From IMG/VR virus record IMGVR_UViG_3300024346_000197: a DNA stretch of 38,758 nt; one strand, written 5' to 3'. Source of the stretch: a virus. The translations under genes were made by a program, and so were the position numbers. Below the pieces are notes generated by a model that was not told where the DNA came from, ran no database searches, and saw only the letters and a list, made by a program, of their open reading frames with translations. How positions within the stretch are numbered: position 1 is the stretch's first letter; each line of letters starts with the position of its first letter. Below are positions 1-38,758 of the stretch, piece after piece.

Positions 1-127
1 ACACAATTGTTGACCAGTTTGCTCGTGAAGGCTTCCAACGCATTTATGCGCTGGAACGCCGCTGGCCATACCTACAAGAAACCTACACATTCAACACGGT
101 TGTCAATCAACGAGAATACACCATTTC
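1..127. repeat. Terminal direct repeat, copy 1 (identical to 38632..38758); the contig closes on itself
   Basis: Bases 1..127 (acacaattgttgacc...gaatacaccatttc) recur exactly at 38632..38758. An ORF is continuous in frame across the junction. Confidence 0.95.
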
Positions 128-623
128 AACTATTGGTGACATTCGAGAAATCATTTCGGTTCTTGACACAAGTTCTTCTGGTGCACGTTTGACACTTATC
201 CCTTACGACAATGCTGAAGAGATTTGGCTTGGCAATACCGATGTTCCATCACGACCTTATTTTTATTCGTTCTGGGACAAGAAGCTTCAACTGTGGGCGA
301 AACCAGACGCTGTGTACCCAATGACGGTTCGTGCTTTTAGGAACCCTGTTTATACTTGGTTGTCAAATCCCGATGAAACCATCGACCTTGACGAATGGTT
401 TCATGCTTTGCTTCCGTACTTTGTACTTGGAAGAGTTTACCAAAGGCAAGAAGATGCACAGTTGTCTCAAATGTATTTGAATTCATTTGAACAAGGTGTT
501 GGTCTTGCACGTCGTGACTTGATGAAAGCATCAAGTGCACAGCCAGTTGTTATGTCTGGTGGTCGTCAGTATCCAACTATGCGTCGTTGGTTGCAGACGC
601 TTGGGGCGACTATTGGCCAATGA
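3..623 (+). CDS. 3' portion of the wrap-around CDS that starts at 38559 (231 aa in total); head-tail adaptor / tail tubular A-like, assigned by position only
   Basis: Frame 3 is open from base 3 and continues the protein ...DLPNTIVDQFAREGFQRIYALERRWPYLQ... begun at 38559. The stop at 621..623 overlaps the next ATG (ATGA). It lies directly upstream of the large beta-rich tail gene, as gp11-type genes do in T7-like layouts. Confidence 0.6.
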   Translation, partial: TIVDQFAREGFQRIYALERRWPYLQETYTFNTVVNQREYTISTIGDIREIISVLDTSSSGARLTLIPYDNAEEIWLGNTDVPSRPYFYSFWDKKLQLWAKPDAVYPMTVRAFRNPVYTWLSNPDETIDLDEWFHALLPYFVLGRVYQRQEDAQLSQMYLNSFEQGVGLARRDLMKASSAQPVVMSGGRQYPTMRRWLQTLGATIGQ

Positions 624-2233
624 GCAATGTATCCGTTGAACGCTACGACGACTTTACTGGTGGTCTGAATCTTAGGGCTGACCAATTCCAGTTAAAGCGT
701 AATGAGTCACCCGACATGCTAAATGTCGAGGTTGACCCTCGTGGTGGTTTGTTTGCTCGTGGCGGTATGCGTGAAATAAATAGTACTGCTATTACGGGTA
801 CATGGGCTCCACACAAGTTGTATCCATTTGCTGGTGCAATACCATACTTGATGTTGGCTAACGGTACAAAAGTTTTGAAATCTACGGGTGGCAACTTTAC
901 TACTCTGCAATACTCTGCTGGCAATGATGTGGTCGCAACTGCTGCACATGGTGCCTGCATGACTACTTGGGGTAAGACTCTGTATATGACTACTGGTACT
1001 TCTGGTAGTGGTGGTTATTCTTGGGCAAGTACCGATACGTATGCGACTGCGTTGACTGCTTCTGGCACGAATCCTAAAGATTGGCAAACAACAGCAGATG
1101 CCTCCGCCCACAAGATGCCTACTGCGGAACATATTACGATTCATGCAAACAAAATGGTTGTTGCCAACACCATTGAAAATGGTGTGGCTTTTCCGAATCG
1201 TGTTCGTTGGTCTTTGGAATCAATTCCAGACAACTGGGACAAAGATGATTGTATTGATTTTGAGGGTGGTGGAGACGGCATAACGGCTTTAGCCGTTGTT
1301 GCCGGTCAGCTTGTTGTTTTCAAACCAACCGCAGTTTATGTTGTTTATGGATATGACTTTGCAGATTTTCAAGTTGTCCAGTTGTCACCACAACTTGGTG
1401 CATTGTTTCATGAACATGTTGCCGTAGCACCCGATGGTGTTTATTTCTTTTCACACCCACAGGGATTGTATTTTTACAACGGTACACAGTTGATTGACGT
1501 GTTTTCTAACTTGAAGTCAATGTATCCGGAAGGATTTATTAACTCTACTGAAGATGACCAAATACATGTGTCGTACGCAAATGACCGTGTTTGGCTGGCA
1601 ATGCCTTTTTCAAGAACTACATCTGTGAATTATCCATCGATTTGTTTTGTTTATGACCCAACAATTAATGATGGTTCTTGGACTGCTTTTCAGATTGCTG
1701 ATGGTTATGCACCAATTAGTGGAACCGATTGGACGAACTCTTCTGGTGTATCTAATCCATACATGATTCACCCTAATATTCCTCGTGTTCTTCAAGTTGA
1801 TGTTTATACAGAGGAAAAAGATTTGCTTGCAACCGTTGAAACAAACTTTAGTTCATATTATAGAACTGGTTGGGTTGATGGTCGTTCTTATTCGATGAAG
1901 AAGATGTGGCGTAGACCAGACATTGTTGTTAAGCAGGTTGATACTGCAAGAACAATTAACGTCAAAGTGTTTCACAACTTTGAAGAAGCAAATGGTAACG
2001 AACGCAAAACGTTTAATATTTCACTTGATTCATCTGCGAGCGGAATGCTTTGGGGTGAAGGTCGTTGGGGTACTGGCAAATGGGGTGTCCAAGCAGCGGG
2101 AGCACAGGTTCTTCGTGGTTCTAATCTTGGTCTTGCACGTTCTGTGCAATTGTTGTTTACTGGTCCAGGTGGCTTGTATTGGGGTATTGACAGCATTGCA
2201 TACAAATTTAATACACGAAAGGTTACTGGATAA
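620..2233 (+). CDS. Large tail protein, tail tubular B / nozzle-like (537 aa)
   Basis: ATG at 620 overlaps the upstream stop. The N-terminus reads MSNVSVERYDDFTGGLNLRADQFQLKRNESPDMLNVEVDPRGGLFARGG. Composition is Gly/Thr/Trp/Tyr-rich and beta-type. Position is after the adaptor-like gene and before the internal-protein genes. Confidence 0.6.
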   Translation: MSNVSVERYDDFTGGLNLRADQFQLKRNESPDMLNVEVDPRGGLFARGGMREINSTAITGTWAPHKLYPFAGAIPYLMLANGTKVLKSTGGNFTTLQYSAGNDVVATAAHGACMTTWGKTLYMTTGTSGSGGYSWASTDTYATALTASGTNPKDWQTTADASAHKMPTAEHITIHANKMVVANTIENGVAFPNRVRWSLESIPDNWDKDDCIDFEGGGDGITALAVVAGQLVVFKPTAVYVVYGYDFADFQVVQLSPQLGALFHEHVAVAPDGVYFFSHPQGLYFYNGTQLIDVFSNLKSMYPEGFINSTEDDQIHVSYANDRVWLAMPFSRTTSVNYPSICFVYDPTINDGSWTAFQIADGYAPISGTDWTNSSGVSNPYMIHPNIPRVLQVDVYTEEKDLLATVETNFSSYYRTGWVDGRSYSMKKMWRRPDIVVKQVDTARTINVKVFHNFEEANGNERKTFNISLDSSASGMLWGEGRWGTGKWGVQAAGAQVLRGSNLGLARSVQLLFTGPGGLYWGIDSIAYKFNTRKVTG

Positions 2234-2511
2234 TGGCTATTACTATTCCACACAGTTTTACTAGCGGAGCAATCGCTTCAGCGTCAGAAATGAATGCAAA
2301 CTTTAATGCCGTTAAAGCATATGTTGACGACATATCTGATGGTACAAATATTGATTCTGCTGCAATCACTAACGCAAAACTTGCTACTAATGCTGTTACT
2401 ACATTAAAGATTGCTGATGCTTCTGTGACTTTTGCAAAACTTGACTCAGGAGCACTTACGAGTATTGTAGAAAATGACCAGACCATTTTGGCAAGTCAGG
2501 TATTTGGCTGA
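2233..2511 (+). CDS. Short fibre-like structural protein (92 aa)
   Basis: TAATG overlap with the upstream gene. The N-terminus MAITIPHSFTSGAIASASEMNANFNAV and the repeated I-x-x-A-K-L/A-x-x-A-V segments (AAITNAKLATNAVTTLKIADASVTFAKL) resemble phage tail-fibre N-termini. Confidence 0.55.
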   Translation: MAITIPHSFTSGAIASASEMNANFNAVKAYVDDISDGTNIDSAAITNAKLATNAVTTLKIADASVTFAKLDSGALTSIVENDQTILASQVFG

Positions 2512-2678
2512 TGGAATACATTGTTGTTCCAGCAATCAATACTCTTAAGTCGACTGATGCTGTAGCAATTCGTGAAATTACTTTTACTTTAATCAAAGAA
2601 ATAACGAAACTAAGAAAAGAATTAGAAGACATGAAAAACATGCAAAGAGAAACATCAAGAAGGAGTGCTAACAGATAA
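2511..2678 (+). CDS. Small hypothetical protein (55 aa, basic coiled C-terminus)
   Basis: Not in the ORF track because it is under 60 aa. ATG at 2511 overlaps the upstream TGA (TGATG) and the stop overlaps the next ATG (TAATG), filling an otherwise unexplained gap. Sequence: MEYIVVPAINTLKSTDAVAIREITFTLIKEITKLRKELEDMKNMQRETSRRSANR. Confidence 0.5.
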   Translation: MEYIVVPAINTLKSTDAVAIREITFTLIKEITKLRKELEDMKNMQRETSRRSANR

Positions 2679-3109
2679 TGGCTTACAATCCAGCACTTTT
2701 TGAACAGCAACGCCGTGGGTTGATGGATAACTATTCTGCCACTGGTGCAATGCAGGCTTATGCTAATTTTATTTCAAACCAACGTGGAGCACGTGGTTTG
2801 CAAGACCTTCGTGAAGGTTATCAGAAACAACAGCAACCTTTGGTTGCGTCGTTTGGTCGTCGTGGACTACAAGGACCCAATGTTCGTTCCGGTGCTTTTA
2901 GAAAAGCAATGGCTGATTTTGGAAAGAATCAAACACGTGAAACTGCTGATTTTCAGCGTTCATTGGATGAACAGAACCAACAGTTTGGTTTTAACAACAG
3001 GCAGCGAGAAGCACAATACCAATCAGATTTGGCGAATCTTGAAAGTGATAAGGCTTCACAAATAGAACAAGATGCTTTGGCATTGATGCAGATGAGAGCA
3101 GGAGTTTAA
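2678..3109 (+). CDS. Q/R-rich hypothetical virion protein (143 aa), possible internal/ejection protein
   Basis: Coupled ORF chain. Gln/Arg-rich helical composition. Occupies the position of the T7 gp13/14-type genes. Confidence 0.6.
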   Translation: MAYNPALFEQQRRGLMDNYSATGAMQAYANFISNQRGARGLQDLREGYQKQQQPLVASFGRRGLQGPNVRSGAFRKAMADFGKNQTRETADFQRSLDEQNQQFGFNNRQREAQYQSDLANLESDKASQIEQDALALMQMRAGV

Positions 3110-3110
3110 T

Positions 3111-4325
3111 ATGGCAGCAGATAGAGGGACTAATCAGCAGGGCAAGAAAGTTGTTGCTACATCTCCTGGTGTAACTACTTGGCCAACACCAACGAGAGAC
3201 TTTCAACCAACTACTGCAATAAGCGATTACGGTACAAATGCTGACCGTCTTTCACGTACTGCTTGGTTGGATTCTACCAACAGGATTAACAATGACCCGT
3301 TCAATTATGATGCCGCTACTCCTGAACAACGTGCTGCTTACAACATGAAGCATTATGGAGATGAAAGTGCACCAACTGTTGGTTCCGTTGATATCAAAAA
3401 TCCAAATGCTGGTCTTGCTGCTGCTTTGGGTGCTGGTGGTGGTGGAACTTCTGCTTCGGGTCTTGAAATGCTTAAGTATCAAGACGCACAGCGTCAAGCA
3501 GTACTTGACAAAGTTAAGGAACAAGCACGCTACAAAGCCTTGCAAGATTATTACCAGACTGGTGACTGGCGTGAACTGTATAAGAATCTTGGTTCACAAC
3601 TAGACGCAATGCAGACTCAGGGAACTGGTCAGATTGATGATATTTACAATCAGTCTTTGGCAAATATTGGTGCGGGCTACGCTGACGCTAGCCGCATGAC
3701 TGGACAGGGTTACAATGCGTTGAACCAGTATCTTGCACAAAACAATTTGAATCCATACGCTGGTGCATCGTTTACTCCGACCACAGTCCAGGATGGTTCA
3801 CAGCAGTTTATGCAGGCTTATGGTGTTGACGCACCAGAGGTTGCACAACAGGCGGCCACAGAGAATGCTTATAACCAACAAGGTGCACAGGGCTTTAACA
3901 CTATGTATGACCTTTTGAGTCGTGCAGCACAGCAGTCACAACAGTCAAGAATGAATGAATCTCAGATGGCACAGAACTTTGCTAATCAGGGTTTGTCGTC
4001 GACTCGTGCTGCTTATGAAGCAATGGCTGCTAAAAGCAGGCAGGAATCGCTTTCTGATTTGCTCAATAAGATATCGTCTAGTCGTTTTGACCTTTCTCAA
4101 CAAGAAGGAGAAAAGGGTCAGACCCTTCAAGAGCAGATTCTTGCCAATACTGGTAATGATGCTCCGCTTACAAAGCAGGAGCAGATTACAAAGCTTGCTG
4201 CACAAGCACCGAACTTTAAGGCAGCGATTGCCCAGTTTGCTCCTGACTATATTGCCAAGAACCCTAAGGCTTCTGTGGCCGAACTTAAGAAGAAGTTTCC
4301 TGAGTTGGCTAAAGCCTTCAAGTAA
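3111..4325 (+). CDS. Q/A/N-rich hypothetical virion protein (404 aa), possible internal/ejection protein
   Basis: ATG lies 1 nt after the upstream stop. Long Gln/Ala/Asn-rich helical sequence (QQAATENAYNQQGAQGF, AQQSQQSRMNESQMAQNF). Function is positional only. Confidence 0.6.
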   Translation: MAADRGTNQQGKKVVATSPGVTTWPTPTRDFQPTTAISDYGTNADRLSRTAWLDSTNRINNDPFNYDAATPEQRAAYNMKHYGDESAPTVGSVDIKNPNAGLAAALGAGGGGTSASGLEMLKYQDAQRQAVLDKVKEQARYKALQDYYQTGDWRELYKNLGSQLDAMQTQGTGQIDDIYNQSLANIGAGYADASRMTGQGYNALNQYLAQNNLNPYAGASFTPTTVQDGSQQFMQAYGVDAPEVAQQAATENAYNQQGAQGFNTMYDLLSRAAQQSQQSRMNESQMAQNFANQGLSSTRAAYEAMAAKSRQESLSDLLNKISSSRFDLSQQEGEKGQTLQEQILANTGNDAPLTKQEQITKLAAQAPNFKAAIAQFAPDYIAKNPKASVAELKKKFPELAKAFK

Positions 4326-4343
4326 CGAAAGGGCTTATTGAGT

Positions 4344-5324
4344 ATGGACGAGCAGACACTTGCGCTTATTGCGGCGATGCAATCTGGGAAATTAACAGAC
4401 TATTCCTCGGCAACAATGGACCCTGTGCTGTCTTATTTGATGGGGACTTATCGCCCTAAGCCACAGTTTGATGAGACGCAGATGTGGGAGCGTTATGCTC
4501 CCAACACTCTGCTGGCCGCACAGGGAGACCCTAAGGACCCATACACAATTGCTGCAGCAAAGATTCGTGCTGGTGCAGCACCTTGGAGTCTTTATGATGA
4601 GATTCCAAAAGATGTTAAACGTGGTTCTTGGACAAAGTTTGTTGACTCAATTGCCAATGAACAGCAGATTGTTAAATCGAAGATGATGGAACAGGCATTA
4701 GAACAAGACCCATTTGAGAAGCAGGGTCTTCCACGTGCTGATGCAAAGTATCAGCTTGAAGACATGTACAAGTACAACCCAGATGCTTTCAGCAAAATCA
4801 TGGAAGGTTTTGATGCAGCATCTGCTGCTGAAAACAAGAAGAGGTCTGAAATTCGTGGCATGTACGGTGATGTTTTTGCAACAAATGAAGCAGACAAAAT
4901 GAAAATGGCAATGGAAATTCAAAAACAAAATGCTCGTGATAATAAAAAGAAAGAATCAAGCGATTCCGTTTTAAGCACTATTCGTACTGGATTCGGTAAA
5001 GGAATGAGAATATTTCCGATGGTTGTTAGTCAGTATTATGGTGACGAATTTGACCAAAAGAAAAGAGCAACAGAGGCACTTGGTAAAGACGAATTCAAAG
5101 GACCCATTAAAGATTTAGGTAAGTCAGCAATGAATGATGCTTATGCAACTTTTCTTGAATCAATGCTTGCTCGCAAACCAGGAACTGCAAGTCGAAAGGT
5201 GTCTGACGCCGAGAGACTTGCTGGTGTAATACAAACAGAACTTGAATCACGAGGTGGTAGTCCATTAAAAGATGCACTTATACAAGCCGCAATGATGAAG
5301 GCTGTATTGAAGCGTGGTAAGTAA
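4344..5324 (+). CDS. Hypothetical virion protein (326 aa from ATG 4344; the ORF opens at TTG 4338)
   Basis: Open frame 4338..5324 with aaaggg upstream of ATG 4344. Lys/Glu/Ala/Met-rich helical sequence. Sits between the internal-protein candidates and the giant gene. Confidence 0.65.
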   Translation: MDEQTLALIAAMQSGKLTDYSSATMDPVLSYLMGTYRPKPQFDETQMWERYAPNTLLAAQGDPKDPYTIAAAKIRAGAAPWSLYDEIPKDVKRGSWTKFVDSIANEQQIVKSKMMEQALEQDPFEKQGLPRADAKYQLEDMYKYNPDAFSKIMEGFDAASAAENKKRSEIRGMYGDVFATNEADKMKMAMEIQKQNARDNKKKESSDSVLSTIRTGFGKGMRIFPMVVSQYYGDEFDQKKRATEALGKDEFKGPIKDLGKSAMNDAYATFLESMLARKPGTASRKVSDAERLAGVIQTELESRGGSPLKDALIQAAMMKAVLKRGK

Positions 5325-8300
5325 AAACCAAGATTCCAACGAAGTTCTTAATGCCCTAAAGCAAATTACTGCTAGCAAGGCACCAAAGAGACAGAGTGTT
5401 TTGCCAGATATTGGTAGACCCATTGTTCGTGAATCTTCTCTAACCGAGAATCTCCTCAAGCAACTTGATTCGAATCCATACAGGAAACCCGGTACGTTTT
5501 TTCCCAAGACACTAGAGTCTTCTGATAATTCAAAACTAGAAAATGCTCTTACTAACGCTAAGAATGCGAGTAGTATTCTTGGCACTTTGGGCAATATTAT
5601 GAATGTTGCTGACATACCTAAGCGTGCTGTTATTTCTTCTTTGAGAGAAACTATAGATGCTCTGGATGGTAATGAAGAAACCAAAGCATCTTTTTCTGAT
5701 TGGAAAGAACAAGTTGGAGATAGGGAATACGGTTTTGGTAAAGCATTTCCGATGAAGGGTTGGGCTGGACGTGCAATGGGTTTGACTGGTGACTTGTTGT
5801 TTGACCCGGTTAACTGGGCAACATTTGGTGGTTCTATTCCTTTTAAGGCTGTTATTAAAATGAGTGCTAGGGAGTTTATTGAACTGTCAGCAAAAGAACT
5901 TGCTGAAGGTTCTACAAGGAAATTTATTGTTAAGAAGACTCTTGAAAATGGCGATGTGTTGGTTAAAGCAAGAAGCGTTCTTGGCAAGAATGTTATTGGA
6001 CGAGATGGTCGTGCTGCTCTTGGTAGGTTTACCAAGAAGAGATTAACTTTCTTGCGTGATGCTGGTGAAGATGGTTACAAACATCTTACCGATGATATGA
6101 TTACTAGAATTTCTGGTGAAGTTTACGCAGATGGTAAGCGTGTGTTTTTTAGAAATCCTAACCTTCCCGCTGGATTTGCGGAATCCATCGGTGTTCGGGG
6201 TCCAGGTATTTATTATTTTGGTAGTCGATTTAAGGTTCCTGGAACAACAGGTATTGGTCGTTTGGGCGAAGATGTATTGACTGAACTGCGTTTGTATGTG
6301 TCGACCACAAAAGCGGGTAAGGCTATTCGTACGGCTACAACTGGGCAAGGTGTTGGTCGTATTATGCGGATGGGTGTCAAGGGTGTTGACAAGAAAACTG
6401 GTGAAGACATAATTCTCAACGCATTGGTGCGGGCGAGAGTGAATCTTGCCGATGGTTCTTTGTTGTCCCCAGCGGAAATAAACCAAGCAATGGCCGTTAT
6501 AGAGATGCATGATTTTGCACGTATACGTCGTGTTGTCCACGTGGAATCTGAAAGCAACAATATGTCTCCACTTGCAGATGAGCTTGCTGCTGTTGAAAAT
6601 GGTTATAGGTATTTGGACCAGGTTCCTACAGCAGAAATACAAGCACGTGCTGCGTCTGGAGATACTGGTTCTGTGGTCGCCTTGAAGGTTAGACAGTACA
6701 TGGACTATTTGTGGTCAAGGGCTAATGCTCGTTCAAAGGCTGTTGGTGGAACGGAAATTCCATACAACGATGGATACTTTCCACACATGGAAACAGCACA
6801 GGCAAAACAAGACAGACTCTTAAAGGGTAATGACGCATTCGACGCCATGTTATATGGCGACGATGCGATGGACCCTTTGGCAAGGAACCAGATTCCAAAG
6901 TCAGACCGTAGAACAGTCTTTAATGAACGTCAGTTGGAAGAGGGTGACAAATGGTTTGGTGTAACTCTTAGACAAGCAGATTTGACCGCTGACAGACTAA
7001 ATGAAATTGCACGTGCAAGTGGCAGGGTTAATTTTGACATGTTTGAAACAAACACAACAAAAGTTCTTGCAGAATACTTGCAACAGTTCTCAGACCAAAT
7101 GAGTTGGTATGACGCTTTGGAGTATGGAGCTAAAGAGTTTCCAGACCTTTTGAGTTTTGGAGAAATGTTGATGAAGATTTCTCCAACGTATTCAAATGAA
7201 ATTATGAAGAAGCGACCTAACCAGATGTTTAGGGCTCTTGAAACAGCGATTCGTAAGCATTCGTTGTTTTTGGACAACTCGCTTACGAGTGTTAGAAATG
7301 AGTTGATTTCTAAGCATGGTTCATTTGAAGCAGCATTGATTGCAATGCGTGAGGGCACAATGTCGGCCACAGAACTTGACAGTTTGTTGAAAGCATTGAA
7401 TGAGCAGATGGCTGTTGCCGAAGGTCTTGATGCGCAATATAAGCAGATGCTTGCAGATATTTCTGCACAATTTGAAAATCGTGATGGAATCAGTGGTTTT
7501 AGTTTGTTTCTTGAGGGTACAAGAAGTGTTCAAGCATCTCAGAAGTTTGAGGAACTGAAAGCTTTGGTGAAAGAATTTTCTGGTTTTTCTTATGTTGACA
7601 TGACTCCAGAAAGATTACAACAACTTGAACCATTGTTTAGGGCTTACGAACAGTACACAGAGGCTGTTGGCGTGTTGTCACGAGACATTGAGTTTTCTTC
7701 ATTAGTGTCTGACGTATTTCCTGGTTTGAATAATCTTGGTGAGTACGGAGCGGCACAACAGTATGACATATTTGCAAAGATTATTGATGAACTTGGTGAA
7801 CCCAGCATGAGTACTACTGCTCGCCAGTTGTCTTCTCTATGGGGCCCAAAGAATCCAATTGAATTTAGGACTCTTGGTGTTAGTCGGGAAGCAATTGATG
7901 CTGTTTCACGCATGACTATTGATGATATTAACTCATTTCTTGATGAAGTAAGACTGATGGATGTTGACCAACTTGCGGTACTTGGTGATGGTGTGAAATC
8001 TGGTACTGGTAGGGGCAACAACTTTGCACTTTGGTTGCAGGCTCTTATTGTTGAGAATGAAAAGCTTGCTAGTGGTGGGTTTGAATCTAGTTTTCTTGAT
8101 GATGCGAAAACTTTTCTCGATATTAAAGTTCGCAAGAGAATGAACCCGTACGATTTTAACGCAGTTGACACAACTAAAGCTGATGGAACTTTTAATCAGT
8201 GGAAGTCTGCTGTTAAGAGACTTCTTGTTGGTGATGTTGAGGGTTTTGAGGATTTGTTGATTCAACAAAAAGCATTGTCAACGATTTACAAATGGCAAGA

Positions 8301-11300
8301 AATGTATGCTCCATTTGGAATTCAGATTGGTGATGATGTTATTGATGAAATAGTTCAACGTGAAGCAAGGGATTATGCGTTGATTGCTTTACGTAATGGT
8401 GATGAGAAAAGGTTTGCCGACCTCACCTCTGCAAAGTTTGGTCGAAATGGCGGTACTGGCCCACTTGGTACACATCGTCTGATTGAGCGTCAGCGTCAGA
8501 TATTTGAAGACATGATGGACTTGCATGGCTTTGATGTTAGGACTGGCACTTTTGCGGATGGCAAACCCCTTCCGGTTGCAACTAGGAAGCTTCCAGGCTC
8601 TCAATCACCTCGTGTTGAAAGCGTTATTAAAAACCTGTCCGAAGAACAGCAAAGACAATGGGCTCGTGTTTCTCAAGAAAACAAACAAGTACTTGATTAT
8701 GTTGATAGTCGTATTGAATTTATAAAGAATGCAAGAAACAACATGCAGTCAGGTAGTGAACTGCAAACGATTTGGGACTCTATATCCGAAAGATTTGTTA
8801 ATTCATTAAAGTCGATTGAGTCTGGTGAGTTGTTCAATATTGTGGACGACTCAGCATCTGGTGGAAAGATTTTATTTGATGATTTGATTACAGAAATGTA
8901 TGAGGTTGCCAAGCAGATAGGTGACGCTGCACGATTGAGTCAAGACCCAATTGCGGCTAGAACTATTGAAGATAACTGGAACAGTTTTATTGATGAAATG
9001 GCAAATCAAATTGAACGCACTAGGTTTATCTTGCAGAATTATAGTCCTGAAAGCCAGATGTATAAGCAACAAAAATTCCAAATTAGAATGATTATTTCTA
9101 ATAAGATGTTGCAAGAATTTGATGCAACTAAGACAATTTTCTTCAATGGGTTTAACTCTAATCTTGATTCAATGTCTGATGAGATGCTACGTCTTGTGCG
9201 TATGCGTAGGCAGGCTTCAAATGTTTTGAATAACCCAGAGGATTATTTTAGGACTGGGCCTGGCAGATTCGATACCAGCAATGTGGACGAATCAATACTT
9301 GCCGCACCTCGTTCTTTAGACGAGGGCGGAAGAGTTGTTGACACTAGAACTGGTGAACTTGTTCCGCCTACAGAGCAGGAGCTTGATGTGATAATTGCAA
9401 ATTATCGCAACAGCGACCAGATGCCGATTGCACGGTCTGCTGAGAATAATGCCAACCGTGCCCACAGTCTTGTGCATGTTGATTTGAGTAAGATGCCTGC
9501 AGACCAGATGCCTGGTGGTGTTGTGTTTACTCCAGACGAATGGGACAACATTGTTCTTGGTGGCGCACTTGAAACTGGTAGTCCTAAGTTTGATGCTTTC
9601 TTGACAGCATTGCGTAGTCAACGTGGTGGCGATGTTTCTGACGACAGGTTGATTGATGGGTTTGTTGATTTTGTTCTTACTAACTTTAGGGATACGGATG
9701 CAGTTGTCAAGAACAGTAAGGTTATTGCTTATCGTCGTAAACAGATTCGTTTGAACTGGAAAAAATCTGAGCATTACTCATGGTTGGAGAATTATAGGAC
9801 TTACGAGCAAAGGAAGTTTGCTAAGGCTTTTGCAGCGAATGCTTCTGATGAAGTCAGACAGCTTGATGCTGCCTCGAATGCAATTACTTATGTTAGAGAA
9901 GCGAGTAAGGAAGCAGTTGTTGATGTTCCTGCTTTTACGGTATCAAGAAGACAGTTGTTGATAAAAGCGTTTGATAATTTTATTGAGACTATGGAAAAAG
10001 TTCAGAAGACTATTCCCAAGAAAGAAACAAGAGTTGCTTTTATCGAAGAAGCAACTCCAAGTATTGACAAATCTTTTAACCCTGGTGCAAAAGAAGTTGC
10101 TGATGAGTTTGATGATTCTGTTGAGACAATCATTAATGATGCTCTTGGTATTGGAGAGGGTACATCCAAAAGCCCAAAGGTTAGCCAAGTTGAATCACGC
10201 ACTTTTCTTGGCAGAGATGGTGAAGGAATGGAGGTTGCTGATTTTGAAGCGCTTCCAATAACTGGTCTTTCTGGTTCTGATGAGGTTCTTCTTTTGAGGA
10301 ACAGGGAAAATGCAAGGGTTGTTGACTCATTTCTTAAAGGTTCTAATGTTGAGAAATCAACACAGCAACTTGAAAGAGAAGTTCGTATTCTTGAAACCTT
10401 GATAAATAACAAGATGGATACTCCATGGACTACGGGTAAGAGTAAGCGAGTTTTGGTTCGTTTACGTAAAGCAGAAATAGCAAAGCGTGAAGGATTTGTT
10501 GTTACTCCTGCGGGTTCAAGACTTAAGGGCAATTGGACTTATGGGCCATTACCATTTGATGATTTTGAAAGTGCAATTGAATATGCAAAAAGAATAGTCA
10601 GGGAAGAAAAACTCGTTCTTGCAAAACCCAAGGATGTTGAACGTTTGAAGAAATTTCTCGAACAGGCTGCGTACAGGACGAAGTACAACATGACTCCCGA
10701 ACTGCAAACAGCAGTAAATATTGTTAGTGGTCCTTCTGAAACTCAGATTGACAAGATGCTGTTTTCGGTTAATAGTTTTATTGATAATGCTTTGAAAAAG
10801 CGTAATGGCAAATACAATCGTAGTTTGGCTGTCACACCCGAAGATGTTGATTATTACATGTCAAAATTGAGAGAACCAGATTTTGATTATGAGGTTGCTG
10901 AATTAGCAGAACTTGATGATTTGCGTAATGCAATCAACTTGAAGAAACTTCCAGAAACCGAAATGGTTTCAGTCCCAAAGGATATGTCTCCTGTTGCTAC
11001 GGACGTCCCAATGGACGCCGCAGCCAAACTGCAAGCAGAGTTGGAATTACTTGGTAAGAGTTCGACCACAGAGGTGGAGCGATTGGGCAAAGATGTTGCT
11101 GAAGCCCGTTCTGTGGCCGACAGGTTGCAAGCAAAGTACGACTTGGGTGTTGCATCTAATGAGGCTGTTGATGAGGACCAGGTTAAATTTCTGCAGAACC
11201 GCATTGAGGTTTTGCAGAAATTGGTTGATGATTCACAGATTGAAGTTCGTGCCGGACGTGGTAAGCAGGCAACCCTTGATTACTCAGATGGTATTTCATT

Positions 11301-12717
11301 TGAATACACGAAACATCAAGAAGCCAAGAAGTTTTTGGAGCATGCGAATGAGGTGTTGTCTTTGCTTGGTGCTAAGACGAATGGTGACTTTGATTCTTTG
11401 GATTCGATTCTTCGTGCGCAGATTGCATCTGAACTTGAAGTGCATCTTGCTGTTGCCGGCATGAAGTCTGCACAACATGACAGGCTTATTCTTGAAGGTG
11501 TACAGAAAATGATTGACGACGGTGGAAGGCTGTTACCAGATGGACGTGTTCAAATGGCTGATGGTTTGATAGTTGATGGTGTTTCTGTTGATGCTGTTGT
11601 TGAAGCTGGTAAGGGCATTAGGGCTGGATGGGATTCTATTAGTAAGAACTTCCCTGAACTTTATGGTTCACCTGAGATGGTTGAACTATTGAATAATGCA
11701 GCACGTTTTGAAGACCCTGAGTTTATTAGGAAGATGGCTTACTACATTGGGCCGTACACAAAGTTGTTCAAAGCCTTTGCTGTTCTGTCACCTGGTTTCC
11801 ATGTGAGAAACGGATTGGGCAATGCAATTCAACTTGCATTGGCTGGTGTTGAAATGGACAATGCAATTCTTGGCACAAAGATGTTTAAGCGATGGATGGA
11901 CGCATCCAAACAGGGCAAGAGTTGGAACGAGTTTATTGTCACTCTTGAACCACAGATGCAGGAAATAATGAAGACTGCAAGGAATGGTTCTATTGGTTCT
12001 GGTGGTGGTATCTACACAGAAGTAATGAAAGAAGCTTCTGGCAATAGGATTATGGATTGGTGGTTGATTAGGAAGAACTATTCCTTTGGACAGGCATCCG
12101 ACAATTACAGCCGATTTGTATTGTCTTTTGACTCTGCAATGAAAGGCAATGACGTGTTCATGGCAGCAGCACGAGTGAAGCGTTTTTATTTTGACTATGA
12201 AGACCTGAGTACTGTTGACAAATTCATGAAGCAAATCATGCCGTTCTGGTTGTTCTATTCACGCAACTTGCATACGCAGATAACGAACATGTGGTTGAAC
12301 CCACGCCCATACCGTATTTATTACAACATTAAAAACAACATTGCGGATAGGGAAACTCCGAATCCACCATTTGTTGAGGAGATGGGTGGATTTAGATTGC
12401 CATTTGGCGATGGCTTGTATGCCATGCCAGATTTTGGATTTACACGTGTTAATAAAGAACTTTCAGATTTAGCCAATCCGATAAGAATGGTACCTAGATT
12501 AAATCCTTTGTTTGTTGTTCCATTTGAACAGTTGACCGGACGTGACTCTTACAGTGGTACTAAGTTTACTGATGCTAATGACAGGTTGTTGAATGCTTTG
12601 ACAAGCATTGCACCACCTGCACAGCAATTTGACAAATTGATTACAAACGATAACCCAATGTCACAGCTCAACGCTTGGCTTGGTTATCTTGGTTCGCCAG
12701 TAAGAAAATACAACTAA
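5314..12717 (+). CDS. Giant virion-associated protein (2467 aa); putative internal/ejection protein
   Basis: Single uninterrupted 7.4 kb ORF. GTG at 5314 overlaps the upstream gene by 11 nt. The central part has long coiled-coil-like stretches. The C-terminal ~450 aa look globular (FHVRNGLGNAIQLALAG, RFYFDYEDLSTVDKFMKQIMPFWLFYSRN). It occupies the T7 gp15/gp16 position. I recognised no enzymatic motif. Confidence 0.75.
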   Translation: MVSKNQDSNEVLNALKQITASKAPKRQSVLPDIGRPIVRESSLTENLLKQLDSNPYRKPGTFFPKTLESSDNSKLENALTNAKNASSILGTLGNIMNVADIPKRAVISSLRETIDALDGNEETKASFSDWKEQVGDREYGFGKAFPMKGWAGRAMGLTGDLLFDPVNWATFGGSIPFKAVIKMSAREFIELSAKELAEGSTRKFIVKKTLENGDVLVKARSVLGKNVIGRDGRAALGRFTKKRLTFLRDAGEDGYKHLTDDMITRISGEVYADGKRVFFRNPNLPAGFAESIGVRGPGIYYFGSRFKVPGTTGIGRLGEDVLTELRLYVSTTKAGKAIRTATTGQGVGRIMRMGVKGVDKKTGEDIILNALVRARVNLADGSLLSPAEINQAMAVIEMHDFARIRRVVHVESESNNMSPLADELAAVENGYRYLDQVPTAEIQARAASGDTGSVVALKVRQYMDYLWSRANARSKAVGGTEIPYNDGYFPHMETAQAKQDRLLKGNDAFDAMLYGDDAMDPLARNQIPKSDRRTVFNERQLEEGDKWFGVTLRQADLTADRLNEIARASGRVNFDMFETNTTKVLAEYLQQFSDQMSWYDALEYGAKEFPDLLSFGEMLMKISPTYSNEIMKKRPNQMFRALETAIRKHSLFLDNSLTSVRNELISKHGSFEAALIAMREGTMSATELDSLLKALNEQMAVAEGLDAQYKQMLADISAQFENRDGISGFSLFLEGTRSVQASQKFEELKALVKEFSGFSYVDMTPERLQQLEPLFRAYEQYTEAVGVLSRDIEFSSLVSDVFPGLNNLGEYGAAQQYDIFAKIIDELGEPSMSTTARQLSSLWGPKNPIEFRTLGVSREAIDAVSRMTIDDINSFLDEVRLMDVDQLAVLGDGVKSGTGRGNNFALWLQALIVENEKLASGGFESSFLDDAKTFLDIKVRKRMNPYDFNAVDTTKADGTFNQWKSAVKRLLVGDVEGFEDLLIQQKALSTIYKWQEMYAPFGIQIGDDVIDEIVQREARDYALIALRNGDEKRFADLTSAKFGRNGGTGPLGTHRLIERQRQIFEDMMDLHGFDVRTGTFADGKPLPVATRKLPGSQSPRVESVIKNLSEEQQRQWARVSQENKQVLDYVDSRIEFIKNARNNMQSGSELQTIWDSISERFVNSLKSIESGELFNIVDDSASGGKILFDDLITEMYEVAKQIGDAARLSQDPIAARTIEDNWNSFIDEMANQIERTRFILQNYSPESQMYKQQKFQIRMIISNKMLQEFDATKTIFFNGFNSNLDSMSDEMLRLVRMRRQASNVLNNPEDYFRTGPGRFDTSNVDESILAAPRSLDEGGRVVDTRTGELVPPTEQELDVIIANYRNSDQMPIARSAENNANRAHSLVHVDLSKMPADQMPGGVVFTPDEWDNIVLGGALETGSPKFDAFLTALRSQRGGDVSDDRLIDGFVDFVLTNFRDTDAVVKNSKVIAYRRKQIRLNWKKSEHYSWLENYRTYEQRKFAKAFAANASDEVRQLDAASNAITYVREASKEAVVDVPAFTVSRRQLLIKAFDNFIETMEKVQKTIPKKETRVAFIEEATPSIDKSFNPGAKEVADEFDDSVETIINDALGIGEGTSKSPKVSQVESRTFLGRDGEGMEVADFEALPITGLSGSDEVLLLRNRENARVVDSFLKGSNVEKSTQQLEREVRILETLINNKMDTPWTTGKSKRVLVRLRKAEIAKREGFVVTPAGSRLKGNWTYGPLPFDDFESAIEYAKRIVREEKLVLAKPKDVERLKKFLEQAAYRTKYNMTPELQTAVNIVSGPSETQIDKMLFSVNSFIDNALKKRNGKYNRSLAVTPEDVDYYMSKLREPDFDYEVAELAELDDLRNAINLKKLPETEMVSVPKDMSPVATDVPMDAAAKLQAELELLGKSSTTEVERLGKDVAEARSVADRLQAKYDLGVASNEAVDEDQVKFLQNRIEVLQKLVDDSQIEVRAGRGKQATLDYSDGISFEYTKHQEAKKFLEHANEVLSLLGAKTNGDFDSLDSILRAQIASELEVHLAVAGMKSAQHDRLILEGVQKMIDDGGRLLPDGRVQMADGLIVDGVSVDAVVEAGKGIRAGWDSISKNFPELYGSPEMVELLNNAARFEDPEFIRKMAYYIGPYTKLFKAFAVLSPGFHVRNGLGNAIQLALAGVEMDNAILGTKMFKRWMDASKQGKSWNEFIVTLEPQMQEIMKTARNGSIGSGGGIYTEVMKEASGNRIMDWWLIRKNYSFGQASDNYSRFVLSFDSAMKGNDVFMAAARVKRFYFDYEDLSTVDKFMKQIMPFWLFYSRNLHTQITNMWLNPRPYRIYYNIKNNIADRETPNPPFVEEMGGFRLPFGDGLYAMPDFGFTRVNKELSDLANPIRMVPRLNPLFVVPFEQLTGRDSYSGTKFTDANDRLLNALTSIAPPAQQFDKLITNDNPMSQLNAWLGYLGSPVRKYN

Positions 12718-12726
12718 GGAGAAACA

Positions 12727-13251
12727 ATGACAAAGAAGCGAGTTTACACAGGTAATAAGGATGGGGCAGCCAAAGGCTTGCGTCCTGGCATGAAAGTATT
12801 TATCAACGAGGTAATCAAGTTATCTAACGGTGCCCTCTGGAATAATGGTGACTGGGGCGTTCGCCCAATGCGTGGAAAAGAGTCCCTTTCTGTTCATGCA
12901 ACAGGACGAGCAGTTGACCTGTCGTATCGACACATGCCACCAAGTAAGGGCATTAAGAATGGTCGCATTGAAGCATTGCGAGTTTTGAAGATTGTGGAAG
13001 CCAACGCTGAAGCGTTAGGCGTTGAAGCAATTTTTGATTACATTGTCAAGCCGCACGGACGTGCATGGATGTGCGACCGCAATGCATGGTTGAACTACAA
13101 GAAGGAAACTATTCACGGTGGGGGTTCGGGGGACTGGCTTCACTTTGAGATTTCGCCAGAAATGGCTGATGACCCGGCAAAAATGAAGGAAGCGTTTGCG
13201 AACTTGGTGATTCCTGCGGAGAGTCCGAAGAGTCCTGAAGAGCAACTCTAG
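12727..13251 (+). CDS. Zn D,D- or L,D-peptidase, M15 (VanY/ply-type) family; endolysin or virion-associated cell-wall hydrolase
   Basis: RBS aaggaga precedes the ATG. SVHATGRAVDL matches the S-x-H-x-x-G-x-A-x-D metal-binding motif and GDWLHFE matches the second His motif of M15 peptidases. 174 aa. Last gene of the late arm. Confidence 0.8.
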   Translation: MTKKRVYTGNKDGAAKGLRPGMKVFINEVIKLSNGALWNNGDWGVRPMRGKESLSVHATGRAVDLSYRHMPPSKGIKNGRIEALRVLKIVEANAEALGVEAIFDYIVKPHGRAWMCDRNAWLNYKKETIHGGGSGDWLHFEISPEMADDPAKMKEAFANLVIPAESPKSPEEQL

Positions 13252-13525
13252 GTTGTTCTAAAACAACTGTCCTGATAACCATTCCAGTTGGTATGTGAAT
13301 TGGCATACCGACTGTTTTGGGGTCATCAACTTCATCTGGGAAGTATGAGTTAACAACTGTTATATAACCAGCGAGCATGTCGGGTACGAGCCATCCGACA
13401 GTAACTACTGTTGTGTCTTCTGGTGTGTACTTCTCTAGGTCTGTCCAGCCGTTTTCACCATCAAAGGCGTCACGCCAATGAATAACAATTAGTGGCCACT
13501 CTGATTTTACGTGTTTACTTGTCAT
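13109..13525 (-). CDS. Hypothetical protein (138 aa); the last ~47 codons overlap the 3' end of the M15 gene on the opposite strand
   Basis: ATG at 13525 overlaps the upstream gene by 11 nt. The N-terminal ~90 aa look globular (WPLIVIHWRDAFDGENGWTDLEKYTPEDTTVVTVGWL). The tail is S/P/Q-rich low complexity. Confidence 0.6.
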   Translation of the reverse strand: MTSKHVKSEWPLIVIHWRDAFDGENGWTDLEKYTPEDTTVVTVGWLVPDMLAGYITVVNSYFPDEVDDPKTVGMPIHIPTGMVIRTVVLEQPRVALQDSSDSPQESPSSQTLPSFLPGHQPFLAKSQSEASPPNPHRE

Positions 13526-13787
13526 AAGGGTTTATACCTTCTTCGAATAGGTGTTCTTCTATTGTTTCAATTATTCCTGCCATGAACGATGATATCCTAA
13601 TCCACGCTGTTGCGTCACCAGATAGAGCGTGTTGCCAGTATTGGCACAAATCTATTGCAGATTGATTATCTGCACCAAGCATGATTGTTAACCCACCCGA
13701 CATATTGCTGATTGTTTTATCTGCGTTCCTGTTTATTGAATCTATTTGTTCCTTGGGAACAATGTCGTAAATCCAGTCATCCGACAT
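13515..13787 (-). CDS. Hypothetical protein (90 aa from ATG 13787; an alternative TTG start at 13925 gives 136 aa)
   Basis: ATG at 13787 is preceded by aagaggaag (good RBS). The longer form would begin with a TTG overlapping the upstream stop. Confidence 0.6.
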   Translation of the reverse strand: MSDDWIYDIVPKEQIDSINRNADKTISNMSGGLTIMLGADNQSAIDLCQYWQHALSGDATAWIRISSFMAGIIETIEEHLFEEGINPYDK

Positions 13788-13921
13788 TTTTCTTCCTCTT
13801 CTTATTAGCAACATGTATACACCCGAACGGCAAACCGTTTTCCTGTATTCCTTGACCCACATCAATGTGGCCGTAATACGATGCAAGAATTTTGGCAACC
13901 TCATTAATATTGACCGCACTG

Positions 13922-14224
13922 TCAAATCCCACTGTTACCTGATTCGTTTTCATCTAAGTTAAACCTTTCTTGAATATATGGATGACTGCGGAGATGCAAT
14001 GCTAGTCTCTCATATGCTGCATTTCGTAACCGCCAAGCGTGTGGCTTGGATACGCCCATTCTTTCTCCTAGTTTTTGTAGGGAAATCATTTCCGAGTTTA
14101 GGGCGTTGACAATAAACTGGTCTTGTTCTGACAGTTTCTCAATACAGTCTGCCACTGCTTCACGTAATGGTTGTAGTTCTTGAATTGATTCTGCGATTGG
14201 TTCTAATGCGCCCGCCATCATCAA
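13922..14224 (-). CDS. Sigma-70 region-4-like HTH protein (100 aa), putative transcription regulator
   Basis: LSEQDQFIVNALNSEMISLQKLGERMGVSKPHAWRLRNAAYERLALHL follows the sigma region-4 / LuxR-type HTH pattern. Confidence 0.6.
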   Translation of the reverse strand: MMMAGALEPIAESIQELQPLREAVADCIEKLSEQDQFIVNALNSEMISLQKLGERMGVSKPHAWRLRNAAYERLALHLRSHPYIQERFNLDENESGNSGI

Positions 14225-14297
14225 CGCCTCTATTGGCGTTTCTGGTCTCCTGCCCCCTTTAAGCGTTGCTTGAAGGGATGGAGAAAGATGTACGTCT

Positions 14298-14732
14298 CTA
14301 TTCCTCAGAGTCGTATTCTGGGTTTATCATCATGTCCATCACTTCTTCTGGTAGAAGCAAGAAACCTTTTGCTGGATTGGCAGAGTTCCAAGCAAATGTT
14401 TTCATTCTACTTTTAGGAAGTGTTGCAATGTATCGCTTTAGTCTTTCAACTGAAACGGCAAGCATTGCACCATCAAGACAATAAATATACACCCACCATT
14501 TTGCTTCTGTAACTTCAAGACCACTTGGCTTCCAACCATTACCTCTTGGGTTTTGTTCAGTTTCAACGACCATTCGACCATTGCGGTAGCGGTCTGTCTT
14601 GACTTCAAATGAACCATCAGCAATTGATTGAAGGAAATCACGGGTGAGTTCTTCACCTTTCTTTCCAAACTTCAAGTCGTCAGAGAAGTTGTACCTGCGT
14701 TCTGCTGGGAAGTCCCAGCGTGACTCTTTCAC
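14298..14732 (-). CDS. Hypothetical protein, possible PD-(D/E)XK-fold nuclease (144 aa)
   Basis: GKKGEELTRDFLQSIADGSFEVKTD gives a D...E-x-K arrangement. It is next to RusA in the replication/recombination block. GTG start with no clear RBS. Confidence 0.4.
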   Translation of the reverse strand: MKESRWDFPAERRYNFSDDLKFGKKGEELTRDFLQSIADGSFEVKTDRYRNGRMVVETEQNPRGNGWKPSGLEVTEAKWWVYIYCLDGAMLAVSVERLKRYIATLPKSRMKTFAWNSANPAKGFLLLPEEVMDMMINPEYDSEE

Positions 14733-14784
14733 GAAAACAACACAGTTGCAATTATTAGAGTGCCAATAAGAAACATTATTTTTA

Positions 14785-15138
14785 TCATATCTTCTCCAAA
14801 TAGAGACAAACGATTTGCTTGTCGTCTGTATACGCTACACCGTTGAGTGCATCAAGTACTGACTTTGCATAGTTGTCAATATCTCCAGTAAGTCTGCCTT
14901 TTACAACTGGGGCATCCGGGTCTCTTTCAACTTTTTCTATAAAGAGTTCAGTGCCTTCTTTGGTGAAACGAAGTTTCATGGACAGTAACCCATCCTCGAA
15001 ACATGGGCCAACATATGCGTTGGCAATTGCACGTTCGTATTCAACTGTTTCTTTTGGCGTGAACGCACGACCTCTGCGGGTCATGCGTGGTCGCCCTTTT
15101 GACCTTGGTCTGATGTTGAATACCTGTGAATATTTCAT
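14785..15138 (-). CDS. rusA: RusA-family Holliday junction resolvase (117 aa)
   Basis: KGRPRMTRRGRAFTPKET and GDIDNYAKSVLDALNGVAYTDDKQIV match the RusA signature (D-x-D-N-x-x-K-x-x-x-D-A-L-x-G-x-x-Y-x-D-D). RBS is aggaga. ATGA overlap with the upstream gene. Confidence 0.85.
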   Translation of the reverse strand: MKYSQVFNIRPRSKGRPRMTRRGRAFTPKETVEYERAIANAYVGPCFEDGLLSMKLRFTKEGTELFIEKVERDPDAPVVKGRLTGDIDNYAKSVLDALNGVAYTDDKQIVCLYLEKI

Positions 15139-16025
15139 TGGTCTCCTGTCATGGCTTTGCCATAAGCGTCTTCAATTATCTTGGTCAAATGTACCACCGC
15201 ATCTTCTCGGTCACGGAACTTACCCCATCTTTTATCTGCGTCCACAAGGATGATGTAAGCGTAGTTGATTGGTACTTCAAACTCACGCATGAAGTGACAC
15301 ATACGAATGAGGGTGCTTGACCTGTCCGAGTTTGGCAGCGGGCCTTCACGCCACATGCGTTCAATGTATCCATTGGCATGTTGTAGTGCTTCTGCAACAG
15401 ATGTTGAAGTTGGTAAATCTAGGACTGCACGTTGTTTTGGACGATGCATCTTTGCCAGCGGTGCCAACAAGTTGACGCTGACACGATTGTCTATTGCTTC
15501 ATCAAGGAACTGCTTGAGAGTCATTGGTTCGTCGCTGTCTTGGAACATGATGTAGCGAACTTCTGGTAGTTCGTTGAATCCATTTGGATACGGCAAGCGG
15601 ACATAGTTTCCCATCCCGGATGTTTCTTCTTGCTTGGGATTTATTTCTTTGGGTGGCAACCCAATAACTTCATGAGCGCTGAGCAAGGCTCTGCGCATCA
15701 TGACTCCAGGAACCCAGTCGTTAGCGAATACCCACACATGGTAGCCTTTGCGGGTTTTCTCAACGAATGAATGAACGCCCTTGACTTTGAGGGCGGTCTG
15801 TAGGTTGCGAGCTGAGTCAATGTCATCAACATCGATATCCGAACAGCCCCACTTGACTGTGTTGCCTTGAGTCAAAGGATAGATGCCAATAAGTTCTTCA
15901 CCATATAGGTGGCGGGCAAAGGTTTCGTAAGTGACACTTGAACGGATGCAAGCACCTTCCCACGCACCGTATGCATCTGAACGTCCCAAGAACAGGGACA
16001 TGAATGTTTCTACACCATCATTCAT
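15135..16025 (-). CDS. Archaeo-eukaryotic primase (AEP) type primase-polymerase (296 aa from ATG 16025; the ORF opens at 16064)
   Basis: ELIGIYPLTQGNTVKWGCSDIDVDD carries the motif I acidic cluster. RKGYHVWVF carries the motif II His. YVRLPYP is also present. ATG 16025 has an aaaggg RBS and an ATGAATGA overlap with the helicase stop. It lies directly downstream of the helicase. Confidence 0.7.
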   Translation of the reverse strand: MNDGVETFMSLFLGRSDAYGAWEGACIRSSVTYETFARHLYGEELIGIYPLTQGNTVKWGCSDIDVDDIDSARNLQTALKVKGVHSFVEKTRKGYHVWVFANDWVPGVMMRRALLSAHEVIGLPPKEINPKQEETSGMGNYVRLPYPNGFNELPEVRYIMFQDSDEPMTLKQFLDEAIDNRVSVNLLAPLAKMHRPKQRAVLDLPTSTSVAEALQHANGYIERMWREGPLPNSDRSSTLIRMCHFMREFEVPINYAYIILVDADKRWGKFRDREDAVVHLTKIIEDAYGKAMTGDQ

Positions 16026-17043
16026 ACAGCCCTTTCTGCTGGTATTGGATTGGTAATTTGCCATCTAGGTAAGTGAGACGACCTGTGGCCGAATCAAGTT
16101 CAAAGTCAATGTCATCAACAAGTTGACCAGCAGGTCGCTTGTTTTTGAGCAAAGAGACACTAAGGGTGTGTTCGTGAATCAATGCCTCATGCCTGAGGTA
16201 TTCGATTCTGTCTTGAGTCCGTTCCGAGTGAGACCTGTCGTTTTTCTCAATGAGTTCATGCAACTCTGCAGCAATTTGATACTTTTTGCGACGTACACCG
16301 ATAACGCTGGTGGCCTGTTGCTCACCACCGTAAGCACCTGAAGACATGGTTAGTTTTGCTCCGTCTGCACCAGCGTTTCTTGACGCTTGGTGCAAGACCA
16401 GCATTGGTATGTCATGTCTGCGACCAAAGCCTTTTAGGAATGTTGCTTTGTCCGGAACAGTTTCACCTGCTTCTAGTAGGTCAAGATAGTCGACCACAAT
16501 GAGTTCTGGTGCTTGTCCCCATACATCACACACTTCGTCGTATGCCCGTTCCATATCGGAACCGTTGAGTGGTTGGTCAAAGACTGCGAGGTTAGGGAAG
16601 TACTCTTCTGCTGTTTGACGCATGAGCTTTATTGCTTGTTCATCATTGGAAGCGATTTTGGCTTCTAGTTCACGTGCGTCAATTCGATGCAGGATGCATG
16701 TGAGTTTGAGTAGGACTAATTGCTTTGGTTCATCAGGGATGAACATGACAATATGTTTGTCCATGTTTTTTTGTAATGTATTTAGTAAGACCAATGTCTT
16801 ACCGCCATGTGCGAATCCCAGCATCATGCAAATTTCGCCAGGTGCAATACCTCGTAGTTCTTCGTCAATCCGAGGGATACCTAAGTGGACTCTATCTTGA
16901 GGTGATTGTGCCCATCTAATAAAAGAATCCGCTGCATCTGCAAGCGGACTATACATTCTGTACTCGGAATTGGGGGAGACCAATTGATTTGGTCTCCCCA
17001 CATTTTCCCAGCCAGCAGATATTTCTTCTGCCGACAGTCGCAT
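16018..17043 (-). CDS. DnaB-type (RecA-fold) replicative DNA helicase (341 aa)
   Basis: Walker A is MLGFAHGGKTLVLL and Walker B is LIVVDYLDLL, followed by LVLHQASR. This is the typical DnaB_C / T7 gp4 helicase-domain layout. Confidence 0.8.
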   Translation of the reverse strand: MRLSAEEISAGWENVGRPNQLVSPNSEYRMYSPLADAADSFIRWAQSPQDRVHLGIPRIDEELRGIAPGEICMMLGFAHGGKTLVLLNTLQKNMDKHIVMFIPDEPKQLVLLKLTCILHRIDARELEAKIASNDEQAIKLMRQTAEEYFPNLAVFDQPLNGSDMERAYDEVCDVWGQAPELIVVDYLDLLEAGETVPDKATFLKGFGRRHDIPMLVLHQASRNAGADGAKLTMSSGAYGGEQQATSVIGVRRKKYQIAAELHELIEKNDRSHSERTQDRIEYLRHEALIHEHTLSVSLLKNKRPAGQLVDDIDFELDSATGRLTYLDGKLPIQYQQKGLYE

Positions 17044-17471
17044 TAGCGACCTCGTGGTGGCCAGTAAGCCTTCTCGGCATCAACTGCCTTGAACGACGGA
17101 CGCTTTGGATTTGCAGCCAAACCGTCACGGTTGTCGTAAACAGTTGTTACACCGTCACGCTTACATGCTTTGATGAGCCACTCTGGCAAAGGTCCATGCT
17201 GTAGTCCCTTGACAGTCACAGTTCCACTTGAACCACTCATTGGCGTATTTACTTCATCTGCGTTGAAAGTGTCTTTTGCCATCTGAATGATGTTGTTGTT
17301 TTGTGTCTGTGATTCTTCGCCACCATAGATTTGTTCCATGATGATTTCTGTAATTGATGAGAACAACGTGGTGAATTCGCCAAGTCGTTCGTCAACTCCA
17401 GTTGATTTATCTGTTAGGTCTGCTGCAATTTTTGCACAGACTTGGGTGATTATTGCCCTGTCCTTATCCAT
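17043..17471 (-). CDS. Hypothetical protein (142 aa) between exonuclease and helicase
   Basis: TAATG couplings at both ends. No recognisable motif. The position would suit a DNA-binding or annealing accessory protein, but that is speculation. Confidence 0.6.
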   Translation of the reverse strand: MDKDRAIITQVCAKIAADLTDKSTGVDERLGEFTTLFSSITEIIMEQIYGGEESQTQNNNIIQMAKDTFNADEVNTPMSGSSGTVTVKGLQHGPLPEWLIKACKRDGVTTVYDNRDGLAANPKRPSFKAVDAEKAYWPPRGR

Positions 17472-18307
17472 TATGCCTCCTCGGCATTGTTAGTTTCGCC
17501 CGTGATGTACGAGCCTTTGCATTTATCCCACACTGGACACCATCTCTGTGAACAGAGAAAGTGTTGGTCATTGGCAAGCCATCGACCACCCGATGTGTTG
17601 TTATTGTACATTAGCACTGTTCGTGCTAATGCTGTTGCTTGTTCAACAATCCAGTTGCCATGGGCTTCTGTTCTGTTGACACTCACAATTTGTCCAGTAC
17701 TGGACGCATTGCGAATCATGACACCAAACTTGAATGTGGCTGGGTAATCAATTAGCCCCATTTCAACTGCTGCTTTGGTGTAAATAGATGATTGGATATT
17801 TTGTGATTGTTTTTCTGCTTCGTAATATTTACGTGCAGCAGTTTTCCAGTCCCAAATACTTTCTTGATGAAAGTAATCCATAGTTCCTTCAAAGTGAAGT
17901 TCGTAATCGTCAATCATTCCGACTTGAGTAGAGAACTTGAATTCAGGTTCTCCACCTAAAGGTACATGAGGGTAGATATCTCTAGCCCATGCTTCTGCCA
18001 TAGATGCAATGTGTTTGTCCCAGTTTCTAGGTTCGGTGTTGGTGATGTTGATTTTTTTGCCTTCAGCAAGTAAATGTTGTTCGCTCGAACGAAAAGCCCA
18101 CACTGAGCGTTCTGCAATGTCTTGTGTACCAATTTCTTCACGCAGGACATTTTCAATACCAGCGTGTACTGCCGTGCCCATCATGGCAGAGTCATTTTCT
18201 CTACGAGATTCCGGGTGTAACGCTGAAAGTCGTGCACGCTCAGGACACATAAGTGCATCCCCAAGCCAGCTTTGACGGATAAATATTTTATTGTCTTCTA
18301 TTCTCAT
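17471..18307 (-). CDS. Cas4/RecB-like PD-(D/E)XK exonuclease with a 4-Cys cluster (278 aa from ATG 18307; the ORF opens at 18415)
   Basis: MCPERARL supplies the N-terminal Cys. Other motifs are GTAVHAGIE, FEGTMDYF, IWDWKT (D/E-x-K) and QSSIY (Q-x-x-x-Y). C-terminal CSQRWCPVWDKC supplies three more Cys. ATG 18307 is preceded by ggagaa. Confidence 0.75.
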   Translation of the reverse strand: MRIEDNKIFIRQSWLGDALMCPERARLSALHPESRRENDSAMMGTAVHAGIENVLREEIGTQDIAERSVWAFRSSEQHLLAEGKKINITNTEPRNWDKHIASMAEAWARDIYPHVPLGGEPEFKFSTQVGMIDDYELHFEGTMDYFHQESIWDWKTAARKYYEAEKQSQNIQSSIYTKAAVEMGLIDYPATFKFGVMIRNASSTGQIVSVNRTEAHGNWIVEQATALARTVLMYNNNTSGGRWLANDQHFLCSQRWCPVWDKCKGSYITGETNNAEEA

Positions 18308-18340
18308 TTTTCTCCGTTGTGATTTGTGGACGAACTTGTT

Positions 18341-18372
18341 TGCACCCCAAACCCTTTGGGGTTTTGGGTGCA
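18341..18372 (-). promoter_or_regulatory. Imperfect 13-bp hairpin upstream of the exonuclease gene
   Basis: tgcaccccaaaccc-tttg-gggttttgggtgca has one mismatch. There is no U-tract on either strand. Confidence 0.4.
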
Positions 18373-18387
18373 CATGCTTTGCTTGTG

Positions 18388-18406
18388 CCCCCCCCTTACC
18401 CCCCCC
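18388..18406 (-). repeat. C8-TTA-C8 homopolymer pair (G8-TAA-G8 on the coding strand of this arm)
   Basis: Read directly: ccccccccttacccccccc in the 144-nt intergenic gap between the SLT and exonuclease genes. Confidence 0.9.
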
Positions 18407-18451
18407 ATTGTACACATTGTGTGTGAACTGTCAGGTATTAGGTGGAGATAC

Positions 18452-18904
18452 TTATTCCTCGCCCCAAGGGCCCCATCCGTTGTCATACCTGGCATCGGCA
18501 TAGTTATAGATTGCTAAGGCAGACCTGAGGTTGATTGATGGGTCTTGAAGGTCTGTCAGACGCTCCAGGATGCCCCTAGACGAGAGATACTTGACCCAGA
18601 AGCCATTTACTTGCATGAGCCCCCAAGAGCCTTTATTTGGGTCATCTTTGTTGATTGCATAGAGACTGCATTTTGATTCTCGCCACATGATTTTGTCTAA
18701 TTTGTCTAGCAGGCTACGTGACCAGCCTTCCTGAACGGCAAGATGCCACCATTGAGGACATTTGGCGTCCACAGGTGGGCGAACCATGGCTCCTTCTGGG
18801 GCTCGCAGGTTTCTGACTAGCAAAGACCCTTCCGAAGTGGGGTTTGTTGGGGGCAAAACACCCCCAAGAATTAGGCTAAGTGTGACTGTTATTTGTGCTA
18901 TCAA
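18452..18904 (-). CDS. Lytic transglycosylase (SLT domain) with an N-terminal hydrophobic segment (150 aa)
   Basis: MWRESKCSLYAIN carries the catalytic Glu-Ser. GLMQVNGFW and ALAIYNYA follow the SLT pattern. The N-terminus MIAQITVTLSLILGGVLPP is hydrophobic. TTG start overlaps the upstream stop. Confidence 0.75.
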   Translation of the reverse strand: MIAQITVTLSLILGGVLPPTNPTSEGSLLVRNLRAPEGAMVRPPVDAKCPQWWHLAVQEGWSRSLLDKLDKIMWRESKCSLYAINKDDPNKGSWGLMQVNGFWVKYLSSRGILERLTDLQDPSINLRSALAIYNYADARYDNGWGPWGEE

Positions 18905-19125
18905 GTAGAATCTCCTTGTAGTGCGAGGGACATGACAGTTTCCATTTCATGCTTTGCGGACAAAAGCTCTGTCAATTCTGTATGCACGGATTCTACTCTT
19001 TCATCCATTGCATGCCTCATGACTTTTTTGGCTAGTTGGTCCACTCCAATTGCGAGTGATTTGATAACTGTTCGCAATTCTGACAGCGTGAGTGAAACTT
19101 CGATTGTTGGTTCTTGTTTCCTCAC
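18901..19125 (-). CDS. Small hypothetical helical protein (74 aa)
   Basis: Coupled ORF in the minus-strand chain. No motif. Confidence 0.55.
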   Translation of the reverse strand: MRKQEPTIEVSLTLSELRTVIKSLAIGVDQLAKKVMRHAMDERVESVHTELTELLSAKHEMETVMSLALQGDST

Positions 19126-19646
19126 GGTAGTTGCATAACTGTTTTTGCTGTCGACATTGCCTTCACAAAGTCGTAGAATATTTCAAGTGCTGTCTTAAGA
19201 GAGCCTTGAGCGTTACCTGTGTCGTAGGTGATTTCTTCTTTGCCCTTGAAATGGATTGCTGAACCCATTTTGCCGTTATGTAACAAAGTTACAAGGCGTA
19301 CACGCACACGTTCCGGATGTTGTGATGGTGCTACATCATCATCATAATCTCCATCTTTGTCGATTGGTGCAGCCCAACCGCATGTGCTGACTGCAAAACT
19401 TTTGAATCCAGAATCAACAAGTGCTGCCACATTGCCCATGTCAGCGAGCATCTCATAAATGTCGCTGTCTTCTGCCACAACTTTGCACCATGGGATTTCA
19501 CCGTGGATGTAGTCGAACCCGAACAATGTTGCTTTTGGTAATTGGAATTCATCATCGTGTAGTTCCACGATTTTTTCTGTGATAGCACGGTCAATTTCTT
19601 TGATTGTTGTCTCAAACTTTTCCGTGTAGTTGATTGCCTTTGTCAT
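19122..19646 (-). CDS. Hypothetical protein (174 aa)
   Basis: Overlap-coupled at both ends. Globular acidic sequence. No recognised motif. Confidence 0.65.
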   Translation of the reverse strand: MTKAINYTEKFETTIKEIDRAITEKIVELHDDEFQLPKATLFGFDYIHGEIPWCKVVAEDSDIYEMLADMGNVAALVDSGFKSFAVSTCGWAAPIDKDGDYDDDVAPSQHPERVRVRLVTLLHNGKMGSAIHFKGKEEITYDTGNAQGSLKTALEIFYDFVKAMSTAKTVMQLP

Positions 19647-19909
19647 GCTGGTATCTCCTGTTTCTGTTTCTGTTTGGATTTTCTGTATTGTGTTTTGCCG
19701 TCATACAGGGTCACTCCCCCCCATATGCCGAATGATTGCGTTGCAACTCCATAGTCAAAACATTTTTTTTTGATTGAACATGTTTTGCATATTTCTTTTG
19801 CTTTTTTTGTTGTGACGATTGCCTGTTTGTTCATAGGCCATACAGGAAACCACCACTTGGTTGGTTGGTTTTTACAGTTTGCTTTACTGAAGTCTGGTGC
19901 TTTATGCAT
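19643..19909 (-). CDS. whiB: WhiB-family Fe-S transcription factor (88 aa)
   Basis: Four Cys (C...CKTCSIKKKC = C-x2-C-x5-C) followed by FGIWGG, the WhiB G-[VI]-W-G-G turn, and a basic C-terminal tail. Confidence 0.8.
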   Translation of the reverse strand: MHKAPDFSKANCKNQPTKWWFPVWPMNKQAIVTTKKAKEICKTCSIKKKCFDYGVATQSFGIWGGVTLYDGKTQYRKSKQKQKQEIPA

Positions 19910-20426
19910 CGAGCTTTGTTATTAGTCGATTGCCGAGAGTGTTTAGGATTTGTTCAATGATTCGGTTCTCCATGTTTATTGCCATCTCCGTAATTTTGTC
20001 GTCGACACGTGTAGCGATATCCATGTTTTCTATGTAGGTTTGCATTGCGTTGTTCATTTGTGTTCTGAATCGGTTATTTGAAACAATTGCAAAAGTCAAT
20101 GTTTCTGAGATGTTTTCGCTACCAAGTATTTCTGAACTTATTTCTGAGTAGTCAAGATTGTCCCTGATATCTGTAGTGATTGAGTCGTAGTCAATTGACT
20201 CCATAACCCAGTCACGAATCTTGCGACAGAAGTCTCGGTCATTTCTGATTAAGTCTGAAACATTGTCTGCAACATCAGATGCTGTTGGGATGCGACCATT
20301 TACATGTCGCTCTACTTGGTCAATAATGGTTGTTTCCATTGACTGATTGAATAGTGATGGCATTGATGCGCTGTCCAAAGACACATCGAATTCCATAACT
20401 GATGGGATGAGTTTGATTGTTGTCAT
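19902..20426 (-). CDS. Hypothetical protein (174 aa)
   Basis: Coupled ORF. Acidic, Ile/Asn/Asp-rich. No motif. Confidence 0.6.
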   Translation of the reverse strand: MTTIKLIPSVMEFDVSLDSASMPSLFNQSMETTIIDQVERHVNGRIPTASDVADNVSDLIRNDRDFCRKIRDWVMESIDYDSITTDIRDNLDYSEISSEILGSENISETLTFAIVSNNRFRTQMNNAMQTYIENMDIATRVDDKITEMAINMENRIIEQILNTLGNRLITKLDA

Positions 20427-20683
20427 TTTGTTTCCAACTTTCTTACGATGATTGAGTAACCGGTTTCACCCTCATGGATTGCCCATTCGAGTGGGTACTT
20501 TGCATAGATGTTTTTTCTTTGAGCAACTTTTTGTTGAGTTGCCATCAACTCTTTCCTTGTTTTTGTTTCTGAAGTGAATTCGATTATCCACTTGTTTGGT
20601 TCTGCTGTCATCATGATTTCTTTGACAAGCGCTTTTGTTTTTTGTTGTCTGATTACTGGGTTTTCGATGTATTGAAGTTCCAT
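20423..20683 (-). CDS. Hypothetical protein (86 aa)
   Basis: ATGA-type overlap with the downstream gene. No motif. Confidence 0.6.
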   Translation of the reverse strand: MELQYIENPVIRQQKTKALVKEIMMTAEPNKWIIEFTSETKTRKELMATQQKVAQRKNIYAKYPLEWAIHEGETGYSIIVRKLETK

Positions 20684-20692
20684 GATTTCTCC

Positions 20693-21673
20693 TTAGTAGT
20701 AACTTGGGTGTGTGTTTGTACCGGTTGGTGTTTCCCAACCGTGTTCTATCAATGTTGTATCTGATTCAATCCATAGTGCGTCCCAACAATCGCAAGCATC
20801 CATTGCACATAGCAAGCATGCACTACATGTTGCACAGTTTGTACGAAGCTCGTCATTGGGAACAATGTCTTGGATTCCACATCTTTGACAATCAACCATG
20901 TTGCGTGTTGCGTCATAGACGGTTGTGTACAACTCTGCTGCTTCGTAGCATTCCTCGGCGCTCAATGCGCCGATTGGAATCAATGCTTCATCGTCATCGT
21001 CATACATTGTTGTTGCTTTGTCCCACGATGATGCATACGACGTTGTTTTGTAACCGTAGTCCCAATCATTCCAACCACCGCCGTACATACCTGTGTGTCG
21101 CCTGTATGTAATTGCTGCTGGTTTGTATGACTCATTTGACCACCACACATCAGAATCCCAGTGACCATCTTTTTCGTTGAGGATGTACCAGTCATACTTT
21201 GCATCGTCATTGACGGTTAGGAACGCAAGCTTCGAACCCTTAGCCCACGTTGCCATCTGCTGGAAGTATTCACCATCATCAAGAGACGAGATGCCACCGA
21301 TTGCCGGCATAATGTCTTCAGCGAACACTCTGGTATCAGAGCGTGTCTCATTCTTTTCCATTTTGACAGGCAAGATACCGTTGTGGCCGAGCACGGTGTT
21401 TTTGTCTTCACCAAGTAGGAAAGGATGACAGTTGTCAACTGTGTTTGTACCGTGAGTAGTCCAACGGAAGTGGAAGATTGCAGGCCCTTGCATCTTTTTG
21501 CGAGCGTCCACAAACTTGTTTGCAACTTCTTCAAAGTCCATACTGCGAACAATGTGAAGTTTTTTACCTGTTGAAATAGCAAAGCCGAACCCATCAGGGT
21601 TGGCTTTAGCGGCGACACGGAACCTGTCCATGTCTGGTGTTACGTAGTCTGGTATCAGTGTGAGTAAACACAT
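20693..21673 (-). CDS. Class-II (Ntn) glutamine amidotransferase-like protein with a C-terminal Cys-cluster extension (326 aa)
   Basis: The N-terminus MC supplies the Cys nucleophile. HFRWTTHG, NCHPF and GHNGIL follow the GATase class-II (YafJ/GATase_4-like) pattern. The C-terminal ~130 aa are W/Y/G/D-rich and then carry CQRC...CATCSACLLCAMDACDC. Confidence 0.75.
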   Translation of the reverse strand: MCLLTLIPDYVTPDMDRFRVAAKANPDGFGFAISTGKKLHIVRSMDFEEVANKFVDARKKMQGPAIFHFRWTTHGTNTVDNCHPFLLGEDKNTVLGHNGILPVKMEKNETRSDTRVFAEDIMPAIGGISSLDDGEYFQQMATWAKGSKLAFLTVNDDAKYDWYILNEKDGHWDSDVWWSNESYKPAAITYRRHTGMYGGGWNDWDYGYKTTSYASSWDKATTMYDDDDEALIPIGALSAEECYEAAELYTTVYDATRNMVDCQRCGIQDIVPNDELRTNCATCSACLLCAMDACDCWDALWIESDTTLIEHGWETPTGTNTHPSYY

Positions 21674-21674
21674 A

Positions 21675-22691
21675 TTAAACTAACTCCCTTTCTTTTACTC
21701 TTTCTGAAATTCTTTGGTTGAGGATGTGGAACTTTGAGCGTTCGATTGTCCATTTGTTGAATGAATCGAACATCAATCCACCTGATACGGCTTCTTTTAT
21801 GTTCACATCTTTTGTGTACTCAAATAGTGCTTGAGCAAATTGAATTGCTGCTAGCACCGTGTCTGTGTTGAGTGATGGACGGAAGAACCGTAACTCAATT
21901 GTTTTTGTGTTTTGCAAATTGACCGCCATGAACCGTTCCGAGTTCATCACATGTCCCTTTGCCATTTGAGTCAAGGTGTTGCCCTTGATTGTCTTTTCCT
22001 CGTAGTGGTCGTATCGAGCATTGAGGAACATGTTCATGTCAAATCGTGCATAACGAGTTGACTCACGACCAGCGAATTGCACAAGTGGAATGCGATTTTT
22101 ATAGATGAAGTAAATGAATTTCATCAAGTGTGAATCGTTGATGAATGCATTGCGTGACAAGTGCAAATGCAATCCACATGTGCTTGCATTCCAGGCATGA
22201 AATCCACGAGACTTCAAACCAGAAATTGCTTTCCAGTTGAAATCTTGCATGAAGAATTCCATTGTGCCGGGATGTGAAACAATTTCGAAGCCATGGTCAA
22301 GTGAACCATCAGATTTGAGGTAAACAGTTTCCATTCCGCTGATTACAGTGTTTGCTTTTACAAACCTTGCACCGTTCATTCTGTCACCAGAAACACATTC
22401 TGTTTCCAATTCGACTCCGATATACAACTCAGGGCTCATTTTGTCCCCGTTGTATTTTGTTACTGAACGATATGCCGAACGGAAGTCACCGTTTTCATGC
22501 ATGAAGATTGGACGTTTCTTGAATGCCCACGGAAGGATGAGACCTTCATCATTGTCATCACTGTTGTGGTTTGTGTATGATTCATAGCAATCTTCACCAC
22601 ACCACCAATCGCCACCGATATCGACCATGTCCTCGATTTCGTATGTTTCTTCACAGTTTGGGCATGTGATTTCTTCATTATTTCTTGGCAC
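21675..22691 (-). CDS. Amidoligase (glutamine-synthetase-fold COOH-NH2 ligase, Amidoligase_2-like) with an N-terminal zinc ribbon (338 aa)
   Basis: Motifs are YIGVELETE, DGSLDHGFEIVSHP and CGLHLHLSR. The N-terminus has CPNC...CGEDC. GTG start is preceded by aaaggagaa. Confidence 0.7.
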   Translation of the reverse strand: MPRNNEEITCPNCEETYEIEDMVDIGGDWWCGEDCYESYTNHNSDDNDEGLILPWAFKKRPIFMHENGDFRSAYRSVTKYNGDKMSPELYIGVELETECVSGDRMNGARFVKANTVISGMETVYLKSDGSLDHGFEIVSHPGTMEFFMQDFNWKAISGLKSRGFHAWNASTCGLHLHLSRNAFINDSHLMKFIYFIYKNRIPLVQFAGRESTRYARFDMNMFLNARYDHYEEKTIKGNTLTQMAKGHVMNSERFMAVNLQNTKTIELRFFRPSLNTDTVLAAIQFAQALFEYTKDVNIKEAVSGGLMFDSFNKWTIERSKFHILNQRISERVKERELV

Positions 22692-22842
22692 TGACTTCTC
22701 CTTTTTGGATGGAAAAACCCATCATTTGCTGGAGTTTTTCGTTTTCTTTTCTGAGGTAGGTGATTTCTTCTTGTGCAGCCCTCATTAGGTTGGTGGCTTG
22801 TTCCAATGCTTCGTTGATTTCATTGATGGTTGGTATTGACAT
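22678..22842 (-). CDS. Small coiled-coil protein (54 aa)
   Basis: Under 60 aa, so absent from the track. ATG 22842 is preceded by ggaggg. Sequence: MSIPTINEINEALEQATNLMRAAQEEITYLRKENEKLQQMM.... The stop overlaps the amidoligase start region. Confidence 0.6.
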   Translation of the reverse strand: MSIPTINEINEALEQATNLMRAAQEEITYLRKENEKLQQMMGFSIQKGEVSAKK

Positions 22843-22850
22843 GTGCCCTC

Positions 22851-23009
22851 CTAGTAGGACTGTTCTTTTTGCGGCGAACCCGACTTGATAAGAGTTATAT
22901 CAAGCAAGTTGTTTAGTTTTTTGTTTTCGATGATGAGTTTTTCGTTTTCTTGCATAAGCATGATTACGACCTCATTCATGTATTTGATTTGCTTGCGTTT
23001 AGTAATCAT
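22851..23009 (-). CDS. Small coiled-coil protein (52 aa from ATG 23009)
   Basis: ATG 23009 is preceded by gaaagg. Sequence: MITKRKQIKYMNEVVIMLMQENEKLIIENKKLNNLL. The longer track ORF would run through the hairpin at 23031..23066. Confidence 0.55.
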   Translation of the reverse strand: MITKRKQIKYMNEVVIMLMQENEKLIIENKKLNNLLDITLIKSGSPQKEQSY

Positions 23010-23030
23010 TACTAACCTTTCGTGAGAGGG

Positions 23031-23066
23031 TGTTTGTGCGCCACCCACCAAGGGGGCGCACAAACA
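23031..23066 (-). terminator. Perfect 12-bp GC-rich hairpin (tgtttgtgcgcc / ggcgcacaaaca) in an intergenic gap; candidate U-tract-less terminator or attenuator
   Basis: Read directly. It lies between the stop at 23079 and the start at 23009. Confidence 0.5.
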
Positions 23067-23078
23067 GACGAACACAAT

Positions 23079-23372
23079 TCACAAATTCAACTCACGTTGC
23101 AGGTTGACCCAACTTGCAACGATTTCTGCTGCTTCCACAAATGGTGGCACATCAATGTTTTCCCACATTTTGTTGACAATAGTTATGTCATGATTAGTGA
23201 AGAACAATGCATACTCCTCGTCGTACGTGTACTTGTTGAACACGCTTGTTAGTAGATGGAATTGCCAATCATGGTCAAACATGGTTTTGATAGTTATCAA
23301 ATATGTTTTGTTTTCAACGATTGGGTCGCCCACCCGCCAATCAACGAGTAGTTTTGAAAATTCAGCACTCAT
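23079..23372 (-). CDS. Hypothetical protein (97 aa)
   Basis: ATG at 23372. Globular W/F/Y-rich sequence. No motif. Confidence 0.6.
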   Translation of the reverse strand: MSAEFSKLLVDWRVGDPIVENKTYLITIKTMFDHDWQFHLLTSVFNKYTYDEEYALFFTNHDITIVNKMWENIDVPPFVEAAEIVASWVNLQRELNL

Positions 23373-23408
23373 TTAGACCCATCCGAGACTTTCCCCCTCT
23401 GTGTTGAA

Positions 23409-23541
23409 AACCGATTTCGACTGACCCCCTTGCGGGGTCATGTCGGAATCGGTTCGTGTTTTGACCTGAACCATTACGCACTGTTTTGTGCGTAATGATG
23501 TAATCGGCAATTTTGTGTTTCGCTAACGAACAGTTAGCGAA
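23409..23541 (-). promoter_or_regulatory. Array of three stem-loops in a non-coding leader
   Basis: 23409..23454 is an imperfect ~19-bp stem. 23472..23497 is a perfect 10-bp stem (cattacgcac/gtgcgtaatg). 23519..23541 is a perfect 8-bp stem (ttcgctaa/ttagcgaa). Confidence 0.6.
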
Positions 23542-23579
23542 TACACGAAATAGTGCGTAGCACGGTGCACGATGCCCTT

Positions 23580-23628
23580 CACACACAAAGGGCCGGGCAG
23601 CTTGCTGCCCAGCCCCTTTCGTGTGTGT
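23580..23628 (-). terminator. Long imperfect GC-rich hairpin immediately 3' of the 23642 stop; candidate U-tract-less (I-shaped) terminator
   Basis: acacacaaagggccgggcag-cttg-ctgcccagcccctttcgtgtgt forms about 20 paired positions. Confidence 0.6.
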
Positions 23629-23641
23629 ATGACAAACACAC

Positions 23642-24100
23642 TTATCGTGGGTCGAATGCCCCACGAGCCTGTGCTTCACCAATGTTTGGGTTCGGCTTGT
23701 TGCTGATTACCTTGAGACCAATGTCCAAGGTGCCCTTGCCGTACTTGTACTTGACTTCCTCGCCTGCGGAATTCACATAACCGTAGACGATTGGCGCAAG
23801 AACTGGCTTGCCTTCAGCGTCAACAACCGTGCTTCGGGTCGTTGCGTCGTAGGCGTAAGCATGCCTGATTGACGATGCCTTCATCGTCAACTCGGAACCC
23901 TCATTGATGTTGAACGAGGCAATTTTTGCGTAGGTCATGTATACCTGCCACTGAATTCCCTTGCTGTTGGCAACGAAGCGTACGAATGCGCCGTTTTTTG
24001 CCCCTTCATCAATGCTTGCCACCGTCATTGTCACGGTGTCGCTTTGTGGCACGGTCGAGGCTGGAGCCTTCGCCGTGTTGGTCTTTTTTGATGTGGTCAT
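23642..24100 (-). CDS. Hypothetical beta-rich protein (152 aa) in its own hairpin-flanked unit
   Basis: RBS gaaagg. An A/T-rich tract lies upstream and a strong hairpin downstream. No motif, and it lacks the acidic tail expected of a classical SSB. Confidence 0.7.
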   Translation of the reverse strand: MTTSKKTNTAKAPASTVPQSDTVTMTVASIDEGAKNGAFVRFVANSKGIQWQVYMTYAKIASFNINEGSELTMKASSIRHAYAYDATTRSTVVDAEGKPVLAPIVYGYVNSAGEEVKYKYGKGTLDIGLKVISNKPNPNIGEAQARGAFDPR

Positions 24101-24159
24101 GATGACCTTTCTGTCCCGTAGGACTTTGTTTATTTATTTTTTTATTTTTTTGTTTGTGA

Positions 24160-24194
24160 GCTTCTCGACCCACGCAAAAGCGGGGGCGAGAAGC
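24160..24194 (-). terminator. GC-rich hairpin (gcttctcg...cgagaagc with an inner GC stem) between two genes, followed on the minus strand by an A/T-rich tract (24131..24157)
   Basis: Read directly. The tract tttatttatttttttatttttttgtttg adjoins it. Confidence 0.5.
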
Positions 24195-24202
24195 GAACAA
24201 CA

Positions 24203-24460
24203 TCAATCTGCCCAACCTTGACTTTCGTTGAGTTGCTCGAAACGGTCATCGTCTCGCCAATCAACATCTGTGGTCGGAAGGGCCAAGTCATTGTCAGACG
24301 GTTCTTGCGAGGCTTCAAAGTCTCGCAACATGTCCAAACGGTGAAGCCGAATCTCAGGGTCGTCCTCGTCGTCAACTCCGTCAATCTCGTCCTGAACGGA
24401 CTGATAGGCAGAGCCGTAGTGTTTGTCAAGCACATAACGAGTAATGCGTGGTTCGTCCAC
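24203..24460 (-). CDS. Highly acidic small protein (85 aa from GTG 24460; the track ORF opens at GTG 24496)
   Basis: GTG 24460 has ggagac 5 nt upstream. GTG 24496 lies inside a 13-bp hairpin arm and has no RBS. The sequence is Asp/Glu-rich (DEIDGVDDEDDPE, PSDNDLALPTTDVDWRDDD). Confidence 0.6.
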   Translation of the reverse strand: MDEPRITRYVLDKHYGSAYQSVQDEIDGVDDEDDPEIRLHRLDMLRDFEASQEPSDNDLALPTTDVDWRDDDRFEQLNESQGWAD

Positions 24461-24488
24461 AAAGTCTCCAATCTGTAGGTAAGTGAAG

Positions 24489-24521
24489 TTTCTCACGGGG
24501 GCGAAAAACCCCCGTGAGAAA
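24489..24521 (-). terminator. Perfect 13-bp hairpin (tttctcacggggg / cccccgtgagaaa, 7-nt loop)
   Basis: Read directly. It starts 6 nt 3' of the 24527 stop. There is no U-tract. Confidence 0.55.
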
Positions 24522-24526
24522 CGAAC

Positions 24527-24661
24527 TCAGTGTTTTTTCAAACACCAATTACGGCTGACTGAAATGTCCTCAACAGCCTTGTCATAACCAAGCTCGTAAA
24601 CGATACGACCAAAGATTGTCAAGGCGATTGAAGCGCAGGTGAACAAGCCAAACCAGTTCAT
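24527..24661 (-). CDS. Small membrane protein (44 aa)
   Basis: Under 60 aa. ATGA overlap with the upstream small ORF. Sequence: MNWFGLFTCASIALTIFGRIVYELGYDKAVEDISVSRNWCLKKH, with one hydrophobic helix. Confidence 0.5.
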   Translation of the reverse strand: MNWFGLFTCASIALTIFGRIVYELGYDKAVEDISVSRNWCLKKH

Positions 24662-24816
24662 GACGCAATCCCACGAGTGAGAGCGAAATGAGTGTTCAAC
24701 AAGTTGACCAACCCATCGTTTTTCATTTCAAGGTCAGCAATCACATCGGCCTGACGCTCCATTTTGGACTGAAGCTCCTCAACCTTTTTGTACAACAGAT
24801 GTTCTGTGTATGTCAT
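24658..24816 (-). CDS. Small coiled-coil protein (52 aa)
   Basis: Under 60 aa. ATG 24816 lies 27 nt downstream of repeat element A. Sequence: MTYTEHLLYKKVEELQSKMERQADVIADLEMKNDGLVNLL.... Confidence 0.5.
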   Translation of the reverse strand: MTYTEHLLYKKVEELQSKMERQADVIADLEMKNDGLVNLLNTHFALTRGIAS

Positions 24817-24842
24817 AAAACCCAACTTTCAGATAGTAGGAA

Positions 24843-24908
24843 TAAAGCCCAATGTTGACCTGCCAGGGCAATCGCAGGGTTCATGTTGTTTTGTGTCCAC
24901 CAATGGAC
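24843..24908 (-). promoter_or_regulatory. Repeated intergenic element, copy A (candidate early promoter/operator)
   Basis: taaagcccaatgtt...agggcaatcgcagggttcatgttgttt....tccaccaatggac matches 25145..25211 at most positions with a 1-nt indel. It contains the inverted repeat gtcca-nnnn-tggac. Confidence 0.6.
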
Positions 24909-24918
24909 AAAGCATGTA

Positions 24919-25116
24919 TTAGATGTTCTCCCACTCAATGAGTGACGAAGGAACAACATTTACATCCTCTTTACAGATGCGAGTCTCGATTTGAACAATG
25001 TCACCGAATTGTTGTAGCAAAGCGAGTTCACGACCCAACTCTGACTGTGCGTTCGCAATCTGGTTACGAAGTTCATAGACCCTGTTGTTTACTTGCTCAA
25101 AAGTTTTATTTTTCAC
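24919..25116 (-). CDS. Small coiled-coil protein (65 aa)
   Basis: GTG start is preceded by gggaga and lies 29 nt downstream of repeat element B. Confidence 0.55.
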   Translation of the reverse strand: MKNKTFEQVNNRVYELRNQIANAQSELGRELALLQQFGDIVQIETRICKEDVNVVPSSLIEWENI

Positions 25117-25144
25117 GATAATCTCCCAAAGTAGTTGTGGTTAG

Positions 25145-25211
25145 TAAAGCCCAATGTTTTGCTTGCTAGGGCTATCGCAAGGTTCATGTTGTTTAGAGTC
25201 CACCAATGGAC
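25145..25211 (-). promoter_or_regulatory. Repeated intergenic element, copy B
   Basis: See copy A. It sits at the same distance from the downstream start codon. Confidence 0.6.
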
Positions 25212-25222
25212 GATGCTGAAAA

Positions 25223-25444
25223 TCAGCGAGCAATCAACCACTCAAGGTTGACAGTAGGGTCAAGAATCGCCTCAACGACGGTTCCAATGTTGACGCCATG
25301 CTCCTCGACGAAGCCCAAGCCATAGGTATTGACAACATCGTCAATGTCTAAGCCTGTCAACTCGGTCAGAGCCTGAACAGAGCGCCACGAGTCATCAGAC
25401 TCATCAACCCAGACCTCACGGTCATAATCATGTAATACGGACAT
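25223..25444 (-). CDS. Acidic small protein (73 aa from ATG 25444)
   Basis: MSVLHDYDREVWVDESDDSWRSVQALTELTGLDIDDVV.... First ORF downstream of the 800-bp non-coding region. Confidence 0.6.
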   Translation of the reverse strand: MSVLHDYDREVWVDESDDSWRSVQALTELTGLDIDDVVNTYGLGFVEEHGVNIGTVVEAILDPTVNLEWLIAR

Positions 25445-25520
25445 AACCAACCTGCTTTCATGTGAAGTGAATACAACAACCGACCCAATGAGTGAGAGTC
25501 AGGATGAGAGGGGGAAATTA

Positions 25521-25557
25521 GCAACCCCCCCCACCAAAATCCCTTTGGGGGGGGTGC
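25521..25557. other. C8/G8 homopolymer hairpin (gca-a-C8-14 nt-G8-tgc)
   Basis: Read directly: gcaaccccccccaccaaaatccctttggggggggtgc. Confidence 0.8.
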
Positions 25558-25805
25558 AAGAAAGGTGAACAGTCATAGGGGGGCGGAAAAAGAATGGGTT
25601 GACCTTGACACGGCTGACCACACTGGTGCTGAACTGGTTGTGTGCCTGTATGACACGACGGGGGGGGTGGGGGTGTGCGCCCGTCAGGCTACCAAGGGAC
25701 GGGCACTGGTCATGTCCGTAGCATCGATTTCCCCCAATCCGAGCAGGGTTTTTGCGACACGTGGGGGTACTAACTTTTAAGTACCAGCACCCTAAAATTG
25801 ACACG

Positions 25806-25841
25806 AAATTTGGTACAAAATTTGGTGCAATGCACGTGCAT
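25806..25841. repeat. Tandem 12-mers aaatttggtaca/aaatttggtgca followed directly by the perfect 12-bp palindrome atgcacgtgcat
   Basis: Read directly. It lies in a non-coding region. Confidence 0.8.
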
Positions 25842-25973
25842 CTTTTTGGCACCCGGTGCATTGGTTTTGTGGTTGACCACGGTGAGCAGTTTTGTGGTTT
25901 GGTTGGCGGTGGTTTTTGCCGCACCGCATAGGTTGGGTTAGTGTGGTCTCCCTTGTGGTCGACCAGTGTTCTG

Positions 25974-26004
25974 CGGTTTGTCAGCCTGAGGGGCTGACAA
26001 ACCG
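25974..26004. other. Perfect 13-bp hairpin (cggtttgtcagcc / ggctgacaaaccg, 5-nt loop)
   Basis: Read directly. No U-tract on either side. A 10-bp palindrome tggtcgacca lies just upstream at 25956..25965. Confidence 0.75.
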
Positions 26005-26031
26005 AACATGTCTTGAGACAGTTCTGTTCTT

Positions 26032-26055
26032 CCCCCCATCCCTACCCTTCCCCCC
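26032..26055 (-). other. Canonical G-quadruplex-forming motif on the minus strand (G6-AA-G3-TA-G3-AT-G6)
   Basis: The plus strand reads ccccccatccctacccttcccccc. Confidence 0.7.
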
Positions 26056-26251
26056 AAGTGTTACATATCTGTGAGTGTTTGTTCGACCACAGGCGGTGGG
26101 GGTTGTTTTGTAAGTACTGGCGCCTATTTTTGACGTGCTGTTTTTCTAGCCTTTTTGGTCGAAACTGGAACACAGTTAGGGACTTTTTTGCCGTTTTTAA
26201 TCTTGTAACCCTTTTGAACGTACCCTGTCCAACATGGTCCTTTGGTTGCCA

Positions 26252-26569
26252 TCAGGAACCTTTAACCCATTTTTTGTTTTTTGGTTGGGCTGTCTTGGAT
26301 GGGGACCATTTGACTTTGTCTGCCCAGTATGCAGCAGACATTGGCCCACGAGCAATGTTGCTGCGATGACGGGATTTGAAAGCTTCACGCTGTCCAGCGG
26401 TCTGATTGGTTCTGACACCTTGTTGACCGAATCGAATCGTTTTGACTTGACCACCACTTTTAGCTACAACGATGTGTGACTTGGTTGGGTGTCCTGGGGT
26501 TGCTTTTGGTTTGTTGTAACCAGAAACACCTGCACGTGCGAGTCTTGGGTCTTTTTTGCTTGTTGCCAT
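26252..26569 (-). CDS. Small basic conserved-looking protein (105 aa), function unknown
   Basis: ATG at 26569. MATSKKDPRLARAGVSGYNKPKATPGHPTKSHIVVAKSGGQVKTIRFGQQG...FKSRHRSNIARGPMSAAYWADKVKW. It resembles a small basic protein family I recall from diverse phage genomes but cannot name. Confidence 0.7.
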   Translation of the reverse strand: MATSKKDPRLARAGVSGYNKPKATPGHPTKSHIVVAKSGGQVKTIRFGQQGVRTNQTAGQREAFKSRHRSNIARGPMSAAYWADKVKWSPSKTAQPKNKKWVKGS

Positions 26570-26614
26570 ATAGTATTTACCCTTTGTTACCTGTAACGAA
26601 TTGCCTTATTAGCA
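26570..26614. promoter_or_regulatory. 45-bp divergent intergenic region with TATAGT/TAGTAT -10-like hexamers and the inverted repeat gttac-ct-gtaac (26586..26597)
   Basis: Read directly. It separates the first minus-strand gene from the first plus-strand gene. Confidence 0.35.
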
Positions 26615-27049
26615 ATGAAGCATAATGAAGAACTAACGCTTACACAGCAACAACAGGTTTATGTTGAGTGGTTGTGCACTGCTCCAAGCGAGCGTTTGCC
26701 GGCCACAAAGAAGGCAATGGCATTAGAACTTGGTGTTGATATTACAACACTACGTCGCTGGGAAAAGAAAGAAGTGTTTCGCAATGTCTGGAAGGACACT
26801 GTGGACGAAGTACAAGGTTCGCCAGAGCGAACTCAGCGCTTGCTGGACACTTTGTACAGCAAAGCGCTTGATGGTGATACTAAGTCTGCACAGTTGTATT
26901 TGCAGGCTACGAACCGTATGGCTCCGCCTACGGTAACGGTTCAGACTAATAAGAAAGCAGCAGAACTTTCTGATGCTGAGTTGGATTCTTTGATTGCTGC
27001 GGTAGCGGAGCGAGAGAAGGCTCAACGTACACACTTGAAGGCATTGTGA
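26615..27049 (+). CDS. HTH protein, terminase small-subunit-like (144 aa)
   Basis: First gene of the late arm. TKKAMALELGVDITTLRRWEKKEVF is an HTH. DGDTKSAQLYLQATN and the coiled C-terminus are typical of TerS-like proteins. It is not adjacent to TerL. Confidence 0.5.
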   Translation: MKHNEELTLTQQQQVYVEWLCTAPSERLPATKKAMALELGVDITTLRRWEKKEVFRNVWKDTVDEVQGSPERTQRLLDTLYSKALDGDTKSAQLYLQATNRMAPPTVTVQTNKKAAELSDAELDSLIAAVAEREKAQRTHLKAL

Positions 27050-27051
27050 AT

Positions 27052-27186
27052 ATGGTCGAATGTCCTGAGTGTGGCGAGGAGTATCCACCTGTGGCAACAC
27101 ATTGGATTTGTCCAGCGTGCGGGATTGATGACAGGGCACAGCCAAAGATGGCGGTGTTTGAATTGAGGGATTATGGCGACAACTAA
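27052..27186 (+). CDS. Zinc-ribbon mini-protein (44 aa)
   Basis: Under 60 aa. MVECPECGEEYPPVATHWICPACGIDD has C-x2-C ... C-x2-C. It overlaps the next start. Confidence 0.55.
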   Translation: MVECPECGEEYPPVATHWICPACGIDDRAQPKMAVFELRDYGDN

Positions 27187-27478
27187 CGATGCGATGTTTA
27201 CGGCCCTTTCGGGCTCGTATCCATCTGCCGGTCAGACCCTTGGCGACTTGTTGTATGCGTTCTGGTCTGAGAAGGGTTTGCAGTATCGTGGCACGCTAGA
27301 GCGTGATTGGTATATTAGCGAGGGTGCTGTTGGCACAACTCTTGGTGATTTGGCTAACGATTACTTTTCAAACCTGTATGACGTTGTGATTTTTAATTAC
27401 TCTGAACCAGATGAGTGGTTGGAGTTGCAAGTGTTTGACCGTTTTGACACGGTTGAACAGCAAGTATTTTTTATTTAG
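27173..27478 (+). CDS. Hypothetical protein (101 aa)
   Basis: Internal duplicated motif G-x-T-L-G-D-L (AGQTLGDLLYAFW and VGTTLGDLANDYF). Confidence 0.6.
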   Translation: MATTNDAMFTALSGSYPSAGQTLGDLLYAFWSEKGLQYRGTLERDWYISEGAVGTTLGDLANDYFSNLYDVVIFNYSEPDEWLELQVFDRFDTVEQQVFFI

Positions 27479-27500
27479 GTAACGATTCAGGAGAACATAT

Positions 27501-27881
27501 ATGGCAACTTTCACAAAAATAGCATTCAACCCTGCTGGCGGTACTCCTGCTGGAACAGGTTTGGGTATTCCGGTCACAGCAACAACAGTTGGCACCGTGG
27601 GAACAGTTATTCACACTGCTTCGACAACACCTGCAACTATTGACGAAGTGTGGATTTACGCACAGAACTACGACACTACAGACCGTAAACTCACCATTCA
27701 GTGGGGTGCGGCAACTGCTGGAACACACGAAATTGAATACACCGTTAAAGCGGAAAGTGGTTTGTATCTAGTTTGTCCGGGTCTTATTATGCAGGGCAAC
27801 GCTACAGCAAAGGTTATTTCTGCTATTGCCGCAACTGCAACTGCGATTGTTTTGTACGGGTACGTTAACCGTATTGCCTAA
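27501..27881 (+). CDS. Ala/Thr/Gly-rich beta protein (126 aa), possible virion surface protein
   Basis: RBS aggaga. Beta-sandwich-like composition. No motif. Confidence 0.6.
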   Translation: MATFTKIAFNPAGGTPAGTGLGIPVTATTVGTVGTVIHTASTTPATIDEVWIYAQNYDTTDRKLTIQWGAATAGTHEIEYTVKAESGLYLVCPGLIMQGNATAKVISAIAATATAIVLYGYVNRIA

Positions 27882-27891
27882 GGGGTACTAA

Positions 27892-28440
27892 GTGCCTTCA
27901 TATCTAAGAACAACAGCAGGTGGTAAAGCCATCAGTGGTGGTTCATTGGCTCCACGCACGAATAGATACAGTGCTGGTTCGGTTGCAACAAATGCTCTTG
28001 GAGTTCTAACTCTTGACCTTCCTATTTTGGCAACAGCAACAGCAGCAAATGCTGGTTTTACTGTTGTTATTAGCAACTATGATGCAACAGTTACATACAC
28101 GTTGTCAACAACTTCTGGTACTGTTGCCAGGTCAACAAATACAATTACACAAAGTGGTTTGGCTGCTAGCGCTTCTGCAACAGTTACTGTAACTGCTAGT
28201 AAAACTGGATTTACATCTGCTGCACCAGTAACAAGGTCTGGAACCGCAGCCGCTTCTTGTTCTTGTGTGTTCCAATACTCGCAAACAGAAGGTGGAAACT
28301 GTTGTTGTACTGGAATGTGCGGAGCAGCAAACCAAGTATGCTGTTACGACATTTATGTTTATGCACCAGCATCATCACCTTGCACTGGAAGTTGCAGTAA
28401 CAGCGTTGGTGGATGGTACGCTTGTGACGGAACCTGTTAA
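27892..28440 (+). CDS. Ala/Thr/Ser-rich protein with an extremely Cys-rich C-terminal module (182 aa)
   Basis: GTG start 6 nt after aagggg. There are 12 Cys in the last 60 aa: SCSC...NCCCTGMCGAANQVCCYD...PCTGSCSN...YACDGTC. Confidence 0.7.
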   Translation: MPSYLRTTAGGKAISGGSLAPRTNRYSAGSVATNALGVLTLDLPILATATAANAGFTVVISNYDATVTYTLSTTSGTVARSTNTITQSGLAASASATVTVTASKTGFTSAAPVTRSGTAAASCSCVFQYSQTEGGNCCCTGMCGAANQVCCYDIYVYAPASSPCTGSCSNSVGGWYACDGTC

Positions 28441-28459
28441 ATAAAATTCAAGGAGAATT

Positions 28460-28717
28460 ATGTCAAACACTGAAGAATATGTAAGTCCAGATGGATACCC
28501 ACAATCACCGTTTAATAGAAATGCACCTGTAAACTGGTATGCTTTTGTAATTGATGGTGAAGTTGTTTGGATGCAAACATGTCAAGTTTCTTTGGAGTTC
28601 TTGAACATTGTATTGAAATCTGACCCAAAGATTATTCCTGTGCCAGATTCTTTGGCTGGTGAAGTTCTTTCTGGTTGGACTTGGGATGGATTTGAGTTCC
28701 ATGAGCCAACAGCCTAA
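28460..28717 (+). CDS. Hypothetical protein (85 aa)
   Basis: RBS aaggaga. Globular sequence. No motif. Confidence 0.65.
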   Translation: MSNTEEYVSPDGYPQSPFNRNAPVNWYAFVIDGEVVWMQTCQVSLEFLNIVLKSDPKIIPVPDSLAGEVLSGWTWDGFEFHEPTA

Positions 28718-28946
28718 AGAACTAACACCGTTTCAAATACATAAACAACGCTTTGGTGCTGCCAAACCGTGGCACGCAATACAGCGTGAACACAGGGTTG
28801 ACACTGAAGTATCTATGAGTAGATATTCTATTTGTGAGGGTTGTCCTTCGTTTTTGAATATTACAAAACAGTGTAAAGAGTGTGGTTGTTTTATGAAAAT
28901 TAAAACAAAAATTGATACCGCTGTTTGCCCAATTGGGAAATGGTAA
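28701..28946 (+). CDS. Cys-rich zinc-binding-like small protein (81 aa from ATG 28701; the ORF opens at GTG 28659)
   Basis: ICEGCPSFLNITKQCKECGCFMKIKTKIDTAVCPIGKW has C-x2-C, C-x2-C-x-C and C-P-x-G-K-W. Confidence 0.6.
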   Translation: MSQQPKELTPFQIHKQRFGAAKPWHAIQREHRVDTEVSMSRYSICEGCPSFLNITKQCKECGCFMKIKTKIDTAVCPIGKW

Positions 28947-30268
28947 AATCTCGCTGGATTATTTTTGCTCCAGTAGCTTTATTAGCATTGTGGTCTACCG
29001 TAGCAAAAGCAGACGGACTTGGAGATTGGACAGCATCTCAGTCTTGTGTCAACTCAGGTTCTGTTGAGGTTGTAGAGAACTCGATTCTTATTACTGGTCC
29101 AAATTATGGTGGTTGTTCTGGCGCAGCACATTGGACAAAAATTGAAACCACAATTCCAAAAGGTGTAAATAGTATTTCATTTAATTGGTCTTACTGGACT
29201 AATGACGGTGCTTACTATGACCCACCACAATATGCAGTCAATGATGTTTATACACAATTGACACAACAAAATACCGCCTCGGGTTCATTGACTGTGCCGG
29301 TAGTTGCTGGGGATATATTTACATTTAGGCAATATTCAATTGACACGTGTTGCGGACCGGGTCACTTACAGATAAGCAATCTTTCACTATGGGAATTTAC
29401 AACAACATCCACAACCCTAACGACGACGACAACTACTACTATTGCCCCGTCAACGACTGTCCCTGTCACGAGCACTACTACTACGACGCTTCCAGAAACC
29501 TCAAGTACGAGTACAACGACGAGCACGACGTCTACTTCAACTACGACAACCACGACGACTACAACATCGTCAACGACGAGTACTACAACAACAAGTTCAA
29601 CTCCTTCAGCACCCGTTGAAATTTACGTTCCCGAAGAGCCTGAAGAAACAACGACAAGCACCACAGAGCCAGTAGAAGAGGAACCCATTCCAGAGGAGAC
29701 GCTTCCAGAAGAAACAACCACAACAGTTGAAGAAGAGACCACAACAACTGAGGAAGTGACCACAACATCTGAAGCACCTGAAGAAACTACCACAACGGTA
29801 GAACCAGATTTGGAGCCATTGGCTGAAGAAGAAATAGATGCCCTCATTGCTGAAGCCACAACTGTGGAAGAACTTCAGGAAGCACTAGAGGAGTTAACCC
29901 CTGAACAGGTTGAGCAGGTTGTTGACCAGATTCTGGCACAGGAAGAACCACCCACCCAAGAGCAGGCTGTCGCTTTGGCGACTAGCCCAGAGGTGCTGTC
30001 AGTTGTCACGCCACAGCAGGCGGTTGAAATCTTTGAGTCTTTGGATGTGGCCGAACTGAGTATCGAGGAAAAAGATGCGGTCACAGAAGCTGTCCAGTCT
30101 GCATCCGTAGAGGTGCGACAGGCGTTTGAAGAAACCATTGACATATTCTCCGACGACTTCGGTGACTACGTTCCTTTGGGTTCTGCTGTGCCAGTAAATA
30201 CTCGCCGTACCCTGATTGCCGTAGCGGCTGGTGCTACAGCCATTGCTGTGTCTTCACGAAAGCAGTAA
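28940..30268 (+). CDS. Exported/anchored protein (442 aa): signal peptide, beta-sandwich-like domain, Thr/Ser mucin-like stalk, acidic Glu/Pro/Thr repeats, C-terminal hydrophobic anchor
   Basis: ATG 28940 overlaps the upstream stop (ATGGTAA). MVKSRWIIFAPVALLALWSTVAKA-DG is signal-peptide-like. 29395..29615 encodes an almost pure T/S run. This is followed by EETTTT-type repeats. The C-terminus is RRTLIAVAAGATAIAVSSRKQ. Confidence 0.75.
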   Translation: MVKSRWIIFAPVALLALWSTVAKADGLGDWTASQSCVNSGSVEVVENSILITGPNYGGCSGAAHWTKIETTIPKGVNSISFNWSYWTNDGAYYDPPQYAVNDVYTQLTQQNTASGSLTVPVVAGDIFTFRQYSIDTCCGPGHLQISNLSLWEFTTTSTTLTTTTTTTIAPSTTVPVTSTTTTTLPETSSTSTTTSTTSTSTTTTTTTTTSSTTSTTTTSSTPSAPVEIYVPEEPEETTTSTTEPVEEEPIPEETLPEETTTTVEEETTTTEEVTTTSEAPEETTTTVEPDLEPLAEEEIDALIAEATTVEELQEALEELTPEQVEQVVDQILAQEEPPTQEQAVALATSPEVLSVVTPQQAVEIFESLDVAELSIEEKDAVTEAVQSASVEVRQAFEETIDIFSDDFGDYVPLGSAVPVNTRRTLIAVAAGATAIAVSSRKQ

Positions 30269-30285
30269 CGAACTGGGCTATTAGC

Positions 30286-30453
30286 GTGAAGAAACTCTTA
30301 TCCGAAATCCATGCTTTGACTTGGACACTTGCAGGTACTGGTATGGTGCTTATTACGTTGTCTGGGCAAACGAAGGTTTTGGGTTGGGGAATCACCGTAA
30401 TAGCCGTGATAATCCATTTACTCGGCGTAATGTTCAAGGAGAACAATGAATAA
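30286..30453 (+). CDS. Two-TM mini membrane protein (55 aa), holin-like candidate
   Basis: Under 60 aa. GTG start with a weak RBS. LTWTLAGTGMVLITLSG and VLGWGITVIAVIIHLLGVMF are two hydrophobic helices. The stop overlaps the next ATG. Confidence 0.45.
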   Translation: MKKLLSEIHALTWTLAGTGMVLITLSGQTKVLGWGITVIAVIIHLLGVMFKENNE

Positions 30454-30715
30454 GGCAAAAGATATTGCAGGCAGAATTGTTGCACTTTTTCTCACCAACG
30501 CCCTCGGCGTTGTGACTGGTGCTGCAATTATTGCTCCAGACCTAGAAGTATGGAAGTCGGCTCTTATCGCTGGCGCAGTATCCATTTTCAAGGTTGCAGA
30601 ACAACTTGCAAAGGCAAGCATTGATGGTGTTCTTACCAAAGATGAAATTGATGCAGCATTTGGTGCAAGTCCTAAAAAGATTGCAGCCAAGAAGGTAGCC
30701 GCTAAGAAGGCATAA
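30446..30715 (+). CDS. Membrane protein resembling r1t-type actinophage holins (89 aa)
   Basis: RBS aaggaga. GRIVALFLTNALGVVTGAAIIAP and VWKSALIAGAVSIFKVA are two amphipathic/hydrophobic helices, followed by a Lys/Ala-rich tail (KKIAAKKVAAKKA). Confidence 0.5.
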   Translation: MNKAKDIAGRIVALFLTNALGVVTGAAIIAPDLEVWKSALIAGAVSIFKVAEQLAKASIDGVLTKDEIDAAFGASPKKIAAKKVAAKKA

Positions 30716-32301
30716 TGGAACTCACTGACCTTCTCAATGAGAAGGAGTGGAGGAAATGCAAGGGTAGTGAAGGTGCGACCACAGATGAACTTGTGGCTGC
30801 ATTTTCACACTTTTGTGCTACCCATTGGATGATTCGACACCCTGAGCGGGGTCGTATCAAGTTTGTCTTGCGTGAAGCTCAAGAGGAAACTGTAAGAGTC
30901 TGGATTGACTCTCGCTACAGTATTGTTCTGAAAGCACGACAGATTGGGTTCTCTACTCTGGCTGCTGCATTTACATTCTGGGAAACATTCTTTTGGGCTG
31001 ACCGATTTACGGTCATGCTTTCACGTACAGAACGTGAAGCATCCAAGTTATTACAGAAGACCAAGTACGGCTACAAGATGATGCCTGCATGGATGCGCAT
31101 GCGTGGACCAGACTTGCTTTCAGACAACCAGTTGAAGATGGTGTTTGCTAATGACTCCTCTATTGAGTCTTTGCCATCTGGCAATGACCCTGCTCGTGGT
31201 GAGTCTGTGTATCGAGTAATCATTGACGAAATGGCGTTCTTGCCCAACGCCGAAGAAGCATGGGCATCTATTGAACCTATTGCCGACGTTGGTGGTCGTG
31301 TTATTTGTTTGAGCACAGCCAATGGTGAGGGTAATATCTTTCATCAACTGTGGGTTGGTTCACAAACTGGCAACAACCGATTTACTGGTGTCTTTTTTCC
31401 GTGGTCTGCTGGAGACCGTGATGAAGACTGGTACGAGGCCAAGAAGCGTGACCTTCCAGACTGGCAGTTAGCACAGGAATATCCAGATAATGCTGAAGAA
31501 GCTTTTATCCGTTCTGGTCGTCCTGTATTTGACCTGGAATCCTTAAGAGATATTGAACCAGTAGAACCAGACCGTGGTTATTTAAAAAACCAAATGGGCA
31601 GGAATAACTACACATTTATCAATGATGGTGGAGCTTTAGCAATATATGAGTTTCCAGATATTGGGGAAACATATGTTATTGGCGCTGACGTTGCAGAAGG
31701 TCTAGGCCACGGTGACTATTCCTCAGCACATGTTATTTCTGCAAACACTGGATTGGTGGTTGCCCACTGGCACGGACATGTGGACGCAGATTTGTTTGGC
31801 GAGGAAATACTTCATGCAATTGGGTTTTTTTACAATTACGCATTGGTCGGGATTGAATCCAACAACCACGGTCTTACAACCATTAAGGGTCTACAAAGAA
31901 CTGGATACAAGAACATTTACCGTTCTAGGAAGTTGGGTCAAAGAAACCCAACAATCACCGAGACGATGGGTTGGAGAACGACTTCGGTCTCCAAGCCATT
32001 GGCGATTGACGAACTAAATGCCTCGATAAGAGACCAGGCACTCTGGCTCTACGACTACAACACAATTGCAGAATTAAGAACATTTGTTCGTGAAGCAAAC
32101 GGTAAGATGCACGGTTCACCGCATGATGACCGTGTTATGTCTTTAGCAATTACCAACCAGATGTTGAAATACGTTTGGCTTCCTGAATATAGGCATGATG
32201 CATCTCCGGTAAAGAACACTTTGGGTTGGTGGGAAAAGTTCATAATGAAGCCAGAAGTTGAAAAAGAAATGCACATTGGTGCATTTAATTCCAGAGAGTA
32301 A
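30715..32301 (+). CDS. terL: Terminase large subunit (528 aa)
   Basis: The Walker A-like motif is LKARQIGFSTLAAA, Walker B is YRVIIDEMAF and the coupling motif is LSTANGEGN. The C-terminal RNaseH-like nuclease acidic residues are VIGADVAEG, GIESNNHG and SPHDDRVMSLA. Confidence 0.9.
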   Translation: MELTDLLNEKEWRKCKGSEGATTDELVAAFSHFCATHWMIRHPERGRIKFVLREAQEETVRVWIDSRYSIVLKARQIGFSTLAAAFTFWETFFWADRFTVMLSRTEREASKLLQKTKYGYKMMPAWMRMRGPDLLSDNQLKMVFANDSSIESLPSGNDPARGESVYRVIIDEMAFLPNAEEAWASIEPIADVGGRVICLSTANGEGNIFHQLWVGSQTGNNRFTGVFFPWSAGDRDEDWYEAKKRDLPDWQLAQEYPDNAEEAFIRSGRPVFDLESLRDIEPVEPDRGYLKNQMGRNNYTFINDGGALAIYEFPDIGETYVIGADVAEGLGHGDYSSAHVISANTGLVVAHWHGHVDADLFGEEILHAIGFFYNYALVGIESNNHGLTTIKGLQRTGYKNIYRSRKLGQRNPTITETMGWRTTSVSKPLAIDELNASIRDQALWLYDYNTIAELRTFVREANGKMHGSPHDDRVMSLAITNQMLKYVWLPEYRHDASPVKNTLGWWEKFIMKPEVEKEMHIGAFNSRE

Positions 32302-32307
32302 CGAAGT

Positions 32308-32547
32308 ATGTCTATAGTTATGAAAGAATTCCGATGTTTAGAGTGTCTAAATGTGTTTATGGACTCAGAATTGCCACGTCGTGGCTCTATCTGCTTTAAG
32401 TGCCATATTAAGTCAGTCCGTCTTGGATTTACTTACGGACAAGAAGATTTCCACGGCCCAACCGTAAAGGAACGGGCAGATGAGCAGGTTCGTGTAGCCA
32501 AAGAGGCCGGCATTACTGCCGAGCCAGTAGGTAGTCGTTGGGTTTGA
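32308..32547 (+). CDS. Zinc-ribbon protein (79 aa)
   Basis: FRCLECLNVF...SICFKCH has C-x2-C ... C-x2-C. Confidence 0.6.
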   Translation: MSIVMKEFRCLECLNVFMDSELPRRGSICFKCHIKSVRLGFTYGQEDFHGPTVKERADEQVRVAKEAGITAEPVGSRWV

Positions 32548-32548
32548 G

Positions 32549-32749
32549 ATGGAGATGGTCTGGGTTCCAATTATTGTCGCAATCATCTCAGGACCGCTCG
32601 TTGTGGTATTACAAAAACTTAGGAAAGAAAACACCAATCAACATGCTGAAGGACAAATCCTTCTTCGCATGGTTGGCACAAAAGTTGACAAAATAGCTAG
32701 CAAGCTTGACAACCATATTGGTTGGCATGAAGGTAAGAAGGAAGACTAA
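32549..32749 (+). CDS. Single-TM small membrane protein (66 aa)
   Basis: MEMVWVPIIVAIISGPLVVVLQKL is an N-terminal TM segment, followed by a charged helical tail ending in HIGWHEGKKED. Confidence 0.6.
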   Translation: MEMVWVPIIVAIISGPLVVVLQKLRKENTNQHAEGQILLRMVGTKVDKIASKLDNHIGWHEGKKED

Positions 32750-34602
32750 TGGCACGAACTTCTAATCAGGAACTCATTACCAAATACCGTGGCAAGATAG
32801 AGCAATCACGACGTTGGCGTCGTGAAGAACGATACGACGACCTTTGGGGTCGCATGGTTGACATGTATCGTGGCAAACACTACAAGACACAAATGCCAGA
32901 AGACCGTTTGCTTGTCAACATGGCTTTTGCGACAATTAACGTTATTGCACCAAGCGTTTCTGTTAACTATCCAAAGATTGTTGTTAATGCAAAGAATGTC
33001 GAAGATGCACCAAAAGCGGTAATCACAGAAGAGATTGTGAACTATTGGTGGAGGCATTTTGAGTGCCAACGTGAGTTTCGTCGTTCAGTAAAAGACATGC
33101 TTATCTGCGGACATGGATGGTTGAAAACTGGTTATCGTTTTGTCGAAAAAGGTGTTGAAGATTATGACACTGCAGACGAAATGGCTACTGCTGAATCAAT
33201 AACGGAATCTGAACTTATTATTACAGAAGACCGACCATTTGTTGAGCGTATTTCACCATTTGACGTTTTTGTAGATGCAGATGCAACATCAATGTCTGAT
33301 GTTCGCTGGATTGCTCAACGCATTCGTCGCCCTTTGAAAGATGTGAAAAAGGACAAGCGTTATAACTCTGCTGCTCGAAACGAAGCATCACCATCACACT
33401 ATTCAAAGTGGAGTGTTGATGAATGGCGTGGAAGTTTGCGACCACGACGTGGGGATAACCCAGATGATTCATATGTTGAAATTTGGGAATACTACGACAT
33501 TGACCGTGACACTATTTCGGTATTCTGTGACGGTGGAGACAAGTTCTTGATTGCTCCAACCAAGATTCCATTTGCATTTGGTCATCCATTTGTAATGTTG
33601 CGAAACTATGACATTCCAGACCATTTCTACCCAATGGGTGAATTAGAGGCAATTGAACCATTGCAAATGGAATTGAACCAAACTCGTACACAAATGATGA
33701 ATCATCGCAAGCGATTCTCACGCAAGTGGCTTTACCGTGAATCTTCTTTTGATGCAGATGGTCGTGCAGCTCTAGAATCCGATGAAGACAACGTACTTGT
33801 ACCTGTTATTTCAGAAGACGGATTGAGCAACGCAGTTGTTCCAATGCCGGCAGTTATTAGTCCACCAGAGTTTTACAACCAGTCAGAATTGATTTCAAAC
33901 GATATCAACCAGATATCTGGTGTTTCCGAATACATGCGTGGTGCTTTGCCAGAAATTAGGCGAACAGCAACCGAGGCTGGAATTGTTCAGGACGCAGCAA
34001 ATGCTCGTGCATCAGACAAGCTTGCAGCAATCGAGCGTACTATTGCCGATTGTGGTCGAAGATTGGTGATGCTGGCACAGCAATATATGACTGGTGAACA
34101 AGCAATTCGTGTTGTTGGGGCAGGGGAAAAGCGAGCTTGGGTTCGCTTTGACCGTGACTACATTCAAGGTGAATTTGATTTTGAGGTAGAAGGTGGTTCT
34201 ACTCAACCAACAAACGAATCTTTCCGTCGTCAATCTGCAATGCAGATTATGGATGCAATGGCTCCGTTTATTCAGAGTGGAATTATTAATATCCAGAAAT
34301 TGGCAGAATACGTTTTGCAATACGGTTTTGGTGTAAAGCAACCATCAATGTTTATTGCTGCCCCTGAACCTCCTCCAGCGCCTGAGCCACCTGCTCCGCC
34401 GATGGAGCAAATGCCACCACAAGGCATGCCACCACAAGGTCTTCCACCAGAAGCAATGATGCAAGGGGGGCCACCTATGGGTGGACCACCACCAGGATTA
34501 CCTCCTGAACTTGCACAACTTCCGCCTGAGTTGTTAATGCAACTCATGCAAGGTGGAGGAATGCAAGGTGGAATGCCGCCAGGTATGCCACCAGGCATGT
34601 AA
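32749..34602 (+). CDS. Portal protein (617 aa) with a Pro/Gly/Met/Gln-rich C-terminal tail
   Basis: Size and position fit: after TerL and before scaffold and capsid. TAATG coupling. The last ~80 aa are low complexity: PPAPEPPAPPMEQMPPQGMPPQGLPPEAMMQGGPPMGGPPPGLPPE...GGMQGGMPPGMPPGM. Confidence 0.8.
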   Translation: MARTSNQELITKYRGKIEQSRRWRREERYDDLWGRMVDMYRGKHYKTQMPEDRLLVNMAFATINVIAPSVSVNYPKIVVNAKNVEDAPKAVITEEIVNYWWRHFECQREFRRSVKDMLICGHGWLKTGYRFVEKGVEDYDTADEMATAESITESELIITEDRPFVERISPFDVFVDADATSMSDVRWIAQRIRRPLKDVKKDKRYNSAARNEASPSHYSKWSVDEWRGSLRPRRGDNPDDSYVEIWEYYDIDRDTISVFCDGGDKFLIAPTKIPFAFGHPFVMLRNYDIPDHFYPMGELEAIEPLQMELNQTRTQMMNHRKRFSRKWLYRESSFDADGRAALESDEDNVLVPVISEDGLSNAVVPMPAVISPPEFYNQSELISNDINQISGVSEYMRGALPEIRRTATEAGIVQDAANARASDKLAAIERTIADCGRRLVMLAQQYMTGEQAIRVVGAGEKRAWVRFDRDYIQGEFDFEVEGGSTQPTNESFRRQSAMQIMDAMAPFIQSGIINIQKLAEYVLQYGFGVKQPSMFIAAPEPPPAPEPPAPPMEQMPPQGMPPQGLPPEAMMQGGPPMGGPPPGLPPELAQLPPELLMQLMQGGGMQGGMPPGMPPGM

Positions 34603-34647
34603 CGATAAATCCTTACATATAGAGCAACCCTTGGAGGACTCAAAGCA

Positions 34648-35433
34648 ATGAGCGAAATAACTGGCAATGAAGTCGAGACTGAATCGGCCCCTTTAGAGGG
34701 ACAACCGCAGGAAGTTGTAGATGTAGTTGAAAACCTTAGCGAAGCGGAAATTCAACTGCTTCCTGTTGACGAGTACGGTGACAAATATGTTTCCGTTCAG
34801 GTCAATGGTGAAGAAATAAAAGTTCCACTCAAAGAGGCGCTTTCTGGGTACCAGCGTCAGGCGGATTACACCCGCAAGACACAGGAACTTAGTGAGCAAC
34901 GACGTCAAGTTCAATTTGGTACAGCCTTGCAGGAAGCCTTGCAAAGCAATCCCAAAGAGACTTTGGAACTACTGAGTAAGCATTACGGACTAAACGAGTC
35001 AACCCTTTCGGAAGAAGAGGAACTCCTGTTAGACCCGGTTGAAAAGCAGTACCGACAGTTGGAACAACGAGTCCAAGCTTTTGAACAACAAAAAGCGATG
35101 GAGGAGTTGGACAGGACTGTTGCGACGTTGCAGAGCCGATACGGTTCTGATTTTGATGCAAACGAAGTTGTATCAAAGGCTTTGGCCATTGGTTCAACAG
35201 ATTTGGAAGCGGTTTACAAGCAGATGAAGTTTGACAGTATTTACGAAGACGCACAAGTTGTTCGTGGATTACGTGCTAAGAAAGCTCAGGAGACTGAGCA
35301 ACTTACACAAGCCAAACGGAGTTCTGGTGTTGTAAGCAGTGGAACATCATCTGTCAGTGCCGATGTATCAGCAAAACCTATTACATCATTGCGAGACGCT
35401 TTTGAAGCCGCCAAACGGCAACTAAACGTCTAG
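34648..35433 (+). CDS. Scaffolding protein (261 aa)
   Basis: RBS ggagga. Acidic and helical/coiled-coil rich (Glu/Gln/Leu). It sits between the portal and the major capsid gene. Confidence 0.7.
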   Translation: MSEITGNEVETESAPLEGQPQEVVDVVENLSEAEIQLLPVDEYGDKYVSVQVNGEEIKVPLKEALSGYQRQADYTRKTQELSEQRRQVQFGTALQEALQSNPKETLELLSKHYGLNESTLSEEEELLLDPVEKQYRQLEQRVQAFEQQKAMEELDRTVATLQSRYGSDFDANEVVSKALAIGSTDLEAVYKQMKFDSIYEDAQVVRGLRAKKAQETEQLTQAKRSSGVVSSGTSSVSADVSAKPITSLRDAFEAAKRQLNV

Positions 35434-35456
35434 CGTTCAATTAAGGAGAAATCAAT

Positions 35457-36401
35457 ATGCCATCGGCAAATAGTAACTTTGATAACTTGCTCACAACTAC
35501 GCTTGCGAACTATCGCAGCCAGTTGACTGACAACGTTTTCACCGCACGCCCACTCACCTACCAACTCATGGACAAGGGTCGCATTCGTATGCTTAACGGC
35601 GGTACGAAGATTGTTGAACCTCTTATCTACGGCAAGAACTCAACTGTCGGTTCATATAGCGGATACGATTCGCTTGCTTTGACCCCGCAGGAAGGTATCT
35701 CGGCTGCTGAGTACGAATGGAAGCAGTATGCTGCATCCATTTCAATCAGCGGTATTGAAGAAGCCAAGAACAACGGTGAACAAGAAATCATCAACTTGCT
35801 CGAAGCCAAGATTATGCAGGCTGAAGAGTCAATGCGTGAGTCTTTCAACCAGATGTTCTTCGCTGACGGAACTGGCAACAGTTCAAAGGACTGGAACGGT
35901 CTTGGTAACTTGGTTGAATCCGGCAACACCGTTGGTGGAATCAACTCGTCAACTTCAGGCAACGAATTCTGGCGTTCGTACGAGGAAAACACCGCAACTG
36001 CGTTGACTCTTGCACAAATGGCAACTGCTTACAACACGACTTCGGTTGGTAATGACCACCCAGACGTCATTTTGAGCACCCAGACTTTGTTTGAGAAGTA
36101 TGAAGCATTGCTTCAACCAAACCTTCGTTTCACGGACACTAAGACTGCAGATGCTGGATTCCAGAACCTGTTGTTCAAGGCTGCTCCGATTATGTACGAC
36201 GTACATTGCACCGCTGGTGTTATGTACTTCCTCAACACGAAGTACCTCACACTTGTCGGCCACAGTGACAAGTGGTTTGCTCAGACGGACTTTGTCAAGC
36301 CAGAAGACACAGATGCTCGCTATGCGCTCATCATGTGCTACGGAAACCTCACCTGCCGCAACCGTGCGAAGCAGGGCAAACTCACGGCAAAGACCGCCTA
36401 A
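35457..36401 (+). CDS. Major capsid protein (314 aa)
   Basis: RBS aaggaga. Size and position fit. MPSANSNFDNLLTTTLANYRSQLTDNVF...IVEPLIYGKNSTVGSYSGYDSL...AAEYEWKQYAASISISG resembles phage major capsid N-terminal regions. A hairpin terminator follows the next gene. Confidence 0.8.
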   Translation: MPSANSNFDNLLTTTLANYRSQLTDNVFTARPLTYQLMDKGRIRMLNGGTKIVEPLIYGKNSTVGSYSGYDSLALTPQEGISAAEYEWKQYAASISISGIEEAKNNGEQEIINLLEAKIMQAEESMRESFNQMFFADGTGNSSKDWNGLGNLVESGNTVGGINSSTSGNEFWRSYEENTATALTLAQMATAYNTTSVGNDHPDVILSTQTLFEKYEALLQPNLRFTDTKTADAGFQNLLFKAAPIMYDVHCTAGVMYFLNTKYLTLVGHSDKWFAQTDFVKPEDTDARYALIMCYGNLTCRNRAKQGKLTAKTA

Positions 36402-36429
36402 GACCACTAACCAATAAGGAGAAATCAAA

Positions 36430-36843
36430 ATGCCATTAGTAGCAACTGACACAGCGGGTGCGGTAACACGCAAGCGTCTTGAAGCATGGGTAGCAAAAGA
36501 AGAAAAGGTAACTGTTGTTGCCGCTTCTGATGCTGCAACAACAATTACAGCAGCAACTCTTGCTGGTGCAGGTCGTGTGGTTTACACGATGACACCAACA
36601 GCAGCACGTACCTTGACCACACCAACTGGTGCGGAACTTGGTGCAGCATTCACCGACGAAGCAGTAGGGTCCTCATTTCAGGTCACTATTATTAACCTCG
36701 CTGGTGCAACGCATGCTGTGACTTTCACCGCCGGTGCATCTGGTGTAACAATTGTTGGTGGAGGTTCTGTTGCGGCAGCATCATCAGCAACATTTGTTGG
36801 TGTATTCACTGCAGCAGACACGGTATCTTTTTACCGAGAGTAA
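36430..36843 (+). CDS. Ala/Thr/Gly/Val-rich beta protein (137 aa), possible capsid decoration or minor capsid protein
   Basis: RBS aaggaga. It lies immediately after the major capsid gene and inside the same terminator-bounded unit. Confidence 0.6.
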   Translation: MPLVATDTAGAVTRKRLEAWVAKEEKVTVVAASDAATTITAATLAGAGRVVYTMTPTAARTLTTPTGAELGAAFTDEAVGSSFQVTIINLAGATHAVTFTAGASGVTIVGGGSVAAASSATFVGVFTAADTVSFYRE

Positions 36844-36856
36844 GTAATTGAATCTG

Positions 36857-36888
36857 GGGGGGTGGGCAGAAACCCACTCCCCTATTTC
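36857..36888 (+). terminator. Intrinsic terminator candidate after the capsid unit
   Basis: 10-bp G-rich stem (ggggggtggg / cccactcccc, one G-U pair) with a 6-nt loop, followed by tatttc. Confidence 0.6.
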
Positions 36889-36901
36889 AAAAGGAGCAAT
36901 A

Positions 36902-37057
36902 ATGCCTTACAAGTATTCAATTCTTTCCAACCATGCGGATGCAACTCCTAAGGCTGGAACAAAGACTTCTAACTATCCTCCAAAAAAGGAAGGCAAGAAG
37001 CATGAGAAAACCGAATCAAAAGCAGAGCGTAAAGCAGAATATGGGAGTATGAGTTAA
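36902..37057 (+). CDS. Small basic protein (51 aa from ATG 36902)
   Basis: RBS aaggag at 36891. MPYKYSILSNHADATPKAGTKTSNYPPKKEGKKHEKTESKAERKAEYGSMS. Confidence 0.55.
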   Translation: MPYKYSILSNHADATPKAGTKTSNYPPKKEGKKHEKTESKAERKAEYGSMS

Positions 37058-37058
37058 C

Positions 37059-37730
37059 ATGGCAAGCAAGAAGTCTGGTTATAACAAATCTGGTGGAAAA
37101 AAGAACGACCCAAATCGTGCAAAGTTTGTTGACAAGTATGTTAAACAAAACACGAAATCAGCTGACCGTCCTGCAACAAAGAAGCAAGCACGTAATGCTT
37201 ACTATTTGACTTCTGTGGATGACAAAAAGGGTACTCGTGGGGCAAAGAGCACTGGTGCAAAAGCAAAGACACCTTCTGGTTTAATGTCAAGTGCTCGTGC
37301 AGATGGCAGGAAGCCTGGAACTCGTTCTGGTTCAATTTCTGGAACTCGTGCAGATGGCAATAAGCCAGGCGCACGTGTTCGTGGTATGGATAATGCTGGT
37401 CCGAATGTTCGTGCTGGTGTAGGTCGCAAAGCAACTTATCCTCCTAAGTCGGCCGGTATGGCTGGTGCAAGCAAGGAAAAGCGTGTTGCTGGAAAGCCAA
37501 CACGAAACCCTTCAACAATTCGTGAAGGTGGTCCAAGTCAGTATTCCAACATGGATGCAGCAATAGAACTTGGTAGATACCTTATTGGAAGCAAGCCCGG
37601 AAAAGTTAAGGGTCGTGACATGCGTGCAAAAGAAGGTATGGGTTCAACTCGTGCAAAGACTTCAAGCAAGGCTCCACGTTCAAAGCCAAAGGCAACTGGT
37701 CGTCGAGACAAGAATCGTCGTACCTACTAA
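37059..37730 (+). CDS. Very basic, low-complexity (K/R/G/S/A/T) protein (223 aa); putative packaged DNA-binding or internal head protein
   Basis: ATG lies 1 nt after the upstream stop. There is almost no hydrophobic core. The internal repeat ARADGRKPGTR / TRADGNKPGAR corresponds to an exact 15-nt repeat ctcgtgcagatggca at 37294 and 37345. Confidence 0.7.
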   Translation: MASKKSGYNKSGGKKNDPNRAKFVDKYVKQNTKSADRPATKKQARNAYYLTSVDDKKGTRGAKSTGAKAKTPSGLMSSARADGRKPGTRSGSISGTRADGNKPGARVRGMDNAGPNVRAGVGRKATYPPKSAGMAGASKEKRVAGKPTRNPSTIREGGPSQYSNMDAAIELGRYLIGSKPGKVKGRDMRAKEGMGSTRAKTSSKAPRSKPKATGRRDKNRRTY

Positions 37731-37732
37731 TC

Positions 37733-38326
37733 ATGGCTACTAAGAAGCAGAAACCTGCTGTAGCAAAACGTGTTGCTGACCGCAAAGCGTTTGTTAAAGA
37801 CAAGGTTGCTTCAAAGGGTATTACTGCTAAGCAGGCTCGTCAGCGGTTTTATGTTCAGACTCGAATGGCTGAACTTAAGGCCGCTGGTAAGACTGTTACT
37901 CCTGAGATGCGTAAGCAGCTTCAGCAGAAGTTTCAGTCTGGCAATGTAAGTCGTCAGGGTTTTGCTGCACCAAAGAAGAAGACTGGTACAACTAAAAAGG
38001 TTGTTCCACTAAAGAGTGCTGTCAGGACTCCTAGTAGTTCATATATGGACCCGAAGAAACGACCTGCTGCTAAAATCCCTAATAGTTCATACATGAATCC
38101 AAAGAAGACTGGTAAATCTGCAGCGAATATTTCCTCAACTCGTACTGGTGTGAATGCTAATCATTCGCAACGTAGTGCCACACAGGTTATTCGAAATCAA
38201 GATGCTCTTTTGCCTAGAAGGACTAACCCATCAACTAGATATGCTCCGACCTATTCAATTGGGCAGTATGTTCGTCGTGCTGAAGCGTACACCCCAGGCA
38301 AAAAGGCAGTAGCAAAAAAGAAATAG
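37733..38326 (+). CDS. Second very basic low-complexity protein (197 aa)
   Basis: The N-terminal motif AKQARQRFYVQT parallels KKQARNAYYLTS in the previous protein. Internal repeat: TPSSSYMDPKK / IPNSSYMNPKK. Confidence 0.7.
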   Translation: MATKKQKPAVAKRVADRKAFVKDKVASKGITAKQARQRFYVQTRMAELKAAGKTVTPEMRKQLQQKFQSGNVSRQGFAAPKKKTGTTKKVVPLKSAVRTPSSSYMDPKKRPAAKIPNSSYMNPKKTGKSAANISSTRTGVNANHSQRSATQVIRNQDALLPRRTNPSTRYAPTYSIGQYVRRAEAYTPGKKAVAKKK

Positions 38327-38349
38327 GTAACAAATCGGGCTAGTTGTAT

Positions 38350-38562
38350 ATGAAAAACGCCGTACCTGCCCATTCTTACTACGGACAGCCAGTATTTGGT
38401 ATCCGCCTAGCCCCGACAGCGGGAGCAAAGATTGCTGCTCCGTCTGCGCCCTATGTGGGTCGCAACCGCTGTATAGCCAATGAGGACTCTTGCGAGGGTC
38501 CGAAGGCACGGGGTACGGATTATTGCATTGGACATTTGAGGTCACAAGGACGGGCTAAATGA
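38350..38562 (+). CDS. Small protein with a C-terminal Cys/His motif (70 aa from ATG 38350)
   Basis: RCIANEDSCEGPKARGTDYCIGHLR has the pattern C-x6-C ... C-x2-H, which is zinc-knuckle-like. The stop overlaps the next ATG (ATGA). Confidence 0.55.
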   Translation: MKNAVPAHSYYGQPVFGIRLAPTAGAKIAAPSAPYVGRNRCIANEDSCEGPKARGTDYCIGHLRSQGRAK

Positions 38563-38758
38563 GTATTAGTTTGAACACTCTTCGCTCACAGGTTCGCACA
38601 ATGGCTGACCTTGATGAAGTGGACTTGCCAAACACAATTGTTGACCAGTTTGCTCGTGAAGGCTTCCAACGCATTTATGCGCTGGAACGCCGCTGGCCAT
38701 ACCTACAAGAAACCTACACATTCAACACGGTTGTCAATCAACGAGAATACACCATTTC
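38559..38758 (+). CDS. 5' portion of the wrap-around adaptor-like CDS (continues at base 3..623)
   Basis: ATG 38559 overlaps the upstream TGA. MSISLNTLRSQVRTMADLDEVDLPNTIVDQFAREGF... runs off the window end inside the terminal repeat. Confidence 0.6.
   Translation, partial: MSISLNTLRSQVRTMADLDEVDLPNTIVDQFAREGFQRIYALERRWPYLQETYTFNTVVNQREYTI
38632..38758. repeat. Terminal direct repeat, copy 2 (identical to 1..127)
   Basis: Same 127 nt as the window start. Offset is 38631. Confidence 0.95.

Follow-up and report, generated by a model that had tools for sequence, protein, structure and literature searches.

What reaction do two adjacent phage genes carry out, one for a glutamine-synthetase-fold (GS-fold) ligase and one for a class-II glutamine amidotransferase (GATase), and on which substrate? 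We address this question for a locus of the IMG/VR virus record IMGVR_UViG_3300024346_000197, whose whole stretch of 38,758 nucleotides is called the window below. Later phage papers credit Iyer et al. (2009) with the discovery of such pairs by comparative genomics. Their function is still termed speculative in publications as recent as 2025. An earlier note on this DNA, made from its letters alone, had held that neither substrate nor product is established for the phage versions, and the papers searched, which extend to 2025-2026, likewise report none. The pair is an already-predicted, widespread phage module, of which the window provides a further, biochemically uncharacterised case.

Organization of the gene pair

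The elements that define the pair are the following.

22698..22703, minus strand: Shine-Dalgarno (SD)-like AAGGAG, 6 nt before the GTG of the ligase, read from the sequence
21675..22691, minus strand: ligase gene, 338 aa, GTG start, from the ORF list
21684..21690, minus strand: SD-like AAGGGAG within the last ligase codons, read from the sequence
21675-21677, 21674 and 21671-21673, minus strand: junction, in the order ligase TAA, one nucleotide, GATase ATG
20693..21673, minus strand: GATase gene, 326 aa, ATG start, from the ORF list

Exactly one nucleotide (21674) separates the stop codon of the ligase from the ATG of the GATase. The coordinates and the spacing given in the earlier note are correct, and the two genes look translationally coupled. 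The GTG start of the ligase is supported by its homologues, which begin with MP... in alignments of 35 and of 121 sequences. A 54-aa ORF at 22678..22842, upstream of the ligase and overlapping its start, is kept in only 1 of 86 related loci.

We conclude with high confidence that the genes for the ligase and the GATase make up a self-contained, translationally coupled enzyme module of two genes. It lies in the early/replication arm of a phage of roughly 39 kb, whose host is probably an actinobacterium. A scan for promoters and terminators returned a single promoter-like site on the minus strand, just downstream of the pair (20611-20583), and no terminator-like site on that strand, with overall counts not above those of shuffled sequence. 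Searches of the whole window for tRNA and Rfam families found nothing. A megablast search of positions 20000-23500 against 50,697 phage records gave no match, and the only match of the portal protein was a record of an uncultured Caudoviricetes (39% identity); judged by these searches, the phage is without a close sequenced relative among the 50,697 records.

The upstream gene encodes a predicted amidoligase with an N-terminal ribbon

Two regions were delimited in the ligase.

22584..22670, minus strand: ribbon, aa 8-36, C10-x2-C13 ... C31-x3-C35
21687..22439, minus strand: catalytic domain, aa 85-335, from the Pfam match and the fold match

With high confidence, the product of 21675..22691 is predicted to be an Amidoligase_2 / GS-fold carboxylate-amine ligase preceded by a zinc ribbon. 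It matched Pfam Amidoligase_2 (PF12224) over aa 133-289 with E=1.8e-5 and 25.2 bits, above the cut-off of 22 bits, and a precomputed match to the same family is present in many of its homologues. Matches were also obtained to PHROGs 16683, 22302 and 2443, the last of which is annotated 'amidoligase enzyme' (1.7e-9); the PHROG family scores for the pair were 1e-35 and 2e-39. NCBIfam contained no equivalog for the ligase, and a sequence-profile search for a solved relative in the PDB gave only noise.

The AF2 model of the ligase (pLDDT 91) was compared with other structures by Foldseek. Phage models named 'Amidoligase enzyme' were matched with E up to 1e-26 and TM 0.74. YbdK (1r8g, E=1.3e-4), GS (8fbp, 2.4e-4) and GCL (2gwc, 1.6e-3) were matched with TM 0.35-0.40, at about 12% identity for GS and GCL, and Dop/PafA weakly (E about 7e-3 to 4e-2, TM about 0.27-0.34). 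The Pfam score, the model and the fold matches bear out the earlier assignment of this protein as a GS-fold COOH-NH2 ligase. Its catalytic domain contains E94/E96/E98, K126-D128-S130, E136, H175/H177, R209, R253, N258 and E266-R268, all of which are unchanged throughout the 35-sequence alignment and, in the alignment of 121 sequences, either invariant or conserved to at least 90% (the 121-sequence alignments of the two proteins cover identities of 31-99%). We infer from this conservation that the acidic, His and Arg residues would make up a metal/ATP/acyl-phosphate site, also in the residue-by-residue mapping to GS.

Three of the four ligand positions of the ribbon (C10, C13 and C31) are conserved to at least 90%, and the fourth is C or H. 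The AF2 model shows it as short beta-hairpins (pLDDT 84-90), and distant relatives of the ligase carry two or three tandem ribbon units. It scored 15.6 bits against Zn_ribbon_4, under the cut-off of 30.3, and LIM proteins matched a 46-position Cys-rich ribbon profile weakly (E about 4e-4 to 2e-3). The ribbon belongs to the subfamily as a whole and is not peculiar to this phage.

The downstream gene encodes a predicted class-II GATase with an 8-Cys module

Four regions follow one another in the GATase.

21113..21673, minus strand: Ntn glutaminase domain, aa 1-187, pLDDT above 90 (AF2)
20972..21112, minus strand: disordered linker rich in Y/D/S/G/W, aa 188-234, pLDDT about 30
20759..20971, minus strand: 8-Cys module, aa 235-305, beta-hairpins, pLDDT 78-88 (AF2)
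20696..20758, minus strand: disordered C-terminal tail, aa 306-326, pLDDT about 32, ending ...NTHPSYY

We predict with high confidence, from sequence and model, that the product of 20693..21673 consists of a class-II (Ntn) glutamine amidotransferase domain, a disordered linker, an 8-Cys module and a tail. Of the two profile checks suggested in the earlier note, the one with PF12224 was successful, but the GATase fell short of the gathering cut-off of Pfam GATase_4 (19.5 against 23 bits) and the class-II assignment therefore rests on other evidence. The protein matched NCBIfam glmS with 4.7e-8, in the N-terminal block only, and PHROG 25883 with 2e-39; the profile of its family matched the PDB structure of GlmS (1xff) with 3.2e-5; and several homologues, as well as the one from Amycolatopsis, pass PF13230. 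Foldseek likewise placed GlmS (1xff) among the matches of the model, with E=1.2e-7, together with PurF, EgtC, 1te5 and 3mdn.

The GATase starts with MCLLT..., where M1 and C2 are each kept by at least 90% of the sequences and those that lack them are truncated gene calls; the predicted nucleophile is Cys2 by codon number, or Cys1 once Met is removed. None of 121 sequences deviates at R70, N98, G99 or D113, and the block HFRW[AT]THG...NCHPF...HNG...RSDT aligns to the glutamine site of GlmS (RWATHG...HNG block), where D113 is, by its SDT motif, what we take to be Asp123 of GlmS. A family-specific motif, Y163-I-x-N...G-H-W...W-W-S-N-x-S-Y183, closes the domain. The glmS profile, the fold and the invariant catalytic residues agree with the earlier reading of a class-II Ntn enzyme that begins with MC. 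All the motifs quoted at that time were found, and in the 121-sequence alignments their residues are either invariant or conserved to at least 90%: YIGVELETE, DGSLDHGFEIVSHP, GLHLHLSR and CPNC...CGEDC in the ligase, and MC..., HFRWTTHG, NCHPF, GHNG and CQRC...CATCSACLLCAMDACDC in the GATase.

Across the family the linker varies from 20 to 82 aa and is rich in Y (13.7%), D (12.6%) and S (10.6%). The module behind it has the pattern C262-x2-C265-x14-C280-x2-C283-x2-C286-x2-C289-x4-C294-x-C296-W297, whose eight Cys are all present throughout an alignment of 34 sequences and conserved to at least 90% among 121. The cluster that the earlier note had counted as nine Cys is thus real and conserved, but with eight positions, since the ninth, C242, lies upstream of it and outside the conserved columns. 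The module is predicted to bind, probably, two zinc ions. No Pfam family was matched at E<0.01 by the module of any of 22 members, and its best PDB match was a weak one to the IBR domain of RNF31 (E=0.03). A profile search of 1.84 billion representatives found it only within this GATase family, so that other protein contexts give no clue to its function. Like the ribbon, the module is not peculiar to this phage, for Marvin gp106 and actinomycete prophage-like regions share it. A relationship between the ligase ribbon and the 8-Cys module was rejected (hhalign probability 3%). Both proteins do carry an extra Cys module that is conserved across homologues, as had been noted. The tail ends in HPS[YF]Y in 28 of 121 homologues, and in KE[IL][AS]K and similar sequences in other clades.

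The pair is conserved as a two-gene unit

In 88 of 89 related loci the ligase gene directly precedes the GATase gene and shares its strand. These loci include Marvin gp105/gp106, OM43 phages, and actinomycete and clostridial prophage-like regions, in agreement with the statement of the earlier note that the two families co-occur in phages. That note had named three outcomes against its reading (no HMM match, folds lacking the active sites, genes never linked), and we observed none of them. Over 86 related loci, the only near-universal genes are the two members of the pair (85 and 86 loci); any neighbour is present in at most 64, and no third partner gene is conserved with them. The pair subfamily occurs on at least 593 IMG/VR viral contigs, always in the early/replication arm. 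Related forms are carried by actinobacterial, proteobacterial and clostridial phages and by contigs binned as archaeal, and the pair is found in prophage-like regions of very different hosts. At the Amycolatopsis locus, which has a prophage-like or replication-related look with a DNA pol III beta clamp nearby, a biosynthetic cluster was considered and rejected on gene context.

The GAT-II partners of the ligase fall into two subfamilies, GlmS-like (as here) and PurF-like (Clostridia, LUZ24), both of which retain the full set of glutaminase motifs. The Cys modules of the two proteins do not strictly co-vary, a point on which the earlier note had called for a survey: clostridial and OM43-phage ligases have the ribbon while their GATases have no Cys module, and in LUZ24 the ligase is without the ribbon and the GATase has a Cys ribbon.

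We also scanned 53 larger ORFs of the window against Pfam or PHROGs (about half of them against one library only; ORFs below 100 aa were mostly outside the scan). No COOH-NH2 ligase, RimK-like ATP-grasp enzyme or gamma-glutamyl cyclotransferase (GGCT) was found among these 53 ORFs or conserved beside the pair, and no dUMP hydroxymethylase, 5-HMUDK, aGPT-Pplase, TET/JBP, DpdA or phage DNA polymerase among the same ORFs. PADLOC defence-system models gave no match for the ligase, the GATase or three neighbours. A gene for an SLT-type transglycosylase (18452..18904) lies in the same conserved arm as the pair.

Comparison with known systems

The mycobacteriophage Marvin (Marvinvirus), together with 18 related records, has the pair as gp105/gp106 in the same gene order and strand as here. 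Its ligase is 30% identical to that of the window over aa 4-328, ribbon included, and the Ntn domains of the GATases are 41% identical. Marvin gp105 has a Cys-rich N-terminus and gp106 has the 8-Cys signature (CLIC...CDSCGTCQDC...CQCY), both as in the window. However, gp105 is longer (453 aa, about 120 of them in an additional C-terminal region) and the pair lies at the right genome end, unlike that of the window. The sole annotation of both Marvin proteins is 'glutamine amidotransferase domain protein'.

In the OM43 phages MEP401 and MEP402 (Zobellviridae), gp06/gp07 are an adjacent ligase and GATase, in this order, upstream of a primase and a helicase. Here too a Cys-rich region stands ahead of the catalytic domain of the ligase, and the GATase shares the family-specific NE..GHW..VW.SN.SY end motif, but the ligase reaches 548 aa, of which about 270 form an unrelated extension at the N-terminus, the C-terminus of the GATase is without a Cys module, and the host is a proteobacterium.

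LUZ24 also has an Amidoligase_2 gene followed by a class-II GATase (gp18, gp19), ordered as here and just upstream of replication genes. Unlike the window ligase, that of LUZ24 is without the ribbon, and its GATase is a PurF-like protein of 510 aa that ends in a single C4-type ribbon and has no 8-Cys module. Systems of the LUZ24/phiEco32/tf/DES1 type, credited to Iyer et al. (2009), are larger and encode besides the pair a COOH-NH2 ligase, a RimK-like ATP-grasp enzyme and a GGCT, and a tblastn search with the window proteins against LUZ24-type systems gave no match at E<=1e-5.

Among cellular enzymes, GlmS, PurF and AsnB share with the window GATase the Ntn fold, Cys1, the Arg / Asn-Gly / Asp glutamine site and the RWATHG block. 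In these enzymes the acceptor (synthase) domain, of other folds, is fused C-terminally, whereas in the window the presumed acceptor is the separate GS-fold protein encoded upstream and the C-terminus of the GATase is a zinc-type module. PafA/Dop, GS-fold enzymes that act on the terminal Glu/Gln of a protein, and EgtC, a stand-alone GAT-II-like gamma-glutamyl amidohydrolase, are fold matches of the ligase and the GATase respectively, but they have no sequence similarity to the pair, and no Pup-like gene was seen beside it. MurT has a Cys4 zinc ribbon. MurT/GatD serves as a works-like comparison only, as the Mur ligase and class-I GATase folds are unrelated to those of the window pair and there is no sequence relationship. 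In PMC3267633 they are described as two co-transcribed genes for an ATP-dependent ligase and a glutaminase that convert a carboxylate of lipid II to an amide.

Possible reactions of the pair

Our leading proposal, which we hold tentatively, is that the pair carries out a two-subunit, glutamine-dependent, ATP-driven amidation of a carboxylate. The ligase and the GATase, made in equal amounts, would assemble into a heteromeric glutamine-dependent amidoligase; the ligase would convert the carboxylate of the substrate and ATP to an acyl-phosphate; and the Ntn subunit would hydrolyse glutamine and deliver ammonia to the acyl-phosphate, so that the reaction would run in the direction of the carboxamide. 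The Cys modules would place the complex on its target or keep the subunits together. Because of these zinc modules we favour as substrate a macromolecule or a carboxylate bound to one, for example the side chain or C-terminus of a protein or a precursor of the cell wall, rather than a free metabolite, and the modules may be what recognises it. The proposal draws on the two domain assignments, on the coupled junction of the genes, on the position of the ligase gene directly ahead of the GATase gene in 88 of 89 loci, and on the near-universality of these two genes alone across the 86 loci. The pairing of the ligase with two GAT-II subfamilies argues for a partnership with glutaminases as such, which is expected of amidotransferase complexes. 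Against amidation, we know of no characterised GS-fold ligase that draws ammonia from a GATase partner, and the conserved residues of the glutamine site would be just as compatible with a hydrolase of gamma-glutamyl amides like EgtC, itself a fold match. The GAT-II partner is reportedly read by Pfam and by Iyer and colleagues as a thiol peptidase or amidohydrolase. The GGCT, the RimK-like ATP-grasp enzyme and the second COOH-NH2 ligase of the larger relatives in LUZ24 and DES1 point to gamma-glutamyl or peptide chemistry.

In the main rival reading, possible though on balance unlikely, the two enzymes are a writer/eraser or tag-processing pair. Here the ligase would add glutamate or a short peptide, via a gamma-glutamyl or isopeptide bond, to an amine (of a protein, polyamine, cell-wall component or metabolite), and the Ntn enzyme would be a thiol amidohydrolase that trims or removes gamma-glutamyl, or deamidates Gln before ligation, after the logic of PafA/Dop, EgtA/EgtC and PuuA/PuuD. 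GS, GCL, YbdK and PafA/Dop, the fold neighbours of the ligase, all activate the gamma-carboxylate of glutamate; EgtC, the fold match of the GATase, acts alone as a gamma-glutamyl amidohydrolase; and GGCT and a RimK-like ATP-grasp enzyme are added in LUZ24- and DES1-type systems. This is also the reading that later papers credit to Iyer et al. (2009). However, since no third, intervening enzyme is conserved in the 86 loci, a ligase and a hydrolase of the same bond would make a futile cycle. Tight 1:1 translational coupling suits a complex better than antagonists, and the retention of full glutaminase motifs in both GAT-II subfamilies also speaks against it.

Amidation of a specific substrate in the cell envelope is improbable. 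In this substrate-specific form of the amidation proposal, the pair would amidate or otherwise modify a carboxylate of a peptidoglycan or teichoic-acid precursor (such as D-iso-Glu or mDAP) and so alter the wall, as with MurT/GatD or LtsA/AsnB, leading to superinfection exclusion or lysis control. Actinobacterial hosts, however, already amidate the D-iso-Glu/mDAP positions. The SLT-type transglycosylase gene lies in the same arm as the pair, but it is just part of that conserved arm and not specifically linked to the pair. Neither protein is homologous to Mur ligases, and domain searches of both gave no pointer to membrane or cell wall. In its favour, a later paper credits Iyer et al. with this suggestion for phiEco32, and MurT/GatD, as described in PMC3267633, is a two-gene pair of an ATP-ligase and a GATase that amidates lipid II.

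Hypermodification of DNA or nucleotides, by amidation or extension of a carboxyl-bearing base on phage DNA for the evasion of restriction, appears very unlikely. It would fit the replication genes that adjoin the pair here and in LUZ24, and zinc ribbons often bind nucleic acids. In viral contigs, genes for Pfam amidoligases and amidotransferases co-associate with thymidine-hypermodification clusters (Lee et al. 2021). Nevertheless, neither a known modification gene nor a phage DNA polymerase was seen in the 53 larger window ORFs scanned, none of these genes accompanies the pair as a conserved neighbour across the 86 loci, and hosts that differ widely carry the same pair in prophage-like regions. 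Least probable of all is a role as auxiliary metabolic genes (AMGs) that boost host nitrogen or amino-acid metabolism, e.g. glutamine or glutathione-like compounds: it was proposed in a paper on a Planctomycetes phage with amidoligase, GATase, GGCT and glutathione synthase genes, and marine phage surveys class the pair as AMGs, but the papers proposing it give no enzymology, the ligase is only remotely GS/GCL-like (TM about 0.4, about 12% identity, no NCBIfam equivalog), and zinc-ribbon/8-Cys modules and a disordered linker would not be expected on housekeeping metabolic enzymes.

A more far-reaching reading, which we regard as unlikely and speculative, makes the pair a zinc-module-guided enzyme that modifies macromolecules. 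It could be a two-subunit 'amide writer' that uses glutamine and ATP to turn specific carboxylates into amides, or to gamma-glutamylate specific amines. Its targets could lie on a protein of the host or the phage, as Glu/Asp side chains or a C-terminus, or be a carboxylated moiety of nucleic acid or cell wall. The C-terminal module of the GATase, which differs between lineages (8-Cys in actinobacterial phages, others elsewhere), would be a host-specific targeting adaptor. If true, this would add a chemistry of phage-host conflict and an architecture, GS-fold plus GAT-II, without characterised precedent.

Significance

The window contributes a compact, two-gene version of the module and a clean definition of its conserved residues and modules, while the culturable phages Marvin and LUZ24 are better experimental entry points than the phage described here. 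Once established, the reaction would replace the labels 'AMG' and 'glutamine amidotransferase domain protein' on thousands of phage genes. It would define a new enzyme architecture, in which a GS-fold ligase is fed or countered by an Ntn amidotransferase, and would probably show a new means by which components of the host or of the phage itself are rewired or marked during infection.

Arrangement and catalytic domains of the gene pair

Two adjacent genes encode the ligase and the class-II glutamine amidotransferase (GATase):

21675..22691, minus strand: ligase ORF, 338 aa, GTG start
20693..21673, minus strand: GATase ORF, 326 aa, ATG start

Both lie exactly where an earlier note, made from the sequence alone, had placed them, and every motif quoted there is found in the two ORFs. 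The junction between them reads ...GAA AGG GAG TTA GTT TAA T ATG TGT..., with an SD-like AAGGGAG within the final ligase codons; the ligase stop codon then comes, with a single nucleotide between it and the GATase start codon. An AAGGAG precedes the ligase GTG, which overlaps the end of a 54-aa ORF. Judging from the sequence, the arrangement is one of classic translational coupling.

The ligase matches Pfam Amidoligase_2 with 25.2 bits (curated cut-off 22, E=1.8e-5) and the PHROGs 16683 (1e-35), 22302 (9e-27) and 2443 ('amidoligase enzyme', 2e-9). In an alignment of 121 sequences, residues E94/E96/E98, K126-D128-S130, E136, H175/H177, R209, R253, N258 and E266-R268 are invariant or at least 90% conserved. 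AlphaFold2 models the protein with confidence (pLDDT 91, pTM 0.83), and among solved structures the model comes closest in fold to the carboxylate-amine ligases YbdK, glutamine synthetase (GS) and gamma-glutamylcysteine ligase, with Dop/PafA weaker, the matches spanning E=1e-4 to 4e-2 at a TM of about 0.27-0.40. No solved structure related to the ligase by sequence was found. Among predicted viral structures, dozens of phage proteins labelled 'Amidoligase enzyme', including a Marvin-cluster protein, match the model, and one matching relative bears the label 'LIM domain containing protein'. The N-terminal ribbon follows the pattern C10-x2-C13...C31-x3-C35; the alignments keep C10, C13 and C31 and have either Cys or His as the fourth ligand. 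Its profile weakly resembles LIM zinc-binding spacing (E about 4e-4), and in more distant relatives two or three CxxC...CxxC units stand in tandem, with 8-23 Cys. The above-threshold Pfam match, the fold matches and the conserved cysteines bear out the earlier view of a GS-fold COOH-NH2 ligase with an N-terminal Cys ribbon, and the protein is predicted to be an ATP-type ligase of this fold with intact catalytic residues.

The second gene had been read as a class-II GATase with a Cys nucleophile. Its Pfam GATase_4 score (19.5 bits) falls just under the 23-bit cut-off, but several other lines agree on this assignment. The NCBIfam glmS profile matches the N-terminal block (4.7e-8), and in the PDB the profile built from the family hits the glutaminase domain of GlmS (3.2e-5), with HFRWATHG...NCHPF...HNG aligning to HTRWATHG...NAHPH...HNG of GlmS. 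Residues 1-187 are modelled with pLDDT above 90, Foldseek matches the model to GlmS (1.2e-7), PurF, EgtC and stand-alone GAT-II proteins, and M1-C2, R70, N98-G99 and D113 are conserved throughout the alignments. The protein is thus a predicted glutaminase-type Ntn enzyme of class II with intact catalytic residues.

A cysteine module restricted to this GATase family

Two further segments of the GATase are disordered:

20972-21112, minus strand: linker, low-complexity and rich in Y/D/S/G/W, pLDDT about 30
20696-20758, minus strand: C-terminal tail, the last segment

Between them lies a folded module of about 70 aa (pLDDT 78-88), in which eight conserved cysteines follow the pattern C-x2-C-x14-C-x2-C-x2-C-x2-C-x4/5-C-x-C-W. 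The cluster of nine cysteines described earlier therefore stands as a module and not as a count, the ninth being the non-conserved C242. Because of their spacing, the eight cysteines suggest two sequential Zn sites, with Fe-S binding as a possible alternative. We found no Pfam family for the module, whose best resemblance is a weak IBR-like match (E=0.03), and detected no kinship to the ligase ribbon; in a profile search of 1.84 billion cluster representatives it was confined to this GATase family. The linker ranges from 20 to 82 aa across the family and keeps its acidic-aromatic composition family-wide. The extreme C-terminus reads HPS[YF]Y in 28/121 homologues and KE[IL][AS]K in other clades; such clade-specific motifs, borne by a disordered tail, might act as docking peptides or even be substrates themselves.

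Linkage and distribution of the pair

The protein collection searched contains 1863 relatives of the GATase and 638 of the ligase, and a GATase relative is encoded on at least 593 IMG/VR contigs. The co-occurrence of the two families, to which the earlier note had pointed, is close to strict: the ligase lies directly upstream of the GATase, on the same strand, in 88 of 89 sampled loci (80 IMG/VR and 6 metagenome contigs plus the phages Marvin, MEP402 and DES1). In a set of 86 related loci, near-universal presence is confined to the ligase (85) and the GATase (86), while neighbouring genes occur in 1-64 and small flanking ORFs in 1-11 of them. The module is therefore a self-contained, autonomous two-gene core.

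Marvin gp105/gp106 have gene order, ribbon and 8-Cys signature in common with the window pair; tblastn missed this signature in Marvin because the linker is variable. In the OM43 phage MEP402 the ligase carries a ribbon, but the GATase, unlike that of the window, has no Cys module. LUZ24 has the same order (gp18 amidoligase, then gp19 GATase), but within a five-enzyme set; there a C4-type ribbon sits at the end of the GATase, and the ligase has none.

Relatives in cellular genomes share at most 37% identity and fall into two groups, actinomycetes and Clostridia. Actinomycete loci encode the ligase and then the GATase, with the 8-Cys module present in 14 of the 19 loci whose GATase is clearly related (E<=6e-42); one Amycolatopsis locus adjoins the gene for the DNA polymerase III beta clamp. 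Two kinds of locus from cellular genomes or bins stand out:

5593-7693 of L149, together with L121 and L110: clostridial loci, in prophage-like regions of Ruminococcus / Oscillospiraceae genomes
6970-7803 of L112/L113: on a pair-bearing contig binned as Thermoplasmatales / Promethearchaeota

In the clostridial loci the gene for a multi-ribbon Amidoligase_2 protein comes first. That of a PurF-like class-II GATase, which lacks Cys modules and has an acidic helical C-terminus, comes next or is set off by a conserved ORF of 73-84 aa (MNK..YYKK.YPAGTRIRL..MDDPY.P...); the neighbourhood includes serine recombinase genes. L112 and L113 are one 45-kb contig deposited in two different archaeal MAGs, probably a mis-binned viral contig, and the C-terminus of its GATase has two ordinary CxxC...CxxC ribbons in place of the 8-Cys module. 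In all pairs inspected at residue level (those of the window, Marvin, MEP402, LUZ24, L112, the clostridial loci and a dozen IMG/VR loci), at least one subunit has a zinc-type module. One-to-one co-variation of the two Cys modules, for which the earlier note had proposed a survey, was not seen among these pairs.

Genome setting and host

The window has the look of a nearly complete phage genome, and both proteins recur as exact copies on contigs of 38.8-39.0 kb. Terminase and portal genes lie on the plus strand. The minus-strand arm, kept in relatives of about 40 kb, holds the pair, a WhiB-like regulator, an SLT lysozyme, a Cas4-like PD-(D/E)xK exonuclease, a DnaB-type helicase, an AEP-type primase and RusA. 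Features of this setting are:

5314-12717, plus strand: 2467-aa ORF, about 19% of the genome, alongside packaging and portal genes
17471-18415, minus strand: Cas4/RecB-like PD-(D/E)xK exonuclease (PHROG 69, E=1e-15)
19643-19909, minus strand: WhiB-like transcription factor (PHROG 472, E=5e-14)
19902-20426, minus strand: gene for a 174-aa protein, just downstream of the pair
24861-24913 and 25164-25216: 53-nt direct repeat, copies 87% identical, starts 303 nt apart

WhiB counts as a marker of actinobacterial phages, and phages of freshwater 'Ca. Planktophila' have a similar size and GC content, so the host is probably an actinobacterium. The WhiB-like gene, which lies downstream of the pair at a distance of about 0.8 kb, has been kept in 60 of the 86 related loci. 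Homologues of the 174-aa protein, whose sole family match is a sub-threshold Pox_polyA_pol_C (E=1e-3), occur in 43 of them; its linkage to the pair is not universal. The exonuclease ends in a Cys cluster, CSQRWCPVWDKC, that may bind an Fe-S cluster. The 2467-aa ORF, which has no Pfam match, presumably encodes a giant protein of the virion or tail, or one that is injected. Small ORFs surround the direct repeat, which is placed where the minus-strand early arm has its upstream end, and each copy contains the palindrome GTCCACCAATGGAC. The 31-nt core of the repeat occurs only twice in the window (0 expected by chance), and the repeat might be a small RNA element or act as an early promoter or operator. 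The 53 window ORFs scanned gave neither a phage DNA polymerase nor any known enzyme of DNA hypermodification, though helicase, primase, RusA and exonuclease are present; the whole window has no tRNA genes or Rfam matches.

Possible activities of the pair

We tentatively favour a heteromeric, glutamine-dependent amidoligase, in which the ligase would turn a substrate carboxylate into an acyl-phosphate and the Ntn subunit would deliver ammonia to give a carboxamide, a logic shared with AsnB and GlmS and, in functional terms, with MurT/GatD. Parsimony is the argument for it: no third enzyme is conserved, and a ligase set against a hydrolase of the same bond would achieve nothing. The near-obligatory linkage spans two GAT-II subfamilies, and because the ligase pairs with different glutaminase subfamilies, glutaminase activity as such seems to be what it needs.

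The association of amidoligase and GATase in phages was reportedly described by Iyer and colleagues in 2009, who, like Pfam, are said to read the two as a gamma-glutamyl or peptide ligase plus an Ntn amidohydrolase or deamidase. Such a ligase would form a gamma-glutamyl or peptide linkage by the logic of PafA/Dop, EgtA/EgtC or PuuA/PuuD. This is the main rival, possible though somewhat less likely than amidation. In its favour are the fold neighbours of the ligase, all of gamma-glutamyl specificity, and the GGCT and ATP-grasp genes of larger systems; the conserved glutamine-site residues fit it and amidation alike. Weaker than both are the ideas that the substrate is a cell-wall precursor, which is unlikely, a DNA base, which is more unlikely still, or a free metabolite (AMG), the least probable of all.

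Significance

The window pair is a further member of a known, biochemically uncharacterised phage module. Both genes are annotated in Marvin-cluster records, and genome papers on LUZ24-like, tf, OM43 and Poseidoniales viruses note the pair. For phiEco32, later papers credit it to Iyer et al. (2009), the source named in the earlier note. Our literature search found no functional study, in line with that note's view that substrate and product are not established, and as late as 2025 roles in superinfection immunity, secondary metabolites or as nitrogen AMGs were put forward as suggestions. The function of this very common phage enzyme pair is a real question and not a new one, no more tractable through this uncultured genome. 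New here are the residue-by-residue definition of both catalytic cores, the recognition of the ligase ribbons as a subfamily-wide trait and of the 8-Cys module as a family-restricted, unnamed domain common to Marvin and actinomycete prophage-like regions, as well as the quantified linkage and the finding that the two-gene core is autonomous.

Follow-up and report, generated by a model that had tools for sequence, protein, structure and literature searches.

A conserved control region with paired G/C runs at the divergent junction of a phage genome, and its possible use as a replication origin

Replication origins are unknown for nearly all uncultured phages, and the current clues are only AT-richness and iterons. 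In phage lambda, ori lies inside gene O, and in SPP1, oriL lies inside gene 38. In both cases, repeats and an AT-rich segment are found in the linker of the initiator gene. To our knowledge, descriptions of the lambda and SPP1 origins do not include paired homopolymer runs. In ColE1, a G-run in the RNA II transcript pairs with a C-run in the template, and CSB II of human mitochondria is G6AG8. The terminal repeat of T7 is non-coding and is rich in short G/C runs and small palindromes. Here we compare these systems to a non-coding island, rich in G/C runs, from an uncultured phage.

We analyzed a stretch of 38,758 nucleotides (IMG/VR record IMGVR_UViG_3300024346_000197), which we will call the window. 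It is a complete, circularly assembled phage genome with a terminal overlap of 127 nt, which leaves 38,631 unique bases. The rightward arm includes terS (26615), terL (30715-32301), a P22/SU10-type portal gene, and a 2467-aa ORF, and continues to about 13251. (The giant 2467-aa protein has no match in Pfam, PHROG, or PDB.) The leftward arm runs from 26569 to 13109 and encodes an AEP primase, a DnaB-type helicase, a PD-(D/E)XK exonuclease, RusA, an amidoligase/GATase pair, and a WhiB-like regulator (PF02467, E = 1.6e-11). The two arms diverge between 26569, where the leftward one starts, and 26615, where terS starts, and the island is just inside this junction, as the original prediction had it. 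The WhiB-like regulator, the GC content of 44%, and freshwater relatives of 39-40 kb point to freshwater Actinobacteria as the host group. Published Planktophila phages have genomes of 39 kb with 44.8% GC and a whiB gene (PMC10202952). Those phages are not close kin of the window phage. The nearest relatives of its TerL are T4-type terminases. Among GenBank phages, blastn found nothing that matches the island, and scans for tRNAs and tmRNAs were also empty.

Protein-family scans of the window phage found no O-like or DnaD-like initiator gene, and family scans of its larger ORFs found no T7-type RNA polymerase or DNA polymerase. The primase (15135-16064) and the helicase (16018-17043) are present, but they are encoded 9-10 kb from the island and there is no O-like initiator, which counts against an origin at this locus.

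The original prediction was that 25451-26251 is non-coding. This holds for 25451-26123, which is a gap of 673 nt between the start of a leftward gene for a 75-aa protein (25223-25450) and the stop of another leftward gene for a 42-aa protein (26124-26252). It does not hold for the other 128 nt (26124-26251), which code for the 42-aa basic protein: it has PHROG matches down to E = 4e-8 and homologues that are 59% identical. From here on, the island means the 673 nt. The prediction also turned on there being no conserved protein-coding frame at this place in relatives, and across 160 related loci we found none. The 141-aa ORF on the minus strand is spurious, as had been suspected. Its only tblastn matches are in two near-identical contigs (L081 and L082), and substitutions at codon positions 1/2/3 number 2/5/0 and 3/1/0, respectively. 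Avoidance of third codon positions is a non-coding pattern. Also, this ORF spans a block with indels in relatives. (A greedy gene call that we used for listing gaps took this ORF as a gene, so we discarded that call as unreliable.)

The island has far more G/C runs than expected, and every run in the original prediction is present. Although it makes up just 2% of the window, it contains 11 of the window's 29 runs of at least 5 nt (binomial P = 7e-12). From left to right, the main runs are C8 (25525-25532), G8 (25547-25554), G6 (25578), G8 plus G5 (25660-25673), C5 (25731), G5 (25763), a pair of C6 runs (26032-26055), and G5 (26098). The same runs are found in the independent assemblies L081 and L082 (96-97% identical), and homologous paired runs are at the same place in 47-65 relatives, so the runs are not assembly artefacts. 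(One G-run differs in length in L082, as expected of non-coding DNA.) The GC content of the island is 53%, versus 44% for the genome, and being GC-rich overall counts against an origin. A GC-skew inflection had been proposed as a check, and the skew does turn at about 25.5 kb, but the turn is produced by the runs themselves and is not independent evidence.

The other sequence elements that had been described are also where they were said to be. There is a perfect hairpin at 25974-26004 (13-bp stem and 5-nt loop), tandem 12-mers at 25806-25830, and palindromes at 25831-25842 (ATGCACGTGCAT) and 25956-25965 (TGGTCGACCA). A 14-bp palindrome, TGTGGTYGACCACA, occurs in three copies (25868-25881, 25954-25967, and 26078-26091). 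With up to 2 mismatches allowed, all three copies are inside the island, and the total count was reached in 0 of 100 shuffles. The stretch at 25768-25835 is 65% AT. Finally, the C8 and G8 runs form an inverted repeat on the minus strand (25524-25555), with a 10-bp stem of ACCCCCCCCA and TGGGGGGGGT around a 12-nt loop. This hairpin is in the leader of the 75-aa gene, about 75 nt upstream of it. In two relatives (L083 and L084), analogous hairpins of a C-run and a G-run are found at this place, each followed by the conserved sequence AGGTGAAC.

We then compared the island to 80 IMG/VR loci that we retrieved via homologues of TerS. Two cis-modules recur in about 50-65 related phage contigs. Module A (25650-25795, plus strand) is a family-conserved non-coding block of about 135 nt, identified by nhmmer and by alignment. 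It includes G8-T-G5 (25660-25673), a local hairpin (25679-25704), a CGTAGC block, and an end of the form GGGGGTAC...AAGTACC (25761-25791). Across relatives, nhmmer matches to module A are found in about 50 loci, in one orientation throughout, and 0.5-1.5 kb upstream of terS. Similarly, paired G-runs on the plus strand are found in 47 loci, and only at -1500 to -500 relative to terS. The paired C-runs of module B (plus strand) are found in 65 of 76 loci, at most 250 nt from terS. Elsewhere within 5 kb of terS on either side, there are essentially no paired runs. In the window, the filler between the two modules (25796-25973) is lineage-specific, and this segment is shared with L081 and L082 only. 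We considered whether it is a remnant of a cassette gene (see below), but tblastn with the relatives' cassette proteins gave matches at chance level, and we dropped this idea. We also searched bacterial genomes for the pattern of module A. The 120+ matches were at chance level and none of them, including a contig from a Planktophila MAG, fits the profile of module A, so leads about the host and an attP site were dropped as well.

Module A could in principle give rise to a structured non-coding RNA, which was one of the roles in the original prediction. Its sequence is conserved, its orientation is fixed, and, by inspection, the plus strand ends in a small hairpin and a T-tract in many relatives. 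The island as a whole also folds better than shuffled sequences (z = -2.2 to -2.7), with z-scores that stem from local hairpins. But RNAalifold on 27 sequences of module A gave no consensus structure: there were 4 invariant pairs and no compensatory changes. No Rfam family reached its gathering threshold anywhere in the window, and at E up to 10 there were only chance-level matches (the best in 25300-26700 has E ~ 1). By inspection, module A lacks a TANNNT hexamer ahead of its G-runs. As for a translated protein, no ORF is conserved and substitutions shun third codon positions. We consider it highly improbable that the island is a structured RNA (such as a small RNA from module A) or encodes a protein. 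Rather, the island is a conserved cis-acting control region.

Module B comprises the perfect hairpin at 25974-26004 and a core on the plus strand at 26029-26066. The core has the form CTTCCCCCC-N9-CTTCCCCCC with a central TA, followed by GTTACAT (26060-26066). Its C-runs are at 26032-26037 and 26050-26055, with a 12-nt spacer of ATCCCTACCCTT. This pattern is unique in the window, and 0 occurrences are expected. In relatives, the order is the same: a hairpin, two C-runs of 6-8 around a short spacer, CGTTACA, and then about 46 nt to the ATG of terS. In about half of the relatives, the spacer at the syntenic position is TATAGT (C6-8-TATAGT-C6-8). The window lacks TATAGT and has the CCCTACCC type of spacer, which is almost confined to its own phage family. 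(Contig ends beside the CCCTACCC variant proved to be poly-C artefacts.) A caveat that counts against an origin is that the equivalence of the window's core and the TATAGT type is a matter of synteny alone, with a hairpin upstream and CGTTACA downstream. If we define paired runs as two runs of at least 6 on the same strand and 3-14 nt apart, then the window has such pairs at 26032-26055 and at 18388-18406 (discussed below). The run pair of module A (25660-25667 and 25669-25673) is G8 and G5, on the strand opposite to the C-run pairs.

The hairpin of module B was examined for compensatory changes, which had been suggested as a check, and they were found. Among 32-40 distinct sequences from relatives, there is a stem of 7-14 bp at the same place, yet there are about 12 unrelated stem sequences. 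In a six-pair register, 80.8% of cells are paired, versus 61.3% after shuffling, and both sides have changed in 39 cells, versus 14.2 +/- 2.9 in shuffles (0 of 500 shuffles reached this). All slid registers score lower than this one. This hairpin is kept by compensatory changes, so that its structure is conserved and its sequence is not.

The order of the modules and genes explains why the island is so long. In every relative with both modules, A and B bracket one to three leftward genes. This bracketed cassette is 350-1090 nt long with variable content, and encodes mostly small basic proteins. In relatives, module A abuts the stop codon of the cassette and module B lies between the start of the cassette and terS. 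But in the window, L081, and L082, the spacing between A and B is about 180-250 nt with no gene between them, and the cassette sits between B and terS. In the window, the relocated leftward cassette (26124-26569, minus strand) encodes the 42-aa basic protein (26124-26252; L081 and L082 have a longer gene instead) and a 105-aa basic protein (26252-26569; phrog_7595). These two antisense genes separate module B from terS by 540 nt.

The window has two copies of the last 30 nt of module A, one at 25761-25791 and the other, a direct repeat on the plus strand (GGTGGGGGTTGTTTTGTAAGTACTGGCGCC), at 26094-26124, where it abuts the stop codon of the 42-aa gene. (The second nhmmer match to module A in the window is 26086-26138.) In L083, L084, and L088, sequence of the GGTGGGGGTTGTTTTGTAAGTACTGGCGCC type is the end of module A beside the cassette's stop codon. 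The second copy marks the junction of a rearrangement. In the lineage of the window, the cassette has moved to the terS side of module B, and with no gene left between them, A and B now form a single stretch of 673 nt. The gaps at the position of module A in relatives are 220-410 nt, and the leader of terS is conserved only from GTAACGAA onward. The 673-nt gap is therefore a pair of ordinary intergenic control regions, joined when the cassette was relocated, with a further 200 nt or so that form the leader of the next gene.

What does this control region do? The paired C-runs of module B led us to search IMG/VR for exact matches to CCCCCCTATAGTCCCCCC (of the C6+TATAGTC6+ type), and we found at least 120 viral contigs. 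Among the matches listed, there are 111 distinct contexts with unrelated flanks and local GC content of 30-71%, and no protein family is common to all of the loci. Of the listed loci, 40 have the motif within an ORF of at least 150 aa. It is translated there as PPIVPP, PPYSPP, GGTIGG, or GGDYRGG, in four combinations of frame and strand, which shows that selection acts on the nucleotides and not on the peptide. Among these ORFs are members of the families Phage_rep_O, Phage_rep_org_N with Phg_2220_C, Lin1244_N, and DnaD_N/HTH_36. Overall, at least 27 of the 118 loci listed have an initiator-type gene within 900 nt of the motif. Among the 111 contexts listed, 61 have an 8-mer that is repeated at least three times within 200 nt on either side, versus 11 of 94 controls. 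The listed motifs are preceded by 40 nt enriched in AT and by structure in the upstream 56 nt. No paper that mentions the motif came up in a text search.

In many unrelated phages, the setting of the motif resembles that of the lambda and SPP1 origins: it sits in the linker of genes that are O-like or encode a replisome organiser, with short repeats and AT-rich sequence on its flanks. The window's island has its own repeats and AT-rich segment, namely the three copies of TGTGGTYGACCACA and the stretch of 65% AT. The differences are that the window phage lacks an O-like initiator, that its element is intergenic rather than in or beside an initiator gene, and that there are no iteron arrays at module B. 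Throughout the family, module B is surrounded by two-copy repeats only, and this absence of iteron arrays counts against an origin.

Because the family's homologous motif lies inside other phages' replication-initiator genes, beside iterons, the paired C-run motif of module B probably marks a replication origin. By analogy only, this is the best supported of the four candidate roles (origin, packaging site or genome end, early promoters, and structured RNA). Our preferred reading, which is tentative (we give it a probability of roughly 0.45), is that the island is the core of a replication origin combined with promoter-leader elements.

Module B would be the core of the phage's origin. Two very stable clamps of G:C homopolymer would flank a meltable core of 6-12 bp (ATCCCTACCCTT here, or TATAGT in most relatives), with a hairpin and an AT-rich segment alongside. 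If the runs are transcribed leftward, the product would be a G-rich RNA on a C-rich template. This RNA could form a persistent R-loop or a G-quadruplex and so prime DNA synthesis. The layout of a run pair and a hairpin may double as a promoter-proximal leader, and the functions of origin and promoter are probably combined. Module A, which abuts the stop of the cassette in relatives and has an inverted copy of the run pair, is probably a boundary or a terminator of the cassette unit.

The proposed R-loop or G-quadruplex resembles what is described for ColE1 RNA II and CSB II. At 26032-26055, the minus strand matches the canonical pattern for a G-quadruplex (four tracts of at least three Gs with loops of 1-7 nt) as G6-AA-G3-TA-G3-AT-G6. 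This is a match to a sequence pattern. As in ColE1 RNA II and CSB II, there are two G-runs of 6-8 a few bases apart, and at the second run-pair site of the window, they are on the non-template strand just downstream of a promoter. A mechanism that depends on structure would explain the motif's spread across hosts of 30-71% GC. In contrast to those systems, the run pair of module A gives three G3 tracts only and does not match the four-tract pattern, and a purely structural model leaves the conservation of TATAGT unexplained.

The second run-pair site (18344-18434, minus strand) lies outside the island, between a lysozyme-like gene and the exonuclease gene, and it bears on whether the island is a promoter. 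At 18434-18407 is the promoter CTGACA-N16-TACAAT, followed by G8-TAA-G8 (18406-18388), a hairpin (18362-18344), and then the exonuclease gene. We compared this site to 40 relatives that we retrieved via the exonuclease. In about 35 of the 40, a good -35/-10 promoter leads into G7-8-AAA-G7-8 and a hairpin whose sequence varies, and then come a Shine-Dalgarno site and the ATG. In six relatives, the consensus TTGACA-N17-TATAAT is found there instead, with no G-runs, which implies that the promoter itself does not need the run pair. The run pair is therefore a promoter-proximal element on the sense strand. Module B shows this order too when read on its minus strand, from the run pair through the hairpin and a Shine-Dalgarno site to the ATG of the cassette.

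These similarities favor a rival explanation, that the island is a divergent promoter and leader region only. Module B would hold a late rightward promoter for terS and/or a leftward promoter for the cassette. Either TATAGT or TACCCT, between the C-runs, would be the -10, the G-run pair and hairpin would be a 5' leader, and module A would be the terminator or insulator of the cassette. (The first leftward genes would encode small basic proteins, in an arrangement like lambda's pL-nutL-N-tL1.) The TATAGT (or TACCCT) that separates the C-runs is indeed a good -10 on the plus strand, about 40 nt before terS. Being near-consensus and at that distance, the TATAGT hexamer suits a plain promoter and counts against an origin. 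Also, L083 and L084 have TTTACA/TTTACT-N16-17-TATAGT, and among the matches listed, TATAGT is at a fixed distance from two unrelated families of downstream genes, which start at about +52. The position of module A against the cassette's stop codon and the weak sigma-region-4/RinA-like protein encoded at 13922-14224 would fit as well.

However, the original idea of a cluster of early promoters is only partly borne out. The same layout follows a canonical promoter at 18434-18407 and in about 35 relatives, but the island itself has none: scans of both strands of 25451-26123 found no sigma-70/SigA promoter (-35 and -10 boxes 16-18 nt apart). By inspection, there is no TANNNT hexamer before the G-runs of module B on the minus strand. 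Furthermore, among the matches listed, the motif is inside long ORFs, in both orientations, in 40 unrelated loci, which would be odd for a promoter. And module B is intact in the window even though 540 nt of antisense genes part it from terS. We think it somewhat unlikely that the island is a promoter and leader region only. The use of the run pair in a promoter leader is compatible with an origin that is activated by transcription, as our preferred reading suggests.

We also considered other signals for transcription. Neither hairpin (25974-26004 or 25524-25555) is followed by a T-run on either strand, so neither is an intrinsic terminator, and the sole match in the island from a scan for terminators is a weak 6-bp stem at 25824-25842. 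Antitermination by an N-like protein, with the hairpin as an analogue of boxB, was rejected because the hairpins at this genome's two sites (module B and the internal site) are unrelated and hence do not serve a single N-like protein as binding sites. Readings of TGTAAC and ACTATAGGG as promoters of the ECF type or the T7 type were rejected too: the partner elements they need are absent, and scans of the larger ORFs found no phage RNA polymerase.

Another rival is that module B is a site for the initiation of packaging or a genome end (a pac site, a cos site, or the boundary of a terminal repeat). The terminase cut would fall a few bases 3' of the second C-run, and the packaged DNA would begin with CGTTACA and lead into terS. 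As with pac of SPP1 and cos of lambda, module B in relatives is directly upstream of terS in a fixed orientation (about 46 nt away in 65 relatives), with repeats and a hairpin nearby. Two contig ends also fit. In L357, an Illumina adapter terminates the contig 5 nt past the second C-run, and a TerL gene is about 720 nt away. L095, which has a true contig end, begins exactly at CGTTACA. (The evidence about contig ends at the motif is drawn from L357 and from whole-contig loci only.) These two DNA ends just 3' of the motif suit a cleavage site and count against an origin.

T7-like phages are also relevant. In 15 T7-like contigs among the matches listed, the motif is just after TerL (by 58 nt) and near the start of the terminal repeats. 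We take this to be where T7 has its phiOR replication promoter, so the location is similar to that of phiOL/phiOR. A difference is that no T7-type RNA or DNA polymerase was found in the family scans of the window phage. Also, P-SCSP2, the closest cultured T7-like relative that we examined, lacks the motif.

Several observations argue against a packaging site. L357 is the sole case with an adapter in the whole collection; we sought further adapter-tagged ends and found none. Contig ends also gather at the G-runs of module A (L081, L087, and L104), as would be expected if assemblies break at homopolymers. The window and its relatives of 39-40 kb assemble as circles with arbitrary break points, and the window's TerL is nearest to T4-type terminases. 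In the window, module B is 540 nt from terS. Elsewhere, the motif is also found far from terminase genes and inside replication genes, and a packaging site inside the initiator genes of many phages would be unusual. We consider a packaging site or genome end to be improbable.

Returning to the origin, there is a wider claim that we consider doubtful. C6-8-TATAGT-C6-8, along with variants that have other short A/T-containing spacers, may be an undescribed and near-universal origin core of tailed phages. Even inside initiator genes, selection would be on its DNA sequence, and this core would act via structure (as a clamped melting site, R-loop, or G-quadruplex), not via a host-specific protein. 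The island would be one instance of it, with module A as a second, inverted copy that bounds a hypervariable cassette.

If this is true, then origins in metagenomic phage genomes could be annotated directly from an exact mark of about 20 nt. The mark recurs across hosts of 30-71% GC and inside initiator genes that are lambda-O-like, SPP1-G38P-like, or DnaD-like. Within the window's phage family, modules A and B are the borders of a hypervariable early cassette, and they explain the tendency of assemblies of these abundant freshwater actinophages to break here.

The window begins and ends with an exact direct repeat of 127 nt (1-127 and 38632-38758). Such a repeat is typical of circular assemblies, and the genome in the window is therefore complete, with a length of 38,631 bp.

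Strong hairpins built from G and C runs are not confined to the non-coding island (25451-26123). At several gene boundaries in the leftward (early) arm, there are hairpins with G5-7/C5-7 stems and no T-tracts (24494-24516, with a stem of 12 bp; 16972-17000; 18849-18865; and 23040-23060). A terminator-like G7/C-rich hairpin (36856-36885) also lies 3' of the gene ending at 36843. Across this genome, hairpins of this G/C-run type are a general form of punctuation.

Two apparent gaps in the leftward arm contain the two copies of a 53-nt repeat (24861-24913 and 25164-25216; 87% identity). Both copies code for hydrophobic peptides, 23-24 amino acids long (MNPAIALAGQHWALFLLSESWVL and MNLAIALASKTLGFTNHNYFGRLS), and the stop codon of the first mini-gene overlaps the start codon of the next gene (ATGA). 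A palindrome, GTCCA-N4-TGGAC, lies upstream of these mini-genes. The two copies are probably real, paralogous mini-genes.

For a small basic protein of 105 amino acids (phrog_7595; 26252-26569, minus strand), IMG/VR contains at least 598 relatives, and the contigs that carry them vary widely in size, the largest being 202 kb. The protein is also similar to part of the "minor head protein and DNA pilot" proteins. The gene is present in some phages and absent from otherwise close relatives, which implies that it is a mobile cassette gene.

At the distal end of the early arm, a 100-amino-acid protein (13922-14224, minus strand) weakly resembles both RinA-type late activators and sigma-70 region 4; with E-values of 1e-4 to 6e-3, the similarity is below the cut-off. 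This protein could be the regulator of the late genes. The early arm also contains a class-II glutamine amidotransferase-like gene and an adjoining amidoligase gene (20693-22691, minus strand), a combination that may hint at the modification of DNA or of a small molecule.

In the structural arm, an ORF of 2,467 amino acids (5314-12717, plus strand) has no sequence match in Pfam, PHROG, or PDB. A virion RNA polymerase is one speculative possibility for its product. The ORF may be comparable to the 8-kb "island" of hypothetical genes in published Planktophila phages (PMC10202952).

In L357, an IMG/VR contig, 45 nt of Illumina TruSeq adapter (14338-14382) form the terminus and start immediately 3' of ...CCCCCCTATAGTCCCCCCTTCCC. 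Either the phage DNA has a fixed physical end at this motif of paired C-runs, or the public record contains untrimmed adapter. In two other public viral contigs (L488 and L485), the ends consist of 30-50 nt of poly-C. These ends are sequencing artefacts, and they lead to false matches to C-run patterns.

Finally, in the nearest GenBank record (L470, MW202803.1; positions 180-460), whose TerL is 52% identical, about 600 nt located 5' of the packaging genes are likewise non-coding. This stretch contains the runs C7-A-C6, G6, and G9 as well as a tandem GTATGTAG array. Thus, the immediate family is not alone in having non-coding DNA rich in G/C runs 5' of its packaging genes.

Follow-up and report, generated by a model that had tools for sequence, protein, structure and literature searches.

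What would a phage gain by encoding, between its two terminase genes, a protein that appears to be built for display on the surface of the infected cell? The question was raised by one gene of a freshwater phage, the IMG/VR virus record IMGVR_UViG_3300024346_000197, for which we analyzed a stretch of 38,758 nt (the window). Since the window carries a WhiB gene (PF02467, E=1.5e-11), the host is actinobacterial. The low-GC Actinobacteria of fresh waters (acI and relatives) rank among the most abundant bacteria of lakes; what we know of their phages comes mostly from metagenomes. The first-pass annotation had read the gene product as a signal peptide, a beta-sandwich, a Thr/Ser stalk, acidic repeats, a helical region and a C-terminal anchor, and composition, hydropathy and AF2 modeling all agreed with that layout. 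The features of the gene are as follows.

28940..30268, + strand: lectin-stalk-anchor protein gene (ORF and sequence; 57 complete orthologs; 589 family clusters)
28940..29011, + strand: predicted Sec-type signal peptide, aa 1-24 (hydropathy; kept in 57/57 complete orthologs and across head swaps)
29012..29398, + strand: head, aa 25-153, modeled as a CBM-like beta jelly-roll, with 4 Cys (AF2, Foldseek)
29399..29614, + strand: Thr/Ser tract, aa 154-225 (composition; in-frame tandem repeats)
29615..29809, + strand: acidic Glu/Pro/Thr repeat tract, aa 226-290 (composition; 15- and 21-nt tandem repeats)
29810..30169, + strand: conserved acidic helical-repeat module, aa 291-410 (AF2; 45 close and 589 distant clusters)
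30170..30265, + strand: juxtamembrane motif, hydrophobic helix and basic tail, aa 411-442 (alignments; TM statistics)

A late-operon gene for a predicted exported protein

The gene encodes 442 aa. Its ATG at 28940 overlaps the stop codon of the upstream ORF (ATGgTAA), its own stop codon ends at 30268, and a scan of the + strand revealed no promoter or terminator of its own above background. Given these start and stop overlaps with the neighbors and the lack of regulatory signals of its own, we assigned the gene to the late operon, where it lies between TerS and TerL; its earlier description as a late-arm gene is thereby borne out. Complete orthologs in IMG/VR (n=57) range from 418 to 535 aa in length, and every one of them has kept the signal peptide, the stalk, the helical module, the hydrophobic helix and the basic tail. 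The gene is therefore a real ORF, and a chance ORF is ruled out. Searches of the full protein against Pfam, PHROG, NCBIfam and PADLOC yielded noise only (SPX, PUF and TAC matches, E>0.05).

Residues 1 to 24 (MVKSRWIIFAPVALLALWSTVAKA) comprise a basic n-region, a hydrophobic core and a predicted cleavage site, AKA↓D. This layout, MVKSR-WIIFAPVALLALW-STVAKA↓D, has the n-region, h-region and AxA-type cleavage site of a Sec (SPase I) signal, and the 12-aa hydropathy core reached at least 2.49 in 57/57 complete orthologs. The predicted mature N terminus is DGLGD, which in most orthologs with a CBM head takes the form DxLG[DE]W. No lipobox Cys lies near the cleavage site, so the protein does not belong with bacterial lipoproteins such as Llp/Cor/Ltp or the o-/u-spanins. 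The calls of signal peptide and anchor rest on hydropathy, conservation and natural fusions of consistent topology, and from these sequence features we infer that the protein is exported.

The head is lectin-like and is exchanged among relatives

The 129-aa head was modeled by AF2 with 10 beta strands at a pLDDT of 79.9. Foldseek searches of this model against the PDB retrieved CBM61, CBM16, CBM4, CBM35 and CBM6 with E values of 1e-6 to 1e-4; the probability for these folds was 1.00 and the TM scores were 0.35-0.5, with a head query that included the signal peptide. In BFVD, the matches were CBM-like domains of phage tail-fibre and neck-passage proteins. The structure search proposed for the beta-sandwich-like domain has thus specified it as a CBM-type jelly-roll; by the model, the head has a carbohydrate-binding-module fold, and this fold suggests that it binds glycans. 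The head sequence matched neither Pfam nor PDB sequences and hence could not be placed in a CAZy or Pfam CBM family. Likewise, the window protein gave no PA14 match in Pfam, although PA14 or GLEYA heads occur in orthologs that share its signal peptide, stalk and anchor.

In relatives, a PA14, SUEL, C-type lectin, GLEYA or LCCL domain takes the place of this head between an unchanged signal peptide and an unchanged stalk and anchor. A PA14-type head occurred in 7/57 complete orthologs, as in locus L018 (30.1 bits against a cut-off of 24), and the head types identified among 77 long representatives were PA14 (19), SUEL lectin (12), fn3 (8), LCCL (5), GLEYA (3) and C-type lectin (2). At the nucleotide level, such a swap is seen as flanks that are 87-92% identical on either side of a head without detectable similarity. 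Even in the pair L014 and L016, with 98-99% identity in TerL and 97% in the portal, the heads are 74% identical; no other part of the locus diverges or recombines as much as the head. The gene adjoins hypervariable fibre-like genes (Gly_rich_2, fn3 and tail-fibre-like ORFs). Head type is untied to the immediate upstream gene, as L017 (CBM head) and L079 (PA14 head) share the same 117-aa upstream ORF, and no paralog of the head was found among the structural genes of the window.

A variable stalk joins the head to a conserved helical module and anchor

The stalk consists of a tract with Thr or Ser at 59 of its 72 residues, followed by a 65-aa tract containing 23 Asp/Glu, 23 Thr/Ser and 8 Pro. 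Its tandem repeats have periods of 9, 15, 21 and 24 nt, each a multiple of 3. As to the length variation on which the first-pass annotation had asked for data, the Thr/Ser tract does differ in length among orthologs. Metagenome assemblies also break repeatedly at this tract, so that these phage genomes are split there. The stalk may be glycosylated, as far as its sequence can indicate.

The helical module contains 33 Asp/Glu residues and was modeled as 8 helices (pLDDT 83.8). A fold search against the PDB gave nothing significant (best E 0.49), and no PDB sequence scored below E 0.015 in a profile search. The module is followed by aa 411-442 (YVPLGSAVPVNTRRTLIAVAAGATAIAVSSRKQ), in which the alignments revealed an invariant juxtamembrane motif, YVPxGSxxPVxxRRTLIA. 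The C terminus is arranged as YVPLGSAVPVNTRRT-LIAVAAGATAIAVSS-RKQ, with a TM stretch of 15 uncharged residues (median), 67% of them G/A/S/T; two invariant Arg flank the outer side of this short, weakly hydrophobic stretch.

The invariant T/E-R-R-T-L-I-A and the Ala/Gly-rich stretch behind it recall the n- and h-regions of a Tat signal. A Tat signal was rejected because the twin-arginine motif is C-terminal, on a chain with an N-terminal Sec signal.

The first-pass annotation had also proposed a check for sortase-type or other sorting motifs, and no known motif of either kind was found. By inspection, no LPXTG/LAXTG-type motif precedes the C-terminal hydrophobic segment, the sole LPxT strings (LPETS and LPEET) falling within the stalk, and the NCBIfam/TIGRFAM sorting models, including PEP-CTERM, GlyGly-CTERM and PGF-CTERM, matched neither the full protein nor its last 60 aa at E<=10. 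A sortase or other sorting signal was rejected on these grounds.

The helical module and anchor form a phage-only family

The C-terminal helical module with its anchor (C-module) defines a family of 589 clusters at 50% identity, with >549 matches in IMG/VR. Two scans of 185,579 species genomes were made for the C-module; the first found nothing, and the second found one contig only, which is probably a misbinned actinophage because it has 44% GC, a WhiB-like ORF and phage genes. On this result, we discarded the idea that the anchor module came from the host. When 50,697 GenBank phages were searched by tblastn, the C-module matched DSL-LC01 alone and was therefore detected in no cultured-phage record of that collection; in the same search, hol89 (see below) gave no match and tm2 matched only DSL-LC01. 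At the level of sequence, the C-module is a phage-only family without a known homolog.

The gene is followed by small membrane-protein genes of a putative lysis cassette

Small membrane genes follow directly, in agreement with the earlier remark that holin-like genes come next, and a third such gene lies further downstream.

30286..30453, + strand: tm2, 55-aa two-TM protein, phrog_29041 (core motif AGTGMVLITLSG; directly downstream of the target gene in 80/80 loci)
30446..30715, + strand: hol89, 89-aa holin-like protein (start overlaps the tm2 end; stop overlaps the TerL start)
32549..32749, + strand: 66-aa single-TM protein, phrog_32850 (tblastn E=2.6e-6 to a 72-aa ORF of L034; PHROG match)

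Beyond the invariable position of tm2 directly 3' of the target gene, the two are naturally fused in phage DSL-LC01 (tm2 match E=3e-10), and C-terminal fusions of the target to tm2 were found in at least 22 of 148 family representatives. These fusions give a consistent out-in-out-in topology. Together with the signal peptide and anchor present in all orthologs, this topology is consistent with the first-pass view of a protein that is exported and displayed and is no part of the virion.

Both tm2 and hol89 have the size and TM content of holins. All members of hol89 match phrog_26427, its main PHROG, which bears the label 'nuclease', and 2/6 members match phrog_443 'holin' weakly (E=1.5e-5). 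The gene is present in 76/80 loci and adjoins VanY endolysins in other phage groups. In L031, L034 and L050 the order is target, tm2, hol89, VanY endolysin and a 1TM protein, and in L084 it is target::tm2, VanY/PG_binding endolysin, 1TM protein and hol89. Homologs of the 66-aa single-TM protein lie within this cassette, after the endolysin, in L031/L034 and L084. When hol89 homologs of another clade, collected by a single-sequence scan, were taken as the starting point, the C-module was found within 8 kb in 30/35 loci, and 3 of the 5 loci without it were cut at its expected position. DSL-LC01 and several large phages have the holin-like gene 1-6 kb off, sometimes on the opposite strand. No homolog of the VanY endolysin of the related cassettes is encoded in the window, whose own endolysin lies outside the cassette. 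The target itself is not a holin, since it has 442 aa with a large ectodomain. Based on gene order and sequence, we propose that the target, tm2 and the holin-like gene constitute a conserved lysis-cassette membrane module of freshwater low-GC actinophages.

Possible roles of the lectin-stalk-anchor protein

The first-pass annotation had left the role unchosen, and the choice is now narrowed, to no single role, by two properties: a swappable lectin-type head and a fixed lysis-cassette partner. The architecture, the lectin-type heads, the restriction to phages, the synteny and the fusion were all obtained by computation. Tentatively, and with a little less than even confidence, we favor a late, Sec-exported type I membrane 'lectin on a stalk' that would serve, outside the virion, as the arm with which the lysis membrane machinery binds wall glycans. 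The signal peptide would be cleaved and the head carried outward on a linker of ~140-270 residues, Thr/Ser-rich and acidic and probably extended, which would be long enough for crossing the actinobacterial wall. The acidic helical module and the short Ala/Gly-rich TM helix would anchor the protein in the host cytoplasmic membrane, the anchor helix may cooperate with the two-TM product of the next gene, and the lectin arm would tether or position a holin-type complex relative to the wall, or gate it. A lysis-arm function is favored by the constancy of tm2 and near constancy of hol89 behind the target, the VanY endolysin of related cassettes, the physical tie to tm2 through fused proteins, and the swapping of CBM/lectin-type heads while the signal, stalk and anchor stay. 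Nevertheless, a short, weakly hydrophobic TM with two invariant Arg on its outer side is odd for a stable type I anchor, and it is not obvious why a monoderm host would call for a lysis factor that spans the envelope. Adjacency is no proof of a lysis role either: morons and receptor-blocking genes also adjoin lysis or tail-fibre genes, as lambda bor and T1/phi80 cor do. Moreover, hol89 is tied to the holin family by a minority of its members, its distance from the target in DSL-LC01 and several large phages loosens the cassette, and the endolysin of the window is located elsewhere. The protein may also be linked to lysis timing. As a sensor, which we regard as improbable, the surface lectin would read an extracellular glycan cue (neighboring host cells, its own wall state or a superinfecting phage) and pass the signal via the helical/juxtamembrane module to its 2-TM partner, fused or encoded next to it, which would gate the holin, giving a counterpart of T4 lysis inhibition for a Gram-positive host with interchangeable sensor heads; in a variant, a weak SAR-like anchor would be freed on depolarization and the lectin deployed exactly at lysis.

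The recombining head could alternatively point to receptor masking, anti-readsorption or superinfection exclusion, for which we see a real if minor chance. The head would bind the wall glycan that serves the phage itself as receptor, both on the infected cell and on its debris, such that late-arriving phages and released progeny are not wasted, as with T5 Llp or T1/phi80 Cor, and the tie to lysis genes would be mere late co-expression. A head of a lectin type found in phage receptor-binding proteins, its divergence and whole-domain swaps next to hypervariable fibre-like genes, and late expression suited to progeny protection all fit. Masking leaves unexplained, however, the obligatory 2-TM partner, the recurrent fusion and the extremely conserved helical/juxtamembrane module, and an abundant wall polymer would demand very many copies. 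Furthermore, the structural genes of the window hold no head paralog, head type does not follow the upstream gene, and the protein lacks a lipobox and resembles neither known exclusion proteins nor PADLOC models (no match at E<=0.1 for the target and 7 neighbors). That the late-infected cell becomes sticky to glycans of neighboring hosts or particles, raising local host density at burst in very dilute plankton, is unlikely, even though the order of parts is that of fungal flocculins/adhesins and of Gram-positive serine-rich-repeat adhesins, the heads include the flocculin types PA14 and GLEYA besides SUEL and C-type lectins, and the stalk varies in length as in adhesins. Such an intercellular adhesin is based on analogy alone, does not account for the tie to tm2 and the holin-like gene, and would act among hosts that are thought to be free-living, non-aggregating ultramicrobacteria. 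Still less probable is a C terminus that acts as a sorting or release signal, through sortase-/exosortase-like cleavage or a SAR-like helix that leaves the membrane on holin depolarization, freeing the lectin into the wall or medium at lysis. The tripartite run of invariant motif, G/A/S/T-rich stretch and basic tail is compatible with release, as are the adjacent holin-type genes; yet no known sorting motif or NCBIfam sorting domain was matched, the motif is shared by no cellular protein in the species genomes scanned, and in the fusions the helix precedes a cytoplasmic linker and two TM helices, acting as an ordinary membrane-spanning segment. We give hardly any weight to the protein being part of the virion, such as a decoration protein or fibre, or to an ORF that arose by chance or misannotation. 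The gene does lie among fibre-like and packaging genes, and its head resembles CBM-like domains of phage fibres, but a cleavable signal and membrane anchor in all complete orthologs are incompatible with cytoplasmic tail or head assembly, many relatives are fused to a 2-TM domain, and conservation across the family clusters speaks against chance.

Comparison with known systems

The family is large, phage-restricted and unannotated, and it newly links three things: interchangeable lectin heads, a flocculin-like stalk, and an anchor tied to holin-type proteins by gene order and fusion. A literature search found no described equivalent, and this widespread lectin-stalk-anchor combination tied to lysis genes does not appear to have been described. 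If the lysis role is true, it would be a new component class in Gram-positive lysis cassettes; if receptor masking or cell gluing is true, it would show a lytic phage remodeling the host surface by a novel means. The heads would in addition offer a ready collection of lectins directed against the surface glycans of Actinobacteria.

The protein can be read as built like fungal flocculins and epithelial adhesins (Flo1/Flo5, Epa1), sharing the order of secretion signal, lectin head, Ser/Thr-rich stalk and C-terminal anchor, the wall-spanning stalk of variable length and, in many relatives, PA14/GLEYA heads. In contrast, there is no homology in stalk or anchor, the window protein has a CBM-like jelly-roll head rather than PA14 and is phage-encoded in a lysis cassette, and its anchor is a TM helix with a 2-TM partner instead of a GPI or wall linkage, so the likeness is one of analogy only. 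Gram-positive serine-rich-repeat and LPXTG surface adhesins (GspB/Fap1 type, MSCRAMMs) likewise have a signal, a ligand-binding region, a long, glycosylatable stalk of low complexity and, at the C terminus, a hydrophobic segment that ends in a basic tail, whereas the phage protein has the invariant YVPxGSxxPVxxRRTLIA in place of a sortase motif, no accessory Sec system and an anchor module without cellular homologs.

Among phage proteins, T5 Llp, T1/phi80/N15 Cor and S. thermophilus TP-J34 Ltp are also phage-encoded and exported to the host envelope; their genes often adjoin those of receptor-binding proteins, and the proposed benefit is receptor blocking. They are small lipoproteins, unlike the 442-aa protein with its lectin head, stalk and TM and no lipobox, with which they share no sequence similarity and which is tied to holin-like genes. 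The T4 T holin/RI antiholin and the u-spanin T1 gp11 are lysis-cassette membrane proteins with domains outside the cytoplasmic membrane, the u-spanin being envelope-spanning with an N-terminal secretion signal and a C-terminal TM. In T7-like phages, holin and spanin genes are located around the two terminase genes, like the module here. These systems differ in that there is no homology, the host here is monoderm, the signal is of SPase-I type and not a lipoprotein signal as in the u-spanin, and a lectin borne by a disordered stalk makes up the ectodomain, in place of a coiled coil or small globular domain. A u-spanin was ruled out by the absence of a lipobox and by the actinobacterial host indicated by WhiB; what the two have in common is limited to the C-terminal TM and the place in the cassette. 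Finally, CBMs of phage receptor-binding proteins (lactococcal neck-passage structure, BppA/host-specificity) have the same beta-jelly-roll fold class, and the modular swapping of the heads resembles the evolution of receptor-binding proteins. Those CBMs sit in cytoplasmically assembled virion proteins, whereas the head described here lies behind a predicted signal peptide in a protein with a membrane anchor. The kind of protein is familiar, and this variant of it is new.

Architecture of the stalked protein

The first-pass annotation placed the gene under study (the target) at 28940-30268 on the plus strand, and this held: an ATG lies at 28940, overlapping the stop codon of an upstream Cys-rich DUF6171-like ORF (ATGgTAA), and the frame remains open until a stop codon whose last base is 30268. 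Every segment that annotation had described was found in the sequence and composition of the 442-aa product; its structural reading, a signal-peptide protein with a stalk and a C-terminal anchor, is correct, and we judge the finding to be real.

Layout of the target product
aa 1-24, signal peptide (MVKSRWIIFAPVALLALWSTVAKA/D), without a lipobox Cys
aa 25-153, head domain, with four Cys
aa 154-225, Thr/Ser tract (Thr or Ser at 59 of 72 residues)
aa 226-290, acidic/Thr/Ser/Pro tract (23 acidic residues, 23 Thr/Ser, 8 Pro)
aa 291-410, acidic stretch (33 Asp/Glu)
aa 411-442, C-terminal segment (YVPLGSAVPVNTRRTLIAVAAGATAIAVSSRKQ)

The protein had no meaningful match in Pfam, PHROG, NCBIfam or PADLOC. 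None of the 57 complete orthologs from IMG/VR (418-535 aa) lacks the signal peptide, the hydrophobic C-terminal helix or the basic tail, and the low-complexity linker varied from 167 to 269 residues across orthologs. Computation showed an exported-type, membrane-anchored architecture.

Tandem repeats of period 9, 15, 21 and 24 nt, all in frame, occur in the stalk DNA. Contigs ended inside the target gene in 22 of 80 IMG/VR loci (e.g., L006, L015 and L020), and the two halves of the ortholog in the 36.9-kb NCBI contig UFOVP1549 are partial genes (_62 and _1; P0004 and P0017) at its opposite ends. The Thr/Ser-Glu/Pro/Thr tract (29399-29809) is a metagenome assembly breakpoint.

In the AlphaFold2 model of aa 287-442 (pLDDT 83.8), eight short helices lead into a long terminal one. 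Neither a fold search (best E 0.49) nor a sequence search of the PDB gave a significant match; weak Pfam matches to Glycos_trans_3N and GatB_Yqey were dismissed as generic helical-bundle similarities. The juxtamembrane sequence Y-[VT]-P-x-G-S-x-[VI]-P-V-x-x-R-R-T-L-I-A varies little or not at all and precedes a short uncharged stretch (median 15 aa, 67% Gly/Ala/Ser/Thr), and the C-terminal helix is weak and SAR-like. The Arg-Arg pair, invariant in all orthologs, lies on the predicted outer side of this helix (30170-30220, aa 411-428), in a motif that resembles the n/h-region of a Tat signal but is placed C-terminally.

Association with tm2, hol89 and lysis genes

The target sits within a rightward late operon, the relevant genes of which are listed below.

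Late-operon genes around the target
26615-27049, TerS-like gene
28940-30268, plus strand, target
30286-30453, plus strand, tm2, 55-aa two-TM protein
30446-30715, plus strand, hol89, 89-aa holin-like protein
30715-32301, TerL
32749-34602, portal

In all 80 loci, a two-TM tm2 gene (53-56 aa, invariant core AGTGMVLITLSG) starts 4-30 nt past the target stop, and hol89 (~80-90 aa) comes next in 76 of them. hol89 belongs to phrog_26427, and two of six diverse members matched the "holin" family phrog_443 (E = 1.5e-5). PHROG labels phrog_26427 "nuclease" (category "DNA, RNA and nucleotide metabolism"), while its members are ~80-aa proteins with two hydrophobic segments that adjoin endolysins; the label looks wrong and probably stems from a weak SAP-like C-terminal motif (PF18081, E = 0.007).

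Tail fibres, target, tm2, hol89, a VanY-type peptidase (PF02557, E = 2e-12) and a 72-aa single-TM protein follow one another in a second phage group (L031, L034 and L050); the window homolog of the cassette single-TM protein lies at 32549-32749. In L084 (JAURLY010000091.1), a target::tm2 fusion is followed by a VanY plus PG_binding_1 endolysin, which matches PHROG endolysin families, a 90-aa single-TM protein and a hol89-like gene. In a reverse search seeded with this hol89-like gene, 30 of 35 loci, on contigs between 8 and 154 kb long, have the C-module (the acidic helical module plus anchor) within 8 kb, with tm2 detected beside it in 29 of the 30; three of the five loci lacking it end at its expected position. 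Computation showed that the target-tm2 pairing is obligatory and that the target belongs to a gene neighbourhood with a holin-like gene and endolysins.

The 944-aa protein of the metagenome-assembled Actinomycetia phage DSL-LC01 consists of an N-terminal signal, poly-Thr-joined beta domains, an acidic linker, the same helical module and the RR motif, and ends in a ~80-aa Gly/Ser/acidic linker and a tm2-homologous segment (BLASTP E = 3e-10). Such tm2-like extensions terminate at least 22 of the 148 best representatives. The fused topology (out - TM - cytoplasmic linker - TM - TM - in) is consistent with a type I target and an N-in/C-in tm2, and this Rosetta-stone evidence suggests that the two proteins act together.

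DSL-LC01 (OQ999401.1; features at 4830-5651 and 7451-8332) also carries an annotated VanY carboxypeptidase ~9 kb and a beta-mannosyltransferase ~6 kb from the fusion, and a hol89-like gene ~2.4 kb away on the other strand. Its VanY, reportedly classed as an auxiliary metabolic gene by the publication on this phage, is probably an endolysin.

Interchangeable lectin-type heads

The head was modeled as a ten-strand beta jelly-roll (AlphaFold2 with the ortholog alignment, mean pLDDT 79.9). Foldseek matched it in the PDB to CBM61, 16, 4, 35, 6, 22 and 27 and a MAM domain (E 1e-6 to 1e-4), and in BFVD to orthologs first, then to CBM-like domains in the tail fibres, neck-passage structures and host-specificity proteins of phages. 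In seven of the 57 orthologs, a PA14 head follows the same signal peptide (30.1 bits in L018, against a cut-off of 24). Between L079 (PA14) and L071 (CBM-like), DNA was 87-92% identical in both flanks and 64 nt of signal-peptide coding sequence, with no detectable DNA similarity over the head. Pfam heads in 77 long representatives of the wider family were PA14 (19), SUEL lectin (12), fn3 (8), LCCL (5), GLEYA (3) and C-type lectin (2), with further beta-helix, RCC1-like, DUF285 and mannanase galactose-binding-like domains. Phages very closely related to the window (TerL 98-99%, portal 97%) share only 74% identity with it in the head, against 100% in tm2. Lectin-type heads are interchangeable, as computation showed, and the head position is a fast-evolving lectin slot.

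Family size and distribution

Database relatives numbered 9 for the head and 45 for the C-terminal 156 aa, and for the C-terminal module IMG/VR held more than 549 relatives. When 1.84 billion representative proteins were searched with a profile, 589 clusters passed a threshold of E<=1e-3 and 145 passed one of E<=1e-30. Among 185,579 species genomes, a first scan for the C-module found none and a second only one contig, L084 (21 kb, "MAG: Gammaproteobacteria bacterium"). Because this contig has 44% G+C, a WhiB-like ORF and phage replication genes beside the fusion and VanY endolysin, it is probably a misbinned actinophage contig, and the anchor module is therefore phage-restricted. In tblastn against 50,697 GenBank phage records, DSL-LC01 was the sole match and the module was undetected in any cultured-phage record. 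By computation, the anchor module is new and phage-only, and the target represents a large, unannotated, phage-specific family, a stalked lectin tied to holin-type proteins.

Host and genome setting

The window encodes a WhiB-like transcription factor and is therefore an actinophage genome:

19643-19909, minus strand, WhiB-like gene (PF02467, E = 1.5e-11; CX..CXXC..C and GIWGG motifs)

Target homologs come from freshwater metagenomes, and in size and G+C (~44-45%) the window matches the values reported for cultured "Ca. Planktophila" phages (38.9-39.1 kb, 44.7-44.8% G+C; PMC10202952). We infer that the host is a low-GC freshwater actinobacterium.

In the nearest GenBank phage (TerL 52% identical), TerS directly abuts TerL, so the window has an inserted block of ~3.6 kb between the two. 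Its TerS-to-target part is hypervariable (window 27173-28946; L017 3714-4990; L022 2946-4781; L071/L079 3800-4940), differing completely between close relatives, and codes for fibre-like proteins, namely a conserved 126-aa phrog_30535 protein, Gly_rich_2-domain proteins and a tail-fibre-like 426-aa ORF; the window's version includes a 182-aa protein whose C-terminus is Cys-rich. A gene for a PAPS-type sulfotransferase (PF00685/PF13469) lies directly 5' of the target, overlapping its start, in two lineages with unlike heads, CBM-like and PA14 (L031 4371-4916; L080 2230-2865); none is directly upstream of the target in the window.

Elsewhere in the window, the early/replication arm encodes a small SLT-type transglycosylase (PF01464, E = 4.6e-6; 18452-18904, minus strand). 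Clear N-terminal signal peptides on its homologs from related phages (L031 11669-12190; L050 10817-11293) suggest that it is an exported muralytic enzyme apart from the cassette endolysin. A 174-aa ORF closing the tail-gene block (12727-13251, plus strand) has SVHATGRAVDL ... DWLHFE motifs that recall LAS/M15-type peptidases; it matched nothing in Pfam or PHROG, does not resemble the VanY endolysins encoded in related cassettes, and is a possible candidate for this phage's endolysin. Adjoining GATase_4-like and Amidoligase_2-like genes (20693-22691, minus strand) lie in the early arm, both matches being weak and that to GATase_4 under the curated cut-off; this pair is recurrent in phages. A single 2467-aa ORF (7.4 kb; 5314-12717, plus strand), had no Pfam match; its product is presumably a giant protein of the tail or the virion interior, or one for host recognition. 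The reported difference among cultured Planktophila phages is an 8-kb island of a few large hypothetical genes (PMC10202952).

Proposed role

If each residue adds 0.2-0.35 nm, a stalk of ~140 residues would extend over some 27-48 nm, which would suffice to cross the wall. It is well established that actinobacteria O-mannosylate Sec substrates by a Pmt-type route, and the stalk may carry O-glycosylation. The head would bind a wall or surface glycan, and the target/tm2/hol89 module would act at lysis. We tentatively favour, at somewhat less than even confidence, a target that would bind the wall as an arm of the lysis membrane machinery.

The rival explanations have this molecular picture in common and differ mainly in purpose. 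Receptor masking, by which readsorption would be prevented, is unlikely without being negligible, and a flocculin-like adhesin is improbable. We give little credence to a cleaved or releasable C-terminal signal, and a virion component or artefact is very hard to credit.

Comparison with known systems

The nearest analogies to the target are architectural, not homologous, and it matched no family model of the systems compared. It recalls fungal flocculins and Epa adhesins but lacks GPI, and Gram-positive serine-rich-repeat and LPXTG adhesins but lacks LPXTG; unlike the receptor-blocking lipoproteins Llp, Cor and Ltp, it has no lipobox, and, in contrast to the setting of holin accessory proteins/u-spanins, its host is not diderm. 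No description of the target/tm2/hol89 module was found in the searchable literature. The target is more interesting than could be told from sequence alone: its kind, a surface lectin/adhesin or a lysis-cassette membrane protein, is known, and the combination is new.
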